From assembly GCA_964655235.1 (NCBI GenBank), contig CAZZLX010000001.1, positions 1,842-65,841 on the forward strand: a DNA stretch of 64,000 nucleotides. The letters are read 5' to 3'. Of the stretch, positions 1 to 64,000 are shown in pieces (positions within the stretch are counted from its first letter, which is position 1; every line of letters begins with the position of its first letter). The notes below the pieces were generated by a model. It searched no databases. It worked only from the letters and a program-made list of their open reading frames with translations, and had not been told where the DNA came from. The translations under genes were made by a program, and so were the position numbers. This stretch comes from an uncultured Rhizobium sp. (GTDB taxonomy: Bacteria; Pseudomonadota; Alphaproteobacteria; SHVZ01).

Positions 1-763
1 CGCCGAAGCCCTGTTCGCACCAGATCAGGAGCCGTAGGCCGGTCTTGATCTCGCCGTCCCAGAAGGGAAACGCCCAATGAGTGCGGGTCCGCTGCATCTC
101 GGTAAGTTCGAAGCGCCGCTGGTAGAGTTCGAAGCCGCGGCGAAGATCGCCGGCGGCCAGGCGACAGGTGGAAAGAGCGAATGCCGCCTCCGCGTTGGAC
201 GGATCGATCGACAGCGCGCGGCCATAGGATCGCTCGGCTTCGCTTCTCAGGCCCAGGGCATTGACGGCCAAGCCCTCGTTCACGCGGGCGGCGACGAGGG
301 CGGGTTCCAGGCAGATCGCGCCGCGGGCCACACGGATGCCGGCCTCCGGCAGCTCGGTGCGATTGAGCGCTTGCGCCAAGTTCGCCATGACGCGCGCCGC
401 GCCGCGGTCCACGGCGAGCGCCCGCCGCTGCCAGGCGATCGCATCCTCCAGCAGGTTTCGTTGCGCCATCGCTTCGCTGGCGTTGGCGAGCACCGGCAGA
501 GTCGACGGAAGAAGGATGACGGCACGGCGAAGAGCCTTGAGAGCACCGGCGGTGTCGTCCGCGACGAGGCGTGCAGTCCCGAGTTCGTAATGGAGATGGC
601 CGTCCGCTTCGATGGCGGCGGCGCGGCCATGGCATGCGGCGGCGCGGTGGATGTCGTGGCGGCGGTGGAGAAAGCCGAGCTGCCGCAGGTGTGCCGGATC
701 GCCGGGTGCCTGCGCGATCTGGCGCCGGACGGATGCGATCACACCGGCTGCCGGATCTTCCAT
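1..763 (-). CDS. TPR-repeat protein with C-terminal GT9-like (heptosyltransferase-type) domain, 3'-truncated by the window edge
   Basis: Minus-strand ATG at 763 (cat at 761-763) hand-translates MEDPAAGVIASVRRQ. The same frame continues to the left edge with no stop, which is why it is absent from the ORF track. TPR-like EAERSYGRALSIDPSNAEAA precedes the hallmark ...RTHWAFPFWDGEIKTGLRLLIWCEQGFGD. GGAG lies 3 nt upstream of the ATG. The 491-aa plus-strand ORF 77..1552 is its antisense shadow. Confidence 0.75.
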   Translation of the reverse strand, partial: MEDPAAGVIASVRRQIAQAPGDPAHLRQLGFLHRRHDIHRAAACHGRAAAIEADGHLHYELGTARLVADDTAGALKALRRAVILLPSTLPVLANASEAMAQRNLLEDAIAWQRRALAVDRGAARVMANLAQALNRTELPEAGIRVARGAICLEPALVAARVNEGLAVNALGLRSEAERSYGRALSIDPSNAEAAFALSTCRLAAGDLRRGFELYQRRFELTEMQRTRTHWAFPFWDGEIKTGLRLLIWCEQGFG

Positions 764-811
764 CGTCTCCAGTCGACTATGGTCGGGCCGGGTTCGAGCG
801 ACGTCCCGGCG

Positions 812-1267
812 TTACGAAGTCCCGGCTGCCTTCTGGGCTTCTTCCCGCTGGCGGACAGCATACAGGACATTGAAGTCGAGCGGCTCCAGCCAGACCGGGG
901 GCAGGCCGGCGCCAACGACCGCCTGAGTCAGGATCGCGGCGGCGTGCGGATAGATGTGACGAGGCGCCTCGACGTTGAGGAACGTACGCGCGATGTCGGG
1001 ATCGAGATTGGTGATGCGGTAGATGACGGCATAAGTGAGTTCGACGATGAAGGCCTGCTGACCGTCGATGCTGCCGGTGGCGCCCAGGAACAGCTCGGAT
1101 TCCTGCAATCCTTCGCCAAGGTCGTTGACGGTGACATGCGCCCGCAGTTCGACGCCCATGGGCCGGATGTCGCGGCGGGCGAGCTTGCCTGTCCGCATGT
1201 TCTCGAACGAAAGATCCTTCAGGTACTGGTTGACGAGCTGAAGGGCGGGCGTGGTCGTTTCGGTCAT
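812..1267 (-). CDS. secB: Protein-export chaperone SecB
   Basis: 151 aa. MTETTTPALQLVNQYLKDLSFENMRTGKLA... is a canonical SecB N-terminus with the conserved acidic C-terminal region; typical length. Confidence 0.93.
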   Translation of the reverse strand: MTETTTPALQLVNQYLKDLSFENMRTGKLARRDIRPMGVELRAHVTVNDLGEGLQESELFLGATGSIDGQQAFIVELTYAVIYRITNLDPDIARTFLNVEAPRHIYPHAAAILTQAVVGAGLPPVWLEPLDFNVLYAVRQREEAQKAAGTS

Positions 1268-1294
1268 GTCGCTGTCCTGGCTTCGGCTGACGGA

Positions 1295-1541
1295 TCAGCT
1301 CTTGTTCTTACAGAAATCGGTAAGGACGCCGATGAGACTGGCGGCCGTGCTGTGGTCCAGGAAGACCGAGCACTGAAAGTTAGGCAGTTCGTCACCCGGC
1401 TGCTTGGATCCGAATACCATCTGGATGAGGTTGTCCGAATTGAACAGGGTGCAGTGGTTGGCGAGATAGGTCGGCACCTTCGCCTTCAAGGCTGCGGTGC
1501 CTTCGGGCGGCATGTTCGGGATGTTCGGTTGATCGGTCATC
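1295..1541 (-). CDS. Hypothetical small protein (81 aa from the internal ATG; ORF extends to 1594)
   Basis: ORF 1295..1594. The internal start MTDQPNIPNMPPEG at 1541 is preceded by AGGTGA 5 nt upstream and avoids overlap with the upstream gene. No recognisable family. Confidence 0.5.
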
Positions 1542-1571
1542 GGTTCACCTGAAGTTCGAAGGGCCGCGCCG

Positions 1572-1910
1572 CTACGGGCGACGAGCGAGGACATCTCGGA
1601 TCGAAGCGACCAGGCCGTCCGCGACCTCGTAGCTCAGATCGATCGAGCATCTGGGATTGGGTTTGCCGTCCCGATGGGGCGTACCGACGAAAATCAGCCG
1701 CATATGCTGCTCGCCGCCGAGCACGATGACGTTCTCGCCGACGAATACCGGCATGTACTGCTTCAGGAGATCCTGGATCTCCTGGGGCAGCTGCCGCGAC
1801 TCGACATTTCCGCTCACGCCTAACTCCTTCGAGATAGCTCGAAGCAAGTGCCAATCGGCACTACGTATCCGAGGACGTTTGCATTTAGGGGCTGGCGGTT
1901 TCGATCTCAA
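1572..1910 (-). CDS. Hypothetical protein, start uncertain (TTG at 1910, or internal ATG/GTG)
   Basis: 112-aa ORF in the same minus-strand string as the AKR gene and secB, with typical GC3-rich codon usage. No recognisable motif. Confidence 0.4.
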   Translation of the reverse strand: MRSKPPAPKCKRPRIRSADWHLLRAISKELGVSGNVESRQLPQEIQDLLKQYMPVFVGENVIVLGGEQHMRLIFVGTPHRDGKPNPRCSIDLSYEVADGLVASIRDVLARRP

Positions 1911-1953
1911 GCCAAATCGCAGCGAAATCTGGGCGGAAAGCCGCGATACGACC

Positions 1954-2883
1954 TCATTTCGTCGATCTGGGCGGCCACCTTCTGGGATCGATCAGTGCTG
2001 GATCGGGTTCGGGCGGCCGGAAAGGCGGAAGTTCGCCTGTCGTGCCGACGGCATCGACGACCTCTCGGAGCTGCGGCACGGCTGCCACGCCCACGATCGC
2101 GCACTCGACGGCTGGACACGCGAGAACGAGCCCAAGACAAGCGGCGATCGGCGAGATGCGGCCGGAGTGCCAGGCGGACCAGGCCAATAGCGCGGGATCG
2201 CGCCGCGCGAAGGCCGGCAGTTCGTCGGGTGCGGCGACGAGAAGTCCCTGAAGGAAGACCGATCGAGCGTGGAGGACCAAGCCGTTGCGTTCCAGAAGCC
2301 CGAGAATGGCATCGTCAAGAAAGCGTCGATCCAAGGGATTGATCGGGGCCTGCACGACGTCGAACACCTTTTCGTCGAAGACCGCGTCGAGCTCCGGCGG
2401 ATCGTAGATGGAAACGCCCAGGCGGGTGACGGCACCCTCGCTCTTGAGCGCCGTCAGAGCGGCGACCAGCTCGGCGACATCCGGCCGGGAGAGGTCGGAC
2501 ACCCGATGCAGCAGAAGGAGATCGATGTGCTCACGACGTAACCGTTCGACCGACCGCGCGACGCTTTCGTGCACGGCGCGGCCTGCCTGACCGACGGGAA
2601 CGTCCGCGAGGGGCCCGATCTTGGTTGCGATGCGGAACGATGGATGACGTCCAAGCTGCTCGCCCAGCCTCGACTCCGCATCGCCGTATGCAGGTGCCGT
2701 GTCGATCCAGGCAACGCCGGCCTCGTCAGCCAAATCAAGCATCGCCGCGAGCGCGTCGGCGTCCGGTGGCGGATGGCGATTGGTCGCGCCGTAGGGCAGG
2801 CCGACCTGTGCGGTTCCGAGCGCGAGCCGGGCGATCGCGGGTCGGCTGTCGAAACGCTGGACGCCGGTCGTGCTATCGATCAT
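1954..2883 (-). CDS. Aldo/keto reductase family oxidoreductase
   Basis: LGTAQVGLPYG..., IDTAPAYGDAE..., IATKIG and LLLHRVSD are AKR signatures. ATG at 2883 (MIDSTTG) is preferred over the ORF-track start at 2928. Divergent from pseB. Confidence 0.8.
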   Translation of the reverse strand: MIDSTTGVQRFDSRPAIARLALGTAQVGLPYGATNRHPPPDADALAAMLDLADEAGVAWIDTAPAYGDAESRLGEQLGRHPSFRIATKIGPLADVPVGQAGRAVHESVARSVERLRREHIDLLLLHRVSDLSRPDVAELVAALTALKSEGAVTRLGVSIYDPPELDAVFDEKVFDVVQAPINPLDRRFLDDAILGLLERNGLVLHARSVFLQGLLVAAPDELPAFARRDPALLAWSAWHSGRISPIAACLGLVLACPAVECAIVGVAAVPQLREVVDAVGTTGELPPFRPPEPDPALIDPRRWPPRSTK

Positions 2884-2915
2884 ATGGTACTTTTCTATCT
2901 CCCGACCGTGCCGAA

Positions 2916-3941
2916 ATGAACAGGCCAAAACACGTCGCCAACATGAGTTTCTTCCAGGACAAGAGCATCCTGGTCACTGGGGGGACCGGGTCGTTCGGTC
3001 GCCGCTTCGTCGAGCGTCTGCTGGCTGCCGGCAAGCCGCGGCGCCTCATCGTATTCAGTCGCGACGAGCTCAAGCAGCATGAGATGCGCGAGAGCATGCT
3101 GGGCGGCAGGACCGATCCGATGCGCTACTTCCTGGGCGACATCAGGGATTGCGACCGGCTTCGTCGGGCATTCCACGGCGTGGACATCGTCGTGCATGCG
3201 GCGGCCCTCAAGCAGGTACCGGCGTGCGAATACAACCCGATCGAGGCTGTCCTCACAAACGTCATGGGCGCGCGCAACGTCGTCGAGGCGGCGATCGACC
3301 AGGGCGTCGAGCGGGTGATTGCTCTGTCGACCGACAAGGCAGTCAATCCGATCAACATCTATGGCGCGACGAAGCTTTGCATGGAAAAGCTGATCGTCCA
3401 GGCCAATGTGTATTCGGGCCGGGGCCAAAAGCCGTTCTTCGCCTGCTCGCGCTACGGAAACGTGATCGGCAGCCGAGGCTCGGTGGTGCCGCTGTTCAAG
3501 GCACAGCGCTCCAGCGGTCGCGTCACCGTCACCGATCGGCGCATGACCCGCTTTTGGCTGACGCTCGACGAAGGCGTCGATTTCGTCTTCGAGTGCATTG
3601 CCCGCATGAAGGGTGGTGAGGTTTTCGTTCCGAAGATTCCCAGCATGCGGATTACCGATCTGGCGGGTGCGGTTGCTCCGGGTTGTGAGATCGACGTCGT
3701 CGGGGTTCGACCAGGCGAGAAGCTGCACGAGGTGCTGCTGTCGGAGGACGAGGCGCGACATGCCCGGGACGTCGGCAACGCATATGTGATCCTGCCGGAC
3801 GGCGAGGATCTGCAGATTCCGGACGATCAGATCCAAGGCGCGACGTTGCCGGAAGGATTTCGCTACAGCAGCGACTCCAACGACAGCTGGTTCAGCGCGA
3901 AGGACTTAGAGGCGATCCTTCAAGAATCCGCCAGCAGCTAG
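2916..3941 (+). CDS. pseB: UDP-GlcNAc 4,6-dehydratase (PseB/FlmA; CapD-like short-chain dehydratase)
   Basis: ILVTGGTGSFG Rossmann motif, YGATKLCMEKL (YxxxK), ~340 aa and ACSRYGNVIGSRGSV match PseB/FlmA. ATG at 2916, or alternatively 2943. The ORF-track start at 2625 is an upstream extension. Confidence 0.88.
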   Translation: MNRPKHVANMSFFQDKSILVTGGTGSFGRRFVERLLAAGKPRRLIVFSRDELKQHEMRESMLGGRTDPMRYFLGDIRDCDRLRRAFHGVDIVVHAAALKQVPACEYNPIEAVLTNVMGARNVVEAAIDQGVERVIALSTDKAVNPINIYGATKLCMEKLIVQANVYSGRGQKPFFACSRYGNVIGSRGSVVPLFKAQRSSGRVTVTDRRMTRFWLTLDEGVDFVFECIARMKGGEVFVPKIPSMRITDLAGAVAPGCEIDVVGVRPGEKLHEVLLSEDEARHARDVGNAYVILPDGEDLQIPDDQIQGATLPEGFRYSSDSNDSWFSAKDLEAILQESASS

Positions 3942-3960
3942 GGCGGTTGGACGTACGAGC

Positions 3961-6258
3961 GTGGTGCAGGCGCTTTTCACGTCCGAACTGGAATCCGCTG
4001 CTCGAGCGCATGATGCCGGAAAGCTGGCAGAAGCGTTGCGCGGCTTCCGTCGCGCCGCTGTGCTGGATCCGGCGAGCCTGCCGGTCATCGGTTCGATCGG
4101 GCTGGTTCTTCTCGATGCGAACTCGAATGAGGCCGGCAGGTGGTGCGGCACCGCCGTGCACCTGGACCCTTACAATATAGCCGCCTTGCACAACCTCGCC
4201 CTGGCATCCAGGCGGGCGGATCCAGGGCGGACACTTCGTCGGCTTCTGGCGCTCGCACCGTCGTACGAGGAGGGCGGCAGGCTGCTTGCAGCCGCCGACG
4301 TGTCGCGCGGAAACCTCCAGACGGGCGACACGAGGCTGAGGCGCGTCTTGGGCGCTGCGCCGCTGTCGGTCGCCGTACTCGTGGACGCCGCGGAAAGCGC
4401 GCGGCGTCTCGGGCGTCAGGGCCGGTCGGATGCGGCGCTTCGGGCCGCGCTGGCACTTGCGCCGACGAATGTCGGCGTTCTTAACGCCGGTGGCGTTCAG
4501 GCCCAGAGGAAGACTGATGGCGACAGGGCCATCCTCCTCTATCGACGCGGCCTCGCGGTGAACGATCGCCATCCGGCTCTGTGGAGCAATGTCGGGATGG
4601 CCTTCATGCGCCGGGGGCTCGTCGGCCTGGCGGCAGGCGGCTTTCGACGGTCGATCGCGCTCAATCCGCCCGGCGCCGATGCGATGGCCGGTCTCGCTTT
4701 CGCCGAGGGCGTCAAGCGGCAGGAAGAGAGGTCCTTGTCCTTGTGCCGGCGTTCCATGGTGCTGGAGCCGGCCGCCGCTGCGGCGCGTGCTCTCTACGCA
4801 TCCATCGAGCGGACGCGCGGGCGACTTTCCGAGGCGGCGCTGCACTGCCGGCTGGCCTTGGTGTCCCAGCCCGACGATGCCACGACGCACATGGTGCTGG
4901 GCGCGGCCTATCAGGAGATGCGAAAGCTCGAAGCGGCAATGACGGCTTTCGGGCGAGCGCTTGCGGGACAGGCAGGCTTCGTCGATGCGGAACGGAATCT
5001 GCTCTACGCGCTCCTTCATCTCCCGGGCGTTTCGGAAGAACGTGTGTTCCGATCGACGGTGCTGTTCGCGACGCGGCATCAGCCCGCGGAAGACGCCGTT
5101 CTGCCGAAACCAGCCAACGATGCCGACGGCGAACGACGTCTCCGCGTCGGCTACGTCTCGTCCGATTTTCGTGAGCATCCCAATCGCTGGTTCATGAATG
5201 CGCTGTTCGAGCACCGGGATCGGGAATCCATCTCGGTCGTCTGCTACAGCGCGAGTTACCAGAAGGATCGCGAAACCGAGTGGATCAGGTCGAAGGTCGA
5301 TGGCTGGCGCGAGGTCGTCGAAATGAGCGACGTCGAGATCGCCAAGGCGATGCGGGAGGACCAGATCGACATCGCTGTTTTCATCGGCGGCCGGTTCGAT
5401 GGAAATCGTCCCCTCGTCGCGGCCTATCGCGCGGCGCCCGTTCAGATCTCCTATCTGGATGGAGGAACCAGCGGCGTCCGCCACATGGACTACTGGATTA
5501 CCGACGGAACGTTGCATCCGGAGGGCGGGACCAAGGAGATCTTCAGCGAGGAGCTGTTTCGACTCCCGGTCTTCTACTCCTTCACGCGGCCGATGCCGAA
5601 CGTTCCCGTGGTCGTGCCGCCGGCCTTGCGGGAAGGGCGGATCACCTTCGGATCTTTCACGCAGCCAGCGAGGATCACGGACGAGGTCATTTCCGTCTGG
5701 TCCGAGATCCTTAATGCGGTACCCGGCAGCCGCGTGCTGCTGAAGTCGCGGAACCGCTACGGCGATCAAGCCAACCGGAATCTTCTGGAAATGGCCTTCG
5801 CCGACCGGGGCATCTCGGGGGATCGCTTGCTGCTAGGGACGACGACGGACAGTCATTCGGCGCATCTGGCGCAGTACGGACGGATGGATATCGCGCTCGA
5901 CACCTTCCCGTTCAACGCGGCGACGACCAACTTCGAGGCGCTCTGGATGGGCGTTCCGATCGTGACCTTGCCGGGCACAAGGTTCGTCGCGAGGATGGGG
6001 GCTGCCATCCTGACGTCCGCCGGCCATCCGGAGCTGGTCGCGACCGACCGCCGCCACTATATCGACATCGCCGTCGGGCTTGCGCGCGACGTCGGCCGAC
6101 TGGCCGATCTCAGGTCCGGGCTTCGCGAACGGCTCAGAGCGTCGCCCTTGTGCGACGGTCCGGCATACGCCAGGAACATGGAGGCGGCTTACCGGTCGAT
6201 GTGGCGGCGATGGTGCCAGCAGCAAGCTGTTGAAGCGCTTCGACAGTCGCGGCCATAA
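3961..6258 (+). CDS. TPR-repeat protein with C-terminal GT41-like (O-GlcNAc transferase family) domain; FlmG/OGT-like
   Basis: 765 aa. The N-terminal half is TPR-like. The C-terminal half has ITFGSFTQPARIT..., RMDIALDTFPFNAATTNFEALWMGVPIVTLPGTRFVARMGAAIL, which matches the human OGT C-lobe motif (…[28 protein letters not shown]…). It lies 20 bp downstream of pseB. Confidence 0.88.
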   Translation: MVQALFTSELESAARAHDAGKLAEALRGFRRAAVLDPASLPVIGSIGLVLLDANSNEAGRWCGTAVHLDPYNIAALHNLALASRRADPGRTLRRLLALAPSYEEGGRLLAAADVSRGNLQTGDTRLRRVLGAAPLSVAVLVDAAESARRLGRQGRSDAALRAALALAPTNVGVLNAGGVQAQRKTDGDRAILLYRRGLAVNDRHPALWSNVGMAFMRRGLVGLAAGGFRRSIALNPPGADAMAGLAFAEGVKRQEERSLSLCRRSMVLEPAAAAARALYASIERTRGRLSEAALHCRLALVSQPDDATTHMVLGAAYQEMRKLEAAMTAFGRALAGQAGFVDAERNLLYALLHLPGVSEERVFRSTVLFATRHQPAEDAVLPKPANDADGERRLRVGYVSSDFREHPNRWFMNALFEHRDRESISVVCYSASYQKDRETEWIRSKVDGWREVVEMSDVEIAKAMREDQIDIAVFIGGRFDGNRPLVAAYRAAPVQISYLDGGTSGVRHMDYWITDGTLHPEGGTKEIFSEELFRLPVFYSFTRPMPNVPVVVPPALREGRITFGSFTQPARITDEVISVWSEILNAVPGSRVLLKSRNRYGDQANRNLLEMAFADRGISGDRLLLGTTTDSHSAHLAQYGRMDIALDTFPFNAATTNFEALWMGVPIVTLPGTRFVARMGAAILTSAGHPELVATDRRHYIDIAVGLARDVGRLADLRSGLRERLRASPLCDGPAYARNMEAAYRSMWRRWCQQQAVEALRQSRP

Positions 6259-6286
6259 TCGTCCGCAACCTGGACTTAAGGAATCG

Positions 6287-8161
6287 ATGGGCGCGGAACA
6301 GCACAAGGAGGGGCGCGAAGGCGCGGCGACCGACGCGGTGGTGCGTGCCGTAGCGCTGGCGGCGACGCTGAGGGATCGCGATCCGTCGTGCCTGATCCCC
6401 GCGCTGGTCGCAACCGTCAAGGACATCTCGACGCGGCTTGCGCGCGAAGAACAACTCTCTCCCGCAGCGCTCGAGCCGATCCTCACCGACGCGGCAAAAC
6501 GCGACAAGGACGACATCGTCGCGGTCCTGTCGGGACTCATCGCCGTGCAGCTGATCGATCGACAGCAGGCGTCGGACGAACCCGCGGATGGCGGCAAGCG
6601 CCTTTCGCCGGATCTCGTGCTCGGCATTACCAAGCGGATCGCCGCCGAGACGATAGGTGAGGATTCCTACCTCCAGCAGCTCGGCCGATGGCTGGCGGCA
6701 GGCGCACGGGCGTGGTCGTCCGAGTTCTATCCGCTCGAGGTGCGGAACCTGATGGAGCGCGTTCTGCGGCTCGTCGCGGTCCACGGTGCCGAAGCCGTCA
6801 TGGGCAGCGTCAGCCTCCTGTCCGCACCGTTCCGGAACGACGAGGATCTCGAGGCTCTGCTCGGCCAGGGACGACGCCGGCAAATGGCCGAGGCCCGCGA
6901 CAATGTCGCCGATGATGCGCTGGTCGTCCTGTCGTCGGCGCACTTCCAGAGCCTCCGGGAGGCTCTCTACAAGAACAACTTCCGGAAGGTCGAAGGATCG
7001 CCTTGGCCGACCGCGCCGCTGGAGCGCAGCAACGCCAAGAGCTACGCGCAGCTGCGGCCGGCCGCGATGGATCTCGGCTCGCTCATGGCGCCCAAGACGA
7101 TCGAAGCTTGGGCGACCACGATGTGGCGACAGCAGAGCGAGCTCTCCGACCTCGACGCGGATGCACTGGATGCGCTTTGTGCCATCTATCTCAGCCAGGC
7201 GCGCGGCCCCGACGACACGGCTGTCGCCGACGTCGACGAGATCCTCGCCATGCGCGGCCTGAAGCCGAAGCGGGCCGGCAGCGGCCGTCGCGGCGGCTAC
7301 GAGCCCGAGCAGCGCGCAGACATGCTGAAGGCGCTCTCGCACATCCAGAATGTCTGGATCAATGTCGCCGAGGTCATGGTGTACGAGAAGGAGACGAACG
7401 GCCAGAAGCCGCGCGCGCCTGTCGCCAAGACCCTTCAGAGCCGTCCCTTCATCATCACCGACCGCATGGGGCAGATCCGGCTCGACGGATACATAGAGGT
7501 GGAGCGCTTCATCTTCCGGCCCGGGAAGGCCTTCGCAGCGTTCCTCTTCGGAACCGGCCAGGAGACCGGCCTGCTGTTCAAGAAGGCCCTGCAGTACGAC
7601 CCGTTCCGTCGGAAATGGGAAAAGCGCATCACGCGCTACATGAGCTGGCACTGGCGAGCCGCCAGCCTGTCGGGCGAGTTCAACCAGACCTATTCCGTCC
7701 GCACGCTCCTCGACGCCGTCGGCGAAAGCGTCAATGAGCGCTACCCGTCGAAAACCCGCGCCCGGCTCGAGCAGGCGTTGGACCAGCTCGCGATCGACAA
7801 GGTTCTGGTGAGCTGGCGCTATGTCGACTGGCGCGAGGACGAGACGTCGTCGCGTGGCTGGACGGAGAAGTGGCTGGACGCGGGGATAGCGATCGAAGCG
7901 CCGCAGGTGATACGCGACTACTATCTGCGCACGCGTGGCCAGAAGCAGTCGCACGCCATCGAGCGCGGTATGCGTGGAGACCCGGCGGATCTGGCGGAGA
8001 GGCTGAAGCGGCTTCGGAAGACGCTGGGCTTGTCCCAGCAGGAAGCGGCCGCCCGCCTCGGCATTCAGCAAGGGCATGTGAGCAAGCTCGAACGTGGGAA
8101 AGCGACTCCTTCACCTCAGCTTCGGGAAGTCATCGAGACGTGGCTGTCCGAGGTGGCGTAG
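6287..8161 (+). CDS. Large protein of unknown function with C-terminal XRE-family helix-turn-helix
   Basis: ATG at 6287 (MGAEQHKEG) follows the previous stop at 6258. The ORF-track start at 6080 overlaps the upstream gene. The C-terminus LRKTLGLSQQEAAARLGIQQGHVSKLERGKATPS is a Cro/C1-type HTH. The ~560-aa N-terminal region has no family recognisable by eye. Confidence 0.75.
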   Translation: MGAEQHKEGREGAATDAVVRAVALAATLRDRDPSCLIPALVATVKDISTRLAREEQLSPAALEPILTDAAKRDKDDIVAVLSGLIAVQLIDRQQASDEPADGGKRLSPDLVLGITKRIAAETIGEDSYLQQLGRWLAAGARAWSSEFYPLEVRNLMERVLRLVAVHGAEAVMGSVSLLSAPFRNDEDLEALLGQGRRRQMAEARDNVADDALVVLSSAHFQSLREALYKNNFRKVEGSPWPTAPLERSNAKSYAQLRPAAMDLGSLMAPKTIEAWATTMWRQQSELSDLDADALDALCAIYLSQARGPDDTAVADVDEILAMRGLKPKRAGSGRRGGYEPEQRADMLKALSHIQNVWINVAEVMVYEKETNGQKPRAPVAKTLQSRPFIITDRMGQIRLDGYIEVERFIFRPGKAFAAFLFGTGQETGLLFKKALQYDPFRRKWEKRITRYMSWHWRAASLSGEFNQTYSVRTLLDAVGESVNERYPSKTRARLEQALDQLAIDKVLVSWRYVDWREDETSSRGWTEKWLDAGIAIEAPQVIRDYYLRTRGQKQSHAIERGMRGDPADLAERLKRLRKTLGLSQQEAAARLGIQQGHVSKLERGKATPSPQLREVIETWLSEVA

Positions 8162-8173
8162 GCACCCACCGCC

Positions 8174-9007
8174 ATGACCGTCGTCATCCCCGGCACGACG
8201 ATCTGCTGCGTCGACTGCAGCGCCTACGACCTCGCCGCGAGAGCCCTTGCGGTCAGCATGGCGCAATGCCGGTTCGAGCACGCGATCCTGTTCACCGATC
8301 GGCCGATGGATGTTGTCGGCGTAGAAGTGCGTCTCATCCCGGCGATCGCCAGCACTGCGGACTATTCGCAGTTCCTGCTGAAGGAGCTGCGCCATCACAT
8401 CACCACCGAGTTCGTGCTCGTCACGCAGTGGGACGGCTACGTGATCGACGGGCGCGAGTGGCGTCCGGATTTCCAGACCTATGACTACATCGGCGCGCGC
8501 TGGCCGCATGTGCCCGGCATCGAGGTCGGCAACGGGGGATTCTCGCTGCGGTCGCGCCGGCTGCTCGAGGCGTGCGGGGACGAGCGCTTCGTCGTGAGCC
8601 ACCCGGAAGACGCGGCCATATGCGTCAGCAACCGGCGTTTCCTCGAGAGGGAGAAAGGCATTCGTTTCGCCCCCCCTGAGCTTGCCGAGCGGTTCTCGTT
8701 CGAGCGCACCAGGGATGGCTGGCCGCATTTCGGCTTCCACGGGCTCTTCAATCTTCCGTTCGTGATGGCGGATGAGGAACTGCCGGGGTTCGTCGCCGCG
8801 ATGCCCGCACGCATCGCCTGGATGGGCGAGCTCTTCGAAGCTCTGCTCGCCTACATGGCGACCGGACGGGTGCGAGAGGCGCGGACGATCTGGCACTGGA
8901 TGACGCGGCATCGCCCGGAAGCGGAGATGGTGAGCTTCATGAGGCAGCACGTCCGGCCGCTCGACGCCTGCGAGAATATCATCGCAGCACTTACTGCCGC
9001 CGGATAG
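8174..9007 (+). CDS. Conserved hypothetical protein, possibly a glycosylation-associated DUF
   Basis: 277 aa, 13 bp after the upstream stop, same operon. Cys-rich N-terminus (TICCVDCSAY). No catalytic motif recognised. Confidence 0.6.
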   Translation: MTVVIPGTTICCVDCSAYDLAARALAVSMAQCRFEHAILFTDRPMDVVGVEVRLIPAIASTADYSQFLLKELRHHITTEFVLVTQWDGYVIDGREWRPDFQTYDYIGARWPHVPGIEVGNGGFSLRSRRLLEACGDERFVVSHPEDAAICVSNRRFLEREKGIRFAPPELAERFSFERTRDGWPHFGFHGLFNLPFVMADEELPGFVAAMPARIAWMGELFEALLAYMATGRVREARTIWHWMTRHRPEAEMVSFMRQHVRPLDACENIIAALTAAG

Positions 9008-10844
9008 GAAAGCTCGCGTCGAGCATCTCGATCACCTTAACGATGACGGCCGACCAATCACCAGGCGAGGGCTGACGGAAGAGCCGGACGCTCGGATACC
9101 AGGGGCTGTCCGTTCGATCGCGAAGCCAGCGCCAGTCCGGCGGCTCGTGCAGCAGCACCCATGTCGGCCGTCCGAGAGCGCCGGAGAGATGCGCGATCGC
9201 CGTATCCGAGGTGATCACCAGGTCGAGCTTCGATATCAGCGCCGCGGTGTCGGACATGTCGGAGACCAGGGGCATCGGGTCAGCCATGCCGTCCGGAAGC
9301 GGTTCCTCCTCCCTGCGATCGAGGACGAGGGAAAGGAGATGGGGGCCCGCGATCCGCAGCAGCGGCGATACGGCGGCATAGCCGGGAGAGCGGTGCCGAT
9401 CCATGCGGAAGCGCGGATTGCCCCGCCAGCAGATGCCGATGCGTGGCTGCGGAAGATCATCGATCTGCAAAGCCCAGGCCGCGACGGCGGTCGGGTCGGG
9501 AGCGAGATAAGAGGCGGCAACGGGAAGCGCGGCCAGGGTCGGTGCGAAGATGGCGCCGAGTTCCATCAAGCCGCAGGACAGGTCGACGGTACCAGGGTCG
9601 CTGCCGATGTCGATCACGCGCGAGACTCCGGGCATTCGGCCGATCAGGCCGTGGAGCGTGTGGGCGCATTCGACGATCACCGTGCTCACACGCTTCGCGG
9701 CTGACGGGATGAAACGCGCGAACTGGATGGTGTCCCCGAGAGCCTGTTCCGGCTCGGCGCGAAGCACCAGGCGAGCAGCGCGGTCGACACGTCCGTCCCA
9801 GGCGCGCGCGCCTGGCGTCGGCCGGAAGTGGCGGTGACTGACGCAGCGCCATCGGGCCGAGAATCCTCTCCAACCTGCCGCGCAGTCGCCGTCCAGAAGC
9901 GTGATCATCGAAAGATTGAGCGTGGCTTCCGGAAAATCCCGAGCGACGGCCTGCACACGGCGAAAGCGAACGGACGCGCCGCTCGTGTCACCGACTTCGA
10001 TGCGCCGGTTCCCCGAAAGAAGAAGGGAGTGAGCGAACGCCGGCTCCGCCGCCAGCGCGCGTCGCAGTCCTCGATCGGTGCTTGGAAAGTCGCCCGCAGC
10101 CGACGCCACGAGCGCGAGGTTGTGCCAGGCGGACGCCATCTCCGGCACGATCGTGCCTGCGCGTCGGAAGGCGCAGTCGGCGTCCCGAGAACTCTGGCCG
10201 CGATGGGCTTGGAGGCCCAGGACCAGCCAGCTACCGGCATCCGCCGGAAGCAGGAGCAGCGCTTGGCAGGCATGTCGTTTTGCCGCGTCGATCTCATCGC
10301 GCGCCAGGAGAGCCTCGGCCAGGGCACGCAATGTCGATCCGTCGTCGTCCGCCAAGGCCAAGGACCGATAGAGAGGCCCAGTGCCGTCGCCTCCGAGCGA
10401 CGACAAGGCGAAACCCAGATCCCGCCACCGCGCCGACGCGCCTGGATCGAGCGCCGTCGCGCGCCGAAGTGCGCGAACGGCGGCGAGAGGATTCGCGATG
10501 CGCTGCGCCACGGAGGCGATGTCGTTCCAGGTATCCGGCGAGTCGGGTCGGGCAGCGGCCGCCCGCTCCAGCATCCCCAGGCCGACCGCCGGGCCCTCTC
10601 CGAGATGCGCATAGGCGGCGAGGCGCCAAGCATCGGCATGGGCGGGCAGCTCGATAAGGATCAGCCGGGACTTCGATCGTGTAGCGCGGAGATCGCCGCG
10701 GGCATAGGCGTCGACGGCCTCGGCGAGAAGCGCGCCGGGCGTCGCCGGGTCATTGTCCCTAGACAATGCTTGTCCTAAACTCCTGCGTCTTGGGCCAGCG
10801 ATATAGCGGCCAGAAGGCCGGCGACGCAAGGCGACGGCGCCCAT
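8991..10844 (-). CDS. TPR-repeat protein with C-terminal GT9-like domain
   Basis: The true start is the internal ATG at 10844 (MGAVALRRRPSG...). The 325 aa upstream of it in the 942-aa ORF are Ser/Thr/Arg-rich antisense of gspE. The C-terminus has RIGICWRGNPRF...SPGYAAV...LVITSDTAIAHLSGALGRPTWVLL...DWRWL...SPWYPSVRLFRQ, which is RfaF/WaaC-like. Confidence 0.85.
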   Translation of the reverse strand: MGAVALRRRPSGRYIAGPRRRSLGQALSRDNDPATPGALLAEAVDAYARGDLRATRSKSRLILIELPAHADAWRLAAYAHLGEGPAVGLGMLERAAAARPDSPDTWNDIASVAQRIANPLAAVRALRRATALDPGASARWRDLGFALSSLGGDGTGPLYRSLALADDDGSTLRALAEALLARDEIDAAKRHACQALLLLPADAGSWLVLGLQAHRGQSSRDADCAFRRAGTIVPEMASAWHNLALVASAAGDFPSTDRGLRRALAAEPAFAHSLLLSGNRRIEVGDTSGASVRFRRVQAVARDFPEATLNLSMITLLDGDCAAGWRGFSARWRCVSHRHFRPTPGARAWDGRVDRAARLVLRAEPEQALGDTIQFARFIPSAAKRVSTVIVECAHTLHGLIGRMPGVSRVIDIGSDPGTVDLSCGLMELGAIFAPTLAALPVAASYLAPDPTAVAAWALQIDDLPQPRIGICWRGNPRFRMDRHRSPGYAAVSPLLRIAGPHLLSLVLDRREEEPLPDGMADPMPLVSDMSDTAALISKLDLVITSDTAIAHLSGALGRPTWVLLHEPPDWRWLRDRTDSPWYPSVRLFRQPSPGDWSAVIVKVIEMLDASFPIRRQ

Positions 10845-10887
10845 TCCGTGTGCGACAGGACATGACGATTCCGAGGATGCTCCCCGG

Positions 10888-12633
10888 TTGACCCTCACCA
10901 CGTCACAACATGTCGGCTCTGCGCATCCGGCGCCCTCGCTGTCGCCGCGGATTGGCGAGCTGTTGATCGCGAAAGGCGCGATCGGCCAGGAAGACCTCGA
11001 AAAGGCGCTGGCGTTCCAGGCCGAGTACAGCGGTCGGCTCGGCAGCATCCTCGTCCGCATGGGCGCGCTGTCGGAAGCCGAGCTCCTGACCGTGCTCTCG
11101 GCGCAGCTCGGCATTCCGGTGCTCGAACCCGAGGAGGTTCCCAAGGCGACGCAACCGGTCCTCGCCGCGATCGAGCAGGCGAAGCTTCCGCTCGCCTGGT
11201 GGCTGGACCAGGAGGTCGTCGCCTGGGAAGCCGCGGACGGGCCGATCCACGTCATCGCTCGCGATCCGATGGAGGACAGCCTCGTCGAGATCATCGCCGG
11301 CGCCTTCGCCGGCCATGCGATGAGCTGGTTCCTCTGCCGCAACCAGGACGTCGACCACGGGCTCGAGCTGCTTCGCGCGATCAGCAGCGCCAACGAACGG
11401 GTCGGTGCCGACATCTCGCAGCTGCGCGAGATGGCCGATGAGGCCCCGGTCGTCGAGCTCGTCGCCAACACGCTTTCGCAGGCCTTCAACGAAGGCTCGT
11501 CGGACATCCATATCGAGCCGAGCGAGCGCAACTTCCGCATCCGCTTCCGCGTCGACGGCGTGCTACAGACCCGATTCACGCTGCCGCGCGAACGTTTCGA
11601 CGCCGTCGCCTCTCGCGTGAAGCTCATCTCGGGGATCGACATCGCCGAGCGTCGCCTGCCGCAGGACGGACGCATGAGCGCGCGGCTCAGCGGCAAGGAC
11701 GTGGACGTGCGCGTCTCCTCGGTCCCCGGCGTCTGGGGCGAGTCCATCGTGATGCGTCTTCTGCCGAAGGAGCGGAAGGCCTTCTCGCTGGATCGGCTCG
11801 GCATGGAAGCCGACCACATCGCGCTCTATGGCCAGGCGATCCAGGAGCCGCACGGGATCATCCTGGTCACCGGTCCGACCGGCTCGGGCAAGTCGACGAC
11901 GCTCTACGCCAGCCTGGAAGCCATCAACGACGGACAGCAGAAAATCATCACGGTCGAGGATCCGGTCGAATACAACGTCCCCGGGATCTCTCAGATCCAG
12001 GTCCATGCCGACATCGGCTACGACTTCGCGCGCGCGCTCCGCGCCATCCTGCGCCAGGATCCCGATACGATCATGATCGGCGAAATCCGTGACGTGGAGA
12101 CCGCGGCCATCGCGGTGCAATCGGCGCTGACCGGCCATCTGGTGTTCTCGACGCTTCACACCAACGATGCGCTCGGTGCGTTTACCCGCCTGATCGACAT
12201 GGGCGTCGAACCCTTCCTCGTCGCGACCTCCGTCCGCCTGGTGATGGCGCAACGCCTGGTTCGCAAGCTTTGCTCGGATTGTGCGACGCCCACCGAAGTG
12301 CCGGCGGAGATCATGACGGAGATCGCCGGGATCAGGCAGGCTCATCCGTCTCTTTTCACCAAGTCCGCGAACTTCCGTCATCCCAAAGGCTGCAGGGCCT
12401 GCCAGGGGATCGGATACAGGGGCCGGATCGCCGTCTACGAGATGGCGGTCGTGGAATCTGAGCTCCACGATGCCGTGCTGCGCCATGCGACGTCCCGCGA
12501 GCTCAAGCAGATCGCCGAGCGTGGCGGGCATCGCACCCTGCGCGAGGACGGTTTCATCAAGGTCTGGCGAGGCGAGACCAGCGTCGAGGAAGTGGCCCGC
12601 GTGACCGGTCTCGGCGAAACATCCGATGAGTAG
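10888..12633 (+). CDS. gspE: Type II secretion ATPase GspE
   Basis: N-terminal GspE_N-like domain (LGELLIAKGAIGQEDLEKALAFQAEYSGRLGSILVRMGALSEAELL). Walker A is GPTGSGKSTTLYA; Asp box and Walker B are present; the tetracysteine C-terminus is CSDC...CRAC. The start is TTG at 10888 per the ORF track and has not been verified. Confidence 0.9.
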   Translation: MTLTTSQHVGSAHPAPSLSPRIGELLIAKGAIGQEDLEKALAFQAEYSGRLGSILVRMGALSEAELLTVLSAQLGIPVLEPEEVPKATQPVLAAIEQAKLPLAWWLDQEVVAWEAADGPIHVIARDPMEDSLVEIIAGAFAGHAMSWFLCRNQDVDHGLELLRAISSANERVGADISQLREMADEAPVVELVANTLSQAFNEGSSDIHIEPSERNFRIRFRVDGVLQTRFTLPRERFDAVASRVKLISGIDIAERRLPQDGRMSARLSGKDVDVRVSSVPGVWGESIVMRLLPKERKAFSLDRLGMEADHIALYGQAIQEPHGIILVTGPTGSGKSTTLYASLEAINDGQQKIITVEDPVEYNVPGISQIQVHADIGYDFARALRAILRQDPDTIMIGEIRDVETAAIAVQSALTGHLVFSTLHTNDALGAFTRLIDMGVEPFLVATSVRLVMAQRLVRKLCSDCATPTEVPAEIMTEIAGIRQAHPSLFTKSANFRHPKGCRACQGIGYRGRIAVYEMAVVESELHDAVLRHATSRELKQIAERGGHRTLREDGFIKVWRGETSVEEVARVTGLGETSDE

Positions 12634-13834
12634 CTTCCGTTACGAGGCGATCAGCAGCGACGGCAGCCAGCTCGACGGAACGATCGCCGCGACCGACGAA
12701 CGCGAAGCGCATCGCGAGCTGAAGCGGCGAGGGCTTACCGCGCTTTCGATCGAGCGTACCGGCGAGGTGCGCGGGAAAACGAAGGGCCGGCGAGGCGGCC
12801 GCGTCACGCAGCGCGATTTGATCACCATCGTCGCCGAATTCGCCACCCTGCTGCAGGCGGGTCTTCCGATTGCGGATGCACTGGCGGCACTTGCCGATGC
12901 GGCGAGCAAGCCGATGCTCGCCGACGGGCTCACGGAGATCTCCCGGCGGCTCAAGCGGGGCGATCGCGTGCCCGCGGCGATCCGCGCCGGACTTCCCGGG
13001 CTTCCGGAATACGCCTATCTGCTGATCGAGGCGGGCGACCGCACCGGTCAACTCGCCCAGGCGCTCAAGGATACCGCCAAGCAGCTCGACTACGACGAGC
13101 GTGTGCGCCAGGACCTGCGCCAGGCTTTGACCTATCCGCTCTTCCTGGTGGCCGCCGGCGTCGCCGCCGTCATCTTCATCCTGACGGTCGTCGTGCCGCG
13201 CTTCAGCACCATGTTCGGCGCGCGCTTCAACGAGCTGCCGCTGCTTTCCCAGATCGTGATGTCGGCAGGCCTGTTCGCCAAAGACAATTGGCAGTGGCTG
13301 CTGATCGCGGCCGCCGTCGTGGCGGTCGGCGGCGCCATCCTCCTGCGTCGTCCGGAGGTCAGGATGGCGATCGCGGAAGCAGGGCTCCGCATCCCGGTGA
13401 TCGGTCCTTGGCTGCTCAACATCGAGACGGCGCGATGGGCGAACGTTCTGGCGACGCTGCTCGCCAATCGCGTCGCGCTGATGGATGCGCTCGATCTTGC
13501 CGGCAAGAGCGTCGGCGTACGCTCCCTGGCCGAGCGCTTGGACCAGGTGAAGCGAGTCGTTCGCGGAGGTGCCGCGCTGTCGCGGGCGCTGACCGACTAC
13601 ACGCCGTTCGATGCCGCCGCCATCGGTCTCGTGCGGGTCGGTGAGAAGGCCGGCAACATGCCCCAGATGCTGGGATCCCTCGGCGCCATGCTCGACGAGC
13701 AGAGCCGTGCCCGGATGAAGCGGGTCTTGGCATTGATCGAGCCGGTAGCGATATTGATGATCGGTGGCATCATCGGTGTCTTCGTGACCGCCATCATTCT
13801 CGCCATAACCAGCGTGAACACGTTGCCCCTATGA
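12626..13834 (+). CDS. gspF: Type II secretion inner-membrane platform protein GspF
   Basis: 402 aa with three TM segments and two GspF repeats. The ATG overlaps the gspE stop. Confidence 0.88.
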   Translation: MSSFRYEAISSDGSQLDGTIAATDEREAHRELKRRGLTALSIERTGEVRGKTKGRRGGRVTQRDLITIVAEFATLLQAGLPIADALAALADAASKPMLADGLTEISRRLKRGDRVPAAIRAGLPGLPEYAYLLIEAGDRTGQLAQALKDTAKQLDYDERVRQDLRQALTYPLFLVAAGVAAVIFILTVVVPRFSTMFGARFNELPLLSQIVMSAGLFAKDNWQWLLIAAAVVAVGGAILLRRPEVRMAIAEAGLRIPVIGPWLLNIETARWANVLATLLANRVALMDALDLAGKSVGVRSLAERLDQVKRVVRGGAALSRALTDYTPFDAAAIGLVRVGEKAGNMPQMLGSLGAMLDEQSRARMKRVLALIEPVAILMIGGIIGVFVTAIILAITSVNTLPL

Positions 13835-14295
13835 TCCAGTCCCCTCGTCCGATCCGGCTTCGCCGCGCCCTGCAGCACGGCTTCACGCTGCTCGAGATTC
13901 TCGTCGTCCTGGTCATCATCGGCCTGCTGGCCGGCCTGGTCGGTCCGCGTCTGCTGTCGCAGGTCGACCGCGGCAAGAACACGACCGCGGAAGCACAGAT
14001 CAAGATGCTGAAGAGCTCGCTGGAGACGATGCGCCTCGACCTCGGTCGTTTCCCCACGACCGAAGAGGGACTAGAATTTCTGGTGACCGCGCCCGCGGAT
14101 CCGGCGCTCCGCGCCAGGTGGGTCGGTCCATATCTGGACGGCAAGATCCCGCTCGATCCATGGGGAAACCCTTATCAGTATTCGGTGCCAGGTCGTGACG
14201 GACAGCCCTTCGCGCTCTACAGCTATGGCGGTGAAGGCAGGCCCGGCCCCGGTGGCGTGGTCGCCGGTATTGGATACCTGCCGCCGGCGAGATGA
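13831..14295 (+). CDS. gspG: Major pseudopilin GspG
   Basis: Prepilin motif G|FTLLEILVVLVIIGLLAG and T2SS-G signature DPWGNPYQY. ATGA overlap with the gspF stop. Confidence 0.9.
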   Translation: MIQSPRPIRLRRALQHGFTLLEILVVLVIIGLLAGLVGPRLLSQVDRGKNTTAEAQIKMLKSSLETMRLDLGRFPTTEEGLEFLVTAPADPALRARWVGPYLDGKIPLDPWGNPYQYSVPGRDGQPFALYSYGGEGRPGPGGVVAGIGYLPPAR

Positions 14296-14734
14296 CTCCG
14301 GCGGCTTCACGCTGCTGGAGATCCTGCTCGTCGTCGCGTTCGTCGGGCTGATGGTCGGCATCGCCGGACCGCGGCTGTCGACGATCTACGACCGTATGAT
14401 GTTCGCGTACCGCGAAACCGACCTGCTTCGGCAGATCAACGATCTCGGCGTCACCGCGCTCACGCGCGGCGCCGACATGCGCCTGTCGACGCAGCCGCCG
14501 ATGCCGCCCGCGAGCACGCGGCCCAACCGGCAGGCGCCCGCACCGCTCCGCTCGGCCGAGGAGGCGAAGCTCGCCCTTCCCGCCGGCTGGCAGTTGGTCG
14601 CCGAGCCGCCGATCGAGTATCGCCTGGACGGGTTCTGCAAGGGCGGACGGATCTCGATCATCGCCGGGGACCGCAAGTCGGATTGGCGGCTCGACGCGCC
14701 TCACTGCTTCGCGCAACCGACGGCCGCGCAATGA
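14270..14734 (+). CDS. gspH: Minor pseudopilin GspH-like (start uncertain; ORF extends to 14195)
   Basis: Contains GG|FTLLEILLVVAFVGLMVG. TTG at 14270 would give a 12-aa leader. Position and size fit GspH. Confidence 0.7.
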   Translation: MDTCRRRDDSGGFTLLEILLVVAFVGLMVGIAGPRLSTIYDRMMFAYRETDLLRQINDLGVTALTRGADMRLSTQPPMPPASTRPNRQAPAPLRSAEEAKLALPAGWQLVAEPPIEYRLDGFCKGGRISIIAGDRKSDWRLDAPHCFAQPTAAQ

Positions 14735-15174
14735 GCGCCGTGCGCAGGCAAAGCGGCTTCACCCTGCTCGAGGCTCTCGTGGCGCTCGTGCTGATCACGA
14801 TAACCCTGATCCCTCTCTACGAGTGGATCGGGCGTTCCCTGGGCGCAGCCGCCAAGATGGCCGACACCACGAAGCAGGCCGAAGCGCAGCTCGCGGCCCT
14901 GGCCGTCATCTCGCGCCTCAATCCGCTGGAGGAGGCGAGCGGGACCAGCGACGCCGGTCCGTATCGCGTGCGCTGGCAGGCGACCGCGAAGGTCGAGCCG
15001 GTCGACAATGTCGCCTATCCGCGCGGCATCGGCCTTTACCAGGTCGCCCTCTACGACGTTCGCGCCCAGGTCCTCAAGGACGGGGGCGTTTGGTTCGAGT
15101 TTCATGTCGATCAGATAGGGTATCGCCGTGTCCGCAACCCGATGGTCTTCCAGGCGCCGCCGCCCCAGCGCTAG
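14731..15174 (+). CDS. gspI: Minor pseudopilin GspI-like
   Basis: MSAVRRQSG|FTLLEALVALVLITITL. ATG at 14731 overlaps the gspH stop (ATGA). 147 aa. Confidence 0.8.
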   Translation: MSAVRRQSGFTLLEALVALVLITITLIPLYEWIGRSLGAAAKMADTTKQAEAQLAALAVISRLNPLEEASGTSDAGPYRVRWQATAKVEPVDNVAYPRGIGLYQVALYDVRAQVLKDGGVWFEFHVDQIGYRRVRNPMVFQAPPPQR

Positions 15175-15784
15175 GCGGCGGGCTGGCGGCTTCACCATCA
15201 TCGAGGCGCTCGTCGTCCTCATGATCGTCGGCTTCGCCGCGTCGATCCTGACGGACTCCCTGTCGCGGGTCTTCGATCTCCGGACGCGGCTCGCGGCCTA
15301 TCTCGATGCGGCTGCGTCCAGCCGCATGACGTTGAGCTGGCTTCGGCGCAGCGTCGCGGGCCTGATGCCGGACTTCGTCGACGGTTCGATCCGCTTCCGC
15401 GGTACCGCGGCTGAGTTCTCGGGCATTACGCTCTCGGCTCCCGGCGCAGATCCCGGCGTGCCGCAGCGTGTCGCGTGGCGCCTCGCCCCCGATGCCGCGA
15501 CCAAGGGTGTGCGCCTGGAGACGCAGGTCGCGGACGGCCCGTGGGTCGGCGTCGCCGCATGGCCGGAAAAGGCCGGCCGACTGAGCTACGACGGAGGCGA
15601 CGGTCAGTGGGTCGAGGAGTGGCCACCGACCTTCGCGACGCCGACGACGCCTCAGATCCCACGATACATCCGCATCGTGATCGGAGCCGGCGCCGACGCC
15701 TGGAGCACGACTCTCGCGTCGAACGGACCCCGCGAGGCGAGGGAGCGGACGGGCGACATCGCGCGCTCGGTGATCGGGCAATGA
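15128..15784 (+). CDS. gspJ: Minor pseudopilin GspJ-like
   Basis: Prepilin-like RRRAGG|FTIIEALVVLMIVG. The GTG start gives an unusually long Arg-rich leader. 218 aa. Confidence 0.75.
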   Translation: MSATRWSSRRRRPSARRRAGGFTIIEALVVLMIVGFAASILTDSLSRVFDLRTRLAAYLDAAASSRMTLSWLRRSVAGLMPDFVDGSIRFRGTAAEFSGITLSAPGADPGVPQRVAWRLAPDAATKGVRLETQVADGPWVGVAAWPEKAGRLSYDGGDGQWVEEWPPTFATPTTPQIPRYIRIVIGAGADAWSTTLASNGPREARERTGDIARSVIGQ

Positions 15785-16842
15785 GGCGCGGGACGCAGCA
15801 CGGGTTCATTCTGGTCCTGACGCTCGGGATGATCGCGGCGTTCGCCTTCGGCGCGTCGATCCTGGGCGAATGGGCCACCCGATCTCTGCGCGATGCCAGG
15901 GCTGCGCGCGAGCAGGCGTCGACCGAGCGGGCGATGATGTCCGCGAGGTCGAACCTCGTTTTCCAGCTGATGACCAACTTCCTCAGCCCCCGCGGACTGG
16001 AGCTGCCGGATTCCTTCGCGGGCGGCATGGAGATGCGGACCCAGGGGGCTGCCGACCCGCTCGGTGCCGCGACTCAGGGCTCGCGCCTGCTTCGCCTCGA
16101 CGGCCGCACCTACGTCTACGACGACGACATCATCGTCTCCGTCCAGGACGCGCGCGGCCTGTTGAACCTGAACGTCGTGCAGGAGATCGAGCTTTCCCGG
16201 CTGCTGACCCGCTTCGGGGTTCCGTTCGAAGTCCATCAGAGCCTGATCAACCGCCTCGCCGACTTCCGGGAGCCGGGCGATCTGGCGCGTCTCGGCGGCG
16301 CGAAGCGCCCGCAGTATCTCGAGGCCGGGCGCCCGCCGCCGCCGGGCCAGCCGCTGCAGACCCCCTGGCAGGCAGCGGCCATCCTTGGATGGGACGAGTA
16401 CCCGCAGCTCTGGCGCAATCCCGGCCTGCCGACCTACACCTCGGCAGGGATCGTCGTCGGCCTCAACGTGAACACTGCGCCGCTGGCGCTCCTCTCGGCG
16501 CTCTACGACATTCCGGAAGACCAGCTGCCGCGGCTGGAACAGGCACGGCAGTCGGTCATCCTGCACTCGGCGAACGACCTCGCGGCCTATGGCGCACGAT
16601 CGCCGCAAGGCGATCCGCTGCGCTTCATTTCGTTCCCGTCGGACACTTTCGTCGTGACCTTTTACGGGCGTCGCTTCGCTCGAAGAACCGTTATGTCTCT
16701 TGCGCTTACACCGAACGGGCTCAACCAGCCCTGGCGTATTGACTACGCTCTCGAAATGCCGTTCGGTACCGCCGATGGCCAGCGAATTCAAAGCACTGTG
16801 GCGCGATTTCCGGCCGTCATCGCCGATACTTCTCCACGTTGA
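15781..16842 (+). CDS. gspK: Minor pseudopilin GspK-like
   Basis: ATG at 15781 overlaps the gspJ stop (ATGA). MRRGTQHGFILVLTLGMIAAF is GspK-type (no conserved Glu5). 353 aa. Confidence 0.75.
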   Translation: MRRGTQHGFILVLTLGMIAAFAFGASILGEWATRSLRDARAAREQASTERAMMSARSNLVFQLMTNFLSPRGLELPDSFAGGMEMRTQGAADPLGAATQGSRLLRLDGRTYVYDDDIIVSVQDARGLLNLNVVQEIELSRLLTRFGVPFEVHQSLINRLADFREPGDLARLGGAKRPQYLEAGRPPPPGQPLQTPWQAAAILGWDEYPQLWRNPGLPTYTSAGIVVGLNVNTAPLALLSALYDIPEDQLPRLEQARQSVILHSANDLAAYGARSPQGDPLRFISFPSDTFVVTFYGRRFARRTVMSLALTPNGLNQPWRIDYALEMPFGTADGQRIQSTVARFPAVIADTSPR

Positions 16843-17839
16843 CAGGATCGAGAGTCCGCCGAAGCCGGGCCGCCAGGTCGCCGTCAGCCGGGCGCTGACG
16901 CCTTATCGGCGCCTGTCGCTCCCGAGCGGGATTCCGCCGGACAAGCGGCTGAATGCGCTGAGGTTGCAGGCGCTCGAGTGGGCGCCCTATGCACGCCCCG
17001 GAATGATGTTCGACCTTTCGGACGACGGAGCCGGGGTCTGGACCTGGGACAGCGATCGCGTGGAGAAGGTCGCGCGCGACAACGGACTCGATCCGGTCTC
17101 GCTCCGCTTCGTGCCCGAGACGGCGCTGCACCGGCCCATGGCTGAGGGACTGCGACTCGTCTCCTGTCTCGATGGGTTCGAGGGCCAAGTCTGGCGCGAC
17201 AAGCGCCTCATGGCGAGCCGCTGGTGGCCGTCGATACCGCCGGGCGAGGATTGGGTGCGGTTCCAGCGGGCCGCCGGGCTCGATCCCCATGCCGTATCGC
17301 CGGACCTCGCCGCGCCTGTGGCCGAGGAATGGCTTCGCAGCCCCTGGCCCCGCCGCGGCTTCGCTTGGTCCTTCAAAGGCATTCCAACAGGCCAGCTGGC
17401 TGCCGCCGCTGCCATGGTTTTCCTGGCGATCACCGCCTATCAGATCGGGGAAGTGGCCCATCTCGGCCGTGCGGTCGCCTCGCTGGCCCGGGCCAACGCG
17501 GCTCTCGCCGCGACCGCGAGGCCTCTCGAGACGGCACGTGCGCAGACCCTTGATGCGAACGCTCGCGCGCAGGCGATCTTCGCGCTCGAGAATCGCGACA
17601 ATCAGCTGACGCTGATGGCCCGTGTCGCCGAGCAGCTGCCGACCAACGGGACCCAGCTCACCAGCTGGACCTACCAGGACGGCGATCTCACGATCACGAT
17701 GGCGAGCGCGGCGCAGCCAATCGACAGCTCCTTCGTCATCCGCAAGCTTGAGGGGATTCCGAACTTCTCCGTGTCCCAGGTCGACCCGTCGGCCGACGGC
17801 AAGAGCCTGCTCGTCCGCATCAAGGTGCGGCCTAAATGA
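16775..17839 (+). CDS. gspL: GspL-like cytoplasmic-membrane T2SS component
   Basis: 354 aa with a single central TM (LAAAAAMVFLAITAYQIG) and a GspL-like domain organisation. Position is between gspK and gspM. Confidence 0.7.
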   Translation: MASEFKALWRDFRPSSPILLHVDRIESPPKPGRQVAVSRALTPYRRLSLPSGIPPDKRLNALRLQALEWAPYARPGMMFDLSDDGAGVWTWDSDRVEKVARDNGLDPVSLRFVPETALHRPMAEGLRLVSCLDGFEGQVWRDKRLMASRWWPSIPPGEDWVRFQRAAGLDPHAVSPDLAAPVAEEWLRSPWPRRGFAWSFKGIPTGQLAAAAAMVFLAITAYQIGEVAHLGRAVASLARANAALAATARPLETARAQTLDANARAQAIFALENRDNQLTLMARVAEQLPTNGTQLTSWTYQDGDLTITMASAAQPIDSSFVIRKLEGIPNFSVSQVDPSADGKSLLVRIKVRPK

Positions 17840-18435
17840 ACATTCTTTCGTCGCTGCAGGGCCTGGCCGCACGCTCCGGCGTCGGCACGGAGATCAAGGG
17901 CAATCGCCTCGTCAGGCTTGGCCTCCTCGCCGCGGCGGTGATCCTGTGGGCCAACGTGACTCTGCTTCTGTTCGACAAGACCCGCGAGCTCGAGGCGCGG
18001 ATCATGACGCTTGCCGAGGAACAGCGCCGCTTCGAGGCGATCGCCAAGGATCCGCAATGGCCGCAGCGTCAGGCGGCGTCGGAAGCCTTGGCCGAACGCG
18101 CGCTGCAGCGTCTTTGGCCGGCCGAGTCCGAGGCGATCGCCAGGGCCGACTTCCAGGAGTGGGTTCTGAAGACGGCGCGCGAGAGCGGACTTGGCCGTCC
18201 GACCGTGCGCGTCGAGCGTTCGGTCGTGACCAAGGGGCCTCCCGGCGCCGATCCGATCGCCGCCCAGCTTTCTGCCGATTTCACGCCGGAGGGACTCACC
18301 GAGTTCCTGAAAAGAATATCGACCGGCCCTCGGATTACCGTGGTGACGTCGCTTCGTGTACAGAAGACACCGGTGCCGCGGATCGATGCGGTCATCACGG
18401 CCTTTACGCGGTCGGCACCTGGAGCGACGTCCTAA
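17836..18435 (+). CDS. gspM: GspM-like T2SS component
   Basis: 199 aa with an N-terminal TM (LVRLGLLAAAVILWANVTLLLF) and a periplasmic domain. ATGA overlap with gspL. Confidence 0.7.
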   Translation: MNILSSLQGLAARSGVGTEIKGNRLVRLGLLAAAVILWANVTLLLFDKTRELEARIMTLAEEQRRFEAIAKDPQWPQRQAASEALAERALQRLWPAESEAIARADFQEWVLKTARESGLGRPTVRVERSVVTKGPPGADPIAAQLSADFTPEGLTEFLKRISTGPRITVVTSLRVQKTPVPRIDAVITAFTRSAPGATS

Positions 18436-18436
18436 A

Positions 18437-18916
18437 ATGGGCCCCGCCGTCTATCGGCTTCTCGCTTTGGGAGTACTGCTGGTCGCCGCTGCCGGCGTGC
18501 TCGGCTGGGTGCGCGCCGACACGCAGGCGAGACTCGGCGCGGCGAGAGGCGGCGAGCCTCCGGCGGTCACCCCGCCACCGCCGTCGACGGTCGCCGCGGA
18601 CCTTGCCGTCCTGGTGCAGCGACAGCCCTGGGGAGCCTCGGCCGCGCCTGCGCCGGTGGCGACCCAAGGAAGCGCGCAGCCGGAAGCACCGGCCGGCAAC
18701 TGGCGGGTCACCGGGATCATGAGCAGCGGAAACGATCGCTATGTGATCCTCATGGTGCAGCCGCAGCCCAACGCTCGCCACATTCTGCGCTATCTTCCCG
18801 TCGGTGAGCGTCTGCCGGACGGTCGGACGATCGAGCGTATCACCGGGGACACTATCCATCTGCGACGGGGAGACCAGGTCAGTGTCTTACGCCTCTATTC
18901 GCCGGGGCAGGGATGA
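18437..18916 (+). CDS. Small GspC/PilP-like secretin-interacting protein (HR domain only, no PDZ)
   Basis: 159 aa with an N-terminal TM and a Pro-rich linker. The C-terminus WRVTGIMSSGNDRYVILMVQPQ...YLPVGERLPDGRTIERITGDTIHLRRGDQVSVLRL resembles the GspC HR / PilP beta-sandwich. Lies immediately upstream of the secretin. Confidence 0.65.
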   Translation: MGPAVYRLLALGVLLVAAAGVLGWVRADTQARLGAARGGEPPAVTPPPPSTVAADLAVLVQRQPWGASAAPAPVATQGSAQPEAPAGNWRVTGIMSSGNDRYVILMVQPQPNARHILRYLPVGERLPDGRTIERITGDTIHLRRGDQVSVLRLYSPGQG

Positions 18917-21051
18917 CGCCTAGCGCCTCCCGATCCGTCATCCGTCGCCGGGCACGCTTTCTCGTCTTGATCGCCGGGATGGTGATCGGTCTCGCCGGCT
19001 GCAGCGCCCTGCGCGTCGGCTCGATCCCGCCGGTGCGTCTTCCCAATGCCCAGGCTCCGGCACCGGCCGACGCCGTCGAGCCGGCCGCGAAAGAGGCGCC
19101 CTGGACGACGAAGGTGACGCCTGGCCGCTCCGCGTCCACCGTCGAGCGGATCTCCGCGACGGCGCCGACCGTCATCGCGCCGGGCGGCCCCGCGGCCGAG
19201 ATCAGTGTCGAGAACATGCCGATCCCGGCATTCATCAATACGGTCTTTGGCGAGACGCTGAGGCTCGCCTTCGACATCGACGCACGCGTCGCGCAGCGCA
19301 ACGACCTGGTCACGCTTCGCACGGGCGGGCCGAAGTCGCCGGCGGAAGTTCTTTCGATCGTGCGCCAGATCCTCGCCGCCTACGGCATCGAGGTCGTCCA
19401 GGCCGACAAGCTGTATCGGATCGTGCCGAGCGAGGCGCTGCTGTCGCAGACGCCGCGCCTTCTCCGTTCGCGCGCGCAGGCCGAAGTCCCGGCCGACCTG
19501 CGTCCGGTCTTCCAGTACGTCGAGGTCAAGAACGTCAAGATGCCGGAGCTGAGAGGTTGGCTCAACGAAGCGTACGGCCAGAAGCTCCGTATCATCCAGC
19601 TCAACGAGTTCAACGCGATGCTGGTGATGGGCCTGCCCGAGGACGTGCGCGCCGGCCTCGAGGCCATCCGCCTGCTGGATCAGCCGAGGCTCGCGGGGCG
19701 CCGCAGCGTGCGCATCGAGCCCGTCTACTGGGCCGTCGATCGCCTGGCACTCAAGATCGCCGAGGTGATGAAGATCGAGGGCTACAACACGGCGATCGGA
19801 TCCGTGCCGGCATCGGCGATCAACATGCTGCCGATCGAGCAGACCAACGCCCTGCTGGTCTTCGCCACCGACCAGACGCTTCTCGACCACGTGATCGGCT
19901 GGGCAAGGGATCTCGATCAGCCGAGCCAGGCCGATCCGCTGAAGCGCCTCTTCTTCTATCAGGTCCGCAACACCAACGCCGAGACCGTGGCGCAGGTGGT
20001 GTCCCAAGTCATCGAAGGCATGCTCCCGGCCAGCGCCGGCGGTGCCGTCGGCGGCACCGGTGCGAGCGGGGCGGCCGCCCCCGCCCCTGCCCCGACCGCG
20101 GCGACCTCGGGCGTCGGATCGGTCGCCGCACCGCCGGCCGGCACCCAGCGCACCATCATCGCGACCAAGCGACTGGTCGTGGATCTCGCGCGGAATGCCA
20201 TCATCTTCCAGGGCACCGCAGAAGAGTATGCGCAGGTCCGTCAACTTCTCGAGACGCTCGACCAGCCTACCCGGGAAGCGCTCATCGAAGTGACCGTGGC
20301 GGAAGTCACTCTCGACAACACGACGCAGCTCGGCGTCGAGTGGGCCCTCGACCTCGCCGGCCTCGGCGGCAACCAGGTGAAGTTCGGCACCCTCGGCGGC
20401 CTCGGCATCGGCACCAAGGGCCTCAACTTCTCGATCCTCAACTCTGCCGGCGAAACCCGGGCGCTGATCAACGCCCTGGCGAGCAGCAACCGCGCGACCA
20501 TTCTCTCGAGCCCGAGGCTCGTCGCGCGGAGCGGCGGCGAGGCACGGATCCAGGTTGGCAGCGAAGTGCCCCTGCTGACCAGCCAGACAACCAGCAATCA
20601 GCAGGTCGGCGGCAACACCGGCATCCTCCAGACCATCCAGTACCGGAACACCGGCGTCCTGCTGACGGTGAAGCCGATCATCCACGGCTCGCGACGCGTC
20701 GACCTCGACGTCAGCCAGGAGGTCAGCGAAGCGACGACCAACAAGACGTCGGACCTCAACACGCCGGTGATCTCGAGCCGCAAGGTGAATACCCAGCTCT
20801 CGCTCGGCGACGGAGCGACGGTGATCATCGGCGGCCTGCTTCGCGAAACCGCGAGCACCGGCAACTCGGGCATCCCGGGATTGCGGGACCTCCCCGGCGT
20901 CGGCCAGCTCTTCCGCACCAACAACGATGCGAGCGGCCGGACCGAGCTGATCATGCTGATCACGCCCTACGTGATCACCTCCGACGACGAGGCGCGGACC
21001 ATCACGGAAACCTTCCGCCGTCAGCTCGGAGACTGGGTGACTCTCGACTGA
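18913..21051 (+). CDS. gspD: Secretin GspD, predicted lipoprotein (liposecretin)
   Basis: C-terminal secretin domain GLLRETASTGNSGIPGLRDLPGVGQLFRTNNDASGRTELIMLITPYVITSDD. The N-terminus VLIAGMVIGLAGC has a lipobox L-A-G-C. ATGA overlap with the preceding gene. Confidence 0.9.
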   Translation: MTPSASRSVIRRRARFLVLIAGMVIGLAGCSALRVGSIPPVRLPNAQAPAPADAVEPAAKEAPWTTKVTPGRSASTVERISATAPTVIAPGGPAAEISVENMPIPAFINTVFGETLRLAFDIDARVAQRNDLVTLRTGGPKSPAEVLSIVRQILAAYGIEVVQADKLYRIVPSEALLSQTPRLLRSRAQAEVPADLRPVFQYVEVKNVKMPELRGWLNEAYGQKLRIIQLNEFNAMLVMGLPEDVRAGLEAIRLLDQPRLAGRRSVRIEPVYWAVDRLALKIAEVMKIEGYNTAIGSVPASAINMLPIEQTNALLVFATDQTLLDHVIGWARDLDQPSQADPLKRLFFYQVRNTNAETVAQVVSQVIEGMLPASAGGAVGGTGASGAAAPAPAPTAATSGVGSVAAPPAGTQRTIIATKRLVVDLARNAIIFQGTAEEYAQVRQLLETLDQPTREALIEVTVAEVTLDNTTQLGVEWALDLAGLGGNQVKFGTLGGLGIGTKGLNFSILNSAGETRALINALASSNRATILSSPRLVARSGGEARIQVGSEVPLLTSQTTSNQQVGGNTGILQTIQYRNTGVLLTVKPIIHGSRRVDLDVSQEVSEATTNKTSDLNTPVISSRKVNTQLSLGDGATVIIGGLLRETASTGNSGIPGLRDLPGVGQLFRTNNDASGRTELIMLITPYVITSDDEARTITETFRRQLGDWVTLD

Positions 21052-21131
21052 GCGGGACGGCGCCAAGCTTCGACGAACGGTCGCTGCGCCGGTCCATCGC
21101 CGAGACGCCGTCGTCCCCTCCGCTGCTGAAC

Positions 21132-22361
21132 ATGCTCGGCGCGGCACACGGTGTCCGAGGCGACTCTGGTTCCGCCGCGACATGGTTCCGACGTCTGCTG
21201 GACACGGATGTCGGATCAGTCGACGGCATGGTGAACCTGGGCTTCGCCTGCCTGCACGAGCGTCGATGGGCGGAAGCCCTCAGATGGCTGCGGCGGTCGA
21301 TCGCGCTCGTCCCGAGCCATCCTCTCGTTCACTACAATCGCGGCGTCGCGGCACTGCATCTCGGTCGCTTCCCCGAGACGGTGCGGGCCTCCGCCCGGAC
21401 GCGGGTCATCGACCCGTCTCATCGCGACGCGCCGTACAACGAAGCGCTGGCCCGTCTCGCGCTCGGGGATTGGCGCAAAGGCTTCGCTCTTTACGAAAGC
21501 CGCTGGGACGCGCCGAGCTTCCCGATCCGCTGGCGGCCGCCCCCCGGCCGGCGATGGGACGGCCGACCGGCGCCAGGCAAGACCCTGTTGCTGCTTGCCG
21601 AGCAGGGACACGGAGACTCCATCCAGTTCATCAGGTACGCGGCGATGGCGGCTCCGCTCGTCGGACGAGTCGTCGTCGCGGGCCCCCCTCCGCTGCTGCG
21701 ACTCCTGGCGACGGCGCGAGGTGTCGAGCGGGCCGGCGATGCCACGAACGTGCCGACCGACATCGATCTGCACCTGCCGCTGCTGAGCCTCCCCCTGGCA
21801 TTCGGAACCGAGCCCGACACCGTGCCCGCCGATATCCCCTACTTCGATATTCAGGGCGCGCGGATCGGCGGGATCGCCGGCTCGATGCTGTCGACGGACC
21901 AACCGAAGGTCGGCCTCTGCTGGCGGGGCAATCCGGCGTTCTCCGACGACTTCAGCCGTTCGCCCGGCATTTCTGTCATGAAGTCCGTCCTGGTCGTACC
22001 GGGAGTTCAGTTCGTCAGCCTGGTGAAGGAGAAGCGAGCCGGGGAGACTGATGGACTCGGCCTCCTCGATCCCATGGACCAGATGCAGGATTTCTTCGAC
22101 ACGGCGACGCTGATCCGATCTCTCGATCTGGTCATCACCAGCGACACCGCCGTCGCGCATCTTGCAGGTGCGCTGGGACGCCCGGCATGGGTGCTTCTTT
22201 CCGCTGCCGCCGACTGGCGATGGCTGACGAAGGGGGCCGGGTCGCGATGGTATCCGACCATGACGCTGTTCCGCCAATCGGCACTCGGGCGATGGGACGA
22301 GGTCGGAGACCGTGTCGGATCGGCGCTGGCGGCCTGGCGGCACAAGTGGTCGCCCGCATGA
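21132..22361 (+). CDS. Short-TPR protein with C-terminal GT9-like domain
   Basis: True start is the ATG at 21132 (MLGAAHGV). The 934-aa ORF 19557..22361 is an artefact that runs through gspD in another frame. Motifs: LLLLAEQGHGDSIQFIRYA, KVGLCWRGNPAF, LVITSDTAVAHLAGALGRPAWVLL, RWYPTMTLFRQ. Confidence 0.82.
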   Translation: MLGAAHGVRGDSGSAATWFRRLLDTDVGSVDGMVNLGFACLHERRWAEALRWLRRSIALVPSHPLVHYNRGVAALHLGRFPETVRASARTRVIDPSHRDAPYNEALARLALGDWRKGFALYESRWDAPSFPIRWRPPPGRRWDGRPAPGKTLLLLAEQGHGDSIQFIRYAAMAAPLVGRVVVAGPPPLLRLLATARGVERAGDATNVPTDIDLHLPLLSLPLAFGTEPDTVPADIPYFDIQGARIGGIAGSMLSTDQPKVGLCWRGNPAFSDDFSRSPGISVMKSVLVVPGVQFVSLVKEKRAGETDGLGLLDPMDQMQDFFDTATLIRSLDLVITSDTAVAHLAGALGRPAWVLLSAAADWRWLTKGAGSRWYPTMTLFRQSALGRWDEVGDRVGSALAAWRHKWSPA

Positions 22362-24112
22362 CGTCCCCTTCAACCCGGGGCGACGACTGGTCCGACCTGG
22401 CGCGCCGGCGTCTCGGCCAAGGCGACGGCCGCGGTGCCATCACCTGCTTCCGAAAAGCCCTCGCCTTACAGCCCGGCGACGCGCATGCACTGAACGACTT
22501 CGGGATCGCCATGAAGCAGGCCGGGAATCCGACGGGAAGCGCACGATCCTATCTGCGGTCCCATGCCGTCGATCCGAACGACGCTGCACCGCTCAACAAT
22601 CTTGCGAACGTTTTGGCGATGAGCGGCGACCGCGCTGCTGCTTGCCGCATCCTCCGCGACACTCTTCGCCGCTTTCCATGGTTTGCCGAAGGACACCAGA
22701 ACCTCGGCGATCACCTCCGGCATCTCAAGCAGCTGGACGAAGCCGCGACGGCGATCAGAACGGCGCTCGTGCTCAAGCCGGACCTCGTGGCGTCACACGT
22801 CACGGCCGGAGCGACGGCTCTCACGCTCGGCGACATTCCGCCGGCCATCTCTGCCTTTCGCCGGGTTCTGGCCCTGGCTCCCTCGGCCGCTGCCCATTCC
22901 GATCTTCTTCTCACGCTCACCTATGACGGCACGATCAGCGGCGACGCGCTGTTCAACGAGCACGTGCGTTGGGCAAGACGATACGCTCCGGAAGAGGCGA
23001 GCTCACCGCCTCCCCGGATCGTTGGGGACTTTTCGCAAAGGAAGCTGAGGGTCGGGTACCTGTCGGCCGATCTGCGCGACCATCCGGTGGCCAGAAACCT
23101 GATCGGGCTCATCGAGGGGCACGACCGCGACCGGTTTTCCGTCACAATCTACCCGGAGTTGACGGCGCAGGACGCGGTTACGGAGCGCTTTCGATCCTTG
23201 GCCGACCGCTGGCACCCCACCCAGGGACTCTCCGATGCGGCGCTGGCCGGCATGGTTCTCCGGGACCAGATCGACGTTCTGGTCTTCGTCGCTCCCCATA
23301 CAGGTGCAAATCGCGTGACCGTTGCAGCATACGGAGCGGCGCCGGTCCAGGCCGCGCTCTTCGGCGTCACGACCACAGGCATTCCGAGAATTGACGCCTG
23401 GCTTACCGACGACGTCCTGCATCCCGGTGATACCCGGGAGCGGTTCGTCGAAGAGCTTGTCCGCATCCCCAATCTCTATATCTACGAGCCACCGCCCGCG
23501 GCGCTTCCGCCGCCTCGCGCCGGCGACACCGTCGTCTTCGCGTCGTTCAACAATCCGGCGAAGCACGCGCCCGAGGTTTATCGCCTGTGGGCGGGGATAC
23601 TTCGTGCAACGAAGAACACCGCGCTAAGGCTCAAGTATCGCGGCGTCTACCAGACCCCGAGCCTTCGGCGCCGGATCGGCGATATCTTCGCCTCACACGG
23701 CGTCGATCCTGGCCGACTTCAGTTCGTCGCAGAGATGGAGTCGAGGAACGATCATCTCGCGAACCTGGCGGAAGTCGACATCGCGCTCGATCCGTTCCCC
23801 TTCAATGGCTGCAACACCACGCTCGAAGCGCTCTGGATGGGCATCCCGGTCGTCACACGAGCCGGCGATCGTTTCCTCTCGCGCATGGGTGCCAGCTTCC
23901 TTAGCCGTATCGGCTTGCCGGAACTGATCGCCGCCGATGACGAAGGGTACGTAGCCGCGGCCGTCGCCCTTGCCGCGGACACGGCGAGGCGAACGGAATT
24001 GCGCCTCGGGTTGCGCGAACGGATGTCGAAGTCTTTGCTGTGCGATCCGATGGCCTATGCTCGCTCGATCGAGGCAGCCTATGTCGCGCTCTGCCACGAC
24101 AAGAGCCGCTAA
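22358..24112 (+). CDS. TPR-repeat protein with C-terminal GT41-like domain
   Basis: ATG at 22358 overlaps the upstream stop (ATGA). Motifs: LRVGYLSADLRDHPV, VVFASFNNPAKH, VDIALDPFPFNGCNTTLEALWMGIPVVTRAGDRFLSRMGASFLSRIGLPELIA. Confidence 0.85.
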   Translation: MTSPSTRGDDWSDLARRRLGQGDGRGAITCFRKALALQPGDAHALNDFGIAMKQAGNPTGSARSYLRSHAVDPNDAAPLNNLANVLAMSGDRAAACRILRDTLRRFPWFAEGHQNLGDHLRHLKQLDEAATAIRTALVLKPDLVASHVTAGATALTLGDIPPAISAFRRVLALAPSAAAHSDLLLTLTYDGTISGDALFNEHVRWARRYAPEEASSPPPRIVGDFSQRKLRVGYLSADLRDHPVARNLIGLIEGHDRDRFSVTIYPELTAQDAVTERFRSLADRWHPTQGLSDAALAGMVLRDQIDVLVFVAPHTGANRVTVAAYGAAPVQAALFGVTTTGIPRIDAWLTDDVLHPGDTRERFVEELVRIPNLYIYEPPPAALPPPRAGDTVVFASFNNPAKHAPEVYRLWAGILRATKNTALRLKYRGVYQTPSLRRRIGDIFASHGVDPGRLQFVAEMESRNDHLANLAEVDIALDPFPFNGCNTTLEALWMGIPVVTRAGDRFLSRMGASFLSRIGLPELIAADDEGYVAAAVALAADTARRTELRLGLRERMSKSLLCDPMAYARSIEAAYVALCHDKSR

Positions 24113-24120
24113 GGAGCGGC

Positions 24121-25881
24121 CTAAAGCCGGCCGTCGACCATCGCCTCGAACGCGTCCTCGAGCTCGCGCGTATATCCCGCGACATCGCAGAGCTGCGATC
24201 TGAGCAGCATGGCCGGCAGGTCGCGTCGCATTCGTTCCAGCGCGTCGAGATCGCTCGCCAGCGCAACCGCCGTCTCGACGAACCGATCGGCCGAGGCGGC
24301 AACCAGGTGTCCGAGACCGGCTCGTGAAAGCAGGGAGTCTCCGAGCCTGCCCATGATCATCGGGGATCGCAGATTGACCACCGGCACGCCCATCGCCAAG
24401 GTCTCGACCGTGGTCCGGCCGCCGGAGAACGGGACCGGGTCGAGCGCGATGTCGGCTCGTGCGAGCGCGCTCAGATGGGCATGATTGTCCGGCACCGATC
24501 CCATGATGTCGATCCGGCGGGGCTCGATGCCCGCTCGCGTTGCCAAATCGAGATAGCGGGTCGTGACCTTTGCATCCTCGAGAGCCCGCGCCTTCAGAAG
24601 CAGCCGCGATGTCGGGAGCGCCGCCAGCACCCTCGACCAGAGCGCCAGGGTGCCCGGGGTTATCTTGGAAAGATTGTTGAACGATCCGAACGTGACGTAG
24701 CCTTTGGCGCGCGCCGGAAGGGGAGTGCCTCCGGGCGCGCCGGCGGGAGGCCGCATCGGGACATAGCCATGCGCGAGCCGGACGAGCTTCTCCACGTTCC
24801 ATCTTTCAGTGGCCCCAGGCGGATCGAGCCACCGGTCGGTGACACGGAAGTCGAAGGCCTTCATCCCCGTCGTCGACACATGATTCATGAGCGCGACCTG
24901 GACCGGCGCGATGCGGGGAGCGAAGACCAGGCGCTGCACCGTCAGGTATCCGGTCAGGCAGACCGCGATATCGAGGTCGAGCCCTCTCAGACGCTCCACC
25001 TTTGCCGCCAGATCCAGGCCGGCGACATCCACCCATCGGTCCGCGCATGTCTGGAGCTCGTCCGTGCGTCGATCCTGACGGCCGCCGTCGCCGATGAGCA
25101 CGATCTCGAACCGGCGCCGGTCGTGGCTCTCCAGAACCGGCGGGAAATAGTCGTCCAGAGCGGAGCGGGCGAAGAACTCGAAGGAGTGATAGCCGATCCG
25201 AAGCCGCCCACGCCTGATCGGCCGGGGCATCGGCACAGGAGGAAAGGCCGCCTCCAGAATGCGCCCCGAGGTCCGGGCGGCCTGGTACAGCGCCTCGTCG
25301 TCCGTGGTCTCGGCGAAGCAGAGAGTGAACTGACGGTTGCCATGCGCGATGATGCTGTTCGGCGAGAGCGCCATTGCTCGTGCATAAGCGCCCAGCGCCT
25401 CAGGGATCCGCCCCGCCGCCTGCAGCGCGTTGCCGATCGTGGTCCAGGTCTCGTCCCGTCCAGGCTCGAGAGCCGCTGCCTGGCGTCCCGCGCCCAGCGC
25501 CTGCACCGACCGGAGGTCGGCGCGGAGAATGTCCGCTCGGGTCGAGAGCGCCCGGGCCTTGCCGGGATCGAGGTCGAGCGCTGCTGCGCTCGAGGCCAAG
25601 GCCTCTTCATGGCGACCCTGGGCAAGCAGCGCCGAGGCCAGATTGACCCTGACATCGACCAGATCGGCCCCTGTCGTCAGGAGGCCCCCACGCCGAAGCC
25701 AGCGCTCGGCCTCGCCATGCCGGCCGAGCTGGAATAATGCCAGGCTCAGGAGATGAATAACCCGCCCGTCTGCGGGGCTCCTGCACGCCATCCGGCGGCA
25801 GCCGACCTCCACCGCCAAGAATGCTCCGCGCTGGTAAGCTACGAAAAAGTCTTGGAAATTCGAATCCGAGCCCGCGGTCAT
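24121..25881 (-). CDS. TPR-repeat protein with C-terminal GT41-like domain
   Basis: 586 aa, convergent with the previous gene. Motifs: LRIGYHSFEFF, YVTFGSFNNLSKIT, ADIALDPVPFSGGRTTVETLAMGVPVVNL. Confidence 0.85.
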   Translation of the reverse strand: MTAGSDSNFQDFFVAYQRGAFLAVEVGCRRMACRSPADGRVIHLLSLALFQLGRHGEAERWLRRGGLLTTGADLVDVRVNLASALLAQGRHEEALASSAAALDLDPGKARALSTRADILRADLRSVQALGAGRQAAALEPGRDETWTTIGNALQAAGRIPEALGAYARAMALSPNSIIAHGNRQFTLCFAETTDDEALYQAARTSGRILEAAFPPVPMPRPIRRGRLRIGYHSFEFFARSALDDYFPPVLESHDRRRFEIVLIGDGGRQDRRTDELQTCADRWVDVAGLDLAAKVERLRGLDLDIAVCLTGYLTVQRLVFAPRIAPVQVALMNHVSTTGMKAFDFRVTDRWLDPPGATERWNVEKLVRLAHGYVPMRPPAGAPGGTPLPARAKGYVTFGSFNNLSKITPGTLALWSRVLAALPTSRLLLKARALEDAKVTTRYLDLATRAGIEPRRIDIMGSVPDNHAHLSALARADIALDPVPFSGGRTTVETLAMGVPVVNLRSPMIMGRLGDSLLSRAGLGHLVAASADRFVETAVALASDLDALERMRRDLPAMLLRSQLCDVAGYTRELEDAFEAMVDGRL

Positions 25882-26014
25882 GTAGCAACATTAACGGCTC
25901 GCGACGCCCCTAGGGCGTTTGGAGCCCAATGACCCCGACTACATTCCTTAGGCATATTCGACTCCCCGCGGTTTCGCCTTGCTAAGCCGGAGGAGGAAAG
26001 GCCACTAGGCATCA

Positions 26015-27610
26015 ATGTCCCCGCCGAGGCCGCCGCTCACGGTCATCCCGCTCGCTCCGGGCCAGTCCAAGCCATCCTTGGCCATGCTCAAGCGCGCGGC
26101 CGCGCAATTTCCCGCCGGGCTTGCGACGCTTCATGACCTCGCTGCGCTGGCGCTGATCACCGAACAGATCGTCGCGTCGATTCTATGGGTGGTGCGGGCG
26201 CGGGCGGTGCATCCCGCGGATCCAGGCCTCCGGCGGCTTCACGCGCTCGGTCTCCTGCGCCTGGCCGATGTCAGGCATCATGGCCGATGGCAGGGGCCGC
26301 GGCCCTGGCGTCGTGCGGACGGCAAGGGCGATGCTGAACTCCTCGCGGCGCTGGACCTGCTTGTCGCCCTTGCCGAGGAAAGACCCGACGATCCCGGACT
26401 CCATTTGAGCCTGGGCGGCGCATATCAAGCGCTCGGCCATCTGCGGGATGCCGCGAAAGCCTATCGCCGGGCCGTTGCGCTTGCTCCGGCCTATCTCGAA
26501 GCGCTGAACAATCTCGGCACCATTCATGCCGACGCGCTGGACCGTGCTTCGAGCGAAGCCTGGCTGCTCCGAAGCCTGGCGACGTCGCCGGACTATGCCG
26601 AGGGCTGGAATAATCTCGCTTCGACCCGTCTCCATGACGGACGAGCGGGCGCCGCCGCAAAGGCGGCGCGGCAAGCGCTCGAGCTCCACCCGGGCTGGGC
26701 GGAGCCGCGTTGGAATCTGGCGCTCGCACAGCTTGCGATCGGCGACCTCGCTCAAGGCTTCGCCGGCTACGAGTCCCGCTTCGGGCTTGCCGAGGCCGGC
26801 ATCGCACCGACGATCCTGCGTCGCTGGGCGGGTCCGGCGCTGCCGCCCGGGCCGACCGTCGCGGTCAGGGCGGAGCAGGGCTACGGCGACATGCTTCAAT
26901 TCGTCCGCTATGTCCCGCTCCTCAGGGACCGCGGCCTCGCGCCCATTCTCGAATGCCATGCCGCGCTCGTTCCGCTGATGTCCTCAGTCCGCGGCCTCGA
27001 ACGCGTCCTGCCGATCGGCGACCCGTTTCCCGAAGGCGCCGCGCAGGTCGCGCTCCTGAGCCTTCCTTATTTGATGGGGACGCGGCTGGAGACGATTCCG
27101 GCGGAGGTTCCCTATCTGGCGGCACCGGTCGAGCGACGGACGCGGTGGAAGGAACGCCTGGCCTCGCTCCCCCGCCCGCTCGTCGGCCTCAACTGGCAGG
27201 GCAACCCCGCCTTCCGGCGCGACCGCGAGCGCTCTCCCGGCTTCGCTCCCATCCGGCCCCTCCTCGATCTCCAGCCCTTCGTCGGCCTCGTCCGCGATCC
27301 GGGACCGCACGACAACCACCCGAACCTCACCCATCTCGGACCGGACTTCGCCGACTTCGCCGATACCGCCGCCTGCCTCGAGCAGCTCGACCTCGTCATC
27401 ACCTCGGATACCGCCCTCGCCCATCTCTCAGGCGCCCTCGCCAAACCCACCTGGCTCCTTCTCCACCACGCACCCGACTGGCGCTGGCTCGAACACCGAG
27501 CCGACAGCCCCTGGTATCCCACCTTCCGCCTCTTCCGCCAAACCAAGCCCGGCGACTGGACCACCGTCTTCCAACAAGTCGCAGCCCAATTCCGAGGCTT
27601 TGCCACGTGA
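26015..27610 (+). CDS. TPR-repeat protein with C-terminal GT9-like domain
   Basis: 531 aa. Motifs: VRAEQGYGDMLQFVRYVPLL, LVGLNWQGNPAFRRDRERSPGF, LVITSDTALAHLSGALAKPTWLLL, SPWYPTFRLFRQ. Confidence 0.85.
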   Translation: MSPPRPPLTVIPLAPGQSKPSLAMLKRAAAQFPAGLATLHDLAALALITEQIVASILWVVRARAVHPADPGLRRLHALGLLRLADVRHHGRWQGPRPWRRADGKGDAELLAALDLLVALAEERPDDPGLHLSLGGAYQALGHLRDAAKAYRRAVALAPAYLEALNNLGTIHADALDRASSEAWLLRSLATSPDYAEGWNNLASTRLHDGRAGAAAKAARQALELHPGWAEPRWNLALAQLAIGDLAQGFAGYESRFGLAEAGIAPTILRRWAGPALPPGPTVAVRAEQGYGDMLQFVRYVPLLRDRGLAPILECHAALVPLMSSVRGLERVLPIGDPFPEGAAQVALLSLPYLMGTRLETIPAEVPYLAAPVERRTRWKERLASLPRPLVGLNWQGNPAFRRDRERSPGFAPIRPLLDLQPFVGLVRDPGPHDNHPNLTHLGPDFADFADTAACLEQLDLVITSDTALAHLSGALAKPTWLLLHHAPDWRWLEHRADSPWYPTFRLFRQTKPGDWTTVFQQVAAQFRGFAT

Positions 27611-29319
27611 CCGGCCCAGCTCTCCAAGCCCTCAATGCCGGAGATACCAAATCCGCAGCCAGACTCCTAAGACAGCACATCTCTCATGAGCCTGTTGATC
27701 CGAACGCCTGGCTCCCGCTTGCCGCGTGCCATCTTTCGGACCTCCCCGATCGCGCCCTGCTCCTGGTCGAGCGCACGCTCGCGATCGCACCCGCCTCTGC
27801 TTCCGCGCGACAGAACGCGATCGCGTTGCTTCGCCCGACGCGCAACCTCAAGCGGCTCCTTCATCACCTGGACCGTTCGATCGCCGTCCAGGATACGAGC
27901 GATCTTCGCCTCCTCCGCGCGGAGATGCTCGCCGCCGACGGACGCCCTCAGGAGGCGCAGCGCGACTACCGAACCGTGCTCGAACGCGAGCCCGGCCATT
28001 TCGCGGCCAACGTCAATCTTGCCGGCATCCTCAACAACGACGGCAGGTCGAGAGAGGCGGAGATCCTCGTACGTCGCGCGCTTGCGCTTGCGCCCGACGC
28101 CGCGCCCGGCTGGCACAACCTCACCTACGCGTGGCTGCAGCGCGGCAAGACCGCGGCTACCTTGCTCGCGGCGCGCGTGGCGGCGACTCTCGATCCCCTC
28201 TCACCCGTCTCGCAGGTGAACCTCGCCGCGACGACGGAGACCGCCGGCCTGCCCGGCGTGGATTTGGCTCTTCGTCGCGCCGTCGCGCTGACGCCCGACT
28301 TCCCGGCCGCCATGCTGAGCCTCGCACGTTACGCCAGCCGCATGTCGGACTGGCTCAGGCTCGAAGAATGGGCGCGGCGAACGCTTTCGGTCGCGCCCGG
28401 CAGCGCCGATGCCGCCCTCACCTTGGCCCAGGGCTTCCTCGTGCGCGGCGATGCGAGGCACGGATGGCCTTACTGGGAAGCGCGCCTGTCGAGGCCGGGC
28501 TTGATCCGCACCGAACTTTCCGGTCGGCGCTGGAACGGCGAGGTCATCCCCGGAAGCCGGCTGCTTCTCCATTGCGAGCAGGGCTTCGGCGAGACGATCC
28601 AGTTCGTGCGTCTCGTTCCGATCGCGGCACGAAGAACCGGCAGCGTGCTGCTCGAAACCGTGCGCGAGCTGGCGCCGCTTCTGTCACGCTCATTTCCCGA
28701 GATCGAGGTCTTCGTGCGCGGAACGCGCTCGCCTCCACACGACTACCAATGCTCCCTTCCTAGCCTGCCGGCCGCGCTCGACGCGTCGCTCACCGAGGCC
28801 CCCGGGCCGGTCCCTTACCTCACGCCAGATCCCTCGGCCGTGGCTGCATGGCGGCAAAAGCTCAAAGACCTTCCGCGCCCATGGATCGGCTTCTGCTGGC
28901 GCGGCAATCCGCAGTTCGTGGATGACCGCCGGCGGTCGCCCGGGCTCGCGGCGTTGAGGGAGACCGCGAACAGTGCCGCGTCTCTGATCTCGCTGACCAA
29001 GATTCCGACGGACGAGGATCGCGCCTCGATGGGCGCCATCAAGGACCTCTCGACGGAGCTCGCGACCTTCGACGATACCGCCGCCCTGATCGCCGCTCTC
29101 GATCTGGTCATCACGTCGGATACGGCAATTGCCCATCTCTCCGGGGGTCTCGGCCAGAAGACCTGGGTGATGCTCGCTCATGCCGCGGATTGGCGCTGGC
29201 TGATGGAACGCGACGACGCGCCCTGGTATCCGACGGCGACGCTGTTCCGCCAAGCCCGTCCGGGCGATTGGTCCACCGTCGATCATGCCCTCGCGGAGCG
29301 GCTCCGCGATCTGGCGTGA
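27607..29319 (+). CDS. TPR-repeat protein with C-terminal GT9-like domain
   Basis: GTG at 27607 overlaps the upstream stop (GTGA). The 869-aa ORF-track extension is an artefact. Motifs: LLLHCEQGFGETIQFVRLVP, WIGFCWRGNPQF, LVITSDTAIAHLSGGLGQKTWVML, APWYPTATLFRQ. Confidence 0.85.
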   Translation: MTGPALQALNAGDTKSAARLLRQHISHEPVDPNAWLPLAACHLSDLPDRALLLVERTLAIAPASASARQNAIALLRPTRNLKRLLHHLDRSIAVQDTSDLRLLRAEMLAADGRPQEAQRDYRTVLEREPGHFAANVNLAGILNNDGRSREAEILVRRALALAPDAAPGWHNLTYAWLQRGKTAATLLAARVAATLDPLSPVSQVNLAATTETAGLPGVDLALRRAVALTPDFPAAMLSLARYASRMSDWLRLEEWARRTLSVAPGSADAALTLAQGFLVRGDARHGWPYWEARLSRPGLIRTELSGRRWNGEVIPGSRLLLHCEQGFGETIQFVRLVPIAARRTGSVLLETVRELAPLLSRSFPEIEVFVRGTRSPPHDYQCSLPSLPAALDASLTEAPGPVPYLTPDPSAVAAWRQKLKDLPRPWIGFCWRGNPQFVDDRRRSPGLAALRETANSAASLISLTKIPTDEDRASMGAIKDLSTELATFDDTAALIAALDLVITSDTAIAHLSGGLGQKTWVMLAHAADWRWLMERDDAPWYPTATLFRQARPGDWSTVDHALAERLRDLA

Positions 29320-29322
29320 TCA

Positions 29323-30807
29323 TCAAAGCAGTGCCTCGAGCTCCATGAGGCCCCGCTCGCCAAGGATGATGTCCGAATACTGAAGCGCATACGGCGATAC
29401 GGCCCGTCCCGTCACTCGCCGGTACTGTGCGCCGTTCATCGCCGCGATGACTGAAAAGAAACTGCGGTGCGATCCTTCTGCATCGATTTCGACCACCCGG
29501 GCACCCGGTGAGACGAAGGCGAGGTTGGCAAGTGCCGCCCCGTGCACGGAAACGATCAGCTCGGCCGCCGCAAACAGAGCCGCCTGACGAGTCACCGGCA
29601 TGCCTTCCGTGGTCACGACCGCGACGCCGCGACGCCGCAGGACGTCGACGACCTCCCGCTCGTCATGCAGAAGCCGGTGCTTCGCCTCGCGGCGTGAAAC
29701 GTAGATCCGCTTCGGCGCGTCAGGTGCCGTCCCGTCGGACAGGAACTGCTTTCTCAGCCAGACCAGCGCGGCCGGATGTACGAGGCTCGATTTCGTCAGT
29801 AGCGAGGGAACGGTCAGGTCGTCCACTTCGATCCGATCATCGGGAACGAGCTTCAGCAGCCGGTCTTCCCCGAGGCGAAGATGGCGCAGGCTGTCGATCT
29901 GGAACGGCGCGAGATCGGCGTTCACGATCAATGGGCGGTCGACCTCCGGGTCGAAGAGCGCCAAGCGTGGCAGATGGTCGATGATCCAGTGGTAGTAGTT
30001 CCGCGCCCCGCCGAGCAGCGCCGCCCGTGCGACGCGGCGCGCCTTACCCTTGCGCACGAGCGCATAACGGGGACCGATCACGGCGATGGAGCGAACCAGT
30101 TGCAGAGGATCGGCCGGATCGGGCACCTGCCCGTCGATGAGGATCTGGGTCGGTGTCGGCATGACCATGAAGTCGCCGGTGACGACGGCGTGCTTCATGG
30201 AAAGGAAGTAGGGAGAGATCGACAGTTCGCCGTCGTCGAGGATCAGCCGCGCCGGCTCGATCCGGCATGCGACGGTGGGCGGCCGAGCCAGTTCCCGTAT
30301 TTCGAACGCCGTGGACCTGCCACTGATCGTTTCGGCGCGTTGAGCCGCGACCAGCGCTCTGCCGGCGAATGCAAGAGCAAGGAGGCCGGCCGACATCCGC
30401 ATCCAGGCCGCGGCTTCGGCCGGTTCCAGCGCGATACCGCGGCGAAGGGCCTTTTCGGCGCCGCCGGCACGCTCGAGCGTGAACCAATGTTCGGCGACGT
30501 CGGGTTCGATCGAGGCCGCCCGGCTGATGAACCGGCCCGCCTGCTCTTGGTCGGGAAGCGCCAGATCGCGCCAGGTCTTGGCGCGACCGGGCACGAGAGC
30601 CAGCGCCTGTCGCAACCATCGGCAAGCAAGGCCGCGGTGGTTGCGCTGATATGCGATCAGACCGAGAAGGTCGTAGAGACCGTCGTGGGAAGGGTTTTCA
30701 CTCAGGAGGCGGAGATAGATATGCTCCGCCTGGCCGAGACGCCCGGATCGATGGAACTCCGCTGCCTCGGCGAGGGATCGGTTGAACCCTCGCTCTTCCG
30801 ACGGCAC
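29323..30807 (-). CDS. TPR-repeat protein with C-terminal GT61/DUF563-like glycosyltransferase domain
   Basis: 494 aa. N-terminal TPRs (GRLGQAEHIYLRLLSENPSHDGLYDLLGLIAYQ). The C-terminus has GGARNYYHWIIDHLPRL and ...VSVHGAALANLAF, typical of the DUF563/GT61 (EOGT-related) family. Confidence 0.7.
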   Translation of the reverse strand: MPSEERGFNRSLAEAAEFHRSGRLGQAEHIYLRLLSENPSHDGLYDLLGLIAYQRNHRGLACRWLRQALALVPGRAKTWRDLALPDQEQAGRFISRAASIEPDVAEHWFTLERAGGAEKALRRGIALEPAEAAAWMRMSAGLLALAFAGRALVAAQRAETISGRSTAFEIRELARPPTVACRIEPARLILDDGELSISPYFLSMKHAVVTGDFMVMPTPTQILIDGQVPDPADPLQLVRSIAVIGPRYALVRKGKARRVARAALLGGARNYYHWIIDHLPRLALFDPEVDRPLIVNADLAPFQIDSLRHLRLGEDRLLKLVPDDRIEVDDLTVPSLLTKSSLVHPAALVWLRKQFLSDGTAPDAPKRIYVSRREAKHRLLHDEREVVDVLRRRGVAVVTTEGMPVTRQAALFAAAELIVSVHGAALANLAFVSPGARVVEIDAEGSHRSFFSVIAAMNGAQYRRVTGRAVSPYALQYSDIILGERGLMELEALL

Positions 30808-30837
30808 CGGCGCCCCATCGCCTGGAGGTGAGACGCG

Positions 30838-31113
30838 TCAGGTGATGTCGCTGATGTCGACTGGACCGTGACGGAACACGATCCACTTCTTAGTGTCCGG
30901 GCGGAACTCGATGCCGTAGGCGGTCTTCAGGAAGATGCGCAGCGGAGGCACGCCGCCGCCCTCGCGCTGGGTGCGGTCGGCGTCGAGCATCGGAGTCTTG
31001 GAGAAGACGTTGGCCCAGGCCTTCGGCGGATCGCCGTCCTTGTAGCCTTCCTCGTCGTTATTGACCACGTCGCAGAGCTGCCAGGCAGCCTCGACATCGT
31101 CCCAAGCCGTCAT
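30838..31113 (-). CDS. Small conserved hypothetical protein (91 aa)
   Basis: ATG at 31113 is preceded by GGAGGA. MTAWDDVEAAWQLCDVVNNDEEGYKDGD... Upstream of and co-oriented with the TPR-GT61 gene. Confidence 0.55.
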   Translation of the reverse strand: MTAWDDVEAAWQLCDVVNNDEEGYKDGDPPKAWANVFSKTPMLDADRTQREGGGVPPLRIFLKTAYGIEFRPDTKKWIVFRHGPVDISDIT

Positions 31114-31232
31114 CGTCTTCCTCCAATTACGGGTCTGCGACCCGCGTAGAATGGCCGGGTTGCGGCCGGCGGTCCAGCTAATGCACAAATCACCCGCAGT
31201 CCGTCAATAGTTTGCCGTGACAGAGGGTTGGC

Positions 31233-33182
31233 TTGGGGGCTATGGCAATGACCATGCCCGAAACTGAATCGGTGGCAGCCTCCTCCGTCCGCATGTCCGA
31301 GGATGCGAGCGCTCGCCCGATCGGGAGTGAAACAGCCGATCGTCTGGCGAGGGAACCGGCGGACGCCGAATTGCACGTGGCGTTGGCCCAGGACGCGCTG
31401 CGGGAGGGCCGGCGCGATCTTGCGGGGACCCGTATCCGGCGCGCGCTCGCGATCGTTCCGGTCGCCGCCCCGCTTCACGCAAATCTCGCCATCCTCAGCG
31501 ACGGTCCCCGCGCGCGCCGCGCGATCAGGCGTGCCCTCGCCCTCGCGCCGGACGTCTTCCCGTTCCACGCGAACCTTTCCGCGATGCCCGCCTTCTCCGC
31601 CGGGCAACGTGTTCGTCACGGATGGCGAGCTATGGCACTGCAGGCTGGCGACCCCGGAGCCATCCTCAATCTCGCGCTTGCACTGGGCGAGGCCAACCGC
31701 GCCAACGAAGCGGCGGCCTTACTGGCGCCGGCCGTGCGTGCAACCCCCCTCTCCGTCGACCTTCACTTCACCCTTGGAGGGGTTCTCGCTGATCTCGGCG
31801 AGACCGGCGGAGCCTGGCATCAGCTCCGCTGCGCTGCCGCGCTGGCGCCGGCAGACGCGGGCGTGTGGTTGCGCATGGCCAGGATCGCCTCGTCAGCGGC
31901 CGCCCCTCTGGCAGCAAGCGACATCGTCTCGCGCGCAACGAGCATCGACCCTCGAACGCCTGCCGCCTGGAGCGCGCGCCTGATGGTATCGCTCTACGAT
32001 CATCGGACGACTCCGCTGCAGGAGCGCGGCTACGCGCGTTCGCGCCGCCAGGCCGAGCAACGACCGATCCGCCGCCGGCCGAGGCCTTCTCATTGCGCAG
32101 ACAGGATCCGCCTCGCCTATGTTTCGGCCGATTTCTGGAAGCATCCTGTCGCCTACAATATCGCGCCCGCGATCGAGGCTCACGACCGGCGGAGATTCCA
32201 GATCACGTGCTATGCCGACATGGGTCGGCGTGACGACATGACCGATCGCCTCGCGCGCTCCGCTGATCGCTGGGTGGATATCACCGGCCACGACGACGAG
32301 ACGCTCGCCCATCGGATCCGTGCGGACGGGATCGACGTGCTGGTCGTCCTCGCGGGCAATACCGCCCGTAACCGCCTCGGCATCGCCTCCCTCCGTCCGG
32401 CCCCGGTACAGCTTTCCATGCTCGACGTCGCGAGCAGCGGGTCGCCCGAGATCGATGGGATCGTCGTCGATCCGATGCTGTGCCCGCCCTCGGACCAGGC
32501 AGCCCTCGCCGAGCGGCCTCTCAACGTTTCGTGCCTCTTCTGCTTCACAAAGCCGGAGGGCCTGCTCCCGACCATGCGACGCGCGGAGGGCGACGGCATC
32601 GTGTTCGGATCGTTCAGCAACCCGGCCAAGATCGGGCCTGCCACGGTCGCTCTCTGGGCACCGCTGCTGCACGACCTTCCGGGTGCTCGGCTGCTCTTGA
32701 AGTACAAGAATCTTTACGATGATCGCAGCGTGCAGGCGCGTATCCGCGGAGAGTTCGCCGCGCACGGCGTGGACACGGCGGCGCTCGACTTCTCGACGCG
32801 GGTCGACAGCCGTGAGACACACCTCGACGCTTACCGCGACATCGACATCGCGCTCGATCCGATCCCCTTCAATGGCTGCACCACGACGTTCGAGGCTCTC
32901 TGGATGGGCGTTCCCGTCTTGAGCAGGACAGCCGGGCGCATGATGGGGCGGATGGGAGCGTCGATACTTTCCGCTGCTGGTCTGCCTGATCTGGTTTTCG
33001 AGGACGACACCGCCTTTCACGAGAAGGGGCGCGTCCTAGCCATCGCGGGCGAGCGGCGACGCCAGCTCCGGCAAGAGCTACGACCGAAACTGCTCGCGTC
33101 CCGCCTCACGGATGGACGCCCACTTGCCCGCGAGCTCGAGGCCGTCTTCGAGGAAGCGCACCGCGCCTTCGCCCAGGCATGA
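31233..33182 (+). CDS. TPR-repeat protein with C-terminal GT41-like domain
   Basis: 649 aa. Motifs: IRLAYVSADFWKHPV, IVFGSFSNPAKIGP, IDIALDPIPFNGCTTTFEALWMGVPVLSRTAGRMMGRMGASIL. The start may be a downstream in-frame ATG. Confidence 0.85.
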   Translation: MGAMAMTMPETESVAASSVRMSEDASARPIGSETADRLAREPADAELHVALAQDALREGRRDLAGTRIRRALAIVPVAAPLHANLAILSDGPRARRAIRRALALAPDVFPFHANLSAMPAFSAGQRVRHGWRAMALQAGDPGAILNLALALGEANRANEAAALLAPAVRATPLSVDLHFTLGGVLADLGETGGAWHQLRCAAALAPADAGVWLRMARIASSAAAPLAASDIVSRATSIDPRTPAAWSARLMVSLYDHRTTPLQERGYARSRRQAEQRPIRRRPRPSHCADRIRLAYVSADFWKHPVAYNIAPAIEAHDRRRFQITCYADMGRRDDMTDRLARSADRWVDITGHDDETLAHRIRADGIDVLVVLAGNTARNRLGIASLRPAPVQLSMLDVASSGSPEIDGIVVDPMLCPPSDQAALAERPLNVSCLFCFTKPEGLLPTMRRAEGDGIVFGSFSNPAKIGPATVALWAPLLHDLPGARLLLKYKNLYDDRSVQARIRGEFAAHGVDTAALDFSTRVDSRETHLDAYRDIDIALDPIPFNGCTTTFEALWMGVPVLSRTAGRMMGRMGASILSAAGLPDLVFEDDTAFHEKGRVLAIAGERRRQLRQELRPKLLASRLTDGRPLARELEAVFEEAHRAFAQA

Positions 33183-34948
33183 CGACTTCCGGCACGAAAC
33201 TCCGACAGGCACTCGCTTCTTCGCCGAGCGACGCCTCGGCGTGGCACGAACTCGGCGCGGCTTTCATTCGCGCTTCGAATGCAGTGATGGCCGTGACCGC
33301 GTTCTCGCGCCAAGCGATCCTCGCCCCGATGGACGCGATCGCGCGCGTCAATGTCGCGAACGCCTTGAAGCGCCTGTCGCGCGACGACGAGGCAGCGCGA
33401 TGGCTGCGACGTGCGCAGGCATTGGCCGGCTCCGTCGCTCCCGCGAGCGAAAGCTTGGCCAACACCGCCTGGAGACGCGGTCAGACACAGGAGGCGCGGA
33501 CGCGCTATGGGCGCGCCTTGACGACGAGCCCGTCGGATTGGCGCTCGCGGCTGGGGGCCTGCGTCGCCGAATTGCCGGTCCTCTATGAAACCGAAGCGGA
33601 GATCGAGAGCGCGCGGCGCGCCTATTCGAATGCTCTTGGCCGGCTCGAGGCATGGTCCGAGGTCGCCGAGACCGAGGAACTCGCGCGATTTGCCGACGCC
33701 GTCGGATCGGTCCAGCCATTCTTCCTCGCCTACCAGGCCCGCGACGACCGCGAGCTCCAGGCGCGCTATGGGCGGCTGTTGTGCCGGGCCTTGGCGGCGC
33801 GTCATCCGGACCTGGCCCGCGCGCCGGCGAGACGCGAAAGAAGCGACAAGGAGCGCCTGCGTATCGGCTTGGTGTCCGGATACTTCAGGCGCCACTCGGT
33901 ATGGAAGATGGCCTTGGCAGGCTGGGTAGAGGCGCTCGACCGGTCCCGCTTCGAAGTCTTCGGCTACCACACGAGCGCAATCGCCGACGACGTGACGGCA
34001 CGGGCCGCCGCACGCCTCGACCGGTTCCTCGCCGGACCGCTCGATCGCAAGGTGCTGGCGCAACGCATCCGGGACGACCGCCTCGACTTTCTCTTCTATC
34101 CCGAGATCGGCATGGATCCGATCGCCGCCTGGCTCGCGGCACTCAAGCTGGCGCCCGTGCAGGCGATGTCCTGGGGTCACCCGACCACGTCGGGATATCC
34201 GACGATGGACCTCTTCTTCTCGAGCGACCTTATGGAGCCAGCGGACGGCGCCACGCGCTACGTCGAGCAGCTCGTGCGGCTTCCCGGTCTCGGATGTCTC
34301 TACACGCCGAGCCCGGTTTCGCCGGCTCCCATCTCGCGGCAGGACGCCGGTATCGGCACCGATGACGTCGTCTACCTCTGCGCCCAGTCTCTTTATAAGT
34401 ATCTGCCCCAGGATGACGAACTCCTGGCTCGCATTGCCGACGCCGTACCGCGTAGCCGGTTCGTCTTCTTCTCCGGCCCGATGCCGACAGTCACCCGGAC
34501 CTTCGTCAATCGCCTGTCCCGGCGTTTCGCCGCCGTGGGCCACGACCCAGGCTCTCGCATCCTCATGCTGCCGACCCTGACCGAGGAGGGCTTCCTCGGC
34601 GTCGCCAGACATGCCGACGTGCTCCTGGATTCGATCGGCTGGTCGGGCTTCAACTCGACGATCGAGGTGATCGGACACGGCGTGCCCGTCGTCACGCTGC
34701 CGGGCGACAGCATGCGAAGCCGACACACCTCCGCGACACTGACGAAGATGGGCCTGGACGACATGGTCGCATCAACCCGCGACGACTACGTCCGGCGAGC
34801 GGTCCGCCTCGGGCTCGACGAATCCCTTCGTCGGACCGACGGAAGCCGGATCGCGCGCACGCTCGACCGGTTGTTCGGTGATGCGGCTCCCATACGGGCG
34901 GTGGAAGCAGCGGTCCTCGCAGCCTGCGCGGCGGAGCTCCGGCGATGA
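33179..34948 (+). CDS. TPR-repeat protein with C-terminal GT41-like domain (divergent subfamily)
   Basis: ATGA overlap with the upstream gene. Motifs: LRIGLVSGYFRRHSV, APVQAMSWGHPTTSGYPTMDLFFSSDLMEP, ADVLLDSIGWSGFNSTIEVIGHGVPVVTLPGDSMRSRHTSATL. Confidence 0.82.
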   Translation: MTTSGTKLRQALASSPSDASAWHELGAAFIRASNAVMAVTAFSRQAILAPMDAIARVNVANALKRLSRDDEAARWLRRAQALAGSVAPASESLANTAWRRGQTQEARTRYGRALTTSPSDWRSRLGACVAELPVLYETEAEIESARRAYSNALGRLEAWSEVAETEELARFADAVGSVQPFFLAYQARDDRELQARYGRLLCRALAARHPDLARAPARRERSDKERLRIGLVSGYFRRHSVWKMALAGWVEALDRSRFEVFGYHTSAIADDVTARAAARLDRFLAGPLDRKVLAQRIRDDRLDFLFYPEIGMDPIAAWLAALKLAPVQAMSWGHPTTSGYPTMDLFFSSDLMEPADGATRYVEQLVRLPGLGCLYTPSPVSPAPISRQDAGIGTDDVVYLCAQSLYKYLPQDDELLARIADAVPRSRFVFFSGPMPTVTRTFVNRLSRRFAAVGHDPGSRILMLPTLTEEGFLGVARHADVLLDSIGWSGFNSTIEVIGHGVPVVTLPGDSMRSRHTSATLTKMGLDDMVASTRDDYVRRAVRLGLDESLRRTDGSRIARTLDRLFGDAAPIRAVEAAVLAACAAELRR

Positions 34949-36696
34949 CGCCCGCACTTCACGCGATGAAGGCGCTCATCGATGCCGGGCTGGATCATCA
35001 TCGACACGGCCGCGCATCCGAGGCGGCCGAACTGTATCGGCAGGCGATCGCGGCGGGAGCCGGTGCGCCGGCGCGAGATCTTCTCGGCGTCGTGCTCACC
35101 GAGCAGGCTCGAGCGGCGGAAGCGGAGGTAGAGTTTCGCCGGGCCCTGATCCACGAGCCTTCGCTCGCCAGCGCCCATGGTCACCGCGGCAACGCCCTCG
35201 CCGCACGAGGTCGCTGGCCGGAGAGCGTCGGCAGCTACCGTCGTGCCCTCTCGATCAGCGGTCCCGACCCCCTCTGGCTGCGCAATCTCGGCGGCGCGCT
35301 GATGAAAGCGGGCGATGTCGTCGGCGCTTTTGCCGTCTTTGCGGCCGCGAATGCCCGACGGCCCGGCGAGAGCGCGACGCTGAACGACCTCGGTCGTGCC
35401 TCCGTCGAACTCGGCCGCATCGACATGGCCGGATGTTTCTTTCGTCAGGCGGTTGCATCGGATCCCAGTCATCCCGAAGCGGCCCTCAACCTGGCGCTAG
35501 CCGAGCTCAGTCGTGGTGATGGCGCGGCGACGCGCTGCCACGCGCTGAGAGCAGGAGCCTTGTCGACGGCCTCGCCGGACGTCATCAACGCCTTGGGAGC
35601 CGCCGATCTCGCCGAGGACCGTCCCGATGCCGCCGTGTCCCGGCTCCGCGAAGCCGTGAGGCGACGACCGGACTTCGCTGAAGCGCACTACAACCTCGGA
35701 CTTGCCGACTTCGACCGCCTCCGGCTCTCCGAGGCCAAGGTCCATCTCCGGCGCGCGCTCGACCTGAAGCCAAGCTATGCCGAGGCCCGATGGAACCTCG
35801 CGCTTGCACAGCTGCTCGAGGGAAACTTCGCCGACGGCTGGCGCGGCTACGAAGCGCGCTGGCGCATGCGTCGGTTTCCCACGCGGCCTCGCAATTGGCC
35901 GGTTCCCGAATGGGCGGGCGAGGATCTGGCTGGCCGGCGAATCCTTCTTCATGCGGAGCAGGGTCTTGGCGACACGCTGCAGTTCATCCGGTACGCGCCC
36001 CTGGTGGCCGCGCGCGGCGGGCGCGTAATCCTCGAGTGCCAACGGCCGCTTCGTCGCCTCCTGGCCCTCATGCCGTCGATCGAGGAGGTCTGCGTACAGG
36101 GCGATGCCCTGCCTGCATTCGACCGGCACGCGCCGCTGATGTCGTTGCCGCGCATCTTTCAGACAACTCTCGCGACAATTCCACAGGACGTGCCCTATCT
36201 GCCGACAAGCAAACCGGCATTCCATCGCCCGAAACATCCCGTCATCGGAGTCGTGTGGGGCGGAAGCGCGCTACATCCGCGCGACCGGGCCCGCTCCATC
36301 TCGCCCGAAACGGCCCGAGCCCTGGTGCGCCGGCTGATGGAAGCCGGCATCGGCGAGGTCGTCAGTCTCCAGTTCGGGCCGCGGGCCGCCGAGCTAGACG
36401 ACCTTATTACCTGTCCTGTCGGCAATAAGGACTTTCTGGATACCGCACGAGTCCTAGAGGACATCTCAGTCGTCGTCGGCGTGGATACTTCGGCACTTCA
36501 CCTGGCCGGCGGCCTCGGGCGCCCGGGTCTCGTCCTTCTCAACCATATTCCGGACTTCCGGTGGCTTCTCGGACGCCTGGACTCTCCCTGGTATCCTACC
36601 CATCGGCTGCTCCGGCAACCGAGTCCCGGGGATTGGGCGTCTGTTCTCGAGGCCGTTCCCGCCATAACTGCGGAAATCCTGGAGTCACGCACCTGA
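34945..36696 (+). CDS. TPR-repeat protein with C-terminal GT9-like domain
   Basis: ATGA overlap. Motifs: ILLHAEQGLGDTLQFIRYAPL, VIGVVWGGSALHPRDRARS, VVGVDTSALHLAGGLGRPGLVLL, SPWYPTHRLLRQ. Confidence 0.85.
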   Translation: MTPALHAMKALIDAGLDHHRHGRASEAAELYRQAIAAGAGAPARDLLGVVLTEQARAAEAEVEFRRALIHEPSLASAHGHRGNALAARGRWPESVGSYRRALSISGPDPLWLRNLGGALMKAGDVVGAFAVFAAANARRPGESATLNDLGRASVELGRIDMAGCFFRQAVASDPSHPEAALNLALAELSRGDGAATRCHALRAGALSTASPDVINALGAADLAEDRPDAAVSRLREAVRRRPDFAEAHYNLGLADFDRLRLSEAKVHLRRALDLKPSYAEARWNLALAQLLEGNFADGWRGYEARWRMRRFPTRPRNWPVPEWAGEDLAGRRILLHAEQGLGDTLQFIRYAPLVAARGGRVILECQRPLRRLLALMPSIEEVCVQGDALPAFDRHAPLMSLPRIFQTTLATIPQDVPYLPTSKPAFHRPKHPVIGVVWGGSALHPRDRARSISPETARALVRRLMEAGIGEVVSLQFGPRAAELDDLITCPVGNKDFLDTARVLEDISVVVGVDTSALHLAGGLGRPGLVLLNHIPDFRWLLGRLDSPWYPTHRLLRQPSPGDWASVLEAVPAITAEILESRT

Positions 36697-37028
36697 AACT
36701 GCCTGTTGCCAGCGGCACACACCCCTTCTGATTTTTCACGATGTCGACGAAAACAACGGCCGCCCTGTCCTTCCAGAGTGAAAGATTACCCCGACAATAC
36801 TTTCTCTTGCCGAAACAAGACAATTAACCGGCCTTGTTCGCAGTACACACGTCTCCCCGTCGCAACCAATGAGATTCTGGCGCGACTAAACGGGAAATGG
36901 GGGCAAAGGACGCGGGAAATGCGACCGGCATGCCCATCGTCCGAAGTTATTCCTTATAGCCGTTCCGGACCCGTCGGAGACGATGCCCGCCCCCCTGCTA
37001 AACCCGCGAAAATGCTGGTCCCGCCCCG

Positions 37029-37058
37029 TTGACAACGGCCAAAAGCCAGCCGTATAAA
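37029..37058 (+). promoter_or_regulatory. Near-consensus sigma70-type promoter (TTGACA-N18-TATAAA) for the Thr/Ser-rich secreted protein gene
   Basis: TTGACA at 37029-34, an 18-nt spacer, TATAAA at 37053-58. It closes a 420-bp comparatively AT-rich intergenic region. GGAG lies 11 nt before the ATG at 37123. Confidence 0.55.
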
Positions 37059-37122
37059 CCGTGAGCCGCGGGCCTTGGACCCGAAAACGGCATGTCGTCA
37101 ACGTAACTGGAGCTGGAAAAAA

Positions 37123-38484
37123 ATGTTTGAGACTCAGAGCTCTCGCAAGAGGCTGCTGCTGGCGACGACGGGTCTGGGAACCGTCATGACGACCATGTCG
37201 TTCCTGGGTGTCATGTCGCCTGCTTCCGCGTCGTCGCTCGTTGTGAGCGCTGCGAACACCTTCGCTCGTCAGCTGACTTCGACCGGCAACGCGACCCTGA
37301 GTGGCACCACCATTCAGCTAATCACCACGGCCGCGACGCTCACGACCGGTAACTTCATCACCTTCGGTCTGCCTTCGGGCATGACCTTCGCCGCCAACCC
37401 GACCGTCGGGTTCTCGGCTGGTGTCAACCTGGCGCTGACCCTCTCGACGGGCGGCTCGGGTGCTGCCTCGGCCGTCTACCAGGTGACCACCGCGAGCTCC
37501 GGTTCGACCGCGGTCTCGCTGACGGGCATCCAGGTCTCGGGCCTGCAGACCTACGTCTCGACGAACTCGACGGCGAACACCTTCAACATCTCTGCCACCC
37601 TGACTGCTGATACCGCCACTCAGCAGGGCAGCGCGGCTTCGACCATCGTCGCCAACATCACGGACGCGGCCTCCGCGACCCAGGCTGCTGGTGCGGCTCA
37701 GACCATCGACGTCTCGTCGGGCGGCAACCGCTTCATCTCGGGTACGGGCACGGCTCTGTTCGCCCCGCTCGGCACGGTCGCCTTCGCCAACGCCGCTATC
37801 GCCCCGAACGACGTCAGCGGCGGCAGCGCCGTCTCGATGAGCGCTCAGGGTGGTGCGATCACCGTCAGCGGCTCGCTGACCGGTATCTCGACCGTCTACG
37901 CGATCGCCACTGCTGTTGCCACGACCTGCGCCACCGCGGCTCCGTCGGGTGCGTTCACCGCGACCCCCGGCTCGACCTCGGCGACGCTCACCGGGCTCAG
38001 CGTGTCGACGTTCCAGGTCTGCGCGATCGCCAACGGCTCGAGCGTGCTGAGCAACGGCTCGATCACTGTTCGCGGCGTCGTCACGACCAGCAACAACGGC
38101 ACGATCACCGGCACGACGACCTCCAACGCCGTCGGTTACAGCGGCACGGTGCGCACGTCGAACTACTTCGTCGGTGTCACGGGCGGCTACAGCTCGTTCG
38201 CCTACGCGGTGAACGGCGGCACCTCGGCGTCGACCGCCCTGGTCAGCGTCCGCCGCTCGGACGGCGCGACCGCGGTCGGCTCGCTCAGCAGCCTCGCTGC
38301 TGGCGCCTCGGCTCTGTTCGGCGCGTCGGACATCAACACCGCGGTCGGCAGCACCTTCCTGGGTGATGCGTCGTCCCGCGCTCAGGTCACCTTCCTGTTC
38401 GGTTCGAGCAGCGTGAAGCTGACCGGCCTGCTGCTGAACCCGGCGGGCGTTGTCACCAACATGGGCGCGGTCTTCAGCGACTAA
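37123..38484 (+). CDS. Secreted Thr/Ser/Ala/Gly-rich repetitive protein (candidate surface/S-layer-like glycoprotein)
   Basis: Start at MFETQSSRKR (ATG 37123). The ORF-track start at 37075 is a 5' extension. Sec signal peptide with an AxA site (…MSPASA|SS). The mature protein is ~45% Thr+Ser+Ala+Gly, with few charged residues and no Cys pair. Seven N-x-S/T sequons and many S/T clusters. Strong promoter and terminator. Confidence 0.8.
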   Translation: MFETQSSRKRLLLATTGLGTVMTTMSFLGVMSPASASSLVVSAANTFARQLTSTGNATLSGTTIQLITTAATLTTGNFITFGLPSGMTFAANPTVGFSAGVNLALTLSTGGSGAASAVYQVTTASSGSTAVSLTGIQVSGLQTYVSTNSTANTFNISATLTADTATQQGSAASTIVANITDAASATQAAGAAQTIDVSSGGNRFISGTGTALFAPLGTVAFANAAIAPNDVSGGSAVSMSAQGGAITVSGSLTGISTVYAIATAVATTCATAAPSGAFTATPGSTSATLTGLSVSTFQVCAIANGSSVLSNGSITVRGVVTTSNNGTITGTTTSNAVGYSGTVRTSNYFVGVTGGYSSFAYAVNGGTSASTALVSVRRSDGATAVGSLSSLAAGASALFGASDINTAVGSTFLGDASSRAQVTFLFGSSSVKLTGLLLNPAGVVTNMGAVFSD

Positions 38485-38508
38485 GCCACAAGAACTACGC
38501 TTCAACTC

Positions 38509-38538
38509 AAAGGGCCCCGAAAGGGGCCCTTTTCTTTT
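38509..38538 (+). terminator. Rho-independent terminator
   Basis: Stem GGGCCCC (38512-38518), loop GAAA, perfect complement GGGGCCC (38523-38529), then T-tract TTTTCTTTT (38530-38538). Confidence 0.85.
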
Positions 38539-38617
38539 GCAGCTCGACGGTCGGAGGTACGCTTCCGTCCGGACTCGCTTCAGGACCTCCGCCATCGATC
38601 CCGACGTTGCACGAGCC

Positions 38618-39994
38618 GTGGAGCTGGATGTCGCCGGCCGGCGCACCGAGGCGACGGCCCTGGCGCGCGCTGTCCTGCAGCGCACGCCCTCCTCGGTCGA
38701 GGCGCGGTGCGTGCTGGCGACGATCGCCCTTCGTGATGGGTCTGCTTCCACCGCCGGAGCCCTGCTACGGCAGGCCTGCGTGCTCGAGCCCAGCTATCCT
38801 CAGGTTCACTACTACCTCGCCCTGTGGCGTCCGGATCGTGGCGACATCCCGGGCATGGAGTCGTCCCTTGCCCGGGCCCGCCAACTGCTCGGCACGGGAT
38901 CCAGAATGGCGACGAGTCTCGAGGCCTTCGCCGGCGCGTGGAGATGGCTCTCCGACCGCAGGGTCCCGTCTATGCCCCTGCGGTCAACTTCCCGTTCATC
39001 CGAGCCCGGAAGCACGCGCTGGCTGTTCGTCTGGCGCGATCTGGAGGAGTTCCTTGACCACTTCGACCAGGCACAGGTCGGAGGTCGGAGCACGTTCCGC
39101 CTGCCCAAGCGGGACCAGGGACCATCCTCGGACCCATCGGAGCAGCTGCTACGCTATTGCAAGGACGTCGATCCGGAGATCGTGGTCTTCCTGCCGGGAA
39201 CGGCCCAGCATCGAAATCCGACGCTCGGCGTCTTTCGGCAGCTGCGTGCCCAAGGGATCCCGACCGTCCTGTTCGTCGCCGATCTACGAAAGGCGCTTTG
39301 GCAAGGAGTCGCAAATCGCGTTGCCGATGCCTTCGACCTCGTGCTGCCGATCGACGGCTGCAGTCTCGAGAGCCTGCCCTCGCTCCGTCACCTGGGCCGA
39401 CGCTTCTTTCGCGGCTGGTCGCCGATATCCCCAGGAAACGTTCCGCCTTTCGCCACCCGGCGGTCTTGCGTGAACCTTGTAGGCAGCCTGTGGGGCGAGC
39501 GCGTTCACGGCGTCCAGGCGCTGAGAAATGCCGGGATCGAGGTGATCACCCGTCCGTCCGCGATCGAGGCGCATCGGGATCCGAATTTGCCGGCCCACAA
39601 GACTCTTTCGACGGCGACCTATCTAGACTCGCTCAGGCAGGCTCAGCTGACGGTCAACTACAGCGCCTGCAGCACGGGAGACGGGCACCAGCTCAAAGGC
39701 CGGGTCCTGGAAGCGGCGGCGTGCGGCTCGATGCTTCTCGAGTCGGCCAACGACGTCACCTGCGACTTCTTCGAAGAGGGACGCGAATACGTCTCTTTCG
39801 ACGGAGCGGCCGATCTCGTCGAGAAGGTCCGGTATTTTCTCGCTCATCCCGAACGCGCCGCGGAAATCGCCGCGAACGCGACATCGCGGTTCCTCAGGGA
39901 CTACACCGCAACGACGTTCTGGACTCGCGTCCTCGCCGCCGCTCGCGAGAACAATGCCTCGATCGAGTCCGCTAGGCGACGTCTCCACCCCTGA
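38618..39994 (+). CDS. TPR-repeat protein with C-terminal CgeB-like (GT1-type) glycosyltransferase domain
   Basis: GTG at 38618 (VELDVAGRR...) is preferred. The ORF-track start at 38450 runs through the terminator. The C-terminus GRVLEAAACGSMLLESANDVTCDFFEEGREYVSFDGAADLVEKVRYFLAHPERAAEIAANATSRF matches the CgeB/Glyco_trans_1_2 C-terminal pattern. Confidence 0.7.
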   Translation: MELDVAGRRTEATALARAVLQRTPSSVEARCVLATIALRDGSASTAGALLRQACVLEPSYPQVHYYLALWRPDRGDIPGMESSLARARQLLGTGSRMATSLEAFAGAWRWLSDRRVPSMPLRSTSRSSEPGSTRWLFVWRDLEEFLDHFDQAQVGGRSTFRLPKRDQGPSSDPSEQLLRYCKDVDPEIVVFLPGTAQHRNPTLGVFRQLRAQGIPTVLFVADLRKALWQGVANRVADAFDLVLPIDGCSLESLPSLRHLGRRFFRGWSPISPGNVPPFATRRSCVNLVGSLWGERVHGVQALRNAGIEVITRPSAIEAHRDPNLPAHKTLSTATYLDSLRQAQLTVNYSACSTGDGHQLKGRVLEAAACGSMLLESANDVTCDFFEEGREYVSFDGAADLVEKVRYFLAHPERAAEIAANATSRFLRDYTATTFWTRVLAAARENNASIESARRRLHP

Positions 39995-42023
39995 CGCTCC
40001 GGAGTGCCTTGACGAGGTTGTGGGCGTAGAGATTTGCGTTGCAGAGGGGTGAGTTGATCACCTGGCTGCGGAGGTTGGCTCGGAGGGTTGCGAGTGCGGG
40101 GAGATCTCGCGCCAGCGCATCGGCCCTCTCGACGTAGCCCTGGTGGTCGGGCGCCACCAGATGATCGAGCCCCACCAGCGGCAGGAAGCCCGCTCCCATC
40201 CGCGCGATGAAGCGCTCGCCCGCCAGCGTCACCACCGGAACCCCCATCCACAGAGCCTGGAACGTCGCGTTGCACCCGACGAACGGAAACGGATCCAAGG
40301 CAATGTCGACCTGATGGTAGATCGACAGATGCGCCGTCCCCTCCGTCGAGCCGGCCTCGAACTCGATCCGGTCCCCGCTCACCCCAAACCCTGAGAACGA
40401 CGACCGGATATGGGCGCGAAGCGTCGGGTCTTCGTAGAAATGCAGATACTTGAGAAGAAGCCGAGATCCCGGAACGGCCCGCATCACTGATGCCCAGGTC
40501 GACAACGTCGAGGGCGACAGCTTCGCCGGGTTGTTGAAGCACCCGAACGTCACCCGGCCCGAGCTCAGAGCCGGAAGCGCCGATACCAGAGGCTCCTCCG
40601 GCGGGCGGCGGAACACGTACCAGCACGGCAGCCGCAACAGCCTCTCGCTGAACTTCTCCTCCGTCCCCAATGGCGTCGTCGCCTCGTCGCCTACCCAGTA
40701 GTCCATCTCCGCCAGACCCGTCGTCGTCAAATCGAACAGAGACGCCTGGACCGGCGCCGCCCTCGACGCAAACACACGAAGACGACCACCAGCCGTGTGA
40801 CCCGCAACCGATACCAGAACGTCGATCCCGTCCTCGCGAACCGCAGAAACAACCTCCTCGTCGCTCAGATCCGCAATCACACGCCACCCATCCGCCAGAG
40901 ACGCAAATCGAGCACTCATCTCGTCCGGACGAGCGACATTCGCATACAGAAAAACCTCGACACCCCCCCGATCCATCCCCTCAACAATCGAAAGCAACGT
41001 CTCCCCTACCGCATGCCGGCGGAGATCGGCCGAGACAATGCCCAGCCGCAGCTGCCGTCCATCAGGCAAGTCCGGCCGCCTCGGCATCGGCAATCGGAGG
41101 GCCTGATCGTGACGACCGGCGACAGCCCTGAACAGCTCCTCGGCCGTGGTCGAGTCCCGGTACAGCAGCGACATCACGCGATTGCTGGCGAAAGCCGCAT
41201 TCGACGGCGCGAGCATGACAGCGCGACCACCCCACGCAGCGGCCTCATCCGGGAAAGCCAGCGTTGACGACGCCACGCCGAGGTTGCTCACGGCGTCCGC
41301 ATCGGTCGGCTCCAGCACGACGGCCCGCCGCAAAGCAGTCCGTGCGTCCCCGAGCCGTCCTGCACGATGGAAGGCGCGGCCAAGATTGTTCTGGAGGCCG
41401 GCGAGAACCGGATCGAGTTCCGCCGCCTTCTCGAGTGTGGCGATGCGGTCCCGGCCACGATCCGAAAGCTCGTATGCGTTCGCCAAATTGACCAGGATCC
41501 GCGCCGATCCGCGATCCATCTGCGACGCCCGGACCAGCGCAGCGATCGAGGCACTGATCGCCTTCTCGCCGAGGAGAAGGATTCCGAGGTTCGATTGCAC
41601 CGCGGCGCTTCCGGGCTCTAGGCAGGCATGCCTTTGCGCGAAGCGCAGAAGATCCCTGACCGAGAGCACGGTCCGGCACCGCCCGATCAGGTTGCCGTAG
41701 GCCGAGGCGAAAAGAGGATCGCAGGCGATGGCACGGCGATAGATCCCGACGGCCGAAGAAAGATCGGCCGGTGCGACAGCTTCGCCCATGTTGCCGTGAA
41801 ACAACGCAACGGCAGGATCGACCGCCAGCGCGATGCGCAGGAAGCGCAGAGCGAGGTCGCTTCGTCCGCGCTGAAGCTCCCCCACACCTCGAAAATGCCA
41901 TGCCCAGGAATGCAGGGGGATCTGTGCGAGGATCTGCTCGTAGAGTCCGAGGGCCTCCGGCACCCGACCGGCCTGATGAAGCTGAAGCGCGTTCTGGAAC
42001 TGGGCGGCAGGATCGTTCGGCAT
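39972..42023 (-). CDS. TPR-repeat protein with C-terminal GT41-like domain (paralog A; catalytic domain identical to paralog B)
   Basis: 683 aa. Motifs: LRLGIVSADLRRHAVGE, VTFGCFNNPAKLSP, VDIALDPFPFVGCNATFQALWMGVPVVTLAGERFIARMGAGFL. Residues ~338-674 are encoded by the 1012-bp repeat. Confidence 0.85.
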   Translation of the reverse strand: MPNDPAAQFQNALQLHQAGRVPEALGLYEQILAQIPLHSWAWHFRGVGELQRGRSDLALRFLRIALAVDPAVALFHGNMGEAVAPADLSSAVGIYRRAIACDPLFASAYGNLIGRCRTVLSVRDLLRFAQRHACLEPGSAAVQSNLGILLLGEKAISASIAALVRASQMDRGSARILVNLANAYELSDRGRDRIATLEKAAELDPVLAGLQNNLGRAFHRAGRLGDARTALRRAVVLEPTDADAVSNLGVASSTLAFPDEAAAWGGRAVMLAPSNAAFASNRVMSLLYRDSTTAEELFRAVAGRHDQALRLPMPRRPDLPDGRQLRLGIVSADLRRHAVGETLLSIVEGMDRGGVEVFLYANVARPDEMSARFASLADGWRVIADLSDEEVVSAVREDGIDVLVSVAGHTAGGRLRVFASRAAPVQASLFDLTTTGLAEMDYWVGDEATTPLGTEEKFSERLLRLPCWYVFRRPPEEPLVSALPALSSGRVTFGCFNNPAKLSPSTLSTWASVMRAVPGSRLLLKYLHFYEDPTLRAHIRSSFSGFGVSGDRIEFEAGSTEGTAHLSIYHQVDIALDPFPFVGCNATFQALWMGVPVVTLAGERFIARMGAGFLPLVGLDHLVAPDHQGYVERADALARDLPALATLRANLRSQVINSPLCNANLYAHNLVKALRSVRGGDVA
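40000..41011. repeat. Perfect 1012-bp direct repeat, copy 1 (copy 2 at 42074..43085; period 2074 bp)
   Basis: Six spot-checked stretches (about 340 bp in total, at 40001-40050, 40021-40080, 40081-40140, 40441-40500, 40861-40920 and 40921-41011) match the second copy base for base. The ORF-track translations from both copies are identical (40143..40394 = 42217..42468, 40450..40701 = 42524..42775). The boundaries were found by inspection: 39999 c vs 42073 a, and 41012 c vs 43086 g. Confidence 0.9.
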
Positions 42024-42027
42024 TCGC

Positions 42028-44097
42028 TCAGGCCCGAGCCGGCTGTCCAGGGTGTTCCTGCATCGCGACCCGACGGAGTGCCTTGACGAGGTTGTGGGCG
42101 TAGAGATTTGCGTTGCAGAGGGGTGAGTTGATCACCTGGCTGCGGAGGTTGGCTCGGAGGGTTGCGAGTGCGGGGAGATCTCGCGCCAGCGCATCGGCCC
42201 TCTCGACGTAGCCCTGGTGGTCGGGCGCCACCAGATGATCGAGCCCCACCAGCGGCAGGAAGCCCGCTCCCATCCGCGCGATGAAGCGCTCGCCCGCCAG
42301 CGTCACCACCGGAACCCCCATCCACAGAGCCTGGAACGTCGCGTTGCACCCGACGAACGGAAACGGATCCAAGGCAATGTCGACCTGATGGTAGATCGAC
42401 AGATGCGCCGTCCCCTCCGTCGAGCCGGCCTCGAACTCGATCCGGTCCCCGCTCACCCCAAACCCTGAGAACGACGACCGGATATGGGCGCGAAGCGTCG
42501 GGTCTTCGTAGAAATGCAGATACTTGAGAAGAAGCCGAGATCCCGGAACGGCCCGCATCACTGATGCCCAGGTCGACAACGTCGAGGGCGACAGCTTCGC
42601 CGGGTTGTTGAAGCACCCGAACGTCACCCGGCCCGAGCTCAGAGCCGGAAGCGCCGATACCAGAGGCTCCTCCGGCGGGCGGCGGAACACGTACCAGCAC
42701 GGCAGCCGCAACAGCCTCTCGCTGAACTTCTCCTCCGTCCCCAATGGCGTCGTCGCCTCGTCGCCTACCCAGTAGTCCATCTCCGCCAGACCCGTCGTCG
42801 TCAAATCGAACAGAGACGCCTGGACCGGCGCCGCCCTCGACGCAAACACACGAAGACGACCACCAGCCGTGTGACCCGCAACCGATACCAGAACGTCGAT
42901 CCCGTCCTCGCGAACCGCAGAAACAACCTCCTCGTCGCTCAGATCCGCAATCACACGCCACCCATCCGCCAGAGACGCAAATCGAGCACTCATCTCGTCC
43001 GGACGAGCGACATTCGCATACAGAAAAACCTCGACACCCCCCCGATCCATCCCCTCAACAATCGAAAGCAACGTCTCCCCTACCGGGTGGCTGCAGAGGT
43101 CCGCCGATACAAACCCAATTCTGAATTTCCCCCTGGATCCGTTCGCAAGCGTACGCGACGGAGCGGGCGCATTCCGGATCATGCTGCCACTCGATGTCGC
43201 ACGCATCAGCTCGGATGCGCTCGTCGAGTCCGCATAGAGTAGCGTCATCACGTAGTTGCCGCGAAAAGCCGCATTCGTCGGCGCGACCGCCAAGGCCCGC
43301 CGAACGAACGCTTTGGCGCCCTCCGCGTCGCCCAAGGCGAGAGCGATATTTCCCAGATTGTTGAGGGCTTCCGCCTCGTCGGAATGCAGCGCCAAGGCGC
43401 GCCTGAGAGAGCGCCGCCCTTCGCCGATGCGTCCCGCGCGCTGATAGGCGCGACCCAGATTGTTGTGACTGCTCGCCGCGTGCGGGCTGAGCCGAGCCGC
43501 CTTCTCGAGAACCACTGTCGCCCGATCGGCCTCGCCTCCGACCACCAGGGCGCGGCCGAGATTGGCGAGGATCTCGGCCGCATCCGGCGAGAGCGATACC
43601 CCCCGCATCAACGCCTTCTCCCCGTGAGGAAGGTCACCCCGATCGCAAAGCAGCAATCCGAGATTTGACTGGGCGGCCGGATTGTTAGGCTCGACGGCGA
43701 CGTGACGGCGCGAAAATCGGAGCAGCGTTCCGGCACTCTCGATCGCGCGGCATCGAGCGACCAGGTTCCCGTATGCCGACCCGAACATGACGTCGCAGCT
43801 GATCGCACGACGATAGAGGCGTGCCGCAGATCCAAGGTCCGCGCCCGCCAGGGCTTCGCCCAGGTTACCGTGGAACACCGCGACGGACGGGTCGATCGCA
43901 AGCGCAACGTGAAGGCACCGAAGCGCGTCGCTCGACCGCCCTCGCTGCAGCTCGATCAGGCCCAGATAGTGCCATGCCCAGGAATGGAGCGGGACGCCCG
44001 ACAGCACGTCGCGGTAGCGCCTCTCGGCCTCGTCAACCCGGCCGACCTGATGCAGACCTAGGCCTTCCTGGAATATCCCGTTCCAATCACCTGCCAT
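42028..44097 (-). CDS. TPR-repeat protein with C-terminal GT41-like domain (paralog B)
   Basis: 689 aa. The N-terminal TPR region is distinct. From ...VGETLLSIVEG onward it is identical to paralog A until the final ~10 residues. Confidence 0.85.
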   Translation of the reverse strand: MAGDWNGIFQEGLGLHQVGRVDEAERRYRDVLSGVPLHSWAWHYLGLIELQRGRSSDALRCLHVALAIDPSVAVFHGNLGEALAGADLGSAARLYRRAISCDVMFGSAYGNLVARCRAIESAGTLLRFSRRHVAVEPNNPAAQSNLGLLLCDRGDLPHGEKALMRGVSLSPDAAEILANLGRALVVGGEADRATVVLEKAARLSPHAASSHNNLGRAYQRAGRIGEGRRSLRRALALHSDEAEALNNLGNIALALGDAEGAKAFVRRALAVAPTNAAFRGNYVMTLLYADSTSASELMRATSSGSMIRNAPAPSRTLANGSRGKFRIGFVSADLCSHPVGETLLSIVEGMDRGGVEVFLYANVARPDEMSARFASLADGWRVIADLSDEEVVSAVREDGIDVLVSVAGHTAGGRLRVFASRAAPVQASLFDLTTTGLAEMDYWVGDEATTPLGTEEKFSERLLRLPCWYVFRRPPEEPLVSALPALSSGRVTFGCFNNPAKLSPSTLSTWASVMRAVPGSRLLLKYLHFYEDPTLRAHIRSSFSGFGVSGDRIEFEAGSTEGTAHLSIYHQVDIALDPFPFVGCNATFQALWMGVPVVTLAGERFIARMGAGFLPLVGLDHLVAPDHQGYVERADALARDLPALATLRANLRSQVINSPLCNANLYAHNLVKALRRVAMQEHPGQPARA
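42074..43085. repeat. Perfect 1012-bp direct repeat, copy 2
   Basis: See copy 1. Confidence 0.9.
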
Positions 44098-44398
44098 CGG
44101 ACTCGCTCTGGAACGCTCGCTTCGCCTTTCGCCTGACCCGACGCCAGGGCTCCTCGCTGACGGGAGCGCTGCTTGATCGATAAAACCTTAATACAATCAA
44201 CGCGCTATATCGATCGATCAAACTCGAGCCGACCGGACTTCCTAACGCGGTATCAAGTGCCCATATACAGGCCAGCGTCCTCGTGGACACGCTCCACGGG
44301 CAAGGGCGCCGCAAGCGCTTCTCCCAAACGTTGACGAATTTCGCCGGGAGGATGTCGACGACGTCCTCCCGGACCTTTCGTCCGACCTCTACGGAAAA

Positions 44399-44776
44399 TC
44401 AGCGGCAGCGCTTGAAGGTAGGCGTCGGGGCTCCGTCGCGCATCCCGTCCTTTATGACCGAGCCGTTCGGGCCCTGTTGCCAGGGTCGAATGGTCGCACC
44501 CACGATCTTCCAGACGGTGGGGCCGCCACCATCGTTGAAGTCCAGCGTGAAGAACTCCGGCGACTCCTCCGTCAAGGTCGGGGAGCCGAAGTCGGCCGCC
44601 ACGCCCTTGTTGACCGTATAGGCGATCAGCTTGCCGCTCGGGTTCAGGCGATAGCCGATCTTGAAGTCTCCTCCGCAGTCCCCCGCCCACTCGCCGACCA
44701 CGAGAGGCTGCCGCGACTGAGCGCCCGCGCCGGAGGCGACAAGCAAAAGCGCGATCACGAAAAGGGCCCTCAGCAT
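44399..44776 (-). CDS. Small secreted protein of unknown function (signal peptide)
   Basis: Internal ATG at 44776 gives MLRALFVIALLLVASGAGA|QS. 125 aa with two Cys. The ORF-track start at 44848 adds an Arg-rich extension. Confidence 0.6.
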   Translation of the reverse strand: MLRALFVIALLLVASGAGAQSRQPLVVGEWAGDCGGDFKIGYRLNPSGKLIAYTVNKGVAADFGSPTLTEESPEFFTLDFNDGGGPTVWKIVGATIRPWQQGPNGSVIKDGMRDGAPTPTFKRCR

Positions 44777-44967
44777 GAAGTCGCTCCTCGCATTGTCGGC
44801 TCCGCGCCGACGGATCCAGCGCCACAGATCTATCATCAACCGGTGCAAGAGATCGAGCCGCTTGGCCCTGCAACCGAGCGTTACGAGGCAATGGCCGAGC
44901 CCTGAAGGGGTGGTCGCCCCGACCTCGATCTCCTATAGATTGGTCGTTCAACACCACCGGACACTCG

Positions 44968-46596
44968 ATGAAGACGAAAAGGAACCGGGATCTGCAGCGG
45001 GCGCGCAACGCGCCCGTTGCCGGCAATCTTTTTGCCGAGGCCAGCCGCGCGTACACCGCTGGCGATCTCGACGCCGCCGAGCGTCACGCGAGCCAGCTCC
45101 TACGCGCCCAGCCAAGAAATGCCGATGCACTCAATCTCATCGGCGTCATCGCCGCCGCCCGAAGCGACATGCCTCGCGCGGCGAAATTTCTCGGCCAGGC
45201 GGCCGAGCTCATGCCTCGATCCGCCTCGATCCGAGGCAATCTCGCCCTCGCGCTGAAGATGCTCGGCCGCTGGCATGACGCGATCGCGCAGGCACGCGAG
45301 GGAGTCCGGCTCGAGCCCGGCAACTCGATCATCTGGAACACGCTTTGCGCCGCGCAATACGAGGTCGGGGACCATGCCGGCGCCTTGGTCAGCGGCCGCA
45401 CGGCGATCGCCCTAGGCCCGACCATGGCCGAGGCCTGGAACAACTTCGGTAACGTTCTCGTCGAGTTCGGCCACGCGCGGACGGAAAGCGCCTTTCGCAT
45501 GGCCCTCGCGCTCAATCCCTTCCTGGTTCAGGCATGGTCGGGGCTCGGCAGCGCCGCGCTCAGGCAGAAGCGCCACGAAGCGGCTCAAGCGGCCTTCGAG
45601 CGAGCCCTCACCATCCGCTGGCCCAGCCGATGGTGGCCTGGAAATCGCCCGGCCTCCGTCCTCCCGCCGCCGCAGAGTCTCACCAACACCGTCAAGCTGC
45701 GCCACGACATCGAGCAGTTCGAAGCAGGCCGCCGGTCGGGGATCTATGGAGCGGAGTTCGATCCGATCATTTCGGCCTATCGCCGTGCACTCGATCGATT
45801 TGTCGGGCGATATGGCGCGTCGGCGAATGGCGCCCTTCATCCCGAGGACGTCGCTGCCATCGGCGATGTCTACGGACGCATCGTCAACTGGACCCCTCCG
45901 GCCAAGATCGCCGGTGGAGCCGTGGCGGCCGATTGGGATCGCGCTGACGTCGCACGACGCTACGCGGTGCCCCCCGGTATCTGCTGGGTCGACGGCTTCC
46001 TGACGGCGGAGGCCCTCTCCTCTCTCCGCAAGTTCTGCCTCGACTCGACCATCTGGAACGACATCAGTCACAATTACCAGGCGGCGCCGGTCGCTCGCGG
46101 ATATCTCGGGGCCTACGCCGCCGACGGCTTCTTCGCCCCGCTGCTCTTCCAGATCGCCGAGGAGCTGGCCGCGGCGCTTCCCGGGATCTTCGGTGGACAC
46201 CCTCTTCGCCAGATCTGGGCGTACAAGTACGAGAAGAAGCTCGAGGGCATCGGAATCCATGGCGACGACGCCGCGGTCAACGTCAACTTCTGGATCACGC
46301 CGGACAGCGCCAACCTGGACCCGGACTCCGGTGGCCTGATCGTCTATCCGGTGGAGGCGCCGGCTGATTGGGACTTCGCCGCGATCAATACCGAGCCGGA
46401 GACGATGCATCGCTTCGTCGAGGCGGCCGGGGAGCCTCCGGTCAATGTTCCGTACCGGCAGAACCGCGCCGTCATCTTCAACTCCGACCTCTTCCATGCG
46501 ACGGCGCCTCTCCGATTCCGTCCTGGATACGAAAACCGCCGCATCAACGTGACGATGCTGTTCGGCCAGCGACAGCCACGATCACGTTCAGCATGA
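44968..46596 (+). CDS. TPR-repeat protein with C-terminal 2OG-Fe(II) oxygenase-like (cupin) domain; candidate protein hydroxylase
   Basis: 542 aa. N-terminal TPRs. The C-terminus has IGIHGDDAAVNVNFWITPD (HxD) and a distal VIFNSDLFHAT (His). The architecture resembles Asp/Asn beta-hydroxylase. Confidence 0.7.
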   Translation: MKTKRNRDLQRARNAPVAGNLFAEASRAYTAGDLDAAERHASQLLRAQPRNADALNLIGVIAAARSDMPRAAKFLGQAAELMPRSASIRGNLALALKMLGRWHDAIAQAREGVRLEPGNSIIWNTLCAAQYEVGDHAGALVSGRTAIALGPTMAEAWNNFGNVLVEFGHARTESAFRMALALNPFLVQAWSGLGSAALRQKRHEAAQAAFERALTIRWPSRWWPGNRPASVLPPPQSLTNTVKLRHDIEQFEAGRRSGIYGAEFDPIISAYRRALDRFVGRYGASANGALHPEDVAAIGDVYGRIVNWTPPAKIAGGAVAADWDRADVARRYAVPPGICWVDGFLTAEALSSLRKFCLDSTIWNDISHNYQAAPVARGYLGAYAADGFFAPLLFQIAEELAAALPGIFGGHPLRQIWAYKYEKKLEGIGIHGDDAAVNVNFWITPDSANLDPDSGGLIVYPVEAPADWDFAAINTEPETMHRFVEAAGEPPVNVPYRQNRAVIFNSDLFHATAPLRFRPGYENRRINVTMLFGQRQPRSRSA

Positions 46597-48152
46597 CGGA
46601 AGTGCCGCCGTTGGCACACCCGTCGACCGACATCGCGGAAGCGCGCCGCACGCTTCTAGCCGAAGCCACCCGATCGACGGCCGCTTCTCGCCGGGCCTAT
46701 CGAGCCCTCCTCGCCCTCGTGCCGGGGGACGCCCACACGCTCATGTCCCTCGGCACACTCGCGGCCCAGGCGAGAGATGCCGAGGACCTGGCACTTCTTC
46801 GGCGCGTGCCTCACCTCGATCCGGAAGGCGCCGACGGGTATGCCAACTATGGAAGCGCTCTTCTCTCTAGGCGGGATCCCGCTTCGGCGCAGCCGGCGCT
46901 CCGCCGGGCTCTCGCCTTGCAGCCCGACCATGTCACCGCCTGGTATAACGAAGGCCTTTCCCGTCAGCAGGCCGGAGAGATCCGGGATGCGTCGACGGCC
47001 TACCGGCGCGCCGTCGCCGCCAGTCCATGCCACATCGAGGCGCGCCGAAATCTCGCCGTCTGCCTTCATTCCCTGAAGAAGATCGACGAGGCCCTGCATC
47101 TCCTGCAGGACCTCGTGAGGGAAACCCCCGATCGGGCCGACATACGCGAGAACATCGCCTTCATCCTCCTCGACATCGGACGGACCGACGACGCCTTCGA
47201 GGAGCTGGCGCGCGCCGCCGAGACCCGATACGGGCTCGGCTCGGCAGCTTCCGGCTCAGATCCGGCGCTCAGCCAGGTCACACCCGTCCGGCTCAAGCAC
47301 GATCGCGAGCAGCTCGATCATCTGCTCGCCCAAGGTCGTGGCGACGCTGCGCTCCGGCAGCTTCGCGACACCTACGCGGGCTTGCTGGAACAGGTGCCTC
47401 ACACCGCGCACGCGGTCCAGGCGCTCGCGCTCTCGCGGGAACAGTCCCGTGTCCTGGCGCCCTGGTACGGCCGTCGCTACGCGAGACGAGAGGCTTTGGC
47501 GGTTCCCGGCAGCGCGCTCAATCCCGCGCTCGATCTTCACGACGTCGAACGGCGCTATCTCGACTCCAGACCGGAAATCACCGTCATCGACGGTCTGCTT
47601 TCCGACGCATCGCTGCTCGCGCTCCGCCGGTTCTGCCTGGAGAACAGCTTCTGGATCCGAAGCTACGGCGGCGGCTATCTCGGATCATTCATGGAGGACG
47701 GTTTCGTCTGCCCGCTGATCGCGCAGATTGCCGGTGAGCTCAGGGCCGGCATGAGCCGGGTCGTCGGGCCGCATCCATTGAAGAAGGTCTGGGGCTTCAA
47801 GTACGACAGCCGCCTTTCTGGCATCAATCTGCATGCGGACTTCGCCGCTGTGAACGTCAATTTCTGGATCATGCCCGACAGTGCAAATCGCGATCCGTCC
47901 TCGGGTGGCCTGATCATCTGGGACAAGCCGGCGCCACTGTCCTGGGGGTTCGAGGAGTACAACCGCTCGCCTGAGCTTGCCCGGCGCTATCTCGATGGCG
48001 AAGGGGCGAAGGCCATCACCGTGCCCTATCGCGCCAACCGGGCGGTCATCTTCAACTCGAACCTGTTCCACGAGACCGATCGCATCGACTTCAAGGACGG
48101 CTACGAGAACCGGCGCGTCAACATCACGCTTCTCTACGGATCGCGATCATGA
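46593..48152 (+). CDS. TPR-repeat protein with C-terminal 2OG-Fe(II) oxygenase-like domain (paralog)
   Basis: ATG at 46593 overlaps the upstream stop (ATGA). Motifs: INLHADFAAVNVNFWIMPD, VIFNSNLFHET. ~45% identical to the preceding gene over the C-terminal domain. Confidence 0.7.
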   Translation: MTEVPPLAHPSTDIAEARRTLLAEATRSTAASRRAYRALLALVPGDAHTLMSLGTLAAQARDAEDLALLRRVPHLDPEGADGYANYGSALLSRRDPASAQPALRRALALQPDHVTAWYNEGLSRQQAGEIRDASTAYRRAVAASPCHIEARRNLAVCLHSLKKIDEALHLLQDLVRETPDRADIRENIAFILLDIGRTDDAFEELARAAETRYGLGSAASGSDPALSQVTPVRLKHDREQLDHLLAQGRGDAALRQLRDTYAGLLEQVPHTAHAVQALALSREQSRVLAPWYGRRYARREALAVPGSALNPALDLHDVERRYLDSRPEITVIDGLLSDASLLALRRFCLENSFWIRSYGGGYLGSFMEDGFVCPLIAQIAGELRAGMSRVVGPHPLKKVWGFKYDSRLSGINLHADFAAVNVNFWIMPDSANRDPSSGGLIIWDKPAPLSWGFEEYNRSPELARRYLDGEGAKAITVPYRANRAVIFNSNLFHETDRIDFKDGYENRRVNITLLYGSRS

Positions 48153-49853
48153 CGGCATCGCGTCGCGAACTGCATTCTCGATGCTGGCGGCCATGGCGCG
48201 GCCGTCGCATAGAGGCGATGCGCGCATGCGGTCGCGCAGGCTGCCTCTGAGGGCGGCCCGGCCCACATCGTCGGCGGCGAGTGCGACGGCCTTCGCGACG
48301 TAATCGTCCTCGTCGGTCGCGGACAGCTCTGGAAGTCCCAGAACACTGACGAACGCGTGGCTGTAGCGTCCGAGGACGCGGTCCCCCGCCAACGTAATCA
48401 CCGGCACGCCCATCCACATCGCTTCCAGCGTGGTGATCACGCCCCCATACGGCGTAGGGTCGAGCGCGATATCGATATCGGCATAGCTCGCCATGTGCGC
48501 GCCGATATCGGGCGTCGGCAGCCGGAGCTCGACGACGTCGGGCGCGACGCCGGCCCTGGAAAAGAGCGATCTCACCCGCGCCTGGGCTTCCGCCCCGAAG
48601 CCCCCTGCCTTCAGGACCAGGCGCGATCCCGGCACGGCGTTCAGGATCCTTGCCCAGAGACGTATTGTCCGCCCCGAAAGCTTGGCCAGCTGGTTGAAGC
48701 TGCCGAACACCACCCCCCGCGACGGCGCTGCAACCGCGTTCGGCAGATCAGCCAGGGGATCATAGACATAGGCCAGCGGCAGGCGCTCGACCCTCTCGAT
48801 GAACCAATCCTCGGCCCCTTGCGGGATGATCCAGCGATCGCCCAGAACCAGATCCACGGCATCCAGGCCCAGGCTTCCCATCGGCATCCAGTTCACCTGG
48901 AGCCTCCCCGGACGCCTCGCCAGAGCCAGCACCCGCGAGCCCGGCGGATAGCCGAGACTATCGATGACCACATCGATGTCGTCGTCGACGATGGCTGCTG
49001 CGACGGCCTCGTCGGAAAGCCCGGAAACGTCGCGGAACCCGGTCGAGGCGGCACGGAATCTCGCCGTGATCTGATCCTGACGATCCGCCGGAACGTCGGA
49101 ATAGCAGAACGCCTCGATCCGGGCGCGATCATGACCTTCGATCGTCGGCAGCAGTGTAAAGGCAGTGGTGTGGAGAGCGAAACTGCGGCCGGCGAGATAG
49201 CCGATGCGAAGGCGGCGCCCCGTTCCGCTGCGCTTTCGCGATGAGGCTCCGCACGCCGGCAGGGATCGCGCGAAGCGTTCATCGAACTCACGCGCCAACG
49301 CCAGGGACGTTGCCGGTCCAGCCTCTTCCAGCAGGAAGGATGCGCAGATCCGGGCTGCTTGCAGGCGGGGGGTCCGGGGAAGCCGATCCCCCGCGCCGAG
49401 CTTTGCCGCCGCCGGTGCGTCGCCGATCGCCAGGAGTTTGCTGATCGCCAAAAGCGCGATTTCCTCGGATGCCGGCTCCACGGCCAGCGCCCGCCGCGCC
49501 CAGTCGCTCCTTGTTTCGAAAAGGCCGGCGAGCGCCGCCATGCAGGCAGGATCGTCAGGTGCAAGGGCGAGAAGCCGCCGCAGGGGTCGTTGCGTGAGCT
49601 CGCGGCGACCGCCCTGCGTCATCGTCGCCACCAAGGCCCGAAGCGCAGGAATGTCGGCCGGCGCCAGAGCCAAGGTTCGCCTCAGCATCACCTCCGCAAG
49701 CGATGCGTCGGCTTGCCACCAAGTCGCCGCGAGCAGCTGCCAGGACCAGGGGATCGAAGGCTCTCTGACGATGGCGGCCCGTAACGATCGACGCGCCCCG
49801 TCTGTCTTACCTAAAGACAGATGAGCCAGGATGCTCGCTACGATGTCGCTCAT
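48147..49853 (-). CDS. TPR-repeat protein with C-terminal GT41-like domain
   Basis: 568 aa. Motifs: LRIGYLAGRSFALHT, VVFGSFNQLAKLSG, IDIALDPTPYGGVITTLEAMWMGVPVITLAGDRVLGRYSHAFV. Confidence 0.85.
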   Translation of the reverse strand: MSDIVASILAHLSLGKTDGARRSLRAAIVREPSIPWSWQLLAATWWQADASLAEVMLRRTLALAPADIPALRALVATMTQGGRRELTQRPLRRLLALAPDDPACMAALAGLFETRSDWARRALAVEPASEEIALLAISKLLAIGDAPAAAKLGAGDRLPRTPRLQAARICASFLLEEAGPATSLALAREFDERFARSLPACGASSRKRSGTGRRLRIGYLAGRSFALHTTAFTLLPTIEGHDRARIEAFCYSDVPADRQDQITARFRAASTGFRDVSGLSDEAVAAAIVDDDIDVVIDSLGYPPGSRVLALARRPGRLQVNWMPMGSLGLDAVDLVLGDRWIIPQGAEDWFIERVERLPLAYVYDPLADLPNAVAAPSRGVVFGSFNQLAKLSGRTIRLWARILNAVPGSRLVLKAGGFGAEAQARVRSLFSRAGVAPDVVELRLPTPDIGAHMASYADIDIALDPTPYGGVITTLEAMWMGVPVITLAGDRVLGRYSHAFVSVLGLPELSATDEDDYVAKAVALAADDVGRAALRGSLRDRMRASPLCDGRAMAASIENAVRDAMPS

Positions 49854-50109
49854 AAGCGTTCAGACACCAGGGGCCGGAACCGCCCTACGCGCTTCTCTCT
49901 GCTCGAGTCTCTCACCTCATCAAGCGCGGCATTGTTGTTCCGCAATATCCATGGTCGAAGCCGAATTGGGACGGGGTTTAAAGAACCACCTTTCGGCGAG
50001 TTGAGCGATTGAATCCTCTTACCAATAGCGTTTGAATATGCTGACATTTTTTTGCGTCTACGGGAATGCACCTTGACGCTTGTCCCCGCGCCTAAGGGTA
50101 AAACGAAGA

Positions 50110-50721
50110 ATGTTTGCTCTCTCTCCCGGTGCCACTATTTCGACGGATACGCAAGCATCGGGGCCGGTATCTCTAGGAGACGGGGTTGAAATTTTAGCCG
50201 GAGTCCGATTTGGCAAATTCACCCTTGTAAACGCTTGGTCAACAGTCAATGCAGCTGATATCGGGAACTACGTTTCTATCGGTGAATATGTTCGCATTAA
50301 TGTCTTCAATACGCATCCGATCAACTGGCTAAGCACGCATCCTTTTCAAGTCAATGACGCTCACTTCTCAGAGATTCCGGGCTATCGAGACGTTCACCGA
50401 ATTGCTCGAGCCTGGCATCCCGGAACACTTCACATCGGCCACGATGTCTGGATCGGCAGCCACGCCAAGTTACTGAACGCAGTAACCATCGGAACCGGCG
50501 CCGTTGTTGGCGCTGCCGCCGTTGTCGCAGACGACCTTCCGCCGTTCGCTATCGTTGGCGGGGTCCCGGCCAAGGTAATTCGTTACAGGTTCGAACAGCC
50601 AACGATCGCCCGCCTTCTTGCGTCCCGGTGGTGGGATCTTGACCCATGGGACCTAAGTGGTGTGCCGTTCAATGACATCAATCTCGCCCTCGATGAGATA
50701 GAACGAAGGAAAGGCGCATGA
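50110..50721 (+). CDS. Xenobiotic acetyltransferase family (Vat/CatB-type hexapeptide-repeat O-acetyltransferase) in a low-GC island
   Basis: MFALSPG start (ATG 50110). Motifs: HPINWLSTHPF, IGHDVWIGSHAKLL, PPFAIVGGVPAKVIRYRF, SRWWDLDPWDL, matching the VatD/SatA/CatB pattern. GC is about 52% against about 68% for its neighbours; the upstream 250 bp are also AT-rich. Confidence 0.8.
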   Translation: MFALSPGATISTDTQASGPVSLGDGVEILAGVRFGKFTLVNAWSTVNAADIGNYVSIGEYVRINVFNTHPINWLSTHPFQVNDAHFSEIPGYRDVHRIARAWHPGTLHIGHDVWIGSHAKLLNAVTIGTGAVVGAAAVVADDLPPFAIVGGVPAKVIRYRFEQPTIARLLASRWWDLDPWDLSGVPFNDINLALDEIERRKGA

Positions 50722-50766
50722 GGGCACAACCAAGCTTGCCGCGCCTCTGAAGAGCACCACCGAGAT

Positions 50767-52503
50767 TTAGCGCTCTCCGATGATGTTACGAATGGCGGTC
50801 TCGATGGCCGATGCCATCGCGCGACCGTCACCGAGAAGCGATCGTTTCATGCGCGAGCGAAGGTCGCTGCGCAGCGTCTCCCGCCGCAACTCGTCGGCAG
50901 CTAGCGCCTGGGCAGCTGCGACGTAACCATCCTCGTCGGCGACCCCAAGCTCCGGCATCCCGAGGGTATTTACGAACGCATAGCCATAGCGTCCCAGGAT
51001 TCGATCGCCCGCCAAGGTAACCACCGGGACTCCCATCCACATGGCCTCCAGCGACGTAATAACGCCACCATAAGGCGTCGGATCGAGAGCGATGTCGATA
51101 TCGGCATAGCTCGCCAAGTGCTGTTCGAACCCCGCTATCGGAAAGCGAAGCTCGACACGGTCAGCATTGATGCCTTCGCGCTCGAATTGCGCCAAAAGTC
51201 GTTGTGCGGTCTCTTCCGTCGTTAAACCGATCGCCTTGAGCATCAAGCGGGCATGCGGAACCAAACGCAATATTCGCGCCCAAAGACGGATCGTCCGCGT
51301 CGACAGCTTGGCAAGCTGGTTAAAACTCCCGAACACCACGTCGCGCGCTGGCGACGGCGACGGCTCGGGCATCACCACTAGCGGATCGTACATGATGGAG
51401 AGAGGCAACCGCACGACCCGTTCATCAAACCATCGCTCCGCCCCGACGGGAATTGTCCATCGGTCGCCGAAGACCACGTCGACCATACCCGAGCCAACAC
51501 TTCCCATCGACATCCAGTGGACCTGTAGCCGAGCGGGGCGGCGCGCCAGCGCCAGGAGACGAGATCCCTGCGGATAACCCAGGCTATCGATGACGACGTC
51601 TATCTCGTCGTCGGCGATCGCGGCGGCGAATGCCGAGTCGTCGAGGCTTAAGGTGTGCCTGAACCCAGTGGACGCGGCGAAGAAGCGCTCGGTGATCGAA
51701 TCCTGCCGTGACGGCCGCACATCGGAGTAGCAGAAGACTTCGACAGACTCACGATCATGGTGCTCGATTGTCGGCAGCAGCGTAAATGCAGCCGTGTGGA
51801 GCCGAAAGGAGTCACCCGCGACATAGCCGATGCGAAGCTTGCGCCGCCGACGATGAATGTTTGGAGCCCGACCGATACCCAATGGCCGGGCGAAGTGTTC
51901 GTCGAAGGTCCGAACGAGATCGAGAAACTGCGCAGGGCCGGCATCTTCGAGAAGATAGGCCGTACAGATCCGCGCCGCCTGGAGCCGATGATCAGAACCG
52001 TCCGAGACGGAATCAAGAAGCTTGGCCGCCTCTTGCGCCCGGCCCCGGACGAGGAGCTGGGCGTGACGTTCGAGGATCAGATCCACATTGCCTGGATTCA
52101 GCAAAAGGGCCCGCCGGCACCACGACAGGGCCGCGGCGCCGGGCATGTTCGCCAGGTTGGCGAGCGTGGCCGGTTCGTCCGGCTGCACGGCAGCGGCCAT
52201 CCGCAGCCAGCGTAGCGCGGCGATCGGCCTTCCCGACGACTTGAGCGTCGCCGCCAGGGCATTGAGGGCGGACACGTTCAACGGGTCGAGCGCCAGCACC
52301 CGGCGGAGCCAAATCTCGGCGTTTGCCGCGTCGTGCTGCCAGCGCATCGCCGCGAGAAGGTGGAGCGAGGTCCCGAGCCGCGGCTCGTCCGCGGCCAGGC
52401 GGCGCAGGGCCGCTTCCGCCTGGGCGACGCGCCCTTGAGCAAAATCCGCCCACGCCGACGCCAGCTGCGCCTGCGCTGTCTCGCGTCCGGAAGCCGCCGT
52501 CAT
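50767..52503 (-). CDS. TPR-repeat protein with C-terminal GT41-like domain (paralog of 48147..49853)
   Basis: 578 aa, ~75% identical to the 48147..49853 product. Motifs: LRIGYVAGDSFRLHT, VVFGSFNQLAKLST, IDIALDPTPYGGVITSLEAMWMGVPVVTLAGDRILGRYGYAFV. Confidence 0.85.
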   Translation of the reverse strand: MTAASGRETAQAQLASAWADFAQGRVAQAEAALRRLAADEPRLGTSLHLLAAMRWQHDAANAEIWLRRVLALDPLNVSALNALAATLKSSGRPIAALRWLRMAAAVQPDEPATLANLANMPGAAALSWCRRALLLNPGNVDLILERHAQLLVRGRAQEAAKLLDSVSDGSDHRLQAARICTAYLLEDAGPAQFLDLVRTFDEHFARPLGIGRAPNIHRRRRKLRIGYVAGDSFRLHTAAFTLLPTIEHHDRESVEVFCYSDVRPSRQDSITERFFAASTGFRHTLSLDDSAFAAAIADDEIDVVIDSLGYPQGSRLLALARRPARLQVHWMSMGSVGSGMVDVVFGDRWTIPVGAERWFDERVVRLPLSIMYDPLVVMPEPSPSPARDVVFGSFNQLAKLSTRTIRLWARILRLVPHARLMLKAIGLTTEETAQRLLAQFEREGINADRVELRFPIAGFEQHLASYADIDIALDPTPYGGVITSLEAMWMGVPVVTLAGDRILGRYGYAFVNTLGMPELGVADEDGYVAAAQALAADELRRETLRSDLRSRMKRSLLGDGRAMASAIETAIRNIIGER

Positions 52504-52513
52504 GAGCTGGCGT

Positions 52514-53302
52514 TCAGAATCCGGAGAAGCGGGTCAGCGCCACGGTCGAACCATTCGGCAGGATGATCGATCCCGCCGTCGTGCTCGAGAAGGTCGCCGT
52601 GATCTGCCCGGGGGTCGAGGTCCTGGAGGGTGTGGTGTAGGCGCCTGCCAGCGTCGGGCCGCCGCCATACTCCTCGAGCGTCGCCGTCATCGTCGGCCTG
52701 AGGCCGAAAGGACCGAAGACCAGGCTGCCGGTCGCCGTGTACCAGCGGCTGGTGCCGTCGCTTTCGTACATCATCAGCAGCATGAAGAGCTGGTTGCCCT
52801 GCACCTCGATGAAGTAGCCGCGGCCGGGCTCGTTCGCGTTCCACCACCACCCCGTCTCCGGAGCCCCGGATGGCCGCCCGATCGTCGCGCCGCTGCCGAC
52901 GAATTCGTAGCGCTTCAGCGCGAGCGACTGGGCGCCCGGAAGGATGATGGACGCGTCGGTTGCCGACGTCGTCGTGAACGAGAGGGTCCCGACGGCGATC
53001 GTCGAGGTCGGAGCGCGCGCCGCGCCCGACAGCGTCTGGCCGCCCGCATACTCGTACAGGTCGCCCGAGAACACGCTCGACGAGAACAGCGACCCGACCG
53101 ACGAGTACCAGGGCGAGGTTCCCCCTGAGCGATATCCAAGCACCCCGATCAGCGCCCGGGAGCCGCTGACCTCGACGATGTAGCCCCGTCCGGGCTGGCT
53201 GGTGCTCCACCAGACGCCGGTCGAGATCTGCGCCTGTGCCTGGACGGCCCAGAGCCCGAGAAGCAGGCAAGCCAGGAGCTGGAAGACGCGGTGTTTCATC
53301 AT
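52514..53302 (-). CDS. Secreted protein with two tandem ~120-aa repeats of an unknown domain
   Basis: ATG at 53302/53299 gives MMKHRVFQLLACLLLGLWAVQAQA|Q, a signal peptide. Repeats: TGVWWSTSQPGRGYIVEVSG...GTSPWYSSVGSL and ETGWWWNANEPGRGYFIEVQG...GTSRWYTATGSL, joined by T/S-rich linkers. 11 bp upstream of, and co-oriented with, the GT41 gene. Confidence 0.7.
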   Translation of the reverse strand: MMKHRVFQLLACLLLGLWAVQAQAQISTGVWWSTSQPGRGYIVEVSGSRALIGVLGYRSGGTSPWYSSVGSLFSSSVFSGDLYEYAGGQTLSGAARAPTSTIAVGTLSFTTTSATDASIILPGAQSLALKRYEFVGSGATIGRPSGAPETGWWWNANEPGRGYFIEVQGNQLFMLLMMYESDGTSRWYTATGSLVFGPFGLRPTMTATLEEYGGGPTLAGAYTTPSRTSTPGQITATFSSTTAGSIILPNGSTVALTRFSGF

Positions 53303-53401
53303 GGTGCGATGATATCGCATTTCGCGTGTCCGTTCTTTCGGCGCTTGTTCCCGACTGCCGGCCCTTGGCACACTGGAGGTCCCCCACCCATCGGATTCGC
53401 C

Positions 53402-54559
53402 ATGCGACTGACGTCGCGAGGAACACTCTACTCGATCCTCGAAGGACCGGACCGGACCAGCCTAAGGATCGAGGGCGGGGCGGCGCGCGGAACGGCCATC
53501 GTGGCCATCTCCCGGGACGCCGCCCGGGCGGACGACGACGCGCGGTTGCTGCGTGCCCACAGCATCTTCTGGGAATCGCGGGAGATCTATCGCACCCTTC
53601 TGGATCTTGGCTTTCATGTCGATGTGATCGACCTGGGGGCGCAGCTCCCGGCGGGCGGCGGCCCCTATGCTGTATCCCTGACGCTTCATTTCCAGCTTCT
53701 GATGGTCGAGGCCGCGCTCGCCCCGAACGCGATCCGCATCACCTGGCTGACGGGCTCCCATCCTCGCGTCCAGAACGCACGCGAGATCGCGCGCATCCGT
53801 GCGCTCGAGCAACGGCGGGACTGCGTCTATGAACCAAAGCGTCAGCGCGATCACGTCGATGCCGAGCTCGAAGCTATCGACCGTTCCGATCACTGCGTGC
53901 TCGTCGGCAACGCCGTCACGCTCGACACCTATCCCCGACGCTGGCATCCCAAGATGCGGTTGTTCGACGTGTCGGCGGCCAATGTCGGCTACGTCAAATC
54001 CGACGACATGCTCGCGCCGGCGGAGCGGGAGTTCGTCTGGTTCTCGGCCAGCGGAGCCGTCTTGAAGGGCCTCGATCTTCTTCTCGAACTCTTCTCGAGC
54101 CGCGATCTGCCGACGCTGCATGTCGTCGGCTCGCTCGATGGGGAAGAGGATTTTCGCAACATCTATCATGCGGAACTGAGTGGACACCCCCGCATCCGCT
54201 ATCACGGGTTCCTCCACGGCAACGACCCGGCACTCGCCGAGGTCTTCCGGCGCAGCGTCTCGGTTCTGCATCCCAGCGCCTCCGAAGGGATGGCGGGCTC
54301 AGTCGCGCACTGCCTCAAGGTCGGCCTCTATCCCGTGATCAGCCGGTCCTCCGGCATCGACCTCCCGCCCGGCTGCGGCCGGATACTGGACGGAAGCACG
54401 CTCGAGGAGATCGAAATCGCGGTGACCGATGTGCTGGCCATGCCCGATGCAGAGCTTCGTCGACAGATCTCGGCGCTGCAGTCGATGGCGGAGGAACGTT
54501 TCTCACGACAGGCATATACGCGCCGCCTGCGCGAGGTGCTCGGCGAGTTCCTTTCCTGA
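53402..54559 (+). CDS. Glycosyltransferase, GT4-like (group 1)
   Basis: ATG at 53402 (MRLTSRG). The C-terminus HPSASEGMAGSVAHCLKVGLYPVISRSSGID has an E-x7-E-like motif and a GT-B-like layout. Confidence 0.65.
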   Translation: MRLTSRGTLYSILEGPDRTSLRIEGGAARGTAIVAISRDAARADDDARLLRAHSIFWESREIYRTLLDLGFHVDVIDLGAQLPAGGGPYAVSLTLHFQLLMVEAALAPNAIRITWLTGSHPRVQNAREIARIRALEQRRDCVYEPKRQRDHVDAELEAIDRSDHCVLVGNAVTLDTYPRRWHPKMRLFDVSAANVGYVKSDDMLAPAEREFVWFSASGAVLKGLDLLLELFSSRDLPTLHVVGSLDGEEDFRNIYHAELSGHPRIRYHGFLHGNDPALAEVFRRSVSVLHPSASEGMAGSVAHCLKVGLYPVISRSSGIDLPPGCGRILDGSTLEEIEIAVTDVLAMPDAELRRQISALQSMAEERFSRQAYTRRLREVLGEFLS

Positions 54560-54609
54560 CGGCGGATCGCTTCCACCGCCGATACAGGACTGCTAAGTCT
54601 CAACCGTTC

Positions 54610-55374
54610 ATGACCACCGTCGCGATCATCCAGGCGCGCATGCGCTCGACCCGCCTTCCGGGGAAGGTCCTGGCCGACCTCGGCGGCAAACCGGTGCTCC
54701 AATGGGTCGCCGATGCCGCCCGGGCCATTCCCGGCGTCGACGAGGCGATCGTCGCGACCTCCACCGGTGCGGATGACGATGCCGTCGCGGCCTGGGGAGC
54801 GCGGTCCGCCGTCCGCATCTTCCGGGGCGACGAAGATGACGTTCTCGGACGCTTCGCCGGGGCCGCCCATCTCGGCAAGGCCGATCTGATCGTCAGGGTC
54901 ACTGCCGACTGTCCGCTGCTCGATCCCGTCGAGGCAGGGAAGGTCGTCGCGGCGGTCGCCGGCGGGGACGCGGACTACGCCTGCAACAACGACCCGCCGA
55001 CCTATCCCGACGGGCTCGACTGTGAGGCCTTCACCCGCGCCGCGCTCGATCGGGCCGCGGCCGAAGCGCGCCGGCCCAGCGAACGCGAGCACGTCACTCT
55101 CTTCATCCGCGAGCCCAAGAACGGCTTCCGCCGCATCAACATCCGTTGTCCGCATGGCGATCTCAGCGGCGAGCGATGGACCTTGGATACGCCCGAGGAT
55201 CTCGCCTTGCTCCGCGCCATCGCGCCCAGCCTCAGCGGTACGCGACCGCCGCGGCTGACCGAGGTGCTGGCGGCGATCGACCGGTCCCCGGAGCTCCGAT
55301 GCATCAATGGCGGCATCGTCCGCAACGAAGGGCTGATCAAGTCGCTGGCGCGCGACCGCGCCCAGGGCTTCTGA
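54610..55374 (+). CDS. Nonulosonic-acid cytidylyltransferase, SpsF/FlmC-type (PseF-like)
   Basis: MTTVAIIQARMRSTRLPGKVLADLGGKPVLQWV is the SpsF/FlmC acylneuraminate cytidylyltransferase family N-terminal signature. 254 aa. Confidence 0.8.
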   Translation: MTTVAIIQARMRSTRLPGKVLADLGGKPVLQWVADAARAIPGVDEAIVATSTGADDDAVAAWGARSAVRIFRGDEDDVLGRFAGAAHLGKADLIVRVTADCPLLDPVEAGKVVAAVAGGDADYACNNDPPTYPDGLDCEAFTRAALDRAAAEARRPSEREHVTLFIREPKNGFRRINIRCPHGDLSGERWTLDTPEDLALLRAIAPSLSGTRPPRLTEVLAAIDRSPELRCINGGIVRNEGLIKSLARDRAQGF

Positions 55375-55378
55375 CGCC

Positions 55379-56254
55379 GTGCAGTGCCTTGTTCTCGGCG
55401 CGACCGGCCTCCTTGGGCAAGCCTTCGTGACGACGGGCCTGGCCCGGGGCCACAGGATGACCGCAGCCGCCCGCCGCGGCGCCGCGCTCCCGATCGACGC
55501 GACCGACGACGATGCCCTGGTCCGGGCGATCGACGGGCTTCGTCCCGATGCCGTGATCAACTGCACCAGCTACGGCTCGCTCGAAGCCTGCGCCAAGGAC
55601 CCCGGAGCGGCATACCGGATCAACGCACGTCTCAACGCGCGCCTGGCCGAGCTCTGCCGCGCTGCCGACGCCCTGCTTGTGGCCATCGGGACGGATCACT
55701 ATTTCACCGGCGACGGGGCCGCCAGGCATGACGAGCTTGCCGATATCCGGCTCCTAAACGACTATGCCGTCGGAAAATATGCCGGCGAGCAATTGGCGCT
55801 TACCTGGCGGCGTTGCCTCGCCGTACGGACCAACGTTACCGGCTTTCGCGGATGGGCCGGCCAGCCCACCTTCGTCGAGTGGGCGTGCGAAAGCCTGCGG
55901 GCCGGCGCACCGATCGAGCTCTTCGACGACTATTATTGCTCCACCATCGACTCGGGCAGCCTGGCGCTGGCCGTGATCGAGATGATGGAGCGGGGAGTCA
56001 CTGGGTTGTTCAATGTCGCCTGCCGTGAGGTCGCGTCGAAGCGCCGTTTCGTGCTCGCCCTCGCCGACCGCCTGTCGCTTCCGGGACATCACCTGCGCAC
56101 CGGATCGGTGAGGTCGCTGTCGGTCCCGCGCGCCGAGAGCGCCGGTCTCGACGTCGCCAAGGCCGAGGCCGCCCTCGGCCGGCCGCTCCCGGGCTTCGAC
56201 GCGGTGATCGGCACGCTGGCGAACCAGGCTCGTGCCGCGGCAGGACGCGCATGA
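55379..56254 (+). CDS. RmlD-like NAD(P)-dependent sugar-nucleotide reductase/epimerase
   Basis: GTG start. LVLGATGLLGQAF Rossmann motif, followed by …DATDDDALVRAIDGLRPDAVINCTSY…, as in the RmlD substrate-binding family. 291 aa. Confidence 0.75.
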   Translation: MQCLVLGATGLLGQAFVTTGLARGHRMTAAARRGAALPIDATDDDALVRAIDGLRPDAVINCTSYGSLEACAKDPGAAYRINARLNARLAELCRAADALLVAIGTDHYFTGDGAARHDELADIRLLNDYAVGKYAGEQLALTWRRCLAVRTNVTGFRGWAGQPTFVEWACESLRAGAPIELFDDYYCSTIDSGSLALAVIEMMERGVTGLFNVACREVASKRRFVLALADRLSLPGHHLRTGSVRSLSVPRAESAGLDVAKAEAALGRPLPGFDAVIGTLANQARAAAGRA

Positions 56255-57942
56255 TCATCCTCGGCGTTTCCTTCCTCAGCGACGCCTCCGCCGTCGTTCT
56301 TCGCGACGGACGGCTGGTCGCGGCCATCGCCGAGGAACGTCTCAATCGCGTCAAGCAGTGGAACGGCATCCCGCACGGCGCGATCGCCAAGGTGCTGGCG
56401 ATGGCCGGGATCACGCTCGACCAGGTCGACGTGGTCGCGACCCACGGCGCCGCGCCGTCCGAGCCGCCCTCCGAACCCTATCGCGAGAAGGAGCGTGCGA
56501 TCCGCGCCGCCGGCCTTCCTGCCGATCTGGCGGAAAGCCAGCTCAAGCGGCTGGCCGAGCGCGAAGGGCACGAGCGGCGCGTCCTTGCCGAACGGACGCC
56601 CGGCTATCTGGCCGAGGTGCGGGCGCTCGGCCGGCCGCTCGATGTCCATGGCCACCATGAGTCCCACGCCGCGACCGCCCTGATCGGGCGCGGCGCTGGC
56701 GACGGCTGGATCGTGACGCTGGACGGATGGGGCGAGGACGGCTCCGGCACCGTCTGGAAGACCGATGGCGCCCGCATGGAGCGTGTCGCCTTCTCCAATA
56801 CCTTCGACTCCCTCGGCTATTTCTACGGCGCCGTCACCAAGGCGCTGGGATTCATCCCCCACCGCCACGAGGGCAAGGTGCTCGGCCTCGCGGCCTACTG
56901 CCAGCAGCCGCAGTCGTTCCGCGAGCTTCGCTCGATGATCGACTACGACCCCGGCCGCTTCCGCTTCCTCGGGCGCATGGAGCGAGGCCTCTATGTGCCC
57001 CGCATGGAGAACCCGCTGCTGTCGGCGCTCGTCGCCCGCCTGCCCCGCGAGGACATCGCCGCCGGAACCCAGCAGAGCCTCGAACAGGTCGTCTCCGAGC
57101 TGATTGACGATTTCGGTCCCGGCGCGCACAAGATCATGGTGGCCGGCGGCGTCTTCGCCAATGTGAAGCTCAACCAGCGGATCGCCGAACGGCCGAACGT
57201 CACCGACGTCTACGTCTTTCCCAACATGGGGGACGGTGGCCTCGCGGCAGGGGCCGCCTGGCTCAGCCACCTGCAGCGCGTCGGCACGACGCCCGAGCGG
57301 TTCGAGACGGCGCTGCTCGGCCCGGCGCCGACCGAAGCCGAGGTGCTGCACGAGCTCAAGAGCAGCGGCCTCGCCTACACACGCCCGGCCGACATGGAGG
57401 ATCGCGTCGCCGAGCTGCTGGCATCCAATCATGTCGTGGCGCGCTGCGCCGGCCCGATGGAGTACGGACCCCGCGCGCTCGGCAACCGCAGCATCCTCTA
57501 TCACGGCTCCGATCCGGGCGTGAACGACTGGCTGAACCGCCGGCTCAAGCGCTCCGAGTTCATGCCGTTCGCGCCGGCGACGCTGGCCGAGGCAGCGGCA
57601 GAGCGCTACATCGGCCTGGAGAAGGCGCGCGAGACCGCGAAGTTCATGGCGATCACCTTCGCCTGCACCAAGGTCATGCAGGACGAGGCGCCGGCGGCCG
57701 TCCATGTCGACGGCACGGCACGCCCGCAGGTCGTGGATCCCGTCAGCTACCCGGCCTTCCACAAGATCCTCACCGCCTATCGGCGCAGGACCGGCCGGGC
57801 CTCGGTGATCAACACCAGCTTCAACATGCACGAGGAACCGATCGTCTGCTCGGCCGCGGACGCCATGCGGGCGTTCCGGGCGAGCGACCTCCCCTACCTC
57901 GTCCTCGGCGACTATCTTGTGTCGTCGCCGTCCGCCGCCTGA
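56251..57942 (+). CDS. Carbamoyltransferase (NodU/CmcH family)
   Basis: 563 aa. MIILGVSFLSDASAVVL..., HHESHAATA metal motif, and a C-terminal domain ...FMPFAPATL...SVINTSFNMHEEPIVCS. ATGA overlap with the upstream gene. Confidence 0.85.
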   Translation: MIILGVSFLSDASAVVLRDGRLVAAIAEERLNRVKQWNGIPHGAIAKVLAMAGITLDQVDVVATHGAAPSEPPSEPYREKERAIRAAGLPADLAESQLKRLAEREGHERRVLAERTPGYLAEVRALGRPLDVHGHHESHAATALIGRGAGDGWIVTLDGWGEDGSGTVWKTDGARMERVAFSNTFDSLGYFYGAVTKALGFIPHRHEGKVLGLAAYCQQPQSFRELRSMIDYDPGRFRFLGRMERGLYVPRMENPLLSALVARLPREDIAAGTQQSLEQVVSELIDDFGPGAHKIMVAGGVFANVKLNQRIAERPNVTDVYVFPNMGDGGLAAGAAWLSHLQRVGTTPERFETALLGPAPTEAEVLHELKSSGLAYTRPADMEDRVAELLASNHVVARCAGPMEYGPRALGNRSILYHGSDPGVNDWLNRRLKRSEFMPFAPATLAEAAAERYIGLEKARETAKFMAITFACTKVMQDEAPAAVHVDGTARPQVVDPVSYPAFHKILTAYRRRTGRASVINTSFNMHEEPIVCSAADAMRAFRASDLPYLVLGDYLVSSPSAA

Positions 57943-57952
57943 GACCGAAATC

Positions 57953-59377
57953 ATGAACGACATCGCGCCGCTGCCGAACCACATCCCGCCCCGGACGATC
58001 ACCCGCTTCACGCGATCGGACGCCTATCGCGCCCAGGTCCACGAGGCGATCGCCGGCGGCGCCCACACCTATTCGAAGGGCGACGACCAGTTCCCGATCC
58101 GCTCCCCGGCCGCGATCGCCCGCGGCAAGGGCGGTCGGGTCTGGGATCCCGACGACAACGAGTATGTCGACGTCGCTCTCGGCCTCGGCTCGATCAGCCT
58201 TGGCCATGCGTACGAGCCGGTGCTCGCGGCGGTCCGCGCGCAGCTCGACCTCGGCGTCAACTTCCAGCGGCCGGCGACAGTGGAGCTCGAACTCGCCCAT
58301 GCGCTGAAGGCCGTCATCCCGGGTGCGGAGCGGGTCAAGTTCGCTAAGAACGGCTCGACCGTCACGACGGCCGCGGTGAAGCTGGCGCGCGCGTTCACCG
58401 GCCGCGACCTCGTTGCCTTTCCGTTCAACCACCCGTTCTACAGCTACGACGACTGGTACATCGGCCGGGGCAAGGCCGCCTCCGGCGTCCCCACCGGCAC
58501 GATGGCGATGTCGCTGACCTACGACTCGACCAAGCCGGACACGCTGGCCGCGCTGTTCAAGCAGCATCCCGGCAAGATCGCCGCGGTCATCACCGAGACC
58601 GAGGAACTGTTCCCGACCTCGCCCGAGTACATCCGCGAGGTCGAGCGGCTGGCGCGCAAGGACGGCGCCCTGCTCATCCTCGACGAGATGGTCTCCGGCT
58701 TCCGCTCGAGCTTCCCCGGCGCCTATCCGCGCCTCGGCCTCACGCCCGACCTGGTGACCTGGGGCAAGGGTGCCGGCAACGGCTTCTCCTTCTGCGCGCT
58801 GACCGGGCGGGCCGACGTCATGGACCTCGGCGGCCTGAAGCAGTTGGAGCGGCCCCGCGTCTTCCTTATCTCGACCACCCATGGCGGCGAGGCGCATGCG
58901 CTGGCGGCCGGGCTCGCCGTGCTCGAGGAGTACCGCCGCCACGACGTACTCGGCCATCATCATCGGCTCGTGGCGCGGATGGCGGCGTCGTTCAAGGCGA
59001 CGATCGACCGCTATGGCCTCGGCGATGCGATCCAGGCCTTCGCCTCTCCTTGGCGCATCGTTTTCGTCTGCAAGGATGCCAAGGGCGCGGTGTCGCTCGG
59101 CCACCGCACGCTGCTGATGCAGGAGATGATTGGCCGCGGTGTCCTGTTCCAGGGCCTGTTCCTGCCCTGCTTCGCGCACACCGACGCCGACATGGAGCGG
59201 ATCGAGCAGGCTTTCGACGCGTCCTGCCAGGTCTATAAGCTGGCGCTCGAGCACGGCTACGAGCGCTACCTCGACGGCGAGCCGCTCCGGCCGGTGTTCC
59301 GGCGCTACAACGGCTGTCGCCAATCCTGCCCGACCGAGCCTTGCCCGCACGAGCAGACCTGCCGCACGACGCCGTGA
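57953..59377 (+). CDS. Class-III (HemL/GSA-aminomutase-like) PLP-dependent aminotransferase
   Basis: ATG at 57953 (MNDIAPLP). ...LILDEMVSGFR...TWGKGAGNGF has the PLP-lysine context, and HGGEAHALAAGLAVLE fits the fold. The unusual Cys-rich C-terminal tail is unexplained. Confidence 0.78.
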   Translation: MNDIAPLPNHIPPRTITRFTRSDAYRAQVHEAIAGGAHTYSKGDDQFPIRSPAAIARGKGGRVWDPDDNEYVDVALGLGSISLGHAYEPVLAAVRAQLDLGVNFQRPATVELELAHALKAVIPGAERVKFAKNGSTVTTAAVKLARAFTGRDLVAFPFNHPFYSYDDWYIGRGKAASGVPTGTMAMSLTYDSTKPDTLAALFKQHPGKIAAVITETEELFPTSPEYIREVERLARKDGALLILDEMVSGFRSSFPGAYPRLGLTPDLVTWGKGAGNGFSFCALTGRADVMDLGGLKQLERPRVFLISTTHGGEAHALAAGLAVLEEYRRHDVLGHHHRLVARMAASFKATIDRYGLGDAIQAFASPWRIVFVCKDAKGAVSLGHRTLLMQEMIGRGVLFQGLFLPCFAHTDADMERIEQAFDASCQVYKLALEHGYERYLDGEPLRPVFRRYNGCRQSCPTEPCPHEQTCRTTP

Positions 59378-60408
59378 GGCGCGGCGCGCTCGTCATCCGC
59401 GCGGACGCTGATCCGACCATCGGCATCGGACATGTAGGACGGACGCTTGCCTTGAGCGCCGCCTGGCGCCAGGGCGGCGGGACGGTGCGCTACGTCACGA
59501 CCGCGCCGCTGTCCGCGGGGGCAAGATCCTGGATCGCCTCCGCCGGCATCGAGTTCGAGGTCATCGAGGCCGAGCGCTACTCCGACGAGGATGCGCGGCA
59601 GACGGCAGCGCGGGCCACCGGCGCGACGGTGGTCATGGACGTCTTCGGAACCCCCCGCGCCTATCGCACGGCGCTTCGAAGCCAGGTCGAGCGGCTCGTG
59701 ATCATCGACGATACCGGAGGGCCGGGTCCCTGGTCGGCCGACGTCATCGTCAACCAGAACCACGGCGCCTCGGCCGCGCTCTATCCTCAGCACGATGAAG
59801 GGTCGGCGTTGCTGCTGGGGCCGCGCTTCGCACTGCTCCGTCCGGAGTTCGCCCGAAGACGGGCGTTGAGACACCGCGCCGAAGGCCGAGTCCACCGCAT
59901 CGCGGTCAGCCTCGGCGGGACCGATCCCAAGGACGCGGCATCCCTCGTCCTTTCGGCCTTCGCGGCCCTGCCCGAGTCCGGCTGGCGGGCGATCCTCGTC
60001 GCCGGCGCCGGCAACCCGCGTGCCGCGGCCCTGAAGGCGCGGACCGCAGCCCTCGGCAGGCCGGTCCACGTGATCCGCAGTCCCAGCTCGATGGCGAGGC
60101 TCCTTGCCTGGGCCGATCTCGCGATCCTCGCCGGCGGGGTCACCGTGTGGGAGGCGCTGTCGCTGGGCGTTCCGGTGATCGGCATCGCCGTCGCCGACAA
60201 TCAGGTGCCGGCGGCCGAAGCCCTCTCCCGCGACGGCCTCTGGCATTTTCTCGGCCAGGTCGAGGAGATCGGGGCTGCGCAGGTCTCCGATGCGATCGAG
60301 CGGCTTCGTGCCGACTCCGGGGAGCGCCGACGGCTGTCGGCGGCCGGTCAAGCGCTGGTGGATGGAAGAGGCGCGGAACGGGTCGCCGACGTACTGGCCC
60401 GTCTCTGA
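59374..60408 (+). CDS. pseG: UDP-2,4-diacetamido-2,4,6-trideoxy-beta-L-altropyranose hydrolase (PseG)
   Basis: GTG at 59374 overlaps the upstream stop (GTGA). ALVIRADADPTIGIGHVGRTLAL is the PseG signature, and the C-terminal half is MurG-like (GGVTVWEALSLGVPVIGI). Confidence 0.82.
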   Translation: MRRGALVIRADADPTIGIGHVGRTLALSAAWRQGGGTVRYVTTAPLSAGARSWIASAGIEFEVIEAERYSDEDARQTAARATGATVVMDVFGTPRAYRTALRSQVERLVIIDDTGGPGPWSADVIVNQNHGASAALYPQHDEGSALLLGPRFALLRPEFARRRALRHRAEGRVHRIAVSLGGTDPKDAASLVLSAFAALPESGWRAILVAGAGNPRAAALKARTAALGRPVHVIRSPSSMARLLAWADLAILAGGVTVWEALSLGVPVIGIAVADNQVPAAEALSRDGLWHFLGQVEEIGAAQVSDAIERLRADSGERRRLSAAGQALVDGRGAERVADVLARL

Positions 60409-60480
60409 CGGCCGCCCCTGGCCCCGGGCCGGCAGGATCCCCAAATGACGGCAATGCGCGTATCGGCTAAGAAGGGCCCC

Positions 60481-61551
60481 ATGCCTGCCACGTCGATCAA
60501 CATCGCCGGCCGGGAGATCGGCCCCGGCCACCCGCCCTACGTCGTCGCCGAGATGTCGGGCAACCACAACGGCGACATCAGGCGCGCCTACGCCATCATG
60601 GAAGCGGCGAAGCAGGCCGGCGCCGACGCCGTGAAGCTCCAGACCTACACCGCCGACACCATCACCATCGACCACGACGCGCCCGAGTTCCGCATCACCG
60701 GCGGCCTCTGGGACGGGCGCTCGCTTTACGAGCTCTACGGCGAGGCGCATACGCCCTGGGAATGGCATCGCGACCTTTTCGCCAAGGGCCGCGAGCTCGG
60801 CATCCACGTGTTCAGCGCTCCCTTCGATCCGACCGCGATCGACTTTCTCGAGGAGCTCGGCGCGCCAGCCTACAAGATCGCGTCGTTCGAGATCGTCGAC
60901 CTGCCGCTGATCCGACGCGCCGCGGCGACCAGCAAGCCGATGATCATCTCGACCGGCATGGCGACGATGCCCGAGATCGAGGAGGCGGTCGCCGCCGCAC
61001 GCGATGCCGGCTGCACGGCGCTCACGCTGCTCCACTGCGTGAGTGGCTATCCGACTCCGGCCGAGGAAGCCAACCTCGCCACCATCCCCGACCTCGCCCG
61101 ACGTTTCGACTGCCCGATCGGGCTCTCCGACCACACCCACGGCATCGCGGTCGCGGTTGCCGGCGCGGCGCTCGGCGCGGTGGTGATCGAGAAGCACCTG
61201 ACCCTGGCGCGCGCCGACGGCGGTCCGGACTCCGCCTTCTCGCTCGAGCCGGCCGAGCTCGCGGCGCTGGTCCCGGCCGTACGCACCGCCGCAGCCGCGC
61301 TCGGCAAGGCCGGATATGACCTGAAGCCGAGCGAGCGCGGTAACACCGTGTTCCGCCGCTCGCTCTATGCAGTCGCCGACATCCGCAAGGGCGATGTCTT
61401 CGACGAGCGCAACATCCGCTCGATCCGGCCCGGCTTCGGCATGGCGCCGAAGCACCTGCCCGCCGTGCTCGGCCGTCGCGCCACGCGCGATATCCCGCGC
61501 GGCACGCCGCTCGACAGCGGCATGGTCGACAGCAACCTCGGCCCGGGCTGA
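60481..61551 (+). CDS. pseI: Pseudaminic acid synthase (PseI, NeuB family)
   Basis: ATG at 60481 with AAGAAGGG upstream. The ORF-track start is 60445. Motifs: INIAGREIGPGHPPYVVAEMSGNHNGDIRRA, KLQTY, LSDHTHG, and a C-terminal SAF/antifreeze-like domain. Confidence 0.88.
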   Translation: MPATSINIAGREIGPGHPPYVVAEMSGNHNGDIRRAYAIMEAAKQAGADAVKLQTYTADTITIDHDAPEFRITGGLWDGRSLYELYGEAHTPWEWHRDLFAKGRELGIHVFSAPFDPTAIDFLEELGAPAYKIASFEIVDLPLIRRAAATSKPMIISTGMATMPEIEEAVAAARDAGCTALTLLHCVSGYPTPAEEANLATIPDLARRFDCPIGLSDHTHGIAVAVAGAALGAVVIEKHLTLARADGGPDSAFSLEPAELAALVPAVRTAAAALGKAGYDLKPSERGNTVFRRSLYAVADIRKGDVFDERNIRSIRPGFGMAPKHLPAVLGRRATRDIPRGTPLDSGMVDSNLGPG

Positions 61552-61602
61552 CCTCGCTCAGGAAGCGGCAGCGGCGGATATCAGCGTTCTGTTTCTGGAA
61601 AT

Positions 61603-61635
61603 AAAGGTGAGGCGTCCTTGGTACGCCTCACCTTT
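61603..61635. terminator. Hairpin between convergent pseI and the GT41 gene (possible bidirectional terminator)
   Basis: AAAGGTGAGGCG (61603-61614), a 9-nt loop, then CGCCTCACCTTT (61624-61635). A-rich on the 5' side and T-rich on the 3' side. Confidence 0.55.
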
Positions 61636-61821
61636 AGAACGAATGCATCGCCGGCTTGGAGAGTTCCGGCGTTCGGCCGATGTCGGTGAAGCAGGCATGT
61701 CAGAACGGCTCCCCGACACCCTTTCGTCGGAACGAGCAGCCGACGGGTTCAATCGCTCTGCGGCATTCTTCGCCTTGCTTCGACCGTGCGAATTCGCGGC
61801 GGTACGCGTATACGATCCGCG

Positions 61822-63654
61822 TCAGCAAGCCGCCTCGAGCGTCAGGAGTCCGTTCCATCGTTGGCCGGCGCAGTGCGCCCGCCACATCGTGCGGTAAGCC
61901 GCTTCCACGCTTCTCGCATATCGCAAGGGATCGCAGAGGCGCGACGCGAGCACGCGGCCTCGAAGCGAAGCGCGAAGCGAAGCGCGCCGCGTCGGATCCA
62001 ACGCCAGCGCGGACGCGATCCGCACGTAGTCGTCGGGCGTCGCCGCGATCAGCTCGTCGAGACCGACCTGGCGCAGATGCGCCGCGCCGACCCGGCCGAG
62101 GAACCGCCGACCGGCCAAGGTCACGACGGGCACCCCCATCCACAGAGCCTCGAAGGTCGTCGTCGCCCCGTTGAAGGGAAACGGATCCAGAATGACGTCG
62201 ATCGACGCCAGGTGGTCGAGCTGGTCGTCGCGTTCGCGACGGCCGATGACGAAGTCCAACCGGTCGCCGTCGATCCCATGGCGGGCAAGACAGGCCTTGA
62301 TTGGCGTCCGCCCGTCCTCGTGCGCGAAGTGATCAAAGTATCGAAAGGAAAGACGCGAGCCCGGTACGGCGACAAGCACCCGCGCCCACAGCGCCAGGAC
62401 TTCCTCGCTCAGCTTCGCCGGGTTGTTGGTCGACCCGAAGACCACCGGTCCCCGTTCCCTTGCGGGCGGAGGATCGTGGGGACGCGATGACGGAGCGGTA
62501 TGGAGATAGAAGCTCGGCAGCCGGACCAGCGTCTCGGTGAACAGCTCCGGGCCGTCCGGCGGGTTGAGGTCGGCGTCGGTGAACCAGTAGTCCATCGCCG
62601 CGAGGCCGGTCGAGGTCAGGTCGTGCATCGAGGCCTGGATCGGCGCCGGCCGGTGGCTCGCGACGCCAGGACGGTTGGCGCTGGTATGGCCGGCGGCGGC
62701 GACCAGGATGTCGATCCCGTCGGCGGCGATCAGCGCGGCGACCTCCCTGTCGTCGAGACGCGCGACCTCGCGCCAGCCGTCCCCGAAGGCGGCCCGGAAG
62801 CGGCCCGCCAGGCCATCGGACACCGGCCCCGCGGCATAGCCGTGGATACCGACGACCCGCGGGTCGTGATGCTCGATCAGGCCGATCAGGTTCCACCCGA
62901 CCGGATGGCTCCGAAGATCGGACGAGAGGTAGCCGATCTTGAGGCGCCGGTCGGGATCGGGGTCGCGCGTCCGCGGCGGTGCCGACGACGAGGCGTAGTG
63001 CGCGCTCCATGCACGCACGGTGGCGAAGAGCCGCCGCTCATCGACATCCGGGCGATAGGTTCTGGCGAAGACGAGGTTACTGTGGATGGCTGCGTTCCTT
63101 GCGACAGCCAAGGCGCGCTGCAGGCCCAGGTCGGCGCCCGCGTGATCCAGCGTGGCCTGCTGGATCTGAGCCAGGTTGCTGAGAATGGCGGGTATCTGCG
63201 GGGCAAGTGCCAGACCCTGCCGGCTGGCGCGCATCGCCGCGGCCAGCCGACCATCGCCGCGAAGAGCATTCGCGAGATTGCCGTAAGGGGGAAACCAGGT
63301 CGGGCGAAGGCATATCGCGCGCCGGAACCATCTCTCCGCGGGGGCCGAAGCGCCGAGCTCAAGCTCGGCCACGCCACAGCTGTTGGCGGCTTCGACCTGA
63401 CCGGGCTCGATGGCGAGGGCGCGTCGATACCGCCGGCGCGCGCCGAGGCCGTTCCCGTTTCTATAAGCGCACAGGCCGAGGCCGAGCTCGGCGCGTGGGC
63501 GATCGGCAGCAATCGCCAGCGAACGCGCGAACCAGACCACCGCTTCCGCGATACGACCGTCGTCGTGAAGACCGAAGGCGAGCTGCTCCAGCAGTCCAGG
63601 ACTCCCTGGGGCCTCGATCACCGGAACCATGCGACGGGCCGTTGCTGTCGTCAT
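61822..63654 (-). CDS. TPR-repeat protein with C-terminal GT41-like domain
   Basis: 610 aa. Motifs: LKIGYLSSDLRSHPVG, VVFGSTNNPAKLSE, IDVILDPFPFNGATTTFEALWMGVPVVTLAGRRFLGRVGAAHL. Confidence 0.85.
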   Translation of the reverse strand: MTTATARRMVPVIEAPGSPGLLEQLAFGLHDDGRIAEAVVWFARSLAIAADRPRAELGLGLCAYRNGNGLGARRRYRRALAIEPGQVEAANSCGVAELELGASAPAERWFRRAICLRPTWFPPYGNLANALRGDGRLAAAMRASRQGLALAPQIPAILSNLAQIQQATLDHAGADLGLQRALAVARNAAIHSNLVFARTYRPDVDERRLFATVRAWSAHYASSSAPPRTRDPDPDRRLKIGYLSSDLRSHPVGWNLIGLIEHHDPRVVGIHGYAAGPVSDGLAGRFRAAFGDGWREVARLDDREVAALIAADGIDILVAAAGHTSANRPGVASHRPAPIQASMHDLTSTGLAAMDYWFTDADLNPPDGPELFTETLVRLPSFYLHTAPSSRPHDPPPARERGPVVFGSTNNPAKLSEEVLALWARVLVAVPGSRLSFRYFDHFAHEDGRTPIKACLARHGIDGDRLDFVIGRRERDDQLDHLASIDVILDPFPFNGATTTFEALWMGVPVVTLAGRRFLGRVGAAHLRQVGLDELIAATPDDYVRIASALALDPTRRASLRASLRGRVLASRLCDPLRYARSVEAAYRTMWRAHCAGQRWNGLLTLEAAC

Positions 63655-63725
63655 GGCGACCGACGTGTGGCCTCAGGACCGGCTGGAGCCGTCTCCGCCG
63701 CGAAGACGCGCGAGACGTCTTTGGA

Positions 63726-64000
63726 TCAGCTCTTCGGGGTCCAGCGGGGCGGCGGGCCGAGCGGCGGGGCGGGGATCATGCCCGAGCTCGCGGCAGGGGC
63801 CGGGGCCGGCTGGGACGCCGGCGCGACCTGCGGAGCTGCGGCGACCTGGCCTCCCCCTGCCTGCGCGACCAGACGGTTCAGATCGGCGAGCAGGCCCGGC
63901 ATCATGTTGAGCGGCAGCATCAGGCGCGCCACCTGCAGCTCCTGATTGCCGCTGCCGGCGACCGGTTCGACCTCGACCAGGTCCAGGCGCACGACGTTGT
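63726..64000 (-). CDS. C-terminal part of an unidentified protein (Pro/Ala-rich tail), 5'-truncated by the window edge
   Basis: The frame is open to the window edge. The reported GTG at 63992 is probably internal. No family recognised. Confidence 0.35.
   Translation of the reverse strand, partial: NVVRLDLVEVEPVAGSGNQELQVARLMLPLNMMPGLLADLNRLVAQAGGGQVAAAPQVAPASQPAPAPAASSGMIPAPPLGPPPRWTPKS

Follow-up and report, generated by a model that had tools for sequence, protein, structure and literature searches.

Two adjacent genes in the 64-kb stretch of DNA analyzed here (the window) encode predicted GT41 glycosyltransferases that share an exactly repeated catalytic tract. The pair is very probably an old tandem duplicate in which the catalytic halves have been homogenized by recurrent interlocus gene conversion while the TPR halves have diverged, where "recurrent" rests on two lineages. 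The target-recognition halves would thus drift apart while recombination keeps the catalytic halves of neighboring genes letter-identical. The evolutionary process is already known; the pair is a clean case of it in bacteria and not a new kind of system. The window was compared with four other genomes, L001, L002, L035 and L036, all of them metagenome assemblies; the tandem pair is seen in two genomes (the window and L002), and in one 1.2-kb fragment from a third sample (L035). The features of the locus are as follows.

42028..44097, minus strand: W_up, the upstream gene, an ORF of 689 aa with a TPR superhelix (aa ~5-304) and a GT-B catalytic domain of the GT41/OGT-SPINDLY type
39972..42023, minus strand: W_dn, the downstream gene, an ORF of 683 aa with the same architecture
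43086..44097, minus strand: TPR half of W_up with beta1 and the His loop (aa 1-338), orthologous to the upstream gene of L002 (69% aa identity) and to the single gene of L001 (83% aa identity)
42074..43085, minus strand: repeat copy in W_up, the putatively converted catalytic tract (aa 339-674 and partial codons), exactly equal to 40000-41011
41012..42073, minus strand: unique spacer between the repeats, 1062 bp, orthologous to the downstream gene of L002 (65% aa identity) and missing from L001
41012, minus strand: 5' (gene-sense) boundary of the tract in W_dn, the first base of an Ala codon GCG by codon alignment
40000..41011, minus strand: repeat copy in W_dn, the putatively converted catalytic tract (aa 339-674 and partial codons), exactly equal to 42074-43085
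39972..39999, minus strand: W_dn-specific C-terminal tail and stop, with a 23-nt overlap with the 3' end of the convergent gene 38450-39994(+)

Base-by-base comparison of 40000-41011 with 42074-43085 gives 1012 bp with no mismatches at an offset of 2074, bearing out the identity and the two gene models that a sequence-only reading of this DNA had reported. The match cannot be extended by even one base at either end. Past the 3' ends of the genes identity at this offset falls immediately to the random level of ~25%, and on the TPR side it is 44-65%, as for diverged paralogues. Chance is excluded as the source of the identity because the flanking paralogous sequence is only ~56% identical. At the 5' boundary of the tract identity falls from 100% to ~60% within one codon, with position 43086 (CCG, Pro) in W_up equivalent to 41012 in W_dn by codon alignment. 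Both ORFs remain in frame across all four repeat junctions. The spacer consists of the W_dn TPR half with beta1 and the His loop (41012-42023), four intergenic nucleotides (42024-42027), and the stop and paralogue-specific C-terminal tail of W_up (42028-42073).

The W_up stop is followed after 4 nt by the W_dn start (...TGA GCGA ATG...), and a terminator scan finds no terminator-like site at this junction. The sole minus-strand match in the interval lies within the W_dn coding sequence (41827-41807), and such matches across the region are fewer than in shuffled sequence. From this layout the two genes are likely to be co-transcribed. The convergent gene that overlaps the W_dn tail is a TPR/Glyco_trans_1_2 gene.

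Both proteins match Pfam Glyco_transf_41 (PF13844; E = 6e-40 for W_dn and 4e-43 for W_up), with scores of 137.4 and 148 bits that pass the curated cut-off of 25, together with many TPR models, in agreement with the architecture read earlier from the sequence. Sequence matches of W_up in the PDB are SPINDLY (6e-87, phmmer), T. terrenum OGT, human OGT and XcOGT. The AF2 model of W_up (pLDDT 85.9, pTM 0.81) has an N-terminal TPR superhelix and a GT-B catalytic domain, and its top Foldseek matches are to SPY (8dth/7y4i, E = 1e-38) and OGT, the latter from T. terrenum (5djs, TMt 0.88), Xc (XcOGT) and human. We therefore classify W_up and W_dn as predicted protein glycosyltransferases of the GT41 (OGT/SPINDLY) type. 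In keeping with this, a motif reading SADLCSHP in W_up and SADLRRHA in W_dn aligns with SSDFGNHP of human and Drosophila OGT, and H337 is conserved in at least 90% of 41 homologues. Seven invariant Asn residues (78, 111, 145, 179, 213, 247 and 281) are spaced by 33-34 residues, as in the asparagine ladder of OGT. From the established OGT literature, we take the His of the DFGNHP motif to be in the active site and the ladder to line the TPR lumen. The two proteins differ from OGT and SPINDLY in having no intervening domain and in being organized as a large paralogue array, and they are known from sequence and a model.

The identical tract had been supposed to include the whole catalytic lobe; it covers most of the domain (aa 339-674) but not quite all of it. 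The catalytic Pfam match begins at about aa 320, so that the first beta-strand (beta1, aa 325-331) and the loop with the conserved His (aa 332-337) lie outside the tract. In the model, the first N-lobe helix of the GT-B domain has its N-cap at the 5' boundary.

W_up and W_dn are homologous from end to end, with 504 of 679 residues identical. The earlier reading saw in the pair a shuffling of modules, with one catalytic cassette given a new TPR; in fact the TPR halves are homologous and colinear, and the seven-Asn ladder is common to both, pointing to duplication of the whole gene long ago. Grafting of a foreign TPR is rejected, as the paralogy extends over both genes in full.

The history of the pair is seen most clearly by comparison with L002, which has ~74% nucleotide identity to the window, is colinear with it over 12 kb, and contains the same tandem gene pair. 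L002 has its own exact repeat, of 1000 bp (11016-12015 and 13105-14104). The tract is thus 100% identical inside the window and 100% identical inside L002, while between the genomes it is 80.4% identical in nucleotides and 81% in amino acids. The TPR halves follow the opposite pattern. They are 69% identical between the two upstream genes and 65% between the two downstream genes, but 47-51% in all combinations of upstream with downstream, with 49% for W_up against W_dn. Neighbor-joining trees with 500 bootstrap replicates were calculated for the two parts separately. In the TPR tree the downstream genes of the window and L002 form one split and W_up and the L001 gene another, both with 100% bootstrap. 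In the tree of the catalytic tract, the two genes of the window group together, as do the two of L002, again both with 100% bootstrap. The trees are therefore incongruent across the breakpoint, with the TPR halves sorting by orthology and the catalytic parts by genome. A tract in which paralogues within a genome are more alike than orthologues between genomes, bounded by a sharp breakpoint with incongruent trees on either side, is what is expected of gene conversion.

In the distant outgroup L036 a single gene occupies the syntenic position. Its TPR half is as far from the upstream type as from the downstream type (48-50% aa identity), and its catalytic part has 61% aa identity to every one of them; unconverted catalytic halves would therefore be expected to be ~60% identical, and not 100%. 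Since both orthology and synteny link the TPR halves and flanking regions of the window to those of L002, the duplication predates speciation and independent duplications are excluded.

Of the two origins proposed earlier, very recent duplication or ongoing conversion, these data favor the second. The absence of differences over 1012 bp would equally be expected if the tandem duplication were very recent, or if the domain had been replaced once, recently, with no ongoing process. Yet the unit of such a duplication would be the whole gene, and the paralogous TPR halves have a dS of 1.2-1.8, at which synonymous sites are saturated. Both TPR types have a separate orthologue in L002, which independently carries an exact repeat with the same 5' end, 20% diverged in sequence from that of the window. 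It is far more likely that homogenization has been continuous than that a first conversion acted, twice and with one and the same endpoint, over 1 kb already diverged to the level of L036. We consider a recent origin extremely unlikely, and it appears to be effectively refuted by the comparison with L002.

Exact kilobase repeats are classic trouble spots for assembly, and a segment might have been falsely duplicated, or similar copies forced to be identical by consensus or polishing. L035, a low-coverage contig from another sample of a near-identical strain (99.2% identity), has seven of its eight mismatches in the repeat part, at 1.4% there against 0.2% in the unique part; this may reflect occasional differences between the copies, or errors of sequencing. 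Against an artefact, the same L035 contig covers the end of the upstream catalytic copy, the W_up tail and the start of the downstream TPR, and thus gives independent support for the tandem order. The spacer is a genuine coding sequence, is under selection and has an orthologue in L002; L002 was assembled by others with the same structure and the same boundary nucleotide. The reading frames moreover continue through the four junctions. Forced consensus could mask just a handful of real differences between copies, and this would not change a pattern of at least ~99% identity within genomes against 80% between them. An artefact is thus highly improbable.

Our preferred explanation, concerted evolution restricted to one domain, would operate as follows. 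The whole TPR-GT41 gene would have been duplicated in tandem long ago, after which the N-terminal TPR halves diverged and would now be held distinct by purifying selection. The C-terminal ~1 kb, nearly the whole GT-B catalytic domain, would be repeatedly overwritten between copies by homologous recombination, presumably dependent on RecA, so that the two catalytic copies evolve as one sequence. The tract would be fenced on both sides by DNA too diverged for extension of heteroduplex, formed by the TPR side on one flank and by the paralogue-specific tails and flanking regions on the other. The 5' fence would be held at the same nucleotide in two lineages: in L002 the boundary sequences are CAT CCG and CAT GCG, each followed across the boundary by GTT, placing it at the same nucleotide as in the window. 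Directly upstream there are synonymous differences (GTA/GTC, GCG/GCC, GAC/GAT and CAC/CAT), and that side has therefore been unconverted for a long time. Selection on paralogue-specific residues near the active-site His (CSHP versus R[R/H]HA) probably helps to hold this fence.

Between orthologues the ratio omega is 0.13-0.22 in the TPR halves of either type and 0.17-0.21 in the tract, showing purifying selection at the level of codons, and on this measure both genes are therefore functional. Synonymous divergence of the tract between species is 0.335 and 0.64, compared with ~0.48 and 1.0-1.3 for neighboring genes. This lower value in the tract is not predicted by simple neutral conversion.

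Enzymes of the GT41 class bind the acceptor protein with the TPR half and the donor sugar nucleotide with the GT-B catalytic domain. By analogy we infer the same division of labor in W_up and W_dn, with an acceptor protein and a donor sugar nucleotide as their putative substrates. Homogenization would then give the two enzymes common catalytic properties and donor specificity, with different acceptor recognition.

A second consequence would be that the locus, with two perfect direct repeats of 1 kb separated by 1062 bp, readily undergoes deletion or amplification of the RecA type. Direct repeats are subject to RecA-dependent deletion. Recombination between the copies would remove the spacer and one repeat copy, 2074 bp in all, to leave a chimera of the upstream TPR, the catalytic tract and the downstream tail. 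This deletion was anticipated from the sequence, and L001, which at ~86% identity is closer to the window than is L002, has a single gene with exactly that architecture. Compared for copy number, the locus thus holds a pair in L002 and one gene in each of L001 and L036. The single gene of L001 would be the product of true recombination or else of collapse during assembly. L001 also lacks a second GT41 gene of the array (window ~48233-50789); there the paralogues are only 68% identical, so that collapse is impossible and the gene content of the GT41 array does vary.

It had further been suggested that such recombination is an on/off or specificity-switching mechanism. In a programmed or selected switch, recombination between the repeats would delete or regenerate the downstream gene, turning a glycosylation specificity on or off at the level of the population. 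In its favor, direct repeats of 1 kb do recombine at appreciable frequency, L001 has the architecture of the deletion, and gene content in the array varies. But deletion between direct repeats is irreversible, both genes are full-length and conserved under purifying selection in two lineages, and the state of L001 may be the result of assembly collapse. A switch system would be recognized by reversibility, and by inverted repeats or recombination sites with a recombinase or silent cassettes. The 64-kb window has no inverted repeats of 40 nt or longer, and most of its large ORFs, scanned against Pfam and NCBIfam, show no recombinase or invertase and no silent cassettes. Nothing indicates a programmed switch, and we regard one as very unlikely. 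In Helicobacter pylori, gene conversion between outer-membrane-protein paralogues of the babA/babB type forms chimeras, with dispersed loci, observed switching, and a role in host adaptation or antigenic variation. The GT41 pair resembles these in having paralogues with near-identical segments and a differing recognition segment, where recombination makes chimeras of altered specificity, but here the genes are adjacent, the enzymes cytoplasmic, and no switching is observed.

A close parallel to concerted evolution of a single domain in the GT41 pair is mammalian TLR1/TLR6, tandem paralogues sampled in nine lineages, with conversions independent in each species and tract limits nearly identical across species, as in the GT41 pair (Kruithof et al. 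2007, PMC2077338). In both systems the N-terminal recognition part groups by orthology and a C-terminal region of ~300 aa is closer between paralogues than between orthologues, and in both the process is taken to hold a common functional module back from divergence, leaving the other domain to diversify. The GT41 pair differs in being bacterial, in that a glycosyltransferase catalytic domain and not the TIR/TM region is homogenized, in identity that is perfect over 1 kb, and in the sampling of two lineages. In bacteria, tufA/tufB and the 26 genes of Wang & Chen 2018 (PMC6053082) are likewise duplicates that have outlasted speciation and that gene conversion keeps near-identical in each genome, and there too synteny and flanking regions exclude independent duplication. 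In those cases whole genes are homogenized and the copies are functionally equivalent, whereas in the GT41 pair one domain is homogenized and the other kept different. The term glycosyltransferase occurs 0 times in that survey.

The pair lies in a 64-kb island that contains ten TPR-GT41 paralogues as well as genes for pseudaminic acid. Among the latter, a PseI equivalog (pseudaminic acid synthase, 499 bits) is found at 60445-61551, and other nonulosonic-acid genes are a cytidylyltransferase (54610-55374) and a PseB-like gene (2625-3941). These lie 10-37 kb from the GT41 pair with many other glycosyltransferases in between. Experiments on FlmG, the flagellin glycosyltransferase of Caulobacter and Brevundimonas, showed that the TPR binds the acceptor, that the choice of donor (Pse versus Leg) lies with the GT-B domain, and that a TPR/GT-B chimera is active (PMC7591256; bioRxiv 10.1101/2022.03.25.485807). 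W_up and W_dn share with FlmG an N-terminal TPR and a C-terminal GT-B domain, a likeness at the level of domain architecture. They differ in that the window has ten such genes and not one, and that the donor of their nearest relatives of solved structure, SPY and OGT, is GDP-fucose or UDP-GlcNAc and not a CMP-sugar. In addition, tblastn with FliC termini reveals no flagellin gene in the window, L001 or L002, and no ORF scanned has a flagellin Pfam match; flagellins could be encoded elsewhere in the genome.

L002 contains a second tandem GT41 pair, with a ~300-nt tract of 98-100% identity that has the sequence of the "48-type". It is only in this pair that the direction of transfer is visible. 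The sequence of this tract indicates directional conversion, and hence that conversion recurs in the island.

Positions 40000-41011 and 42074-43085 of the window are identical over 1012 bp at an offset of 2074; one base further, on either side, the exact match is lost. This computed comparison confirms what the sequence-only reading had claimed, an identical repeat within two tandem minus-strand GT41 genes. The genes are separated by 4 nt:

42028-44097, minus strand, W_up, the upstream gene, ORF of 689 aa
39972-42023, minus strand, W_dn, the downstream gene, ORF of 683 aa

At this offset the sequences agree at about 25% of positions past the 3′ ends of the genes and at 44-65% over their remaining 5′ parts. 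Homology of the two proteins extends over their whole length, with 504 of 679 residues identical; the first 338 amino acids, which form the TPR half, are 49% identical, and amino acids 339-674, encoded by the repeat tract, are 100% identical. The TPR halves are therefore diverged paralogues and not unrelated modules, so the earlier idea of a catalytic cassette shuffled behind a new TPR domain is not supported as worded. No record matched either protein in exact-sequence look-ups, and megablast of 39.5-44.5 kb against plasmids gave no match. A scan found no terminator-like site at the junction of the two genes, the single minus-strand match of the interval (41827-41807) lying inside the W_dn coding sequence; the promoter and terminator scan is uninformative, as it gave fewer sites than in shuffles.

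Scanning the genome collection gave two syntenic relatives. L002, a MAG labelled uncultured Rhizobium, is colinear with the window over 12 kb at about 74% nucleotide identity, and carries both genes with its own exact repeat of 1000 bp (L002 11016-12015 and 13105-14104). L001, the alphaproteobacterial MAG JBGALV01, is about 86% identical and has one gene of 680 aa. A full HMMER scan of representatives, with the TPR half of W_dn as query, added one further relative, protein P0140, the other matches being mostly giant TPR proteins. P0140 is encoded in three assemblies (L036-L038, one a Logan contig) within a syntenic island that has a single gene at this position. The comparison of copy number at orthologous loci called for earlier thus gives the pair in L002, and one gene in L001 and L036-L038. 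A word-index protein search with the same TPR half was dominated by generic TPR proteins (best match 35%), and is uninformative on absence because it missed P0140, which is 51% identical. Only distant GT41 genes, at no more than 45% identity, were found by scanning metagenome contigs with a five-sequence alignment. The protein search with the catalytic half gave one close fragment (P0018, leading to contig L035), and all other matches were at 59% or below. The clade is barely sampled and the comparators are all metagenome assemblies; the perfect identity of the repeat copies may be slightly overstated by assembly consensus.

In a codon alignment of five genes (W_up, W_dn, both L002 genes and the L001 gene) the two halves of the protein have different histories. 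The TPR halves group by orthology, with amino acid identities of 69% between W_up and its L002 counterpart, 83% between W_up and L001, and 65% between W_dn and its L002 counterpart; any upstream type compared with any downstream type gives 47-51%. The catalytic tracts group by genome, being 100% identical within the window and within L002, with nucleotide identities of 80.4% between window and L002 and 88.8% between window and L001. Neighbor-joining bootstrap support is 100% for each of these two incongruent topologies. The protein of the outgroup L036 is equidistant from the upstream and downstream TPR halves (48-50%) and is 61% identical to all the catalytic halves; judged by that level, catalytic halves free of conversion would be expected to be near 61% identical. 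The incongruent grouping, the dS of 1.2-1.8 between paralogous TPR halves and the L036 distances rule out a very recent duplication, one of the two origins first proposed for the repeat. The other, ongoing gene conversion, fits well: as read from these alignments, the pair shows concerted evolution confined to its catalytic part. For orthologous comparisons ω is 0.13-0.22 in the TPR halves and 0.17-0.21 in the tract, so selection maintains the two genes.

The absence of any difference in 1012 bp sets a 95% upper bound of about 0.3% on divergence between the copies, compared with 11% between window and L001 in the same region. The last homogenisation was therefore very recent in both pair-bearing lineages. 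Between species, tract dS is 0.335 (L001) and 0.64 (L002); it is 0.62 and 1.1-1.35 for the TPR halves, and about 0.48 and 1.0-1.3 for most neighbouring genes. GC-biased gene conversion is not supported as the cause of the low tract dS, GC3 being 0.765 in the tract and 0.746 in both TPR halves. We propose that homologous recombination between the copies repeatedly overwrites one tract with the other, and that tract extension would halt where similarity collapses.

The 5′ boundary is the same in the window and L002. Identity starts at the second base of a Pro codon (CCG) in the upstream gene and of an Ala codon (GCG) in the downstream gene, directly 3′ of a conserved His in SADL[CS/RR/RH]H[P/A], followed by VGETLL. 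This His aligns with that of SSDFGNHP in human and Drosophila OGT. In the model of W_up the first N-lobe helix has its N-cap at this boundary, so strand β1 (325-331) and the His loop (332-337) lie outside the tract. Synonymous differences are present directly upstream, indicating that the 5′ fence is old, and selection on residues specific to each paralogue next to the His may contribute to holding it in place. The 3′ boundaries in the window and L002 are 4 codons apart, at the onset of the paralogue-specific tails. W_dn shares 23 nt of its 3′ end (39972-39994) with the 3′ end of a convergent gene (38450-39994), so its specific tail is doubly constrained; the repeat ends 6 nt beyond the last base of the convergent gene.

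The conversion process is, on sequence comparison, apparently not unique to this pair. L002 has a second tandem GT41 pair (L002 2499-4235 and 4232-5950), orthologous to window 50767-52503 and 48147-49853, with a tract of about 300 nt that is 98-100% identical (3875-4174 and 5590-5889) at the C-terminal end of the catalytic domain. The corresponding genes of the window are 66-82% identical at that place. The L002 tract is of the type of gene 48147-49853, which indicates directional conversion. Two other GT41 genes of the window share a 77-nt match of 88% (23775-23851 and 32842-32918, also 5885-5961) spanning DIALDPFPFNG...EALWMGVP, which is probably motif conservation rather than a conversion tract.

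The single gene of L001 comprises an upstream-type TPR half with CSHP, one catalytic domain, and a downstream-type tail and flank. Window 29994-41038 aligns with L001 22034-10986, and window 42080-48232 with L001 12019-5822. This is exactly the architecture of the chimera that recombination between the repeats had been predicted to create. It is not the ancestral single-copy state, as the more distant L002 has both genes with orthologous TPR halves; L001 has therefore lost one copy, or its assembly has collapsed the exact repeat. We lean towards a real recombinational deletion. The contig is from a hybrid (OPERA) assembly, and graph assemblers usually break at exact repeats rather than skip them. 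Moreover, L001 lacks window ~48233-50789 (compared with L001 5559-5822), and so has neither GT41 gene 48147-49853 nor the low-GC stretch next to it (50000-50500, GC 0.50); the paralogues there are only 68% identical, so collapse is impossible and this difference in gene content is real.

The tandem order is supported in a second sample by L035, an independent metagenome contig of 1.2 kb, which matches window 42576-41577 at 99.2% and leads from the upstream catalytic copy, across the tail of the upstream gene, to the downstream TPR. It has low coverage and is probably chimeric, because its first 177 nt are unrelated and of lower GC. Of the eight positions at which it differs from the window, seven are in the repeat part (1.4%; L035 178-680) and a single one is in the unique part (0.2%).

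Both proteins match Pfam Glyco_transf_41 (137 and 148 bits, cut-off 25) as well as many TPR models. Their nearest solved relatives by sequence are Arabidopsis SPINDLY (SPY; E 6e-87) and the OGTs of Thermobaculum, human and Xanthomonas. In the AlphaFold model of W_up (pLDDT 85.9, pTM 0.81) amino acids 5-304 form helical repeats and a GT-B domain starts at amino acid 325; SPY and OGT structures rank first in Foldseek. Asn 78, 111, 145, 179, 213, 247 and 281, spaced by 33-34 residues, are invariant in five of five family members, a series resembling the asparagine ladder of OGT. The 37 paralogue-specific fixed positions tend somewhat to cluster shortly after a ladder Asn (offsets +1, +2 and +5), in small numbers.

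The window is a glycosylation island in which putative protein glycosyltransferases are packed unusually densely. It has ten TPR-GT41 genes and eight other TPR genes, a glycosyltransferase domain being recognisable in only three of the latter (GT61, Glyco_trans_1_2 and GT9-like).

TPR and nonulosonic-acid genes of the window
2625-3941, nonulosonic-acid gene, PseB-like
3961-6258, TPR-GT41
8991-11819, other TPR
22187-24112, TPR-GT41
24121-25881, TPR-GT41
26015-27610, other TPR
27610-29300, other TPR
29323-30807, other TPR
31233-33182, TPR-GT41
33179-34948, TPR-GT41
34945-36696, other TPR
38450-39994, other TPR
39972-44097, TPR-GT41, the pair
44968-46596, other TPR
46368-48152, other TPR
48147-49853, TPR-GT41
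50767-52503, TPR-GT41
54610-55374, nonulosonic-acid gene, cytidylyltransferase
55379-56254, nonulosonic-acid gene
56251-57942, nonulosonic-acid gene
57917-59377, nonulosonic-acid gene
60445-61551, nonulosonic-acid gene, PseI equivalog (499 bits)
61822-63654, TPR-GT41

Besides PseI, the nonulosonic-acid set includes a PseB-like dehydratase, a CMP-type cytidylyltransferase, an RmlD-like reductase, a carbamoyltransferase and a class-III aminotransferase. This suggests a modified, possibly carbamoylated, sugar of the pseudaminic-acid type. A type II secretion or pseudopilin-type set lies between glycosyltransferase genes at 12626-21051, with T2SS-F, small ORFs at 13.8-15.8 kb, a weak T2SS-K and a secretin (18913-21051).

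In FlmG, a flagellin glycosyltransferase with TPR and GT-B parts, the TPR binds the acceptor, the choice of donor (Pse or Leg) lies with the GT-B, and activity is seen in a TPR/GT-B chimera (PMC7591256; bioRxiv 10.1101/2022.03.25.485807). By analogy, W_up and W_dn would transfer the same sugar onto different proteins. Their membership of the FlmG class is not established; FlmG is a flagellin enzyme, whereas our search of the window, L001 and L002 found no flagellin gene. The evolutionary pattern alone supports the division of labour that experiments showed for FlmG, and predicts that TPR/catalytic chimeras are viable; L001 may be one. The locus is a natural experiment in modular protein glycosyltransferase evolution: divergence is open to the acceptor-recognition TPR half, whereas both enzymes have kept one and the same catalytic half over the time in which two lineages diverged by about 20-26% in DNA. 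It also points to an unusually dense ten-gene TPR-GT41 array that an uncultured lineage of Alphaproteobacteria carries next to its pseudaminic-acid genes. Practically, short-read assemblers will mis-handle such a locus.

The closest described phenomenon is in TLR1/TLR6, where the N-terminal parts are orthologous and the C-terminal ~300 aa have been homogenised independently in the individual species, within tract limits that hardly differ from one species to another (PMC2077338). Concerted evolution in bacteria is described for tuf and about two dozen further genes, with no glycosyltransferase among them (PMC6053082), and we found nothing specific in the literature on GT41 paralogue arrays or gene conversion in bacterial glycosyltransferases. 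As a mechanism, conversion between tandem paralogues is well known; the pair is a new and unusually clean case. We consider it rather unlikely that the identity is selected and not a mere mechanical by-product, the island combining variable acceptor-binding heads with a constant catalytic body, and recombination re-programming the targets. The constancy of the boundary down to a single nucleotide next to the catalytic His, the lower tract dS and the second L002 tract are compatible with such selection, without proving it. If it were true, the island would parallel, in a bacterium, TLR1/TLR6 or families with shared constant exons. Through conversion, several TPR-specific glycosyltransferases would be tied to a single donor sugar as it evolves, a change in the donor pocket reaching both enzymes at once. 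Cassette recombination would yield natural TPR/catalytic chimeras and copy-number variants such as L001, and could thereby re-programme within a population which proteins are glycosylated.

The suggestion of an on/off or specificity switch finds no backing in the window, which has no long inverted repeats and no recombinase among the scanned ORFs. A mobile element, DGR or shufflon was likewise rejected, as the repeat is in-frame GT41 coding sequence and inverted repeats are lacking; neither recombinase nor reverse transcriptase was found among the ORFs scanned, which were most of the large ones of the window.

The best-conserved gene of the neighbourhood is 37075-38484 (plus strand, 469 aa), with amino acid identities of 91% (L001) and 87% (L002) and dS of 0.20 and 0.45. 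It has no Pfam or NCBIfam match, and a long antisense ORF (37318-38751, minus strand) overlaps it. In L036 a domain-less gene of 450 aa occupies the same position.

Follow-up and report, generated by a model that had tools for sequence, protein, structure and literature searches.

The window, that is, the whole 64-kb stretch of DNA that was analysed, carries two adjacent genes on the plus strand, ORF1 and ORF2. In each of the encoded proteins, an N-terminal arm of about six TPRs precedes a C-terminal domain that is about 300 aa long. The pair and the genes around it are located as follows:

39972-42023, minus strand: GT41 gene (Pfam Glyco_transf_41)
42028-44097, minus strand: TPR-GT41 glycosyltransferase upstream of the pair (Pfam Glyco_transf_41, E 3.8e-43)
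44968-46596, plus strand: ORF1, 542 aa, TPR arm fused to a predicted Fe(II)/2OG oxygenase domain of the HGD subtype (ORF list, Pfam TPR, AF2)
46593-46596, plus strand: ATGA overlap of the ORF2 start codon and the ORF1 stop codon (read directly from the sequence)
46593-48152, plus strand: ORF2, 519 aa, paralogous TPR arm and predicted Fe(II)/2OG oxygenase domain of the HAD subtype (Pfam TPR, alignment)
48147-49853, minus strand: TPR-GT41 glycosyltransferase, convergent with ORF2 with a 6-nt overlap (Pfam Glyco_transf_41, E 4.9e-36)
50767-52503, minus strand: GT41 gene (Pfam Glyco_transf_41)

The start of ORF2 was placed at the ATG at 46593, and the ORF list gave the maximal ORF from the TTG at 46368. 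When genes were called independently on a metagenome contig with 99% identity, the same genes of 542 aa and 519 aa were obtained, again overlapping by 4 nt. The two proteins aligned end to end with 34% identity (E 2e-75). Together with the ATGA overlap, this result confirmed the preliminary description, in which the genes were regarded as translationally coupled paralogs. Moreover, the tandem arrangement was retained in relatives at 59-93% identity, one of them without GT genes nearby. Orthologs also occur in cultured Denitrobaculum tricleocarpae R148 and in Pelagibius. The overlap and the conserved tandem pair both argue for joint action, and the two paralogs may thus work together. In a subtype survey across loci, the HAD subtype of ORF2 was commoner within the family than the HGD subtype of ORF1.

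The N-termini of ORF1 and ORF2 matched many Pfam TPR models above threshold, and no signal peptide was visible when the N-terminal sequences were read by eye. The domains and the proposed active-site residues are located as follows:

44977-45618, plus strand: ORF1 TPR arm (residues 4-217, with 12 helices that form about 6 TPR hairpins)
45679-46578, plus strand: ORF1 predicted oxygenase domain (residues 238-537; N-terminal helical extension with the invariant KLRHDIEQ, then a double-stranded beta-helix core)
46258-46266, plus strand: ORF1 H431-G-D433, the HxD proposed to bind Fe(II), invariant in two sets of 57 and 38 homologs (also from the model and PF13640 mapping)
46495-46497, plus strand: ORF1 H510, proposed distal Fe(II) ligand, invariant, in strand 508-512 of the model
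46540-46554, plus strand: ORF1 R525...T529, proposed 2OG C5-carboxylate binders, invariant (PF13640 positions 90 and 94)
46650-47228, plus strand: ORF2 TPR arm (about residues 20-212; Pfam TPR_16, TPR_2, TPR_19 and TPR_15 between residues 21 and 212)
47277-48149, plus strand: ORF2 predicted oxygenase domain (about residues 229-519; from motif positions and 41-42% identity to the ORF1 domain)
47832-47834, 47838-47840 and 48069-48071, plus strand: ORF2 H414, D416 and H493, proposed Fe ligands (motif positions)
48114-48116 and 48126-48128, plus strand: ORF2 R508 and T512, proposed 2OG binders (motif positions)

The motifs that had first drawn attention to the C-terminal domains were present in both proteins, namely GIGIHGDDAAVNVNFW and DLFHATAPL in ORF1, and GINLHADFAAVNVNFW and NLFHETDRI in ORF2. 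The H, D, H and RR..T residues were invariant in 57 homologs with a mean column identity of only 42%, indicating that the HxD...H and RR..T motifs were not due to chance. The ORF2 domain retained all of the invariant columns.

The AF2 model of the oxygenase domain had a pLDDT of 93.3, and that of full-length ORF1 had a pLDDT of 90.4 and a pTM of 0.87. Accompanied by the Pfam TPR matches, the full-length model bore out the claim that N-terminal TPRs and a C-terminal oxygenase are joined on one chain. In the domain model, H431 ended a strand, D433 was in the loop after that strand, and H510 was in a later strand. Foldseek returned 418 PDB matches at E<=1e-3, and the best 50 of the 418 were mostly 2OG oxygenases. 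The best matches were PhyH-type enzymes (E ~1e-7, TM 0.57-0.61 normalised on the target). No solved chain matched the TPR and oxygenase domains of the model together.

None of the Pfam and NCBIfam oxygenase models reached the cutoff for ORF1 or ORF2. A PDB sequence search with the oxygenase domain alone found nothing, a TPR-free family profile gave only chance matches in the PDB (E of at least 0.14), and a profile including full-length homologs was swamped by TPR matches. For PF13640, the scores of ORF1 (13.0 bits) and ORF2 (12.9 bits) were below the gathering cutoff of 27; weak matches were found in 8 of 11 family members, with 17.3 bits for the best. The comparison with human PHD2 used a sequence 100% identical to PDB 2g1m_A. 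When the family profile was aligned by hhalign to this single PHD2 sequence, an insignificant alignment of 19 columns was obtained, pairing PGICWVDGFL with HGICVVDDFL. A PHD2 homolog search for a diverse P4H profile gave only EGLN1 or EGLN1-like sequences among its best 120 matches (87-100% identical where aligned), and the shared Pfam PF13640 coordinates were used in place of such a profile. In these coordinates, the H/D of the family were at positions 15/17, and H313/D315 of PHD2 were at about 16/18 by extrapolation. In addition, the Arg/Thr of the family (R525/T529 in ORF1) and R383/T387 of PHD2 coincided at positions 90/94.

The invariance in 57 homologs and the placement in PF13640 therefore agreed with the proposal that HxD...H is the facial triad of an Fe(II)/2OG oxygenase. 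Two findings against it had been defined beforehand: a sulfotransferase or other non-oxygenase fold, and absence of the triad once the sequences were properly aligned. With H-x-D, the distal His, Arg and Thr invariant, and with H-x-D, Arg and Thr placed as in PHD2, neither was observed; AF2 and Foldseek gave no such fold, and the triad was intact and invariant. The alignments and the model thus support an Fe(II)/2OG-oxygenase fold for the C-terminal domain, in which the HxD...H triad is intact and invariant and a putative 2OG-binding Arg is present.

ORF1 and ORF2 belong to a large, widespread bacterial family without a name in current domain libraries. At 50% identity, the family comprised about 1,100 clusters with E<=1e-30 and about 2,600 with E<=1e-3, distributed in Alpha-, Beta- and Gammaproteobacteria, Actinomycetes, Acidobacteria, Nitrospira and others. 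The TPR fusion was present in most members. Those with a name were all called just "TPR protein" or "hypothetical", and no description of this family was found in literature searches. Of the 83 catalytic-domain segments matched at 80 loci, 81 contained H-x-D, and the motif pattern had no match in the other two. Most homologs were lone genes amid unrelated housekeeping neighbourhoods, which gave no clue to the substrate. De novo clustering of the neighbour genes at the 80 loci found no partner conserved family-wide.

A tight cassette of three genes was found at 13 of the 80 loci, encoding a repeat protein (GTEMSPG/GTDT), a TPR-less oxygenase homolog and an FkbM methyltransferase. The same cassette was found in all three further genomes, which were chosen independently by the repeat protein alone. 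The cassette oxygenases had catalytic domains 44-48% identical. With regard to peptidyl proline as a possible target, the repeat proteins often contained S-P-G, but the Duganella versions with GTDT repeats had no proline in the repeats. The tight pairing of a TPR-less oxygenase with a repeat protein and an FkbM methyltransferase supports a protein substrate. The cassette was found in cultured Streptomyces, Duganella, Ralstonia and Sphingomonas, where it offers a directly testable candidate enzyme-substrate pair. In the 64-kb window, tblastn found no homolog of the cassette repeat protein, and neither window proteins with at least two T-[DE]-x-[ST]-[PTG]-G motifs nor coding tandem repeats were found. 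By these searches, no client candidate for ORF1/ORF2 was found in the window.

Based on sequence and model, ORF1 and ORF2 are probably protein hydroxylases. We give somewhat better than even chances to the reading that they are translationally coupled cytoplasmic Fe(II)/2OG oxygenases hydroxylating a substrate C-H bond, with TPR arms that most likely recruit a protein or peptide client. In this mechanism, the HxD...H triad would coordinate Fe(II) through H431/D433/H510 in ORF1 and through H414/D416/H493 in ORF2. The 2OG would be bound by the Arg/Thr on the last core strand (R525/T529 and R508/T512, respectively) and by the Tyr 10 residues before the first His. Activation of O2 would then lead to hydroxylation of the substrate C-H bond. 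The arm of about six TPRs would most likely recruit the client and present an extended segment to the active site. Most of the family is TPR-fused, and the TPRs of FlmG and of collagen P4H bind polypeptides, which was counted in favour of a protein substrate.

It is less likely, although worth considering, that the substrate is a small molecule or a glycan, such as a free amino acid, a nucleotide-sugar or nonulosonic-acid intermediate, or a protein-attached sugar, the TPR arm serving for assembly or localisation only. The presence of an aminotransferase, a carbamoyltransferase, an RmlD-like reductase and NeuB as sugar-modifying enzymes in the island is consistent with such a substrate. However, the TPR arms carried by most members point to polypeptides as stated above, there was no family-wide linkage to sugar or amino-acid pathway genes, and the sole recurrent operon partner was a repeat-rich protein rather than a metabolic enzyme.

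The 64-kb island around the pair contained ten TPR-GT41 genes, two TPR-GT9-like genes, and GT61 and GT1-type genes. Genes for nonulosonic-acid synthesis were also present, encoding NeuB, a CMP-sugar cytidylyltransferase and a PseB-like dehydratase. Pseudopilins (13831-15784) and secreted proteins (44399-44848 and 52514-53371) are encoded in the island as well. The other unassigned TPR proteins of the window, at 26015-27610 and 34945-36696, were considered as additional oxygenases and rejected, the match being in the TPR part only. Their C-termini were read as GT9-like from sequence motifs, with no Pfam hit.

The preliminary description had linked the pair to these glycosyltransferases. The co-location itself was correct, as GT41 genes flank the pair, but the pair is preceded by a divergent gene and followed by a convergent GT41 gene. 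Hence, the pair is a separate two-gene unit that adjoins the GT genes and is not co-transcribed with them. The further proposal was that Pro, Lys, Asp or Asn residues of clients are hydroxylated by the pair, and that the neighbouring TPR-GT41 enzymes then use the new hydroxyl or the modified site, which would be the bacterial equivalent of Skp1 P4H1/Gnt1 or of the glycosylation of hydroxylysine in collagen. We regard this as improbable. The richness of the island in GT and nonulosonic-acid genes, the same arrangement in two relatives (L007 and L008), and the common plan of a TPR arm and a catalytic domain in oxygenases and GTs, which would suit shared clients, all agreed with it. However, a GT41 gene was located within 10 kb of the homolog at only two of the 80 loci, both from close relatives (85-93% identity). 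A 59%-identical tandem pair (L009/L002) lay among ABC-transporter, amidohydrolase and cytochrome genes with no GT nearby. Furthermore, the window contains ten GT41 genes, so that every gene in it adjoins one. To our knowledge, the residues modified by characterised GT41 enzymes are Ser/Thr or Asn and not hydroxyproline or hydroxylysine, and the hydroxy-amino-acid glycosyltransferases of the Skp1 and collagen pathways belong to GT families other than GT41; both points count against the proposal.

A consistent hydroxylase-glycosyltransferase linkage, as in pathways of the Skp1 P4H1/Gnt1 or collagen LH/GT type, was thus not found. Hydroxylation feeding O-glycosylation was not supported, the observation being one of co-location outside a GT operon. 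The suggested link between the oxygenases and the adjacent glycosyltransferases is weak and would be specific to this lineage. If true, the link would be the first bacterial hydroxylation-dependent glycosylation known to us; the evidence so far does not point that way.

A different 2OG-type reaction with proteins or nucleic acids as substrates (such as demethylation, desaturation or halogenation) or a catalytically dead scaffold is very unlikely: the Asp of HxD is invariant, which speaks against halogenation, and the invariance of every Fe and 2OG ligand in the 57 sequences disfavours a dead enzyme.

The reading of ORF1 and ORF2 as protein hydroxylases may be extended to the whole family. Speculatively, the domain would define a large class of protein hydroxylases that has gone unrecognised in bacteria. 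Clients would be reached through the fused TPR arm, as in ORF1/ORF2, or through the operon-paired repeat protein, which would be further modified by the FkbM methyltransferase. In the lineage of the window, the pair would hydroxylate secreted or surface proteins (pilins, flagellins or T2SS cargo) that are also the glycosylation targets of the ten TPR-GT41 enzymes. We put this extended proposal forward only tentatively.

Known bacterial protein hydroxylases include the ribosomal oxygenase YcfD, the EF-Tu prolyl hydroxylase PPHD and Bacillus P4H. With few such enzymes known, the family is a concrete experimental target, in which an intact predicted oxygenase is fused to a putative client-binding arm. 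According to a review, bacterial protein hydroxylation is a largely understudied field (PMC4295552).

The family was compared with PHD/P4H-type enzymes (PF13640), including human PHD2/EGLN1, Pseudomonas putida PPHD, Dictyostelium Skp1 P4H/PHD, and Phytophthora and Chlamydomonas P4H. HxD...H, the Arg/Thr of the last strand and the Tyr 10 residues before the first His were common to both. Pseudomonas putida PPHD acts on EF-Tu. However, the identity was only 14-19%, with 13-17 bits against the PF13640 cutoff of 27, and the His-to-Arg spacing was 15 residues in the family and 9 in PHD2. Moreover, the family has an additional N-terminal helical extension of about 100 residues with the invariant KLxHDxEQ, and an N-terminal TPR arm.

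The best fold matches to the domain were PhyH-type hydroxylases and halogenases (BesD, HalA/B/D, KanJ, EctD and SnoK). These enzymes are stand-alone, act on free amino acids, aminoglycosides or polyketides, and have no TPR arm. In Fe/2OG halogenases, the carboxylate ligand is replaced by Ala or Gly (HxA/G). PhyH-type halogenases thus lack the Asp ligand that is invariant in the alignments of the ORF1/ORF2 family, and a halogenase identity was rejected, also in view of the H-x-D found in nearly all matched segments.

The preliminary description had also drawn a parallel to AspH. The architecture of TPRs N-terminal to a 2OG oxygenase domain, with a protein substrate in AspH, was indeed common to both, but homology of the catalytic domains and a two-His iron site were not found. 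One account describes AspH as binding iron with two His and without a carboxylate (PMC13168262), different from the invariant HxD of the ORF1/ORF2 family. No Asp/Arg-hydroxylase-type Pfam model was among the matches of ORF1/ORF2. Membership in the AspH family was rejected because the Asp of HxD was invariant and there was no AspH-type Pfam match; the likeness is one of convergent architecture.

Fusion to TPRs had been noted in 2010 for a classical 2OG dioxygenase family, in cyanophage Syn9 (PMC2938197); by description, these proteins have the same modular plan as ORF1/ORF2. In the collagen prolyl 4-hydroxylase (C-P4H) alpha subunit, a TPR-type peptide-binding module is N-terminal to a P4H-like catalytic domain, which is the same logic as in ORF1/ORF2. 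The substrate-binding domain of collagen P4H is described as a TPR domain in a study cited in PMC9676403. C-P4H differs in its small peptide-substrate-binding domain, its dimerisation domain, its obligatory PDI beta subunit and its ER location, whereas ORF1/ORF2 have about six canonical TPRs and are of bacterial origin. In FlmG, the TPR domain alone binds the flagellin clients (PMC7591256). Although FlmG is a glycosyltransferase, its client-binding N-terminal TPR arm followed by a C-terminal catalytic domain is the plan found in ORF1/ORF2.

ORF1 and ORF2 were confirmed as translationally coupled paralogs of an unnamed, widespread family, each with a TPR arm and an intact Fe(II)/2OG oxygenase domain.

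44968–46596, + strand: ORF1, 542 aa
46593–48152, + strand: ORF2, 519 aa from the ATG at 46593 (the listed ORF began at a TTG, 46368)

In the sequence, the true ATG start of ORF2 at 46593 forms an ATGA with the stop codon of ORF1, so that the two genes overlap. In a 99%-identical contig from a metagenome, genes called independently encoded the same products of 542 and 519 aa, again with a 4-nt overlap. The two proteins were 34% identical end to end (E 2e-75), and many Pfam TPR models scored above the cutoff in the N-terminal half of each. These results bore out the preliminary description, which had called the genes translationally coupled tandem paralogs with N-terminal TPRs; the motifs it quoted were also found (IHGDD and LFHAT in ORF1, LHADF and LFHET in ORF2). 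Furthermore, the upstream gene (44399–44848) is divergent, and the downstream gene of glycosyltransferase family 41 (GT41; 48147–49853) is convergent and overlaps the end of ORF2 by 6 nt, indicating that the pair is its own two-gene unit.

For the last ~320 residues, no Pfam or NCBIfam model reached its threshold, only sub-threshold traces being seen (2OG-FeII_Oxy_3, PF13640, 13 bits against a cutoff of 27; DUF6445, 13–19 bits), and PDB sequence searches with the C-terminal domain gave no match. The AlphaFold2 domain model from a 57-sequence alignment (mean pLDDT 93.3, pTM 0.90) predicted an Fe(II)/2OG oxygenase fold, as had been claimed. Its structural neighbours included HalB (16.1), SnoK, Tpa1, OGFOD1 and dozens more 2OG oxygenases, and the top Foldseek matches were mostly PhyH-type 2OG enzymes (BesD, HalB, KanJ and EctD; E ~1e-7). 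A sulfotransferase or other fold was ruled out by the model and these matches. The full-length ORF1 model (pLDDT 90.4, pTM 0.87) had three parts, with 12 helices forming about six TPR hairpins at residues 4–217 and a low-confidence linker between this arm and the oxygenase domain, which opens with a helical extension of ~100 residues bearing an invariant KLxHDxEQ. The motif, KL(R/K)HDxEQ, starts the extension at window positions 45694–45717 (ORF1 residues 243–250) and 47286–47312 (ORF2 residues 232–240). Its H, D and Q were invariant family-wide in the alignments, and the motif might act as a lid, contact the substrate or form a second metal site.

The proposed HxD...H triad was retained in the alignment of 57 homologs (mean column identity 42%), in which H431, D433, H510, R524, R525 and T529 of ORF1 were invariant and Y421 nearly so (at least 90%). 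The ORF2 counterparts of the proposed ligands were H414, D416, H493, R508 and T512. In the models, the Asp occupies the loop that follows the strand ended by the first His; the distal His is on a later strand, and Arg and Thr are both on the last core strand. As a model-independent check, ligand positions were compared in shared PF13640 coordinates with human prolyl hydroxylase PHD2, using a catalytic construct 100% identical to PDB 2g1m_A. PHD2 spans positions 2–97, with H313/D315 at ~16/18 and R383/T387 at 90/94; the family members had H/D at 15/17 and Arg/Thr at 90/94. The Tyr 10 residues ahead of the first His parallels PHD2 Y303. A halogenase-type site was rejected, since the Asp was retained in essentially all loci.

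A word-indexed search returned more than 3,100 proteins at E ≤ 1e-3, and named members carried generic labels only ("tetratricopeptide repeat protein", "hypothetical protein", TadD/PilF-type COG names). When 1.84 billion representatives (50% identity) were searched exhaustively with a profile, 2,649 clusters matched at E ≤ 1e-3, of which 1,126 reached E ≤ 1e-30; among the best 150 of the 2,649, the domain was C-terminal or nearly so, preceded by extensions of a few to ~640 residues. When one genome per species was scanned, at least 592 loci were found, in Alpha-, Beta- and Gammaproteobacteria, Actinomycetes (Streptomyces, Microbispora), Acidobacteria, Verrucomicrobia, Nitrospira and Gemmatimonas, the nearest (93%) being in an uncultured alphaproteobacterium MAG. 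H-A-D was the common subtype, to which ORF2 belongs, and H-G-D marked an alphaproteobacterial clade including ORF1; ORF1 and its closest relatives had an additional short insertion.

Neighbourhoods of 80 homologous loci were surveyed up to 10 kb on each side, and recurrent partners were sought by de novo clustering of neighbour genes. One recurrent tight partner emerged, a repeat protein encoded directly upstream of the oxygenase in 13 of the 80 (Duganella, Streptomyces, Microbispora, other Actinomycetes and a Lysobacterales MAG), with a gap ranging from a 4-nt overlap to ~35 nt where measured. The oxygenase of this cassette was TPR-poor (except that the Lysobacterales MAG retained TPRs), mostly 420–460 aa, and its catalytic domain was 44–48% identical to ORF1. 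An FkbM methyltransferase came next in nine of the 13. In the unannotated repeat protein (230–546 aa over all cassettes, 290–540 aa in the 13 loci), a long stretch of short repeats lay between a helical domain conserved at the N-terminus and a helix conserved at the C-terminus. Repeat types varied by taxon (GTDTGTDT; GTEMSSPGTEMSPG; TEMSTGHSTG; TEISPGVTEF), with a T-[DE]-x-[ST] core common to GTDT, GTEMSPG, TEHSTG and TEISPG. The reverse search gave ~120 clusters, all unannotated; one was named "hemagglutinin", which is taken to be a misnomer. In all three further genomes found from the repeat protein (Sphingomonas qilianensis, Ralstonia solanacearum and Catellatospora chokoriensis), it was followed by an oxygenase homolog and an FkbM methyltransferase, extending the cassette to Duganella, Streptomyces, Microbispora, Catellatospora, Ralstonia, Sphingomonas and Lysobacterales. 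Cassette examples, by locus, were as follows.

L033:7934–11655
L062:8745–11715
L046:8754–11724
L067:8513–10990
L091:5001–7809
L092:1647–5282
L093:5001–7753

The cassette looks like a substrate, an oxygenase and a methyltransferase, the repeat protein probably being its dedicated substrate. No published account of it was found in a literature search directed at other subjects. After the Ralstonia solanacearum cassette (L092:5885–8287) lie a second PF13640-type 2OG oxygenase, an aldo-keto reductase and a tyrosinase, which hints at more oxidative tailoring.

ORF1 and ORF2 are likely, by a modest measure, to be protein hydroxylases with clients recruited by the TPR arms. The cassette is the best evidence that the oxygenase family acts on polypeptides. 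Neither a homolog of the repeat protein nor any protein carrying motifs of this type was found in the window, and the arms would presumably find other clients. A small-molecule or glycan substrate has a lower but real probability, because the modelled fold is about equally near protein prolyl hydroxylases and small-molecule PhyH-type enzymes. The domain is an unnamed family inside the well-known Fe(II)/2OG oxygenase superfamily, and the added worth of the finding is that it led to a testable cassette.

The preliminary description had further proposed hydroxylation feeding O-glycosylation, and this gained no comparative-genomic support. GT41 catalytic domains occurred in two of the 80 loci (L007, L008), both 85–93% relatives having the same island. 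A tandem pair at 59% identity in another MAG had ABC-transporter, amidohydrolase and cytochrome neighbours and no glycosyltransferase; other homologs were solitary among unrelated housekeeping genes. With ten GT41 genes per 64 kb, adjacency to the pair is little informative. Obligate coupling of ORF1/ORF2 to the adjacent GT41 enzymes is therefore quite unlikely on present evidence.

Other neighbours were also observed. A sulfotransferase lay close to the oxygenase gene in seven of the 80 loci; a stand-alone form (Sulfotransfer_1, E 8e-35) was 0.1–1.2 kb away in five or six alphaproteobacterial loci, and cluster members in L022 and L023 were on the opposite strand. A TPR protein followed the oxygenase gene in five close and two distant matches, at least three loci being labelled Rhodospirillaceae. 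Its C-terminal domain had no Pfam match and carried SGNH/GDSL-like motifs (IVGDSH ... DTNH); it is a further member of the TPR-plus-enzyme repertoire.

L010:1405–2244, L013, L014, L015, L075, L087:4013–4852: sulfotransferase cluster
L090:7724–9154, L050, L029, L030, L027: SGNH-like TPR protein, 476–480 aa

The window is a glycosylation island, and TPR-guided enzymes are packed unusually densely over 3961–63654.

3961–6258, 22187–24112, 24121–25881, 31233–33182, 33179–34948: TPR arm fused to GT41 (TPR-GT41), first five of ten
39972–42023, 42028–44097, − strand: TPR-GT41
48147–49853 (convergent with ORF2), 50767–52503, 61822–63654: TPR-GT41
26015–27610, 34945–36696: TPR proteins, C-terminal domain read as GT9-like
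29323–30807: GT61
38450–39994, 53291–54559, 59341–60408: GT1-type
50080–50721: hexapeptide acyltransferase
2625–3941: PseB-like dehydratase, nonulosonic-acid pathway
54610–55374: CMP-sugar cytidylyltransferase, same pathway
60445–61551: NeuB, same pathway
10888–12633: GspE
12626–13834: GspF
13831–14295: GspG
14683–15784: N-methyl pseudopilins
18913–21051: secretin

Aminotransferase and carbamoyltransferase genes were also present and may belong to the nonulosonic-acid pathway. A near-identical repeat of ~1.03 kb (39993–41025 and 42067–43100, offset 2074 nt) covers the catalytic-domain halves of the adjacent minus-strand TPR-GT41 genes, their TPR halves having diverged (26–74% identity per 50-nt window). 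The pattern suggests a recent gene conversion or duplication event, or else an artefact of assembly. G+C was 0.58 at 50001–52000, spanning the acyltransferase and the GT41 gene at 50767–52503, against 0.64–0.70 elsewhere, which suggests separate acquisition. Two secreted-looking minus-strand products without a Pfam match are possible island cargo: 52514–53371 (285 aa, duplicated internal domain, WWSTSQPGRGYIVEV and WWNANEPGRGYFIEV) and 44399–44848 (149 aa, divergent from ORF1).

The type II secretion cluster (10888–21051) sits between GT41 genes. In a preprint, a cyanobacterial glycosyltransferase homolog (Ogt) was reported necessary for pilus-subunit glycosylation (bioRxiv 10.1101/2021.07.06.449578), which makes the pseudopilins candidate clients of the island enzymes. 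TPR-fused glycosyltransferases of the TPR-GT41 kind can be protein glycosyltransferases; FlmG binds flagellins through its TPR domain (PMC7591256).

Follow-up and report, generated by a model that had tools for sequence, protein, structure and literature searches.

The gene described here lies in a 64-kb stretch of DNA (the window, meaning the whole of the sequence analysed) in which no fewer than 10 TPR-GT41 genes are accompanied by genes for NeuB, a cytidylyltransferase, a carbamoyltransferase and an aminotransferase. Judged by these predicted genes, the window is a protein-glycosylation and nonulosonic-acid island. Two of its glycosyltransferase genes, here called GT41-A and GT41-B, are paralogs that are now separated by an islet at 49854-50766, in which a single ORF of 203 aa runs convergently with GT41-B (table 1). 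The two paralogs share 59% protein identity over 536 aa; DNA identity stands at 60% for the genes as a whole and at 66% for their 3' half. Both encode TPR plus PF13844 GT41 proteins. The first-pass annotation had given their coordinates, minus-strand orientation and GT41 assignment correctly, but its estimate of approximately 75% identity was too high. For the islet ORF we prefer the ATG at 50110 as the start, which is kept in an orthologue from a second locus, L004, and agrees with the public gene call P0001.

Table 1. Genes and spacers at the GT41-A/GT41-B junction, with window coordinates.
Feature	Coordinates	Strand	Size and composition	Evidence
GT41-A, TPR + GT41 glycosyltransferase, downstream paralog	48147..49853	-	568 aa	Pfam PF13844, 4.9e-36
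AT-rich spacer upstream of both GT41-A (-) and the acetyltransferase (+), which diverge from it	49854..50109	.	256 nt, GC 0.52	
XAT-class ('CatB-related') left-handed beta-helix acetyltransferase gene	50110..50721	+	203 aa	ORF, Pfam, NCBIfam, PDB, AlphaFold, dN/dS
Spacer between the stop codons of the convergent acetyltransferase and GT41-B genes	50722..50766	.	45 nt	
GT41-B, TPR + GT41 glycosyltransferase, upstream paralog	50767..52503	-	578 aa	Pfam PF13844, 5.1e-38

The islet has a GC content of 53.9%, against 66.5% across the window, which bears out an earlier description of it as a low-GC islet (approximately 52% against 68%). It is the lowest-GC stretch of the whole 64 kb at lengths of both 612 nt and 913 nt (z = -5.4 and -5.0, respectively), the runners-up lying at 0.57-0.59. 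The codon usage of the acetyltransferase gene is equally unusual: GC3 is 0.534 (z = -5.3), whereas 30 genes of the window average 0.804 (sd 0.051, minimum 0.731) and the genes around it span 0.73-0.90, and the codon-adaptation index, calculated with the same 30 genes as reference, is 0.436 against 0.698 +/- 0.069 (z = -3.8). Sliding GC and codon adaptation had been proposed as checks on the low-GC claim, and both set the islet and its gene significantly apart. The acetyltransferase gene is compositionally foreign to its surroundings. The AT-rich flanks that had also been described are present on one side: the 256-nt spacer 5' of the gene has a GC content of 0.523, whereas the 45-nt downstream spacer, at 0.62, is not AT-rich.

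The orthologue in L004 is 86% identical and is likewise linked to GT41-B, from which it is separated by a spacer of 109 nt (45 nt in the window). Comparison of the two acetyltransferase genes gave a dN/dS of 0.068 with a dS of approximately 1.0, while the adjacent GT41-B fragment has a dS of approximately 1.3. The ratio indicates that the acetyltransferase is under purifying selection and, together with the shared linkage to GT41-B, it therefore points to a gene that is old, functional and retained. Apart from this orthologue, no homologue with more than 50% identity was found in 185,579 species representatives or 5.8 billion protein clusters. The low GC of the gene has persisted despite a dS of approximately 1. 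Sequence data for the L004 lineage are in SRR32051694, and the window gene itself occurs unchanged in samples SRR6262237, SRR6262238 and SRR6262244.

The translation contains HPINWLSTHPF, GHDVWIG and PPFAIVGGVPAKVIRYRF, so all of the XAT-type motifs originally reported are present. A match to Pfam Hexapep (PF00132; 45.7 bits, cut-off 27) and a confidently predicted AlphaFold model (pLDDT 94.3) with short strands at regular spacing together assign the protein to the hexapeptide-repeat (left-handed beta-helix) superfamily. The leading fold matches of the model are CatB, VatA, VatD, PaXAT and ApmA only, all of them LbH enzymes, with TM-scores of 0.5-0.6 (0.54-0.61 for CatB and PaXAT). The best solved relatives by sequence in the PDB are again CatB and PaXAT (E 1e-21 to 5e-21), and residue H69 of the query (in NTHPINW) aligns in HMMER with the catalytic His79 of PaXAT (1XAT). 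In the model, H69 opens a loop spanning residues 69-105, and helices follow at 163-172 and 190-202; the C-terminal IRYRF...WW motif is also present. Residues H69, D112, W114, G116, R160, F161, W174 and W175 are invariant in 47 homologues. An extended loop bearing the histidine and a C-terminal helical CoA-binding segment are the features by which we define the XAT structural class (CatB / Vat / PaXAT / ApmA). Sequence and fold searches both give CatB, PaXAT, Vat and ApmA alone as the closest solved structures, in agreement with the class proposed at the outset, and on this alignment and model the protein belongs to the XAT structural class with its catalytic residue conserved.

Database searches yielded 2269 homologue matches at E <= 1e-5. 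Full-length relatives are 43-50% identical over 90-98% coverage (165-186 bits) and are named by NCBI as the 'CatB-related O-acetyltransferase' family; three members that carry the name (P0008, P0009 and P0028) align to 90-96% of the query with 43-45% identity, which brings the window protein within the family. We know of no 'CatB-related' family member that has been biochemically characterized. The homologues share all of the invariant residues listed above with the window protein. They differ from it in several respects: the window gene sits on a long branch, no more than 50% identical to anything except its one orthologue; it is flanked by TPR-GT41 genes, whereas they are flanked by capsule genes; its base composition is foreign to the host, whereas homologues elsewhere follow the GC of the genomes that carry them; and many homologues (306-341 aa) bear an extra extension of approximately 100 aa that the window protein lacks. 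Within the family, the sequence data give its placement poor support. P0009 appeared as its sister in the NJ tree at 30% bootstrap, and we do not claim that relationship.

We surveyed the gene neighbourhoods of the nine nearest homologues with readable context. Six of the nine are housed in glycan clusters (capsule, nonulosonic-acid or flagellar-glycan): P0003, P0004, P0011 and P0039 lie in Kps-type capsule clusters; P0009, from Rhizomicrobium, lies within a NeuB/aminotransferase/dehydratase nonulosonic-acid cluster, on the strand opposite to its neighbours; and P0028 adjoins CTP-transferase and Glyphos_transf genes, with flagellar genes alongside. The other contexts are non-glycan, with lytic transglycosylase and ribosomal genes adjoining P0008 and P0058 and a LysR gene adjoining P0022. 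None of the nine neighbourhoods showed an integron, transposon or resistance context. The first-pass annotation had offered two functions, drug acetylation and glycan acetylation; the second appears the better supported, given that glycan clusters house six of the nine homologues and that the window is likewise a glycosylation island. Gene neighbourhood thus suggests that the most likely role of the enzyme is acetylation of a surface sugar, which would make it an ordinary accessory gene. A functional analogy is offered by NeuO and OatWY, acetyl-CoA-dependent left-handed beta-helix enzymes that decorate a nonulosonic-acid glycan (polysialic acid), although their similarity to the window protein is weak and limited to the hexapeptide core (E = 4e-7 and 4e-4), and they are not of the XAT subclass. 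According to PMC3046976, NeuO too was gained by horizontal transfer, its gene being carried by prophage CUS-3.

The acceptor could instead be some other small molecule, such as a phosphonate intermediate, a peptidoglycan-related compound or a xenobiotic, with the GT41 junction serving merely as a permissive site. The highest-scoring NCBIfam profile is that of a phosphonate-metabolism family, TIGR03308 (122.2 bits, residues 28-180), the capsule clusters that hold two of the closest homologues also make phosphonates (PEP mutase, Ppd and Fe-ADH), and three of the nine homologues, two of them beside a lytic transglycosylase, sit in the non-glycan contexts given above. A site that tolerates insertion would also fit the repeated rearrangement of the GT41-B/GT41-A junction, which in locus L007 carries a deletion and a different fragment of approximately 240 nt (see below). 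However, the TIGR03308 score falls below the cut-off of 201.65, no phn or other phosphonate genes are found within the 64-kb window, and those near the homologues belong to capsule-decoration clusters. A merely permissive site also fits poorly with strong purifying selection and with a linkage to GT41-B that is conserved in a diverged lineage. We regard a non-glycan acceptor as unlikely.

It is less probable still that the gene is a true resistance determinant, drawn from the environmental resistome and present in the island by chance, whose product would O-acetylate chloramphenicol (as CatB) or streptogramin A (as Vat). Every one of the nearest solved structures is an XAT-class resistance enzyme, the catalytic histidine and C-terminal CoA-binding motifs are conserved, the gene appears to have been horizontally acquired, and JGI annotates some family members as 'virginiamycin A acetyltransferase' or 'chloramphenicol O-acetyltransferase type B'. 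The likeness to CatB2, CatB3, CatB8 and PaXAT extends to the left-handed beta-helix, the extended loop with the catalytic histidine, the GHDVWIG-type coil and the C-terminal IRYRF...WW, and VatA and VatD share the structural class and the catalytic His loop (fold-match E 6e-10 to 1e-8). Yet the protein scores under a third of the curated cut-offs of both families: 91.6 bits against 300 for NF000311 (Vat family), and 88.5 bits against 350 for NF000490 (type B chloramphenicol O-acetyltransferase), the latter over residues 47-177 only. The single models for Vat(A, C, D, E, F, H, I) give 62-82 bits against cut-offs of 400-475. The catB2, catB3, catB8 and vat genes of plasmids and phages encode proteins that are 32-41% identical over just 51-67% of the query. 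The N-terminal region of approximately 45 residues aligns to no CatB or Vat, such that CatB is alignable only from about residue 46 on, at 36-41% identity; Vat proteins are 32-34% identical over 51-62% of the query, and the fold matches reach TM-scores of only 0.5-0.6. NJ bootstrapping set the reference sequences (CatB2, CatB3 and two Vat) apart from all 47 family members, the window protein included, in 100/100 replicates; the window protein lies at a distance of 1.5-1.8 from the CatB references, against 0.87-0.95 from the capsule-cluster homologues.

Profile scores and tree topology accordingly exclude the acetyltransferase from the CatB and Vat families, and the original label of 'Vat/CatB-type' holds for the structural class but fails at the level of family. 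Genomic context differs in the same direction. CatB genes are typically integron cassettes beside resistance genes, and examples of catB cassettes next to other resistance genes were found; neither the window gene nor the homologues examined have an integron, transposon or plasmid context, and the window gene has kept its linkage to GT41-B across a dS of approximately 1. Antibiotic inactivation is the less likely function. XAT-class enzymes can be promiscuous, so a weak chloramphenicol or streptogramin activity is conceivable. Automated pipelines and resistome surveys are nonetheless likely to flag this gene as chloramphenicol or streptogramin resistance, whereas the label that the evidence warrants is just 'CatB-related acetyltransferase', making it a concrete case of resistome over-calling.

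Two further loci bear on how the gene came to lie between the paralogs. In L008, a syntenic locus from a MAG, the orthologues of GT41-B (69%) and GT41-A (66%) abut with overlapping stop and start codons and no gene between them, and the sequence of the 256-nt spacer is missing from the junction. This arrangement marks L008 as an empty site in a relative, and its stop/start overlap is the expected ancestral operon state; it agrees with the order of events first suggested, duplication followed by a later insertion. In L007, the GT41-B orthologue is 77% identical and the acetyltransferase is absent. The junction there carries a deletion scar, with just the last 85 nt or so of GT41-A left, and it also holds an unrelated fragment of approximately 240 nt without a Pfam match; no acetyltransferase remnants were found in this spacer. 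Horizontal acquisition, also put forward earlier, gains support from the outlier composition and codon usage, the absence of the gene from two syntenic relatives and the identity of no more than 50% to homologues in unrelated hosts, the 86% orthologue aside. The sequence comparisons also mark the insertion as an old event, the gene standing at a dS of approximately 1 from an orthologue that has the same linkage. That it was never acquired, being instead an old resident of odd composition (AT-rich for regulation, for example) lost independently in L007 and L008, is highly improbable: a dS of approximately 1 from L004 would mean long residence without amelioration, the L007 deletion could have taken the gene along with GT41-A, and there are no mobile-element scars, but a clean loss of 913 nt is very unlikely to recreate the stop-to-start overlap of L008, GC3 and CAI lie far beyond the range of 30 host genes, the L004 orthologue is the sole homologue above 50% identity among the species representatives and protein clusters searched, and, since homologues elsewhere match the GC of their hosts, the family as such is not low in GC.

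A search of positions 49600-51000 for terminal inverted repeats or a target-site duplication gave only 10-13-mers at chance level, and the islet has no similarity elsewhere in the 64-kb window. An integron cassette was ruled out, as the 45 nt after the ORF have no attC-like inverted repeat and there is no integrase nearby; with neither repeats, target-site duplication, attC nor a transposase or integrase, the islet does not qualify as a mobile element or integron cassette. A plasmid or phage origin was also considered and rejected: the best plasmid matches are 35-41% identical (chromid-borne 'CatB-related' genes) and the phage matches 32-41% and partial, and no close plasmid or phage relatives of the window gene were found.

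Taking these lines of evidence together, we think it somewhat more probable than not that the islet is a horizontally acquired single-gene insertion encoding an accessory glycan acetyltransferase of the protein-glycosylation island. The gene would have entered this alphaproteobacterial island by horizontal transfer and landed at the exact junction of two tandem TPR-GT41 paralogs that had been translationally coupled, where it would then have been retained under strong purifying selection. Its product would be expected to form a trimeric left-handed beta-helix, in which His69, carried on the extended loop, may serve as the general base that primes the hydroxyl (or amine) of an acceptor for attack on acetyl-CoA. 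The enzyme could thereby add a strain-variable acetylation step to the island's glycan, with either a nucleotide-activated sugar or the transferred glycan as acceptor. The trimeric state, the acceptor substrate, the chemistry (O- versus N-acetylation) and the mechanism of transfer are all points that we infer.

A stronger version of the glycan role is possible, and we advance it tentatively: that the enzyme, although of a class whose known biochemistry is antibiotic inactivation, is a dedicated glycan acetyltransferase acting on a sialic-acid-like sugar of the TPR-GT41 system, that its relatives in capsule and nonulosonic-acid clusters play such a role too, that the 'CatB-related' clade as a whole is glycan-decorating and that the resistance enzymes are a derived offshoot. 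In that case the lasting low GC would reflect selection (silencing or regulation of AT-rich DNA) and not recent transfer. Should the glycan role be borne out, this large clade, members of which turn up repeatedly in capsule and nonulosonic-acid clusters, would have its first assigned substrate. None of these points overturns current understanding. The locus does show with unusual clarity a junction between tandem paralogs before and after the insertion of one gene, with L008 as the empty site and L007 as the scar, and it illustrates how glycosylation islands acquire accessory decoration genes.

The 256-nt spacer between the divergent starts presumably holds the promoter(s). A scan of this spacer for the sigma-70 consensus gave no match, an Rfam search of the same 256-nt leader for a regulatory RNA gave no match at E <= 1, and a terminator scan yielded one weak hairpin, no better than shuffled sequence. 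We also considered whether the transferred segment reaches into GT41-B and rejected this, as sliding identity against the L007 and L008 orthologues shows no break near the islet. The GC content of GT41-B itself dips in places, with windows down to 0.57 compared with 0.64 for the whole gene.

The first-pass annotation had described a low-GC islet carrying a Vat/CatB-type acetyltransferase gene between two GT41 glycosyltransferase paralogues, a picture that was essentially right in both observation and interpretation; corrections concern the identity between the paralogues, membership of the Vat and CatB families and the age of the insertion, which is old. The GC content of the islet is 0.539 versus 0.665 window-wide, making it the lowest-GC stretch in the 64 kb at lengths of both 612 and 913 nt (z = −5.4 and −5.0, respectively; runners-up 0.57–0.59). 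It holds a single ORF, on the plus strand, with a mechanical start at TTG 50080. We placed the start of the gene at ATG 50110, because this is the start of an identical public protein (P0001) and the point at which homology with an orthologue on the short contig L004 begins. GC3 of the gene is 0.534, against a mean of 0.804 (s.d. 0.051, minimum 0.731) for 30 window genes, and its codon-adaptation index, computed against 30 window genes, is 0.436 versus 0.698 ± 0.069, so the deviation in composition is genuine and large. The second-lowest GC stretch covers the gap after a TPR gene (34945–36696) and the start of an ORF (37075–38484) that has no family match.

All three acetyltransferase motifs quoted in the first-pass annotation were found in the translated ORF, and Pfam detected a hexapeptide repeat. 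The best sequence matches among solved structures were type B chloramphenicol acetyltransferases and the Pseudomonas xenobiotic acetyltransferase PaXAT (1e-21 to 5e-21), followed by ApmA and VatA/VatD. His69 (in NTHPINW) aligns with chain residue 79 of 1XAT, the histidine that serves in catalysis there. A confident AlphaFold model that drew on 47 homologues (pLDDT 94.3, pTM 0.88) consists of a beta-helix with a loop at approximately 69–105 and C-terminal helices, and its top PDB fold matches in Foldseek were exclusively CatB, VatA, VatD, PaXAT and ApmA (TM-scores 0.5–0.6, identity 22–34%). Taken together, the Pfam, alignment, model and fold data place the protein in the XAT structural class. 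Twelve residues are invariant in the 47 homologues (G52, H69, D112, W114, G116, G128, G130, G151, R160, F161, W174 and W175), a set consistent with a conserved core for catalysis and CoA binding.

The class assignment thus stands, but the protein is not a member of the Vat or CatB resistance families. Against the NCBIfam equivalog models it scored 91.6 bits for Vat and 88.5 bits for CatB, where the cut-offs are 300 and 350, respectively, and the top profile, the phosphonate-operon hexapeptide transferase TIGR03308, scored 122 bits, under its cut-off of 201.65. As a stand-in for a resistance database, we searched 72,556 plasmids and 50,697 phage records by tblastn, which yielded no match at ≥60% identity. 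Annotated catB2, catB3, catB8 and vat genes showed 32–41% identity over only 51–67% of the query, in alignments that always begin near residue 46–51; CatB and Vat share the XAT class with the window protein, but its N-terminal ~45 residues do not align with either. In a neighbour-joining analysis (204 columns), every one of 100 bootstraps separated CatB2, CatB3 and two Vat proteins from a group made up of the window protein and 46 of its relatives; these references lie at distances of 1.5–1.9 from the window protein, compared with 0.87–0.95 for its nearest relatives.

Among 5.8 billion protein clusters, the acetyltransferase matched the identical protein, one 86% orthologue (P0002, on L004) and otherwise only proteins of ≤50% identity, which, where named, are called 'CatB-related O-acetyltransferase'. 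The gene neighbourhoods of nine of the nearest homologues were read, and six provide a surface- or flagellar-glycan cluster context. P0003 and P0004 lie in capsule clusters with KpsC/S-type Capsule_synth, phosphonate synthesis and a TagF-like transferase (plus an ABC transporter in the P0004 locus), while the capsule clusters of P0011 and P0039 include a TagF-like transferase together with a CTP-transferase. P0009 (Rhizomicrobium) sits within a NeuB/NeuC-like/DegT/dehydratase nonulosonic-acid cluster, on the strand opposite to its neighbours, as does the window gene, and P0028 (Quadrisphaera) lies beside flagellar genes, preceded by a TagF-like gene and a CTP-transferase. The others adjoin a lytic transglycosylase among housekeeping genes (P0008, P0058) or a LysR regulator (P0022). 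None of the nine lies in an integron or a transposon or among resistance genes. In each neighbourhood the GC content of the homologue matches that of its host; low GC is therefore not characteristic of the family.

Features of the window in and around the islet
Feature	Position	Strand	Description
Low-GC islet	49854–50766		913 nt; bounded by GT41-A start codon and GT41-B stop codon
Acetyltransferase gene	50110–50721	+	203 aa
TPR + GT41 (PF13844) paralogues	3961–6258, 22187–24112, 31233–33182, 33179–34948	+	
TPR + GT41 (PF13844) paralogues	24121–25881, 39972–42023, 42028–44097, 48147–49853 (GT41-A), 50767–52503 (GT41-B), 61822–63654	-	
Nonulosonic-acid-type sugar pathway	2625–3941, 54610–61551		Polysacc_synt_2 dehydratase, cytidylyltransferase, RmlD-like reductase, carbamoyltransferase, class-III aminotransferase, GT28C-like protein, NeuB
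Type II secretion block	10888–21051		T2SSE ATPase, T2SSF, weak T2SSK match, secretin; between glycosyltransferase arrays
TPR-repeat paralogue pair	44968–46596, ~46560–48152	+	N-terminal TPR repeats, ~250-aa C-terminal domain
285-aa protein	52514–53371	-	Hydrophobic signal-like N-terminal segment; internal repeats GRGYIVEVSG and GRGYFIEVQG
Second-lowest GC stretch	36401–37313		GC 0.587, z ~−2.9
Third-lowest GC stretch	1091–2003		GC 0.594, z ~−2.6

The window is a glycosylation island. Its array of TPR + GT41 genes (at least 10 in 64 kb) is unusually dense, which suggests that acceptor specificities or glycan variants are numerous, and the carbamoyltransferase and class-III (not DegT) aminotransferase of the sugar pathway hint at an unusual sugar derivative. 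The TPR-GT41 proteins may be compared, purely by analogy, with Caulobacter FlmG, a TPR-plus-glycosyltransferase protein that places pseudaminic acid on flagellins (PMC7591256); no flagellin gene was found in the window.

The two genes flanking the islet, GT41-A and GT41-B, both combine TPR and PF13844 domains and are true paralogues, as the first-pass annotation held, but their identity is 59% in protein (over 536 aa) and 60% in DNA rather than ~75%. Searching 185,579 species-representative genomes for GT41-B yielded three syntenic MAG loci. In the related locus L008, whose flanking genes are 57–84% identical to their window counterparts, the GT41-B orthologue (69%) is followed directly by that of GT41-A (66%), the first possible start of which overlaps the GT41-B stop, and the acetyltransferase is absent. 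This junction is an empty site, and since both paralogues are present there, the duplication is older than the separation from L008, bearing out the proposed order of duplication first and insertion later. In L007, the closest syntenic MAG (flanking genes 77–96% identical), GT41-B is followed (11735–12060) by a ~240-nt unrelated stretch, in which Pfam finds nothing, by the final ~85 nt of GT41-A and then directly by the next gene; the remnant lies within a 224-nt match (92% nucleotide identity) to window positions 48009–48232. The deletion and replacement that left this scar took away most of GT41-A together with whatever preceded it, and since the scar falls at the same junction as the insert, this site is a rearrangement hot spot. 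On the 967-nt L004 contig, the acetyltransferase is convergent with a GT41-B-like 3' end (67% over 63 aa), the same arrangement as in the window. Between window and L004, dS is ~1.0 for the acetyltransferase (dN/dS 0.068) and ~1.3 for the GT41-B fragment.

The simplest history would be a tandem duplication giving GT41-B and GT41-A, one insertion at their junction after the L008 split and before the window and L004 diverged, vertical descent of the acetyltransferase and GT41-B under purifying selection, and a deletion in the L007 lineage. The islet has no terminal repeats, target-site duplication or integrase, no similarity elsewhere in the window and no close phage or plasmid relatives of its gene in the 72,556 plasmids and 50,697 phage records; identity profiles gave no sign that the transferred piece reaches into GT41-B. 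Despite the dS of ~1 there has been little amelioration: GC3 is 0.53 in the window gene and 0.60 in the L004 orthologue (55–666), versus around 0.8 (0.73–0.90) in host genes. Either the donor was very AT-rich or low GC has been maintained; no very AT-rich close relative was found among the homologues as a candidate donor.

The description that best fits the acetyltransferase is a functional 'CatB-related' enzyme that was gained by horizontal transfer and most likely decorates a glycan. PaXAT, CatB and Vat enzymes are trimers with active sites at the subunit interfaces, and by homology the same would hold here. His69 would deprotonate the acceptor group, which would then attack the acetyl-CoA thioester, while the N-terminal ~45 residues presumably shape an acceptor pocket unlike that of CatB/Vat. 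The enzyme probably acts on a sugar of the glycan made by the island, given the position in the island, the neighbourhoods of relatives, the absence from syntenic islands and the kept linkage with GT41-B. This acceptor could be modified as a nucleotide sugar or in the finished glycan, at O or N; ApmA exemplifies N-acetylation in the XAT class. Since the gene is missing from otherwise syntenic islands, it provides an accessory rather than a core pathway step. In practical terms, any annotation as an antibiotic-resistance gene should await an assay.

GT41-B and GT41-A look translationally coupled in L008, but in the window they are 913 nt apart with an opposite-strand gene between them, so GT41-A would be transcribed either through the acetyltransferase antisense or from a promoter newly gained within the 256-nt AT-rich spacer. 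Scans for consensus sequences turned up neither a promoter nor a convincing terminator, and there was no Rfam match to a structured RNA. The L008 paralogues share ~95% DNA identity across their final ~350 nt (~11370–11716 and 13080–13431), against ~60% elsewhere, which points to recent gene conversion within the tandem pair; the window paralogues, which the insert separates, have no such tract.

The 285-aa protein directly upstream of GT41-B, with no Pfam or NCBIfam match, is 72–87% conserved in L007 and L008. The TPR-repeat pair is kept beside GT41 genes in both loci; its C-terminal domain has no confident family (faint DUF6445 match, E = 0.0025). A second tandem GT41 pair (39972–44097) has two copies in the window and L008 (17482–21601) and one in L007 (16156–18192), so GT41 copy number is fluid among relatives.
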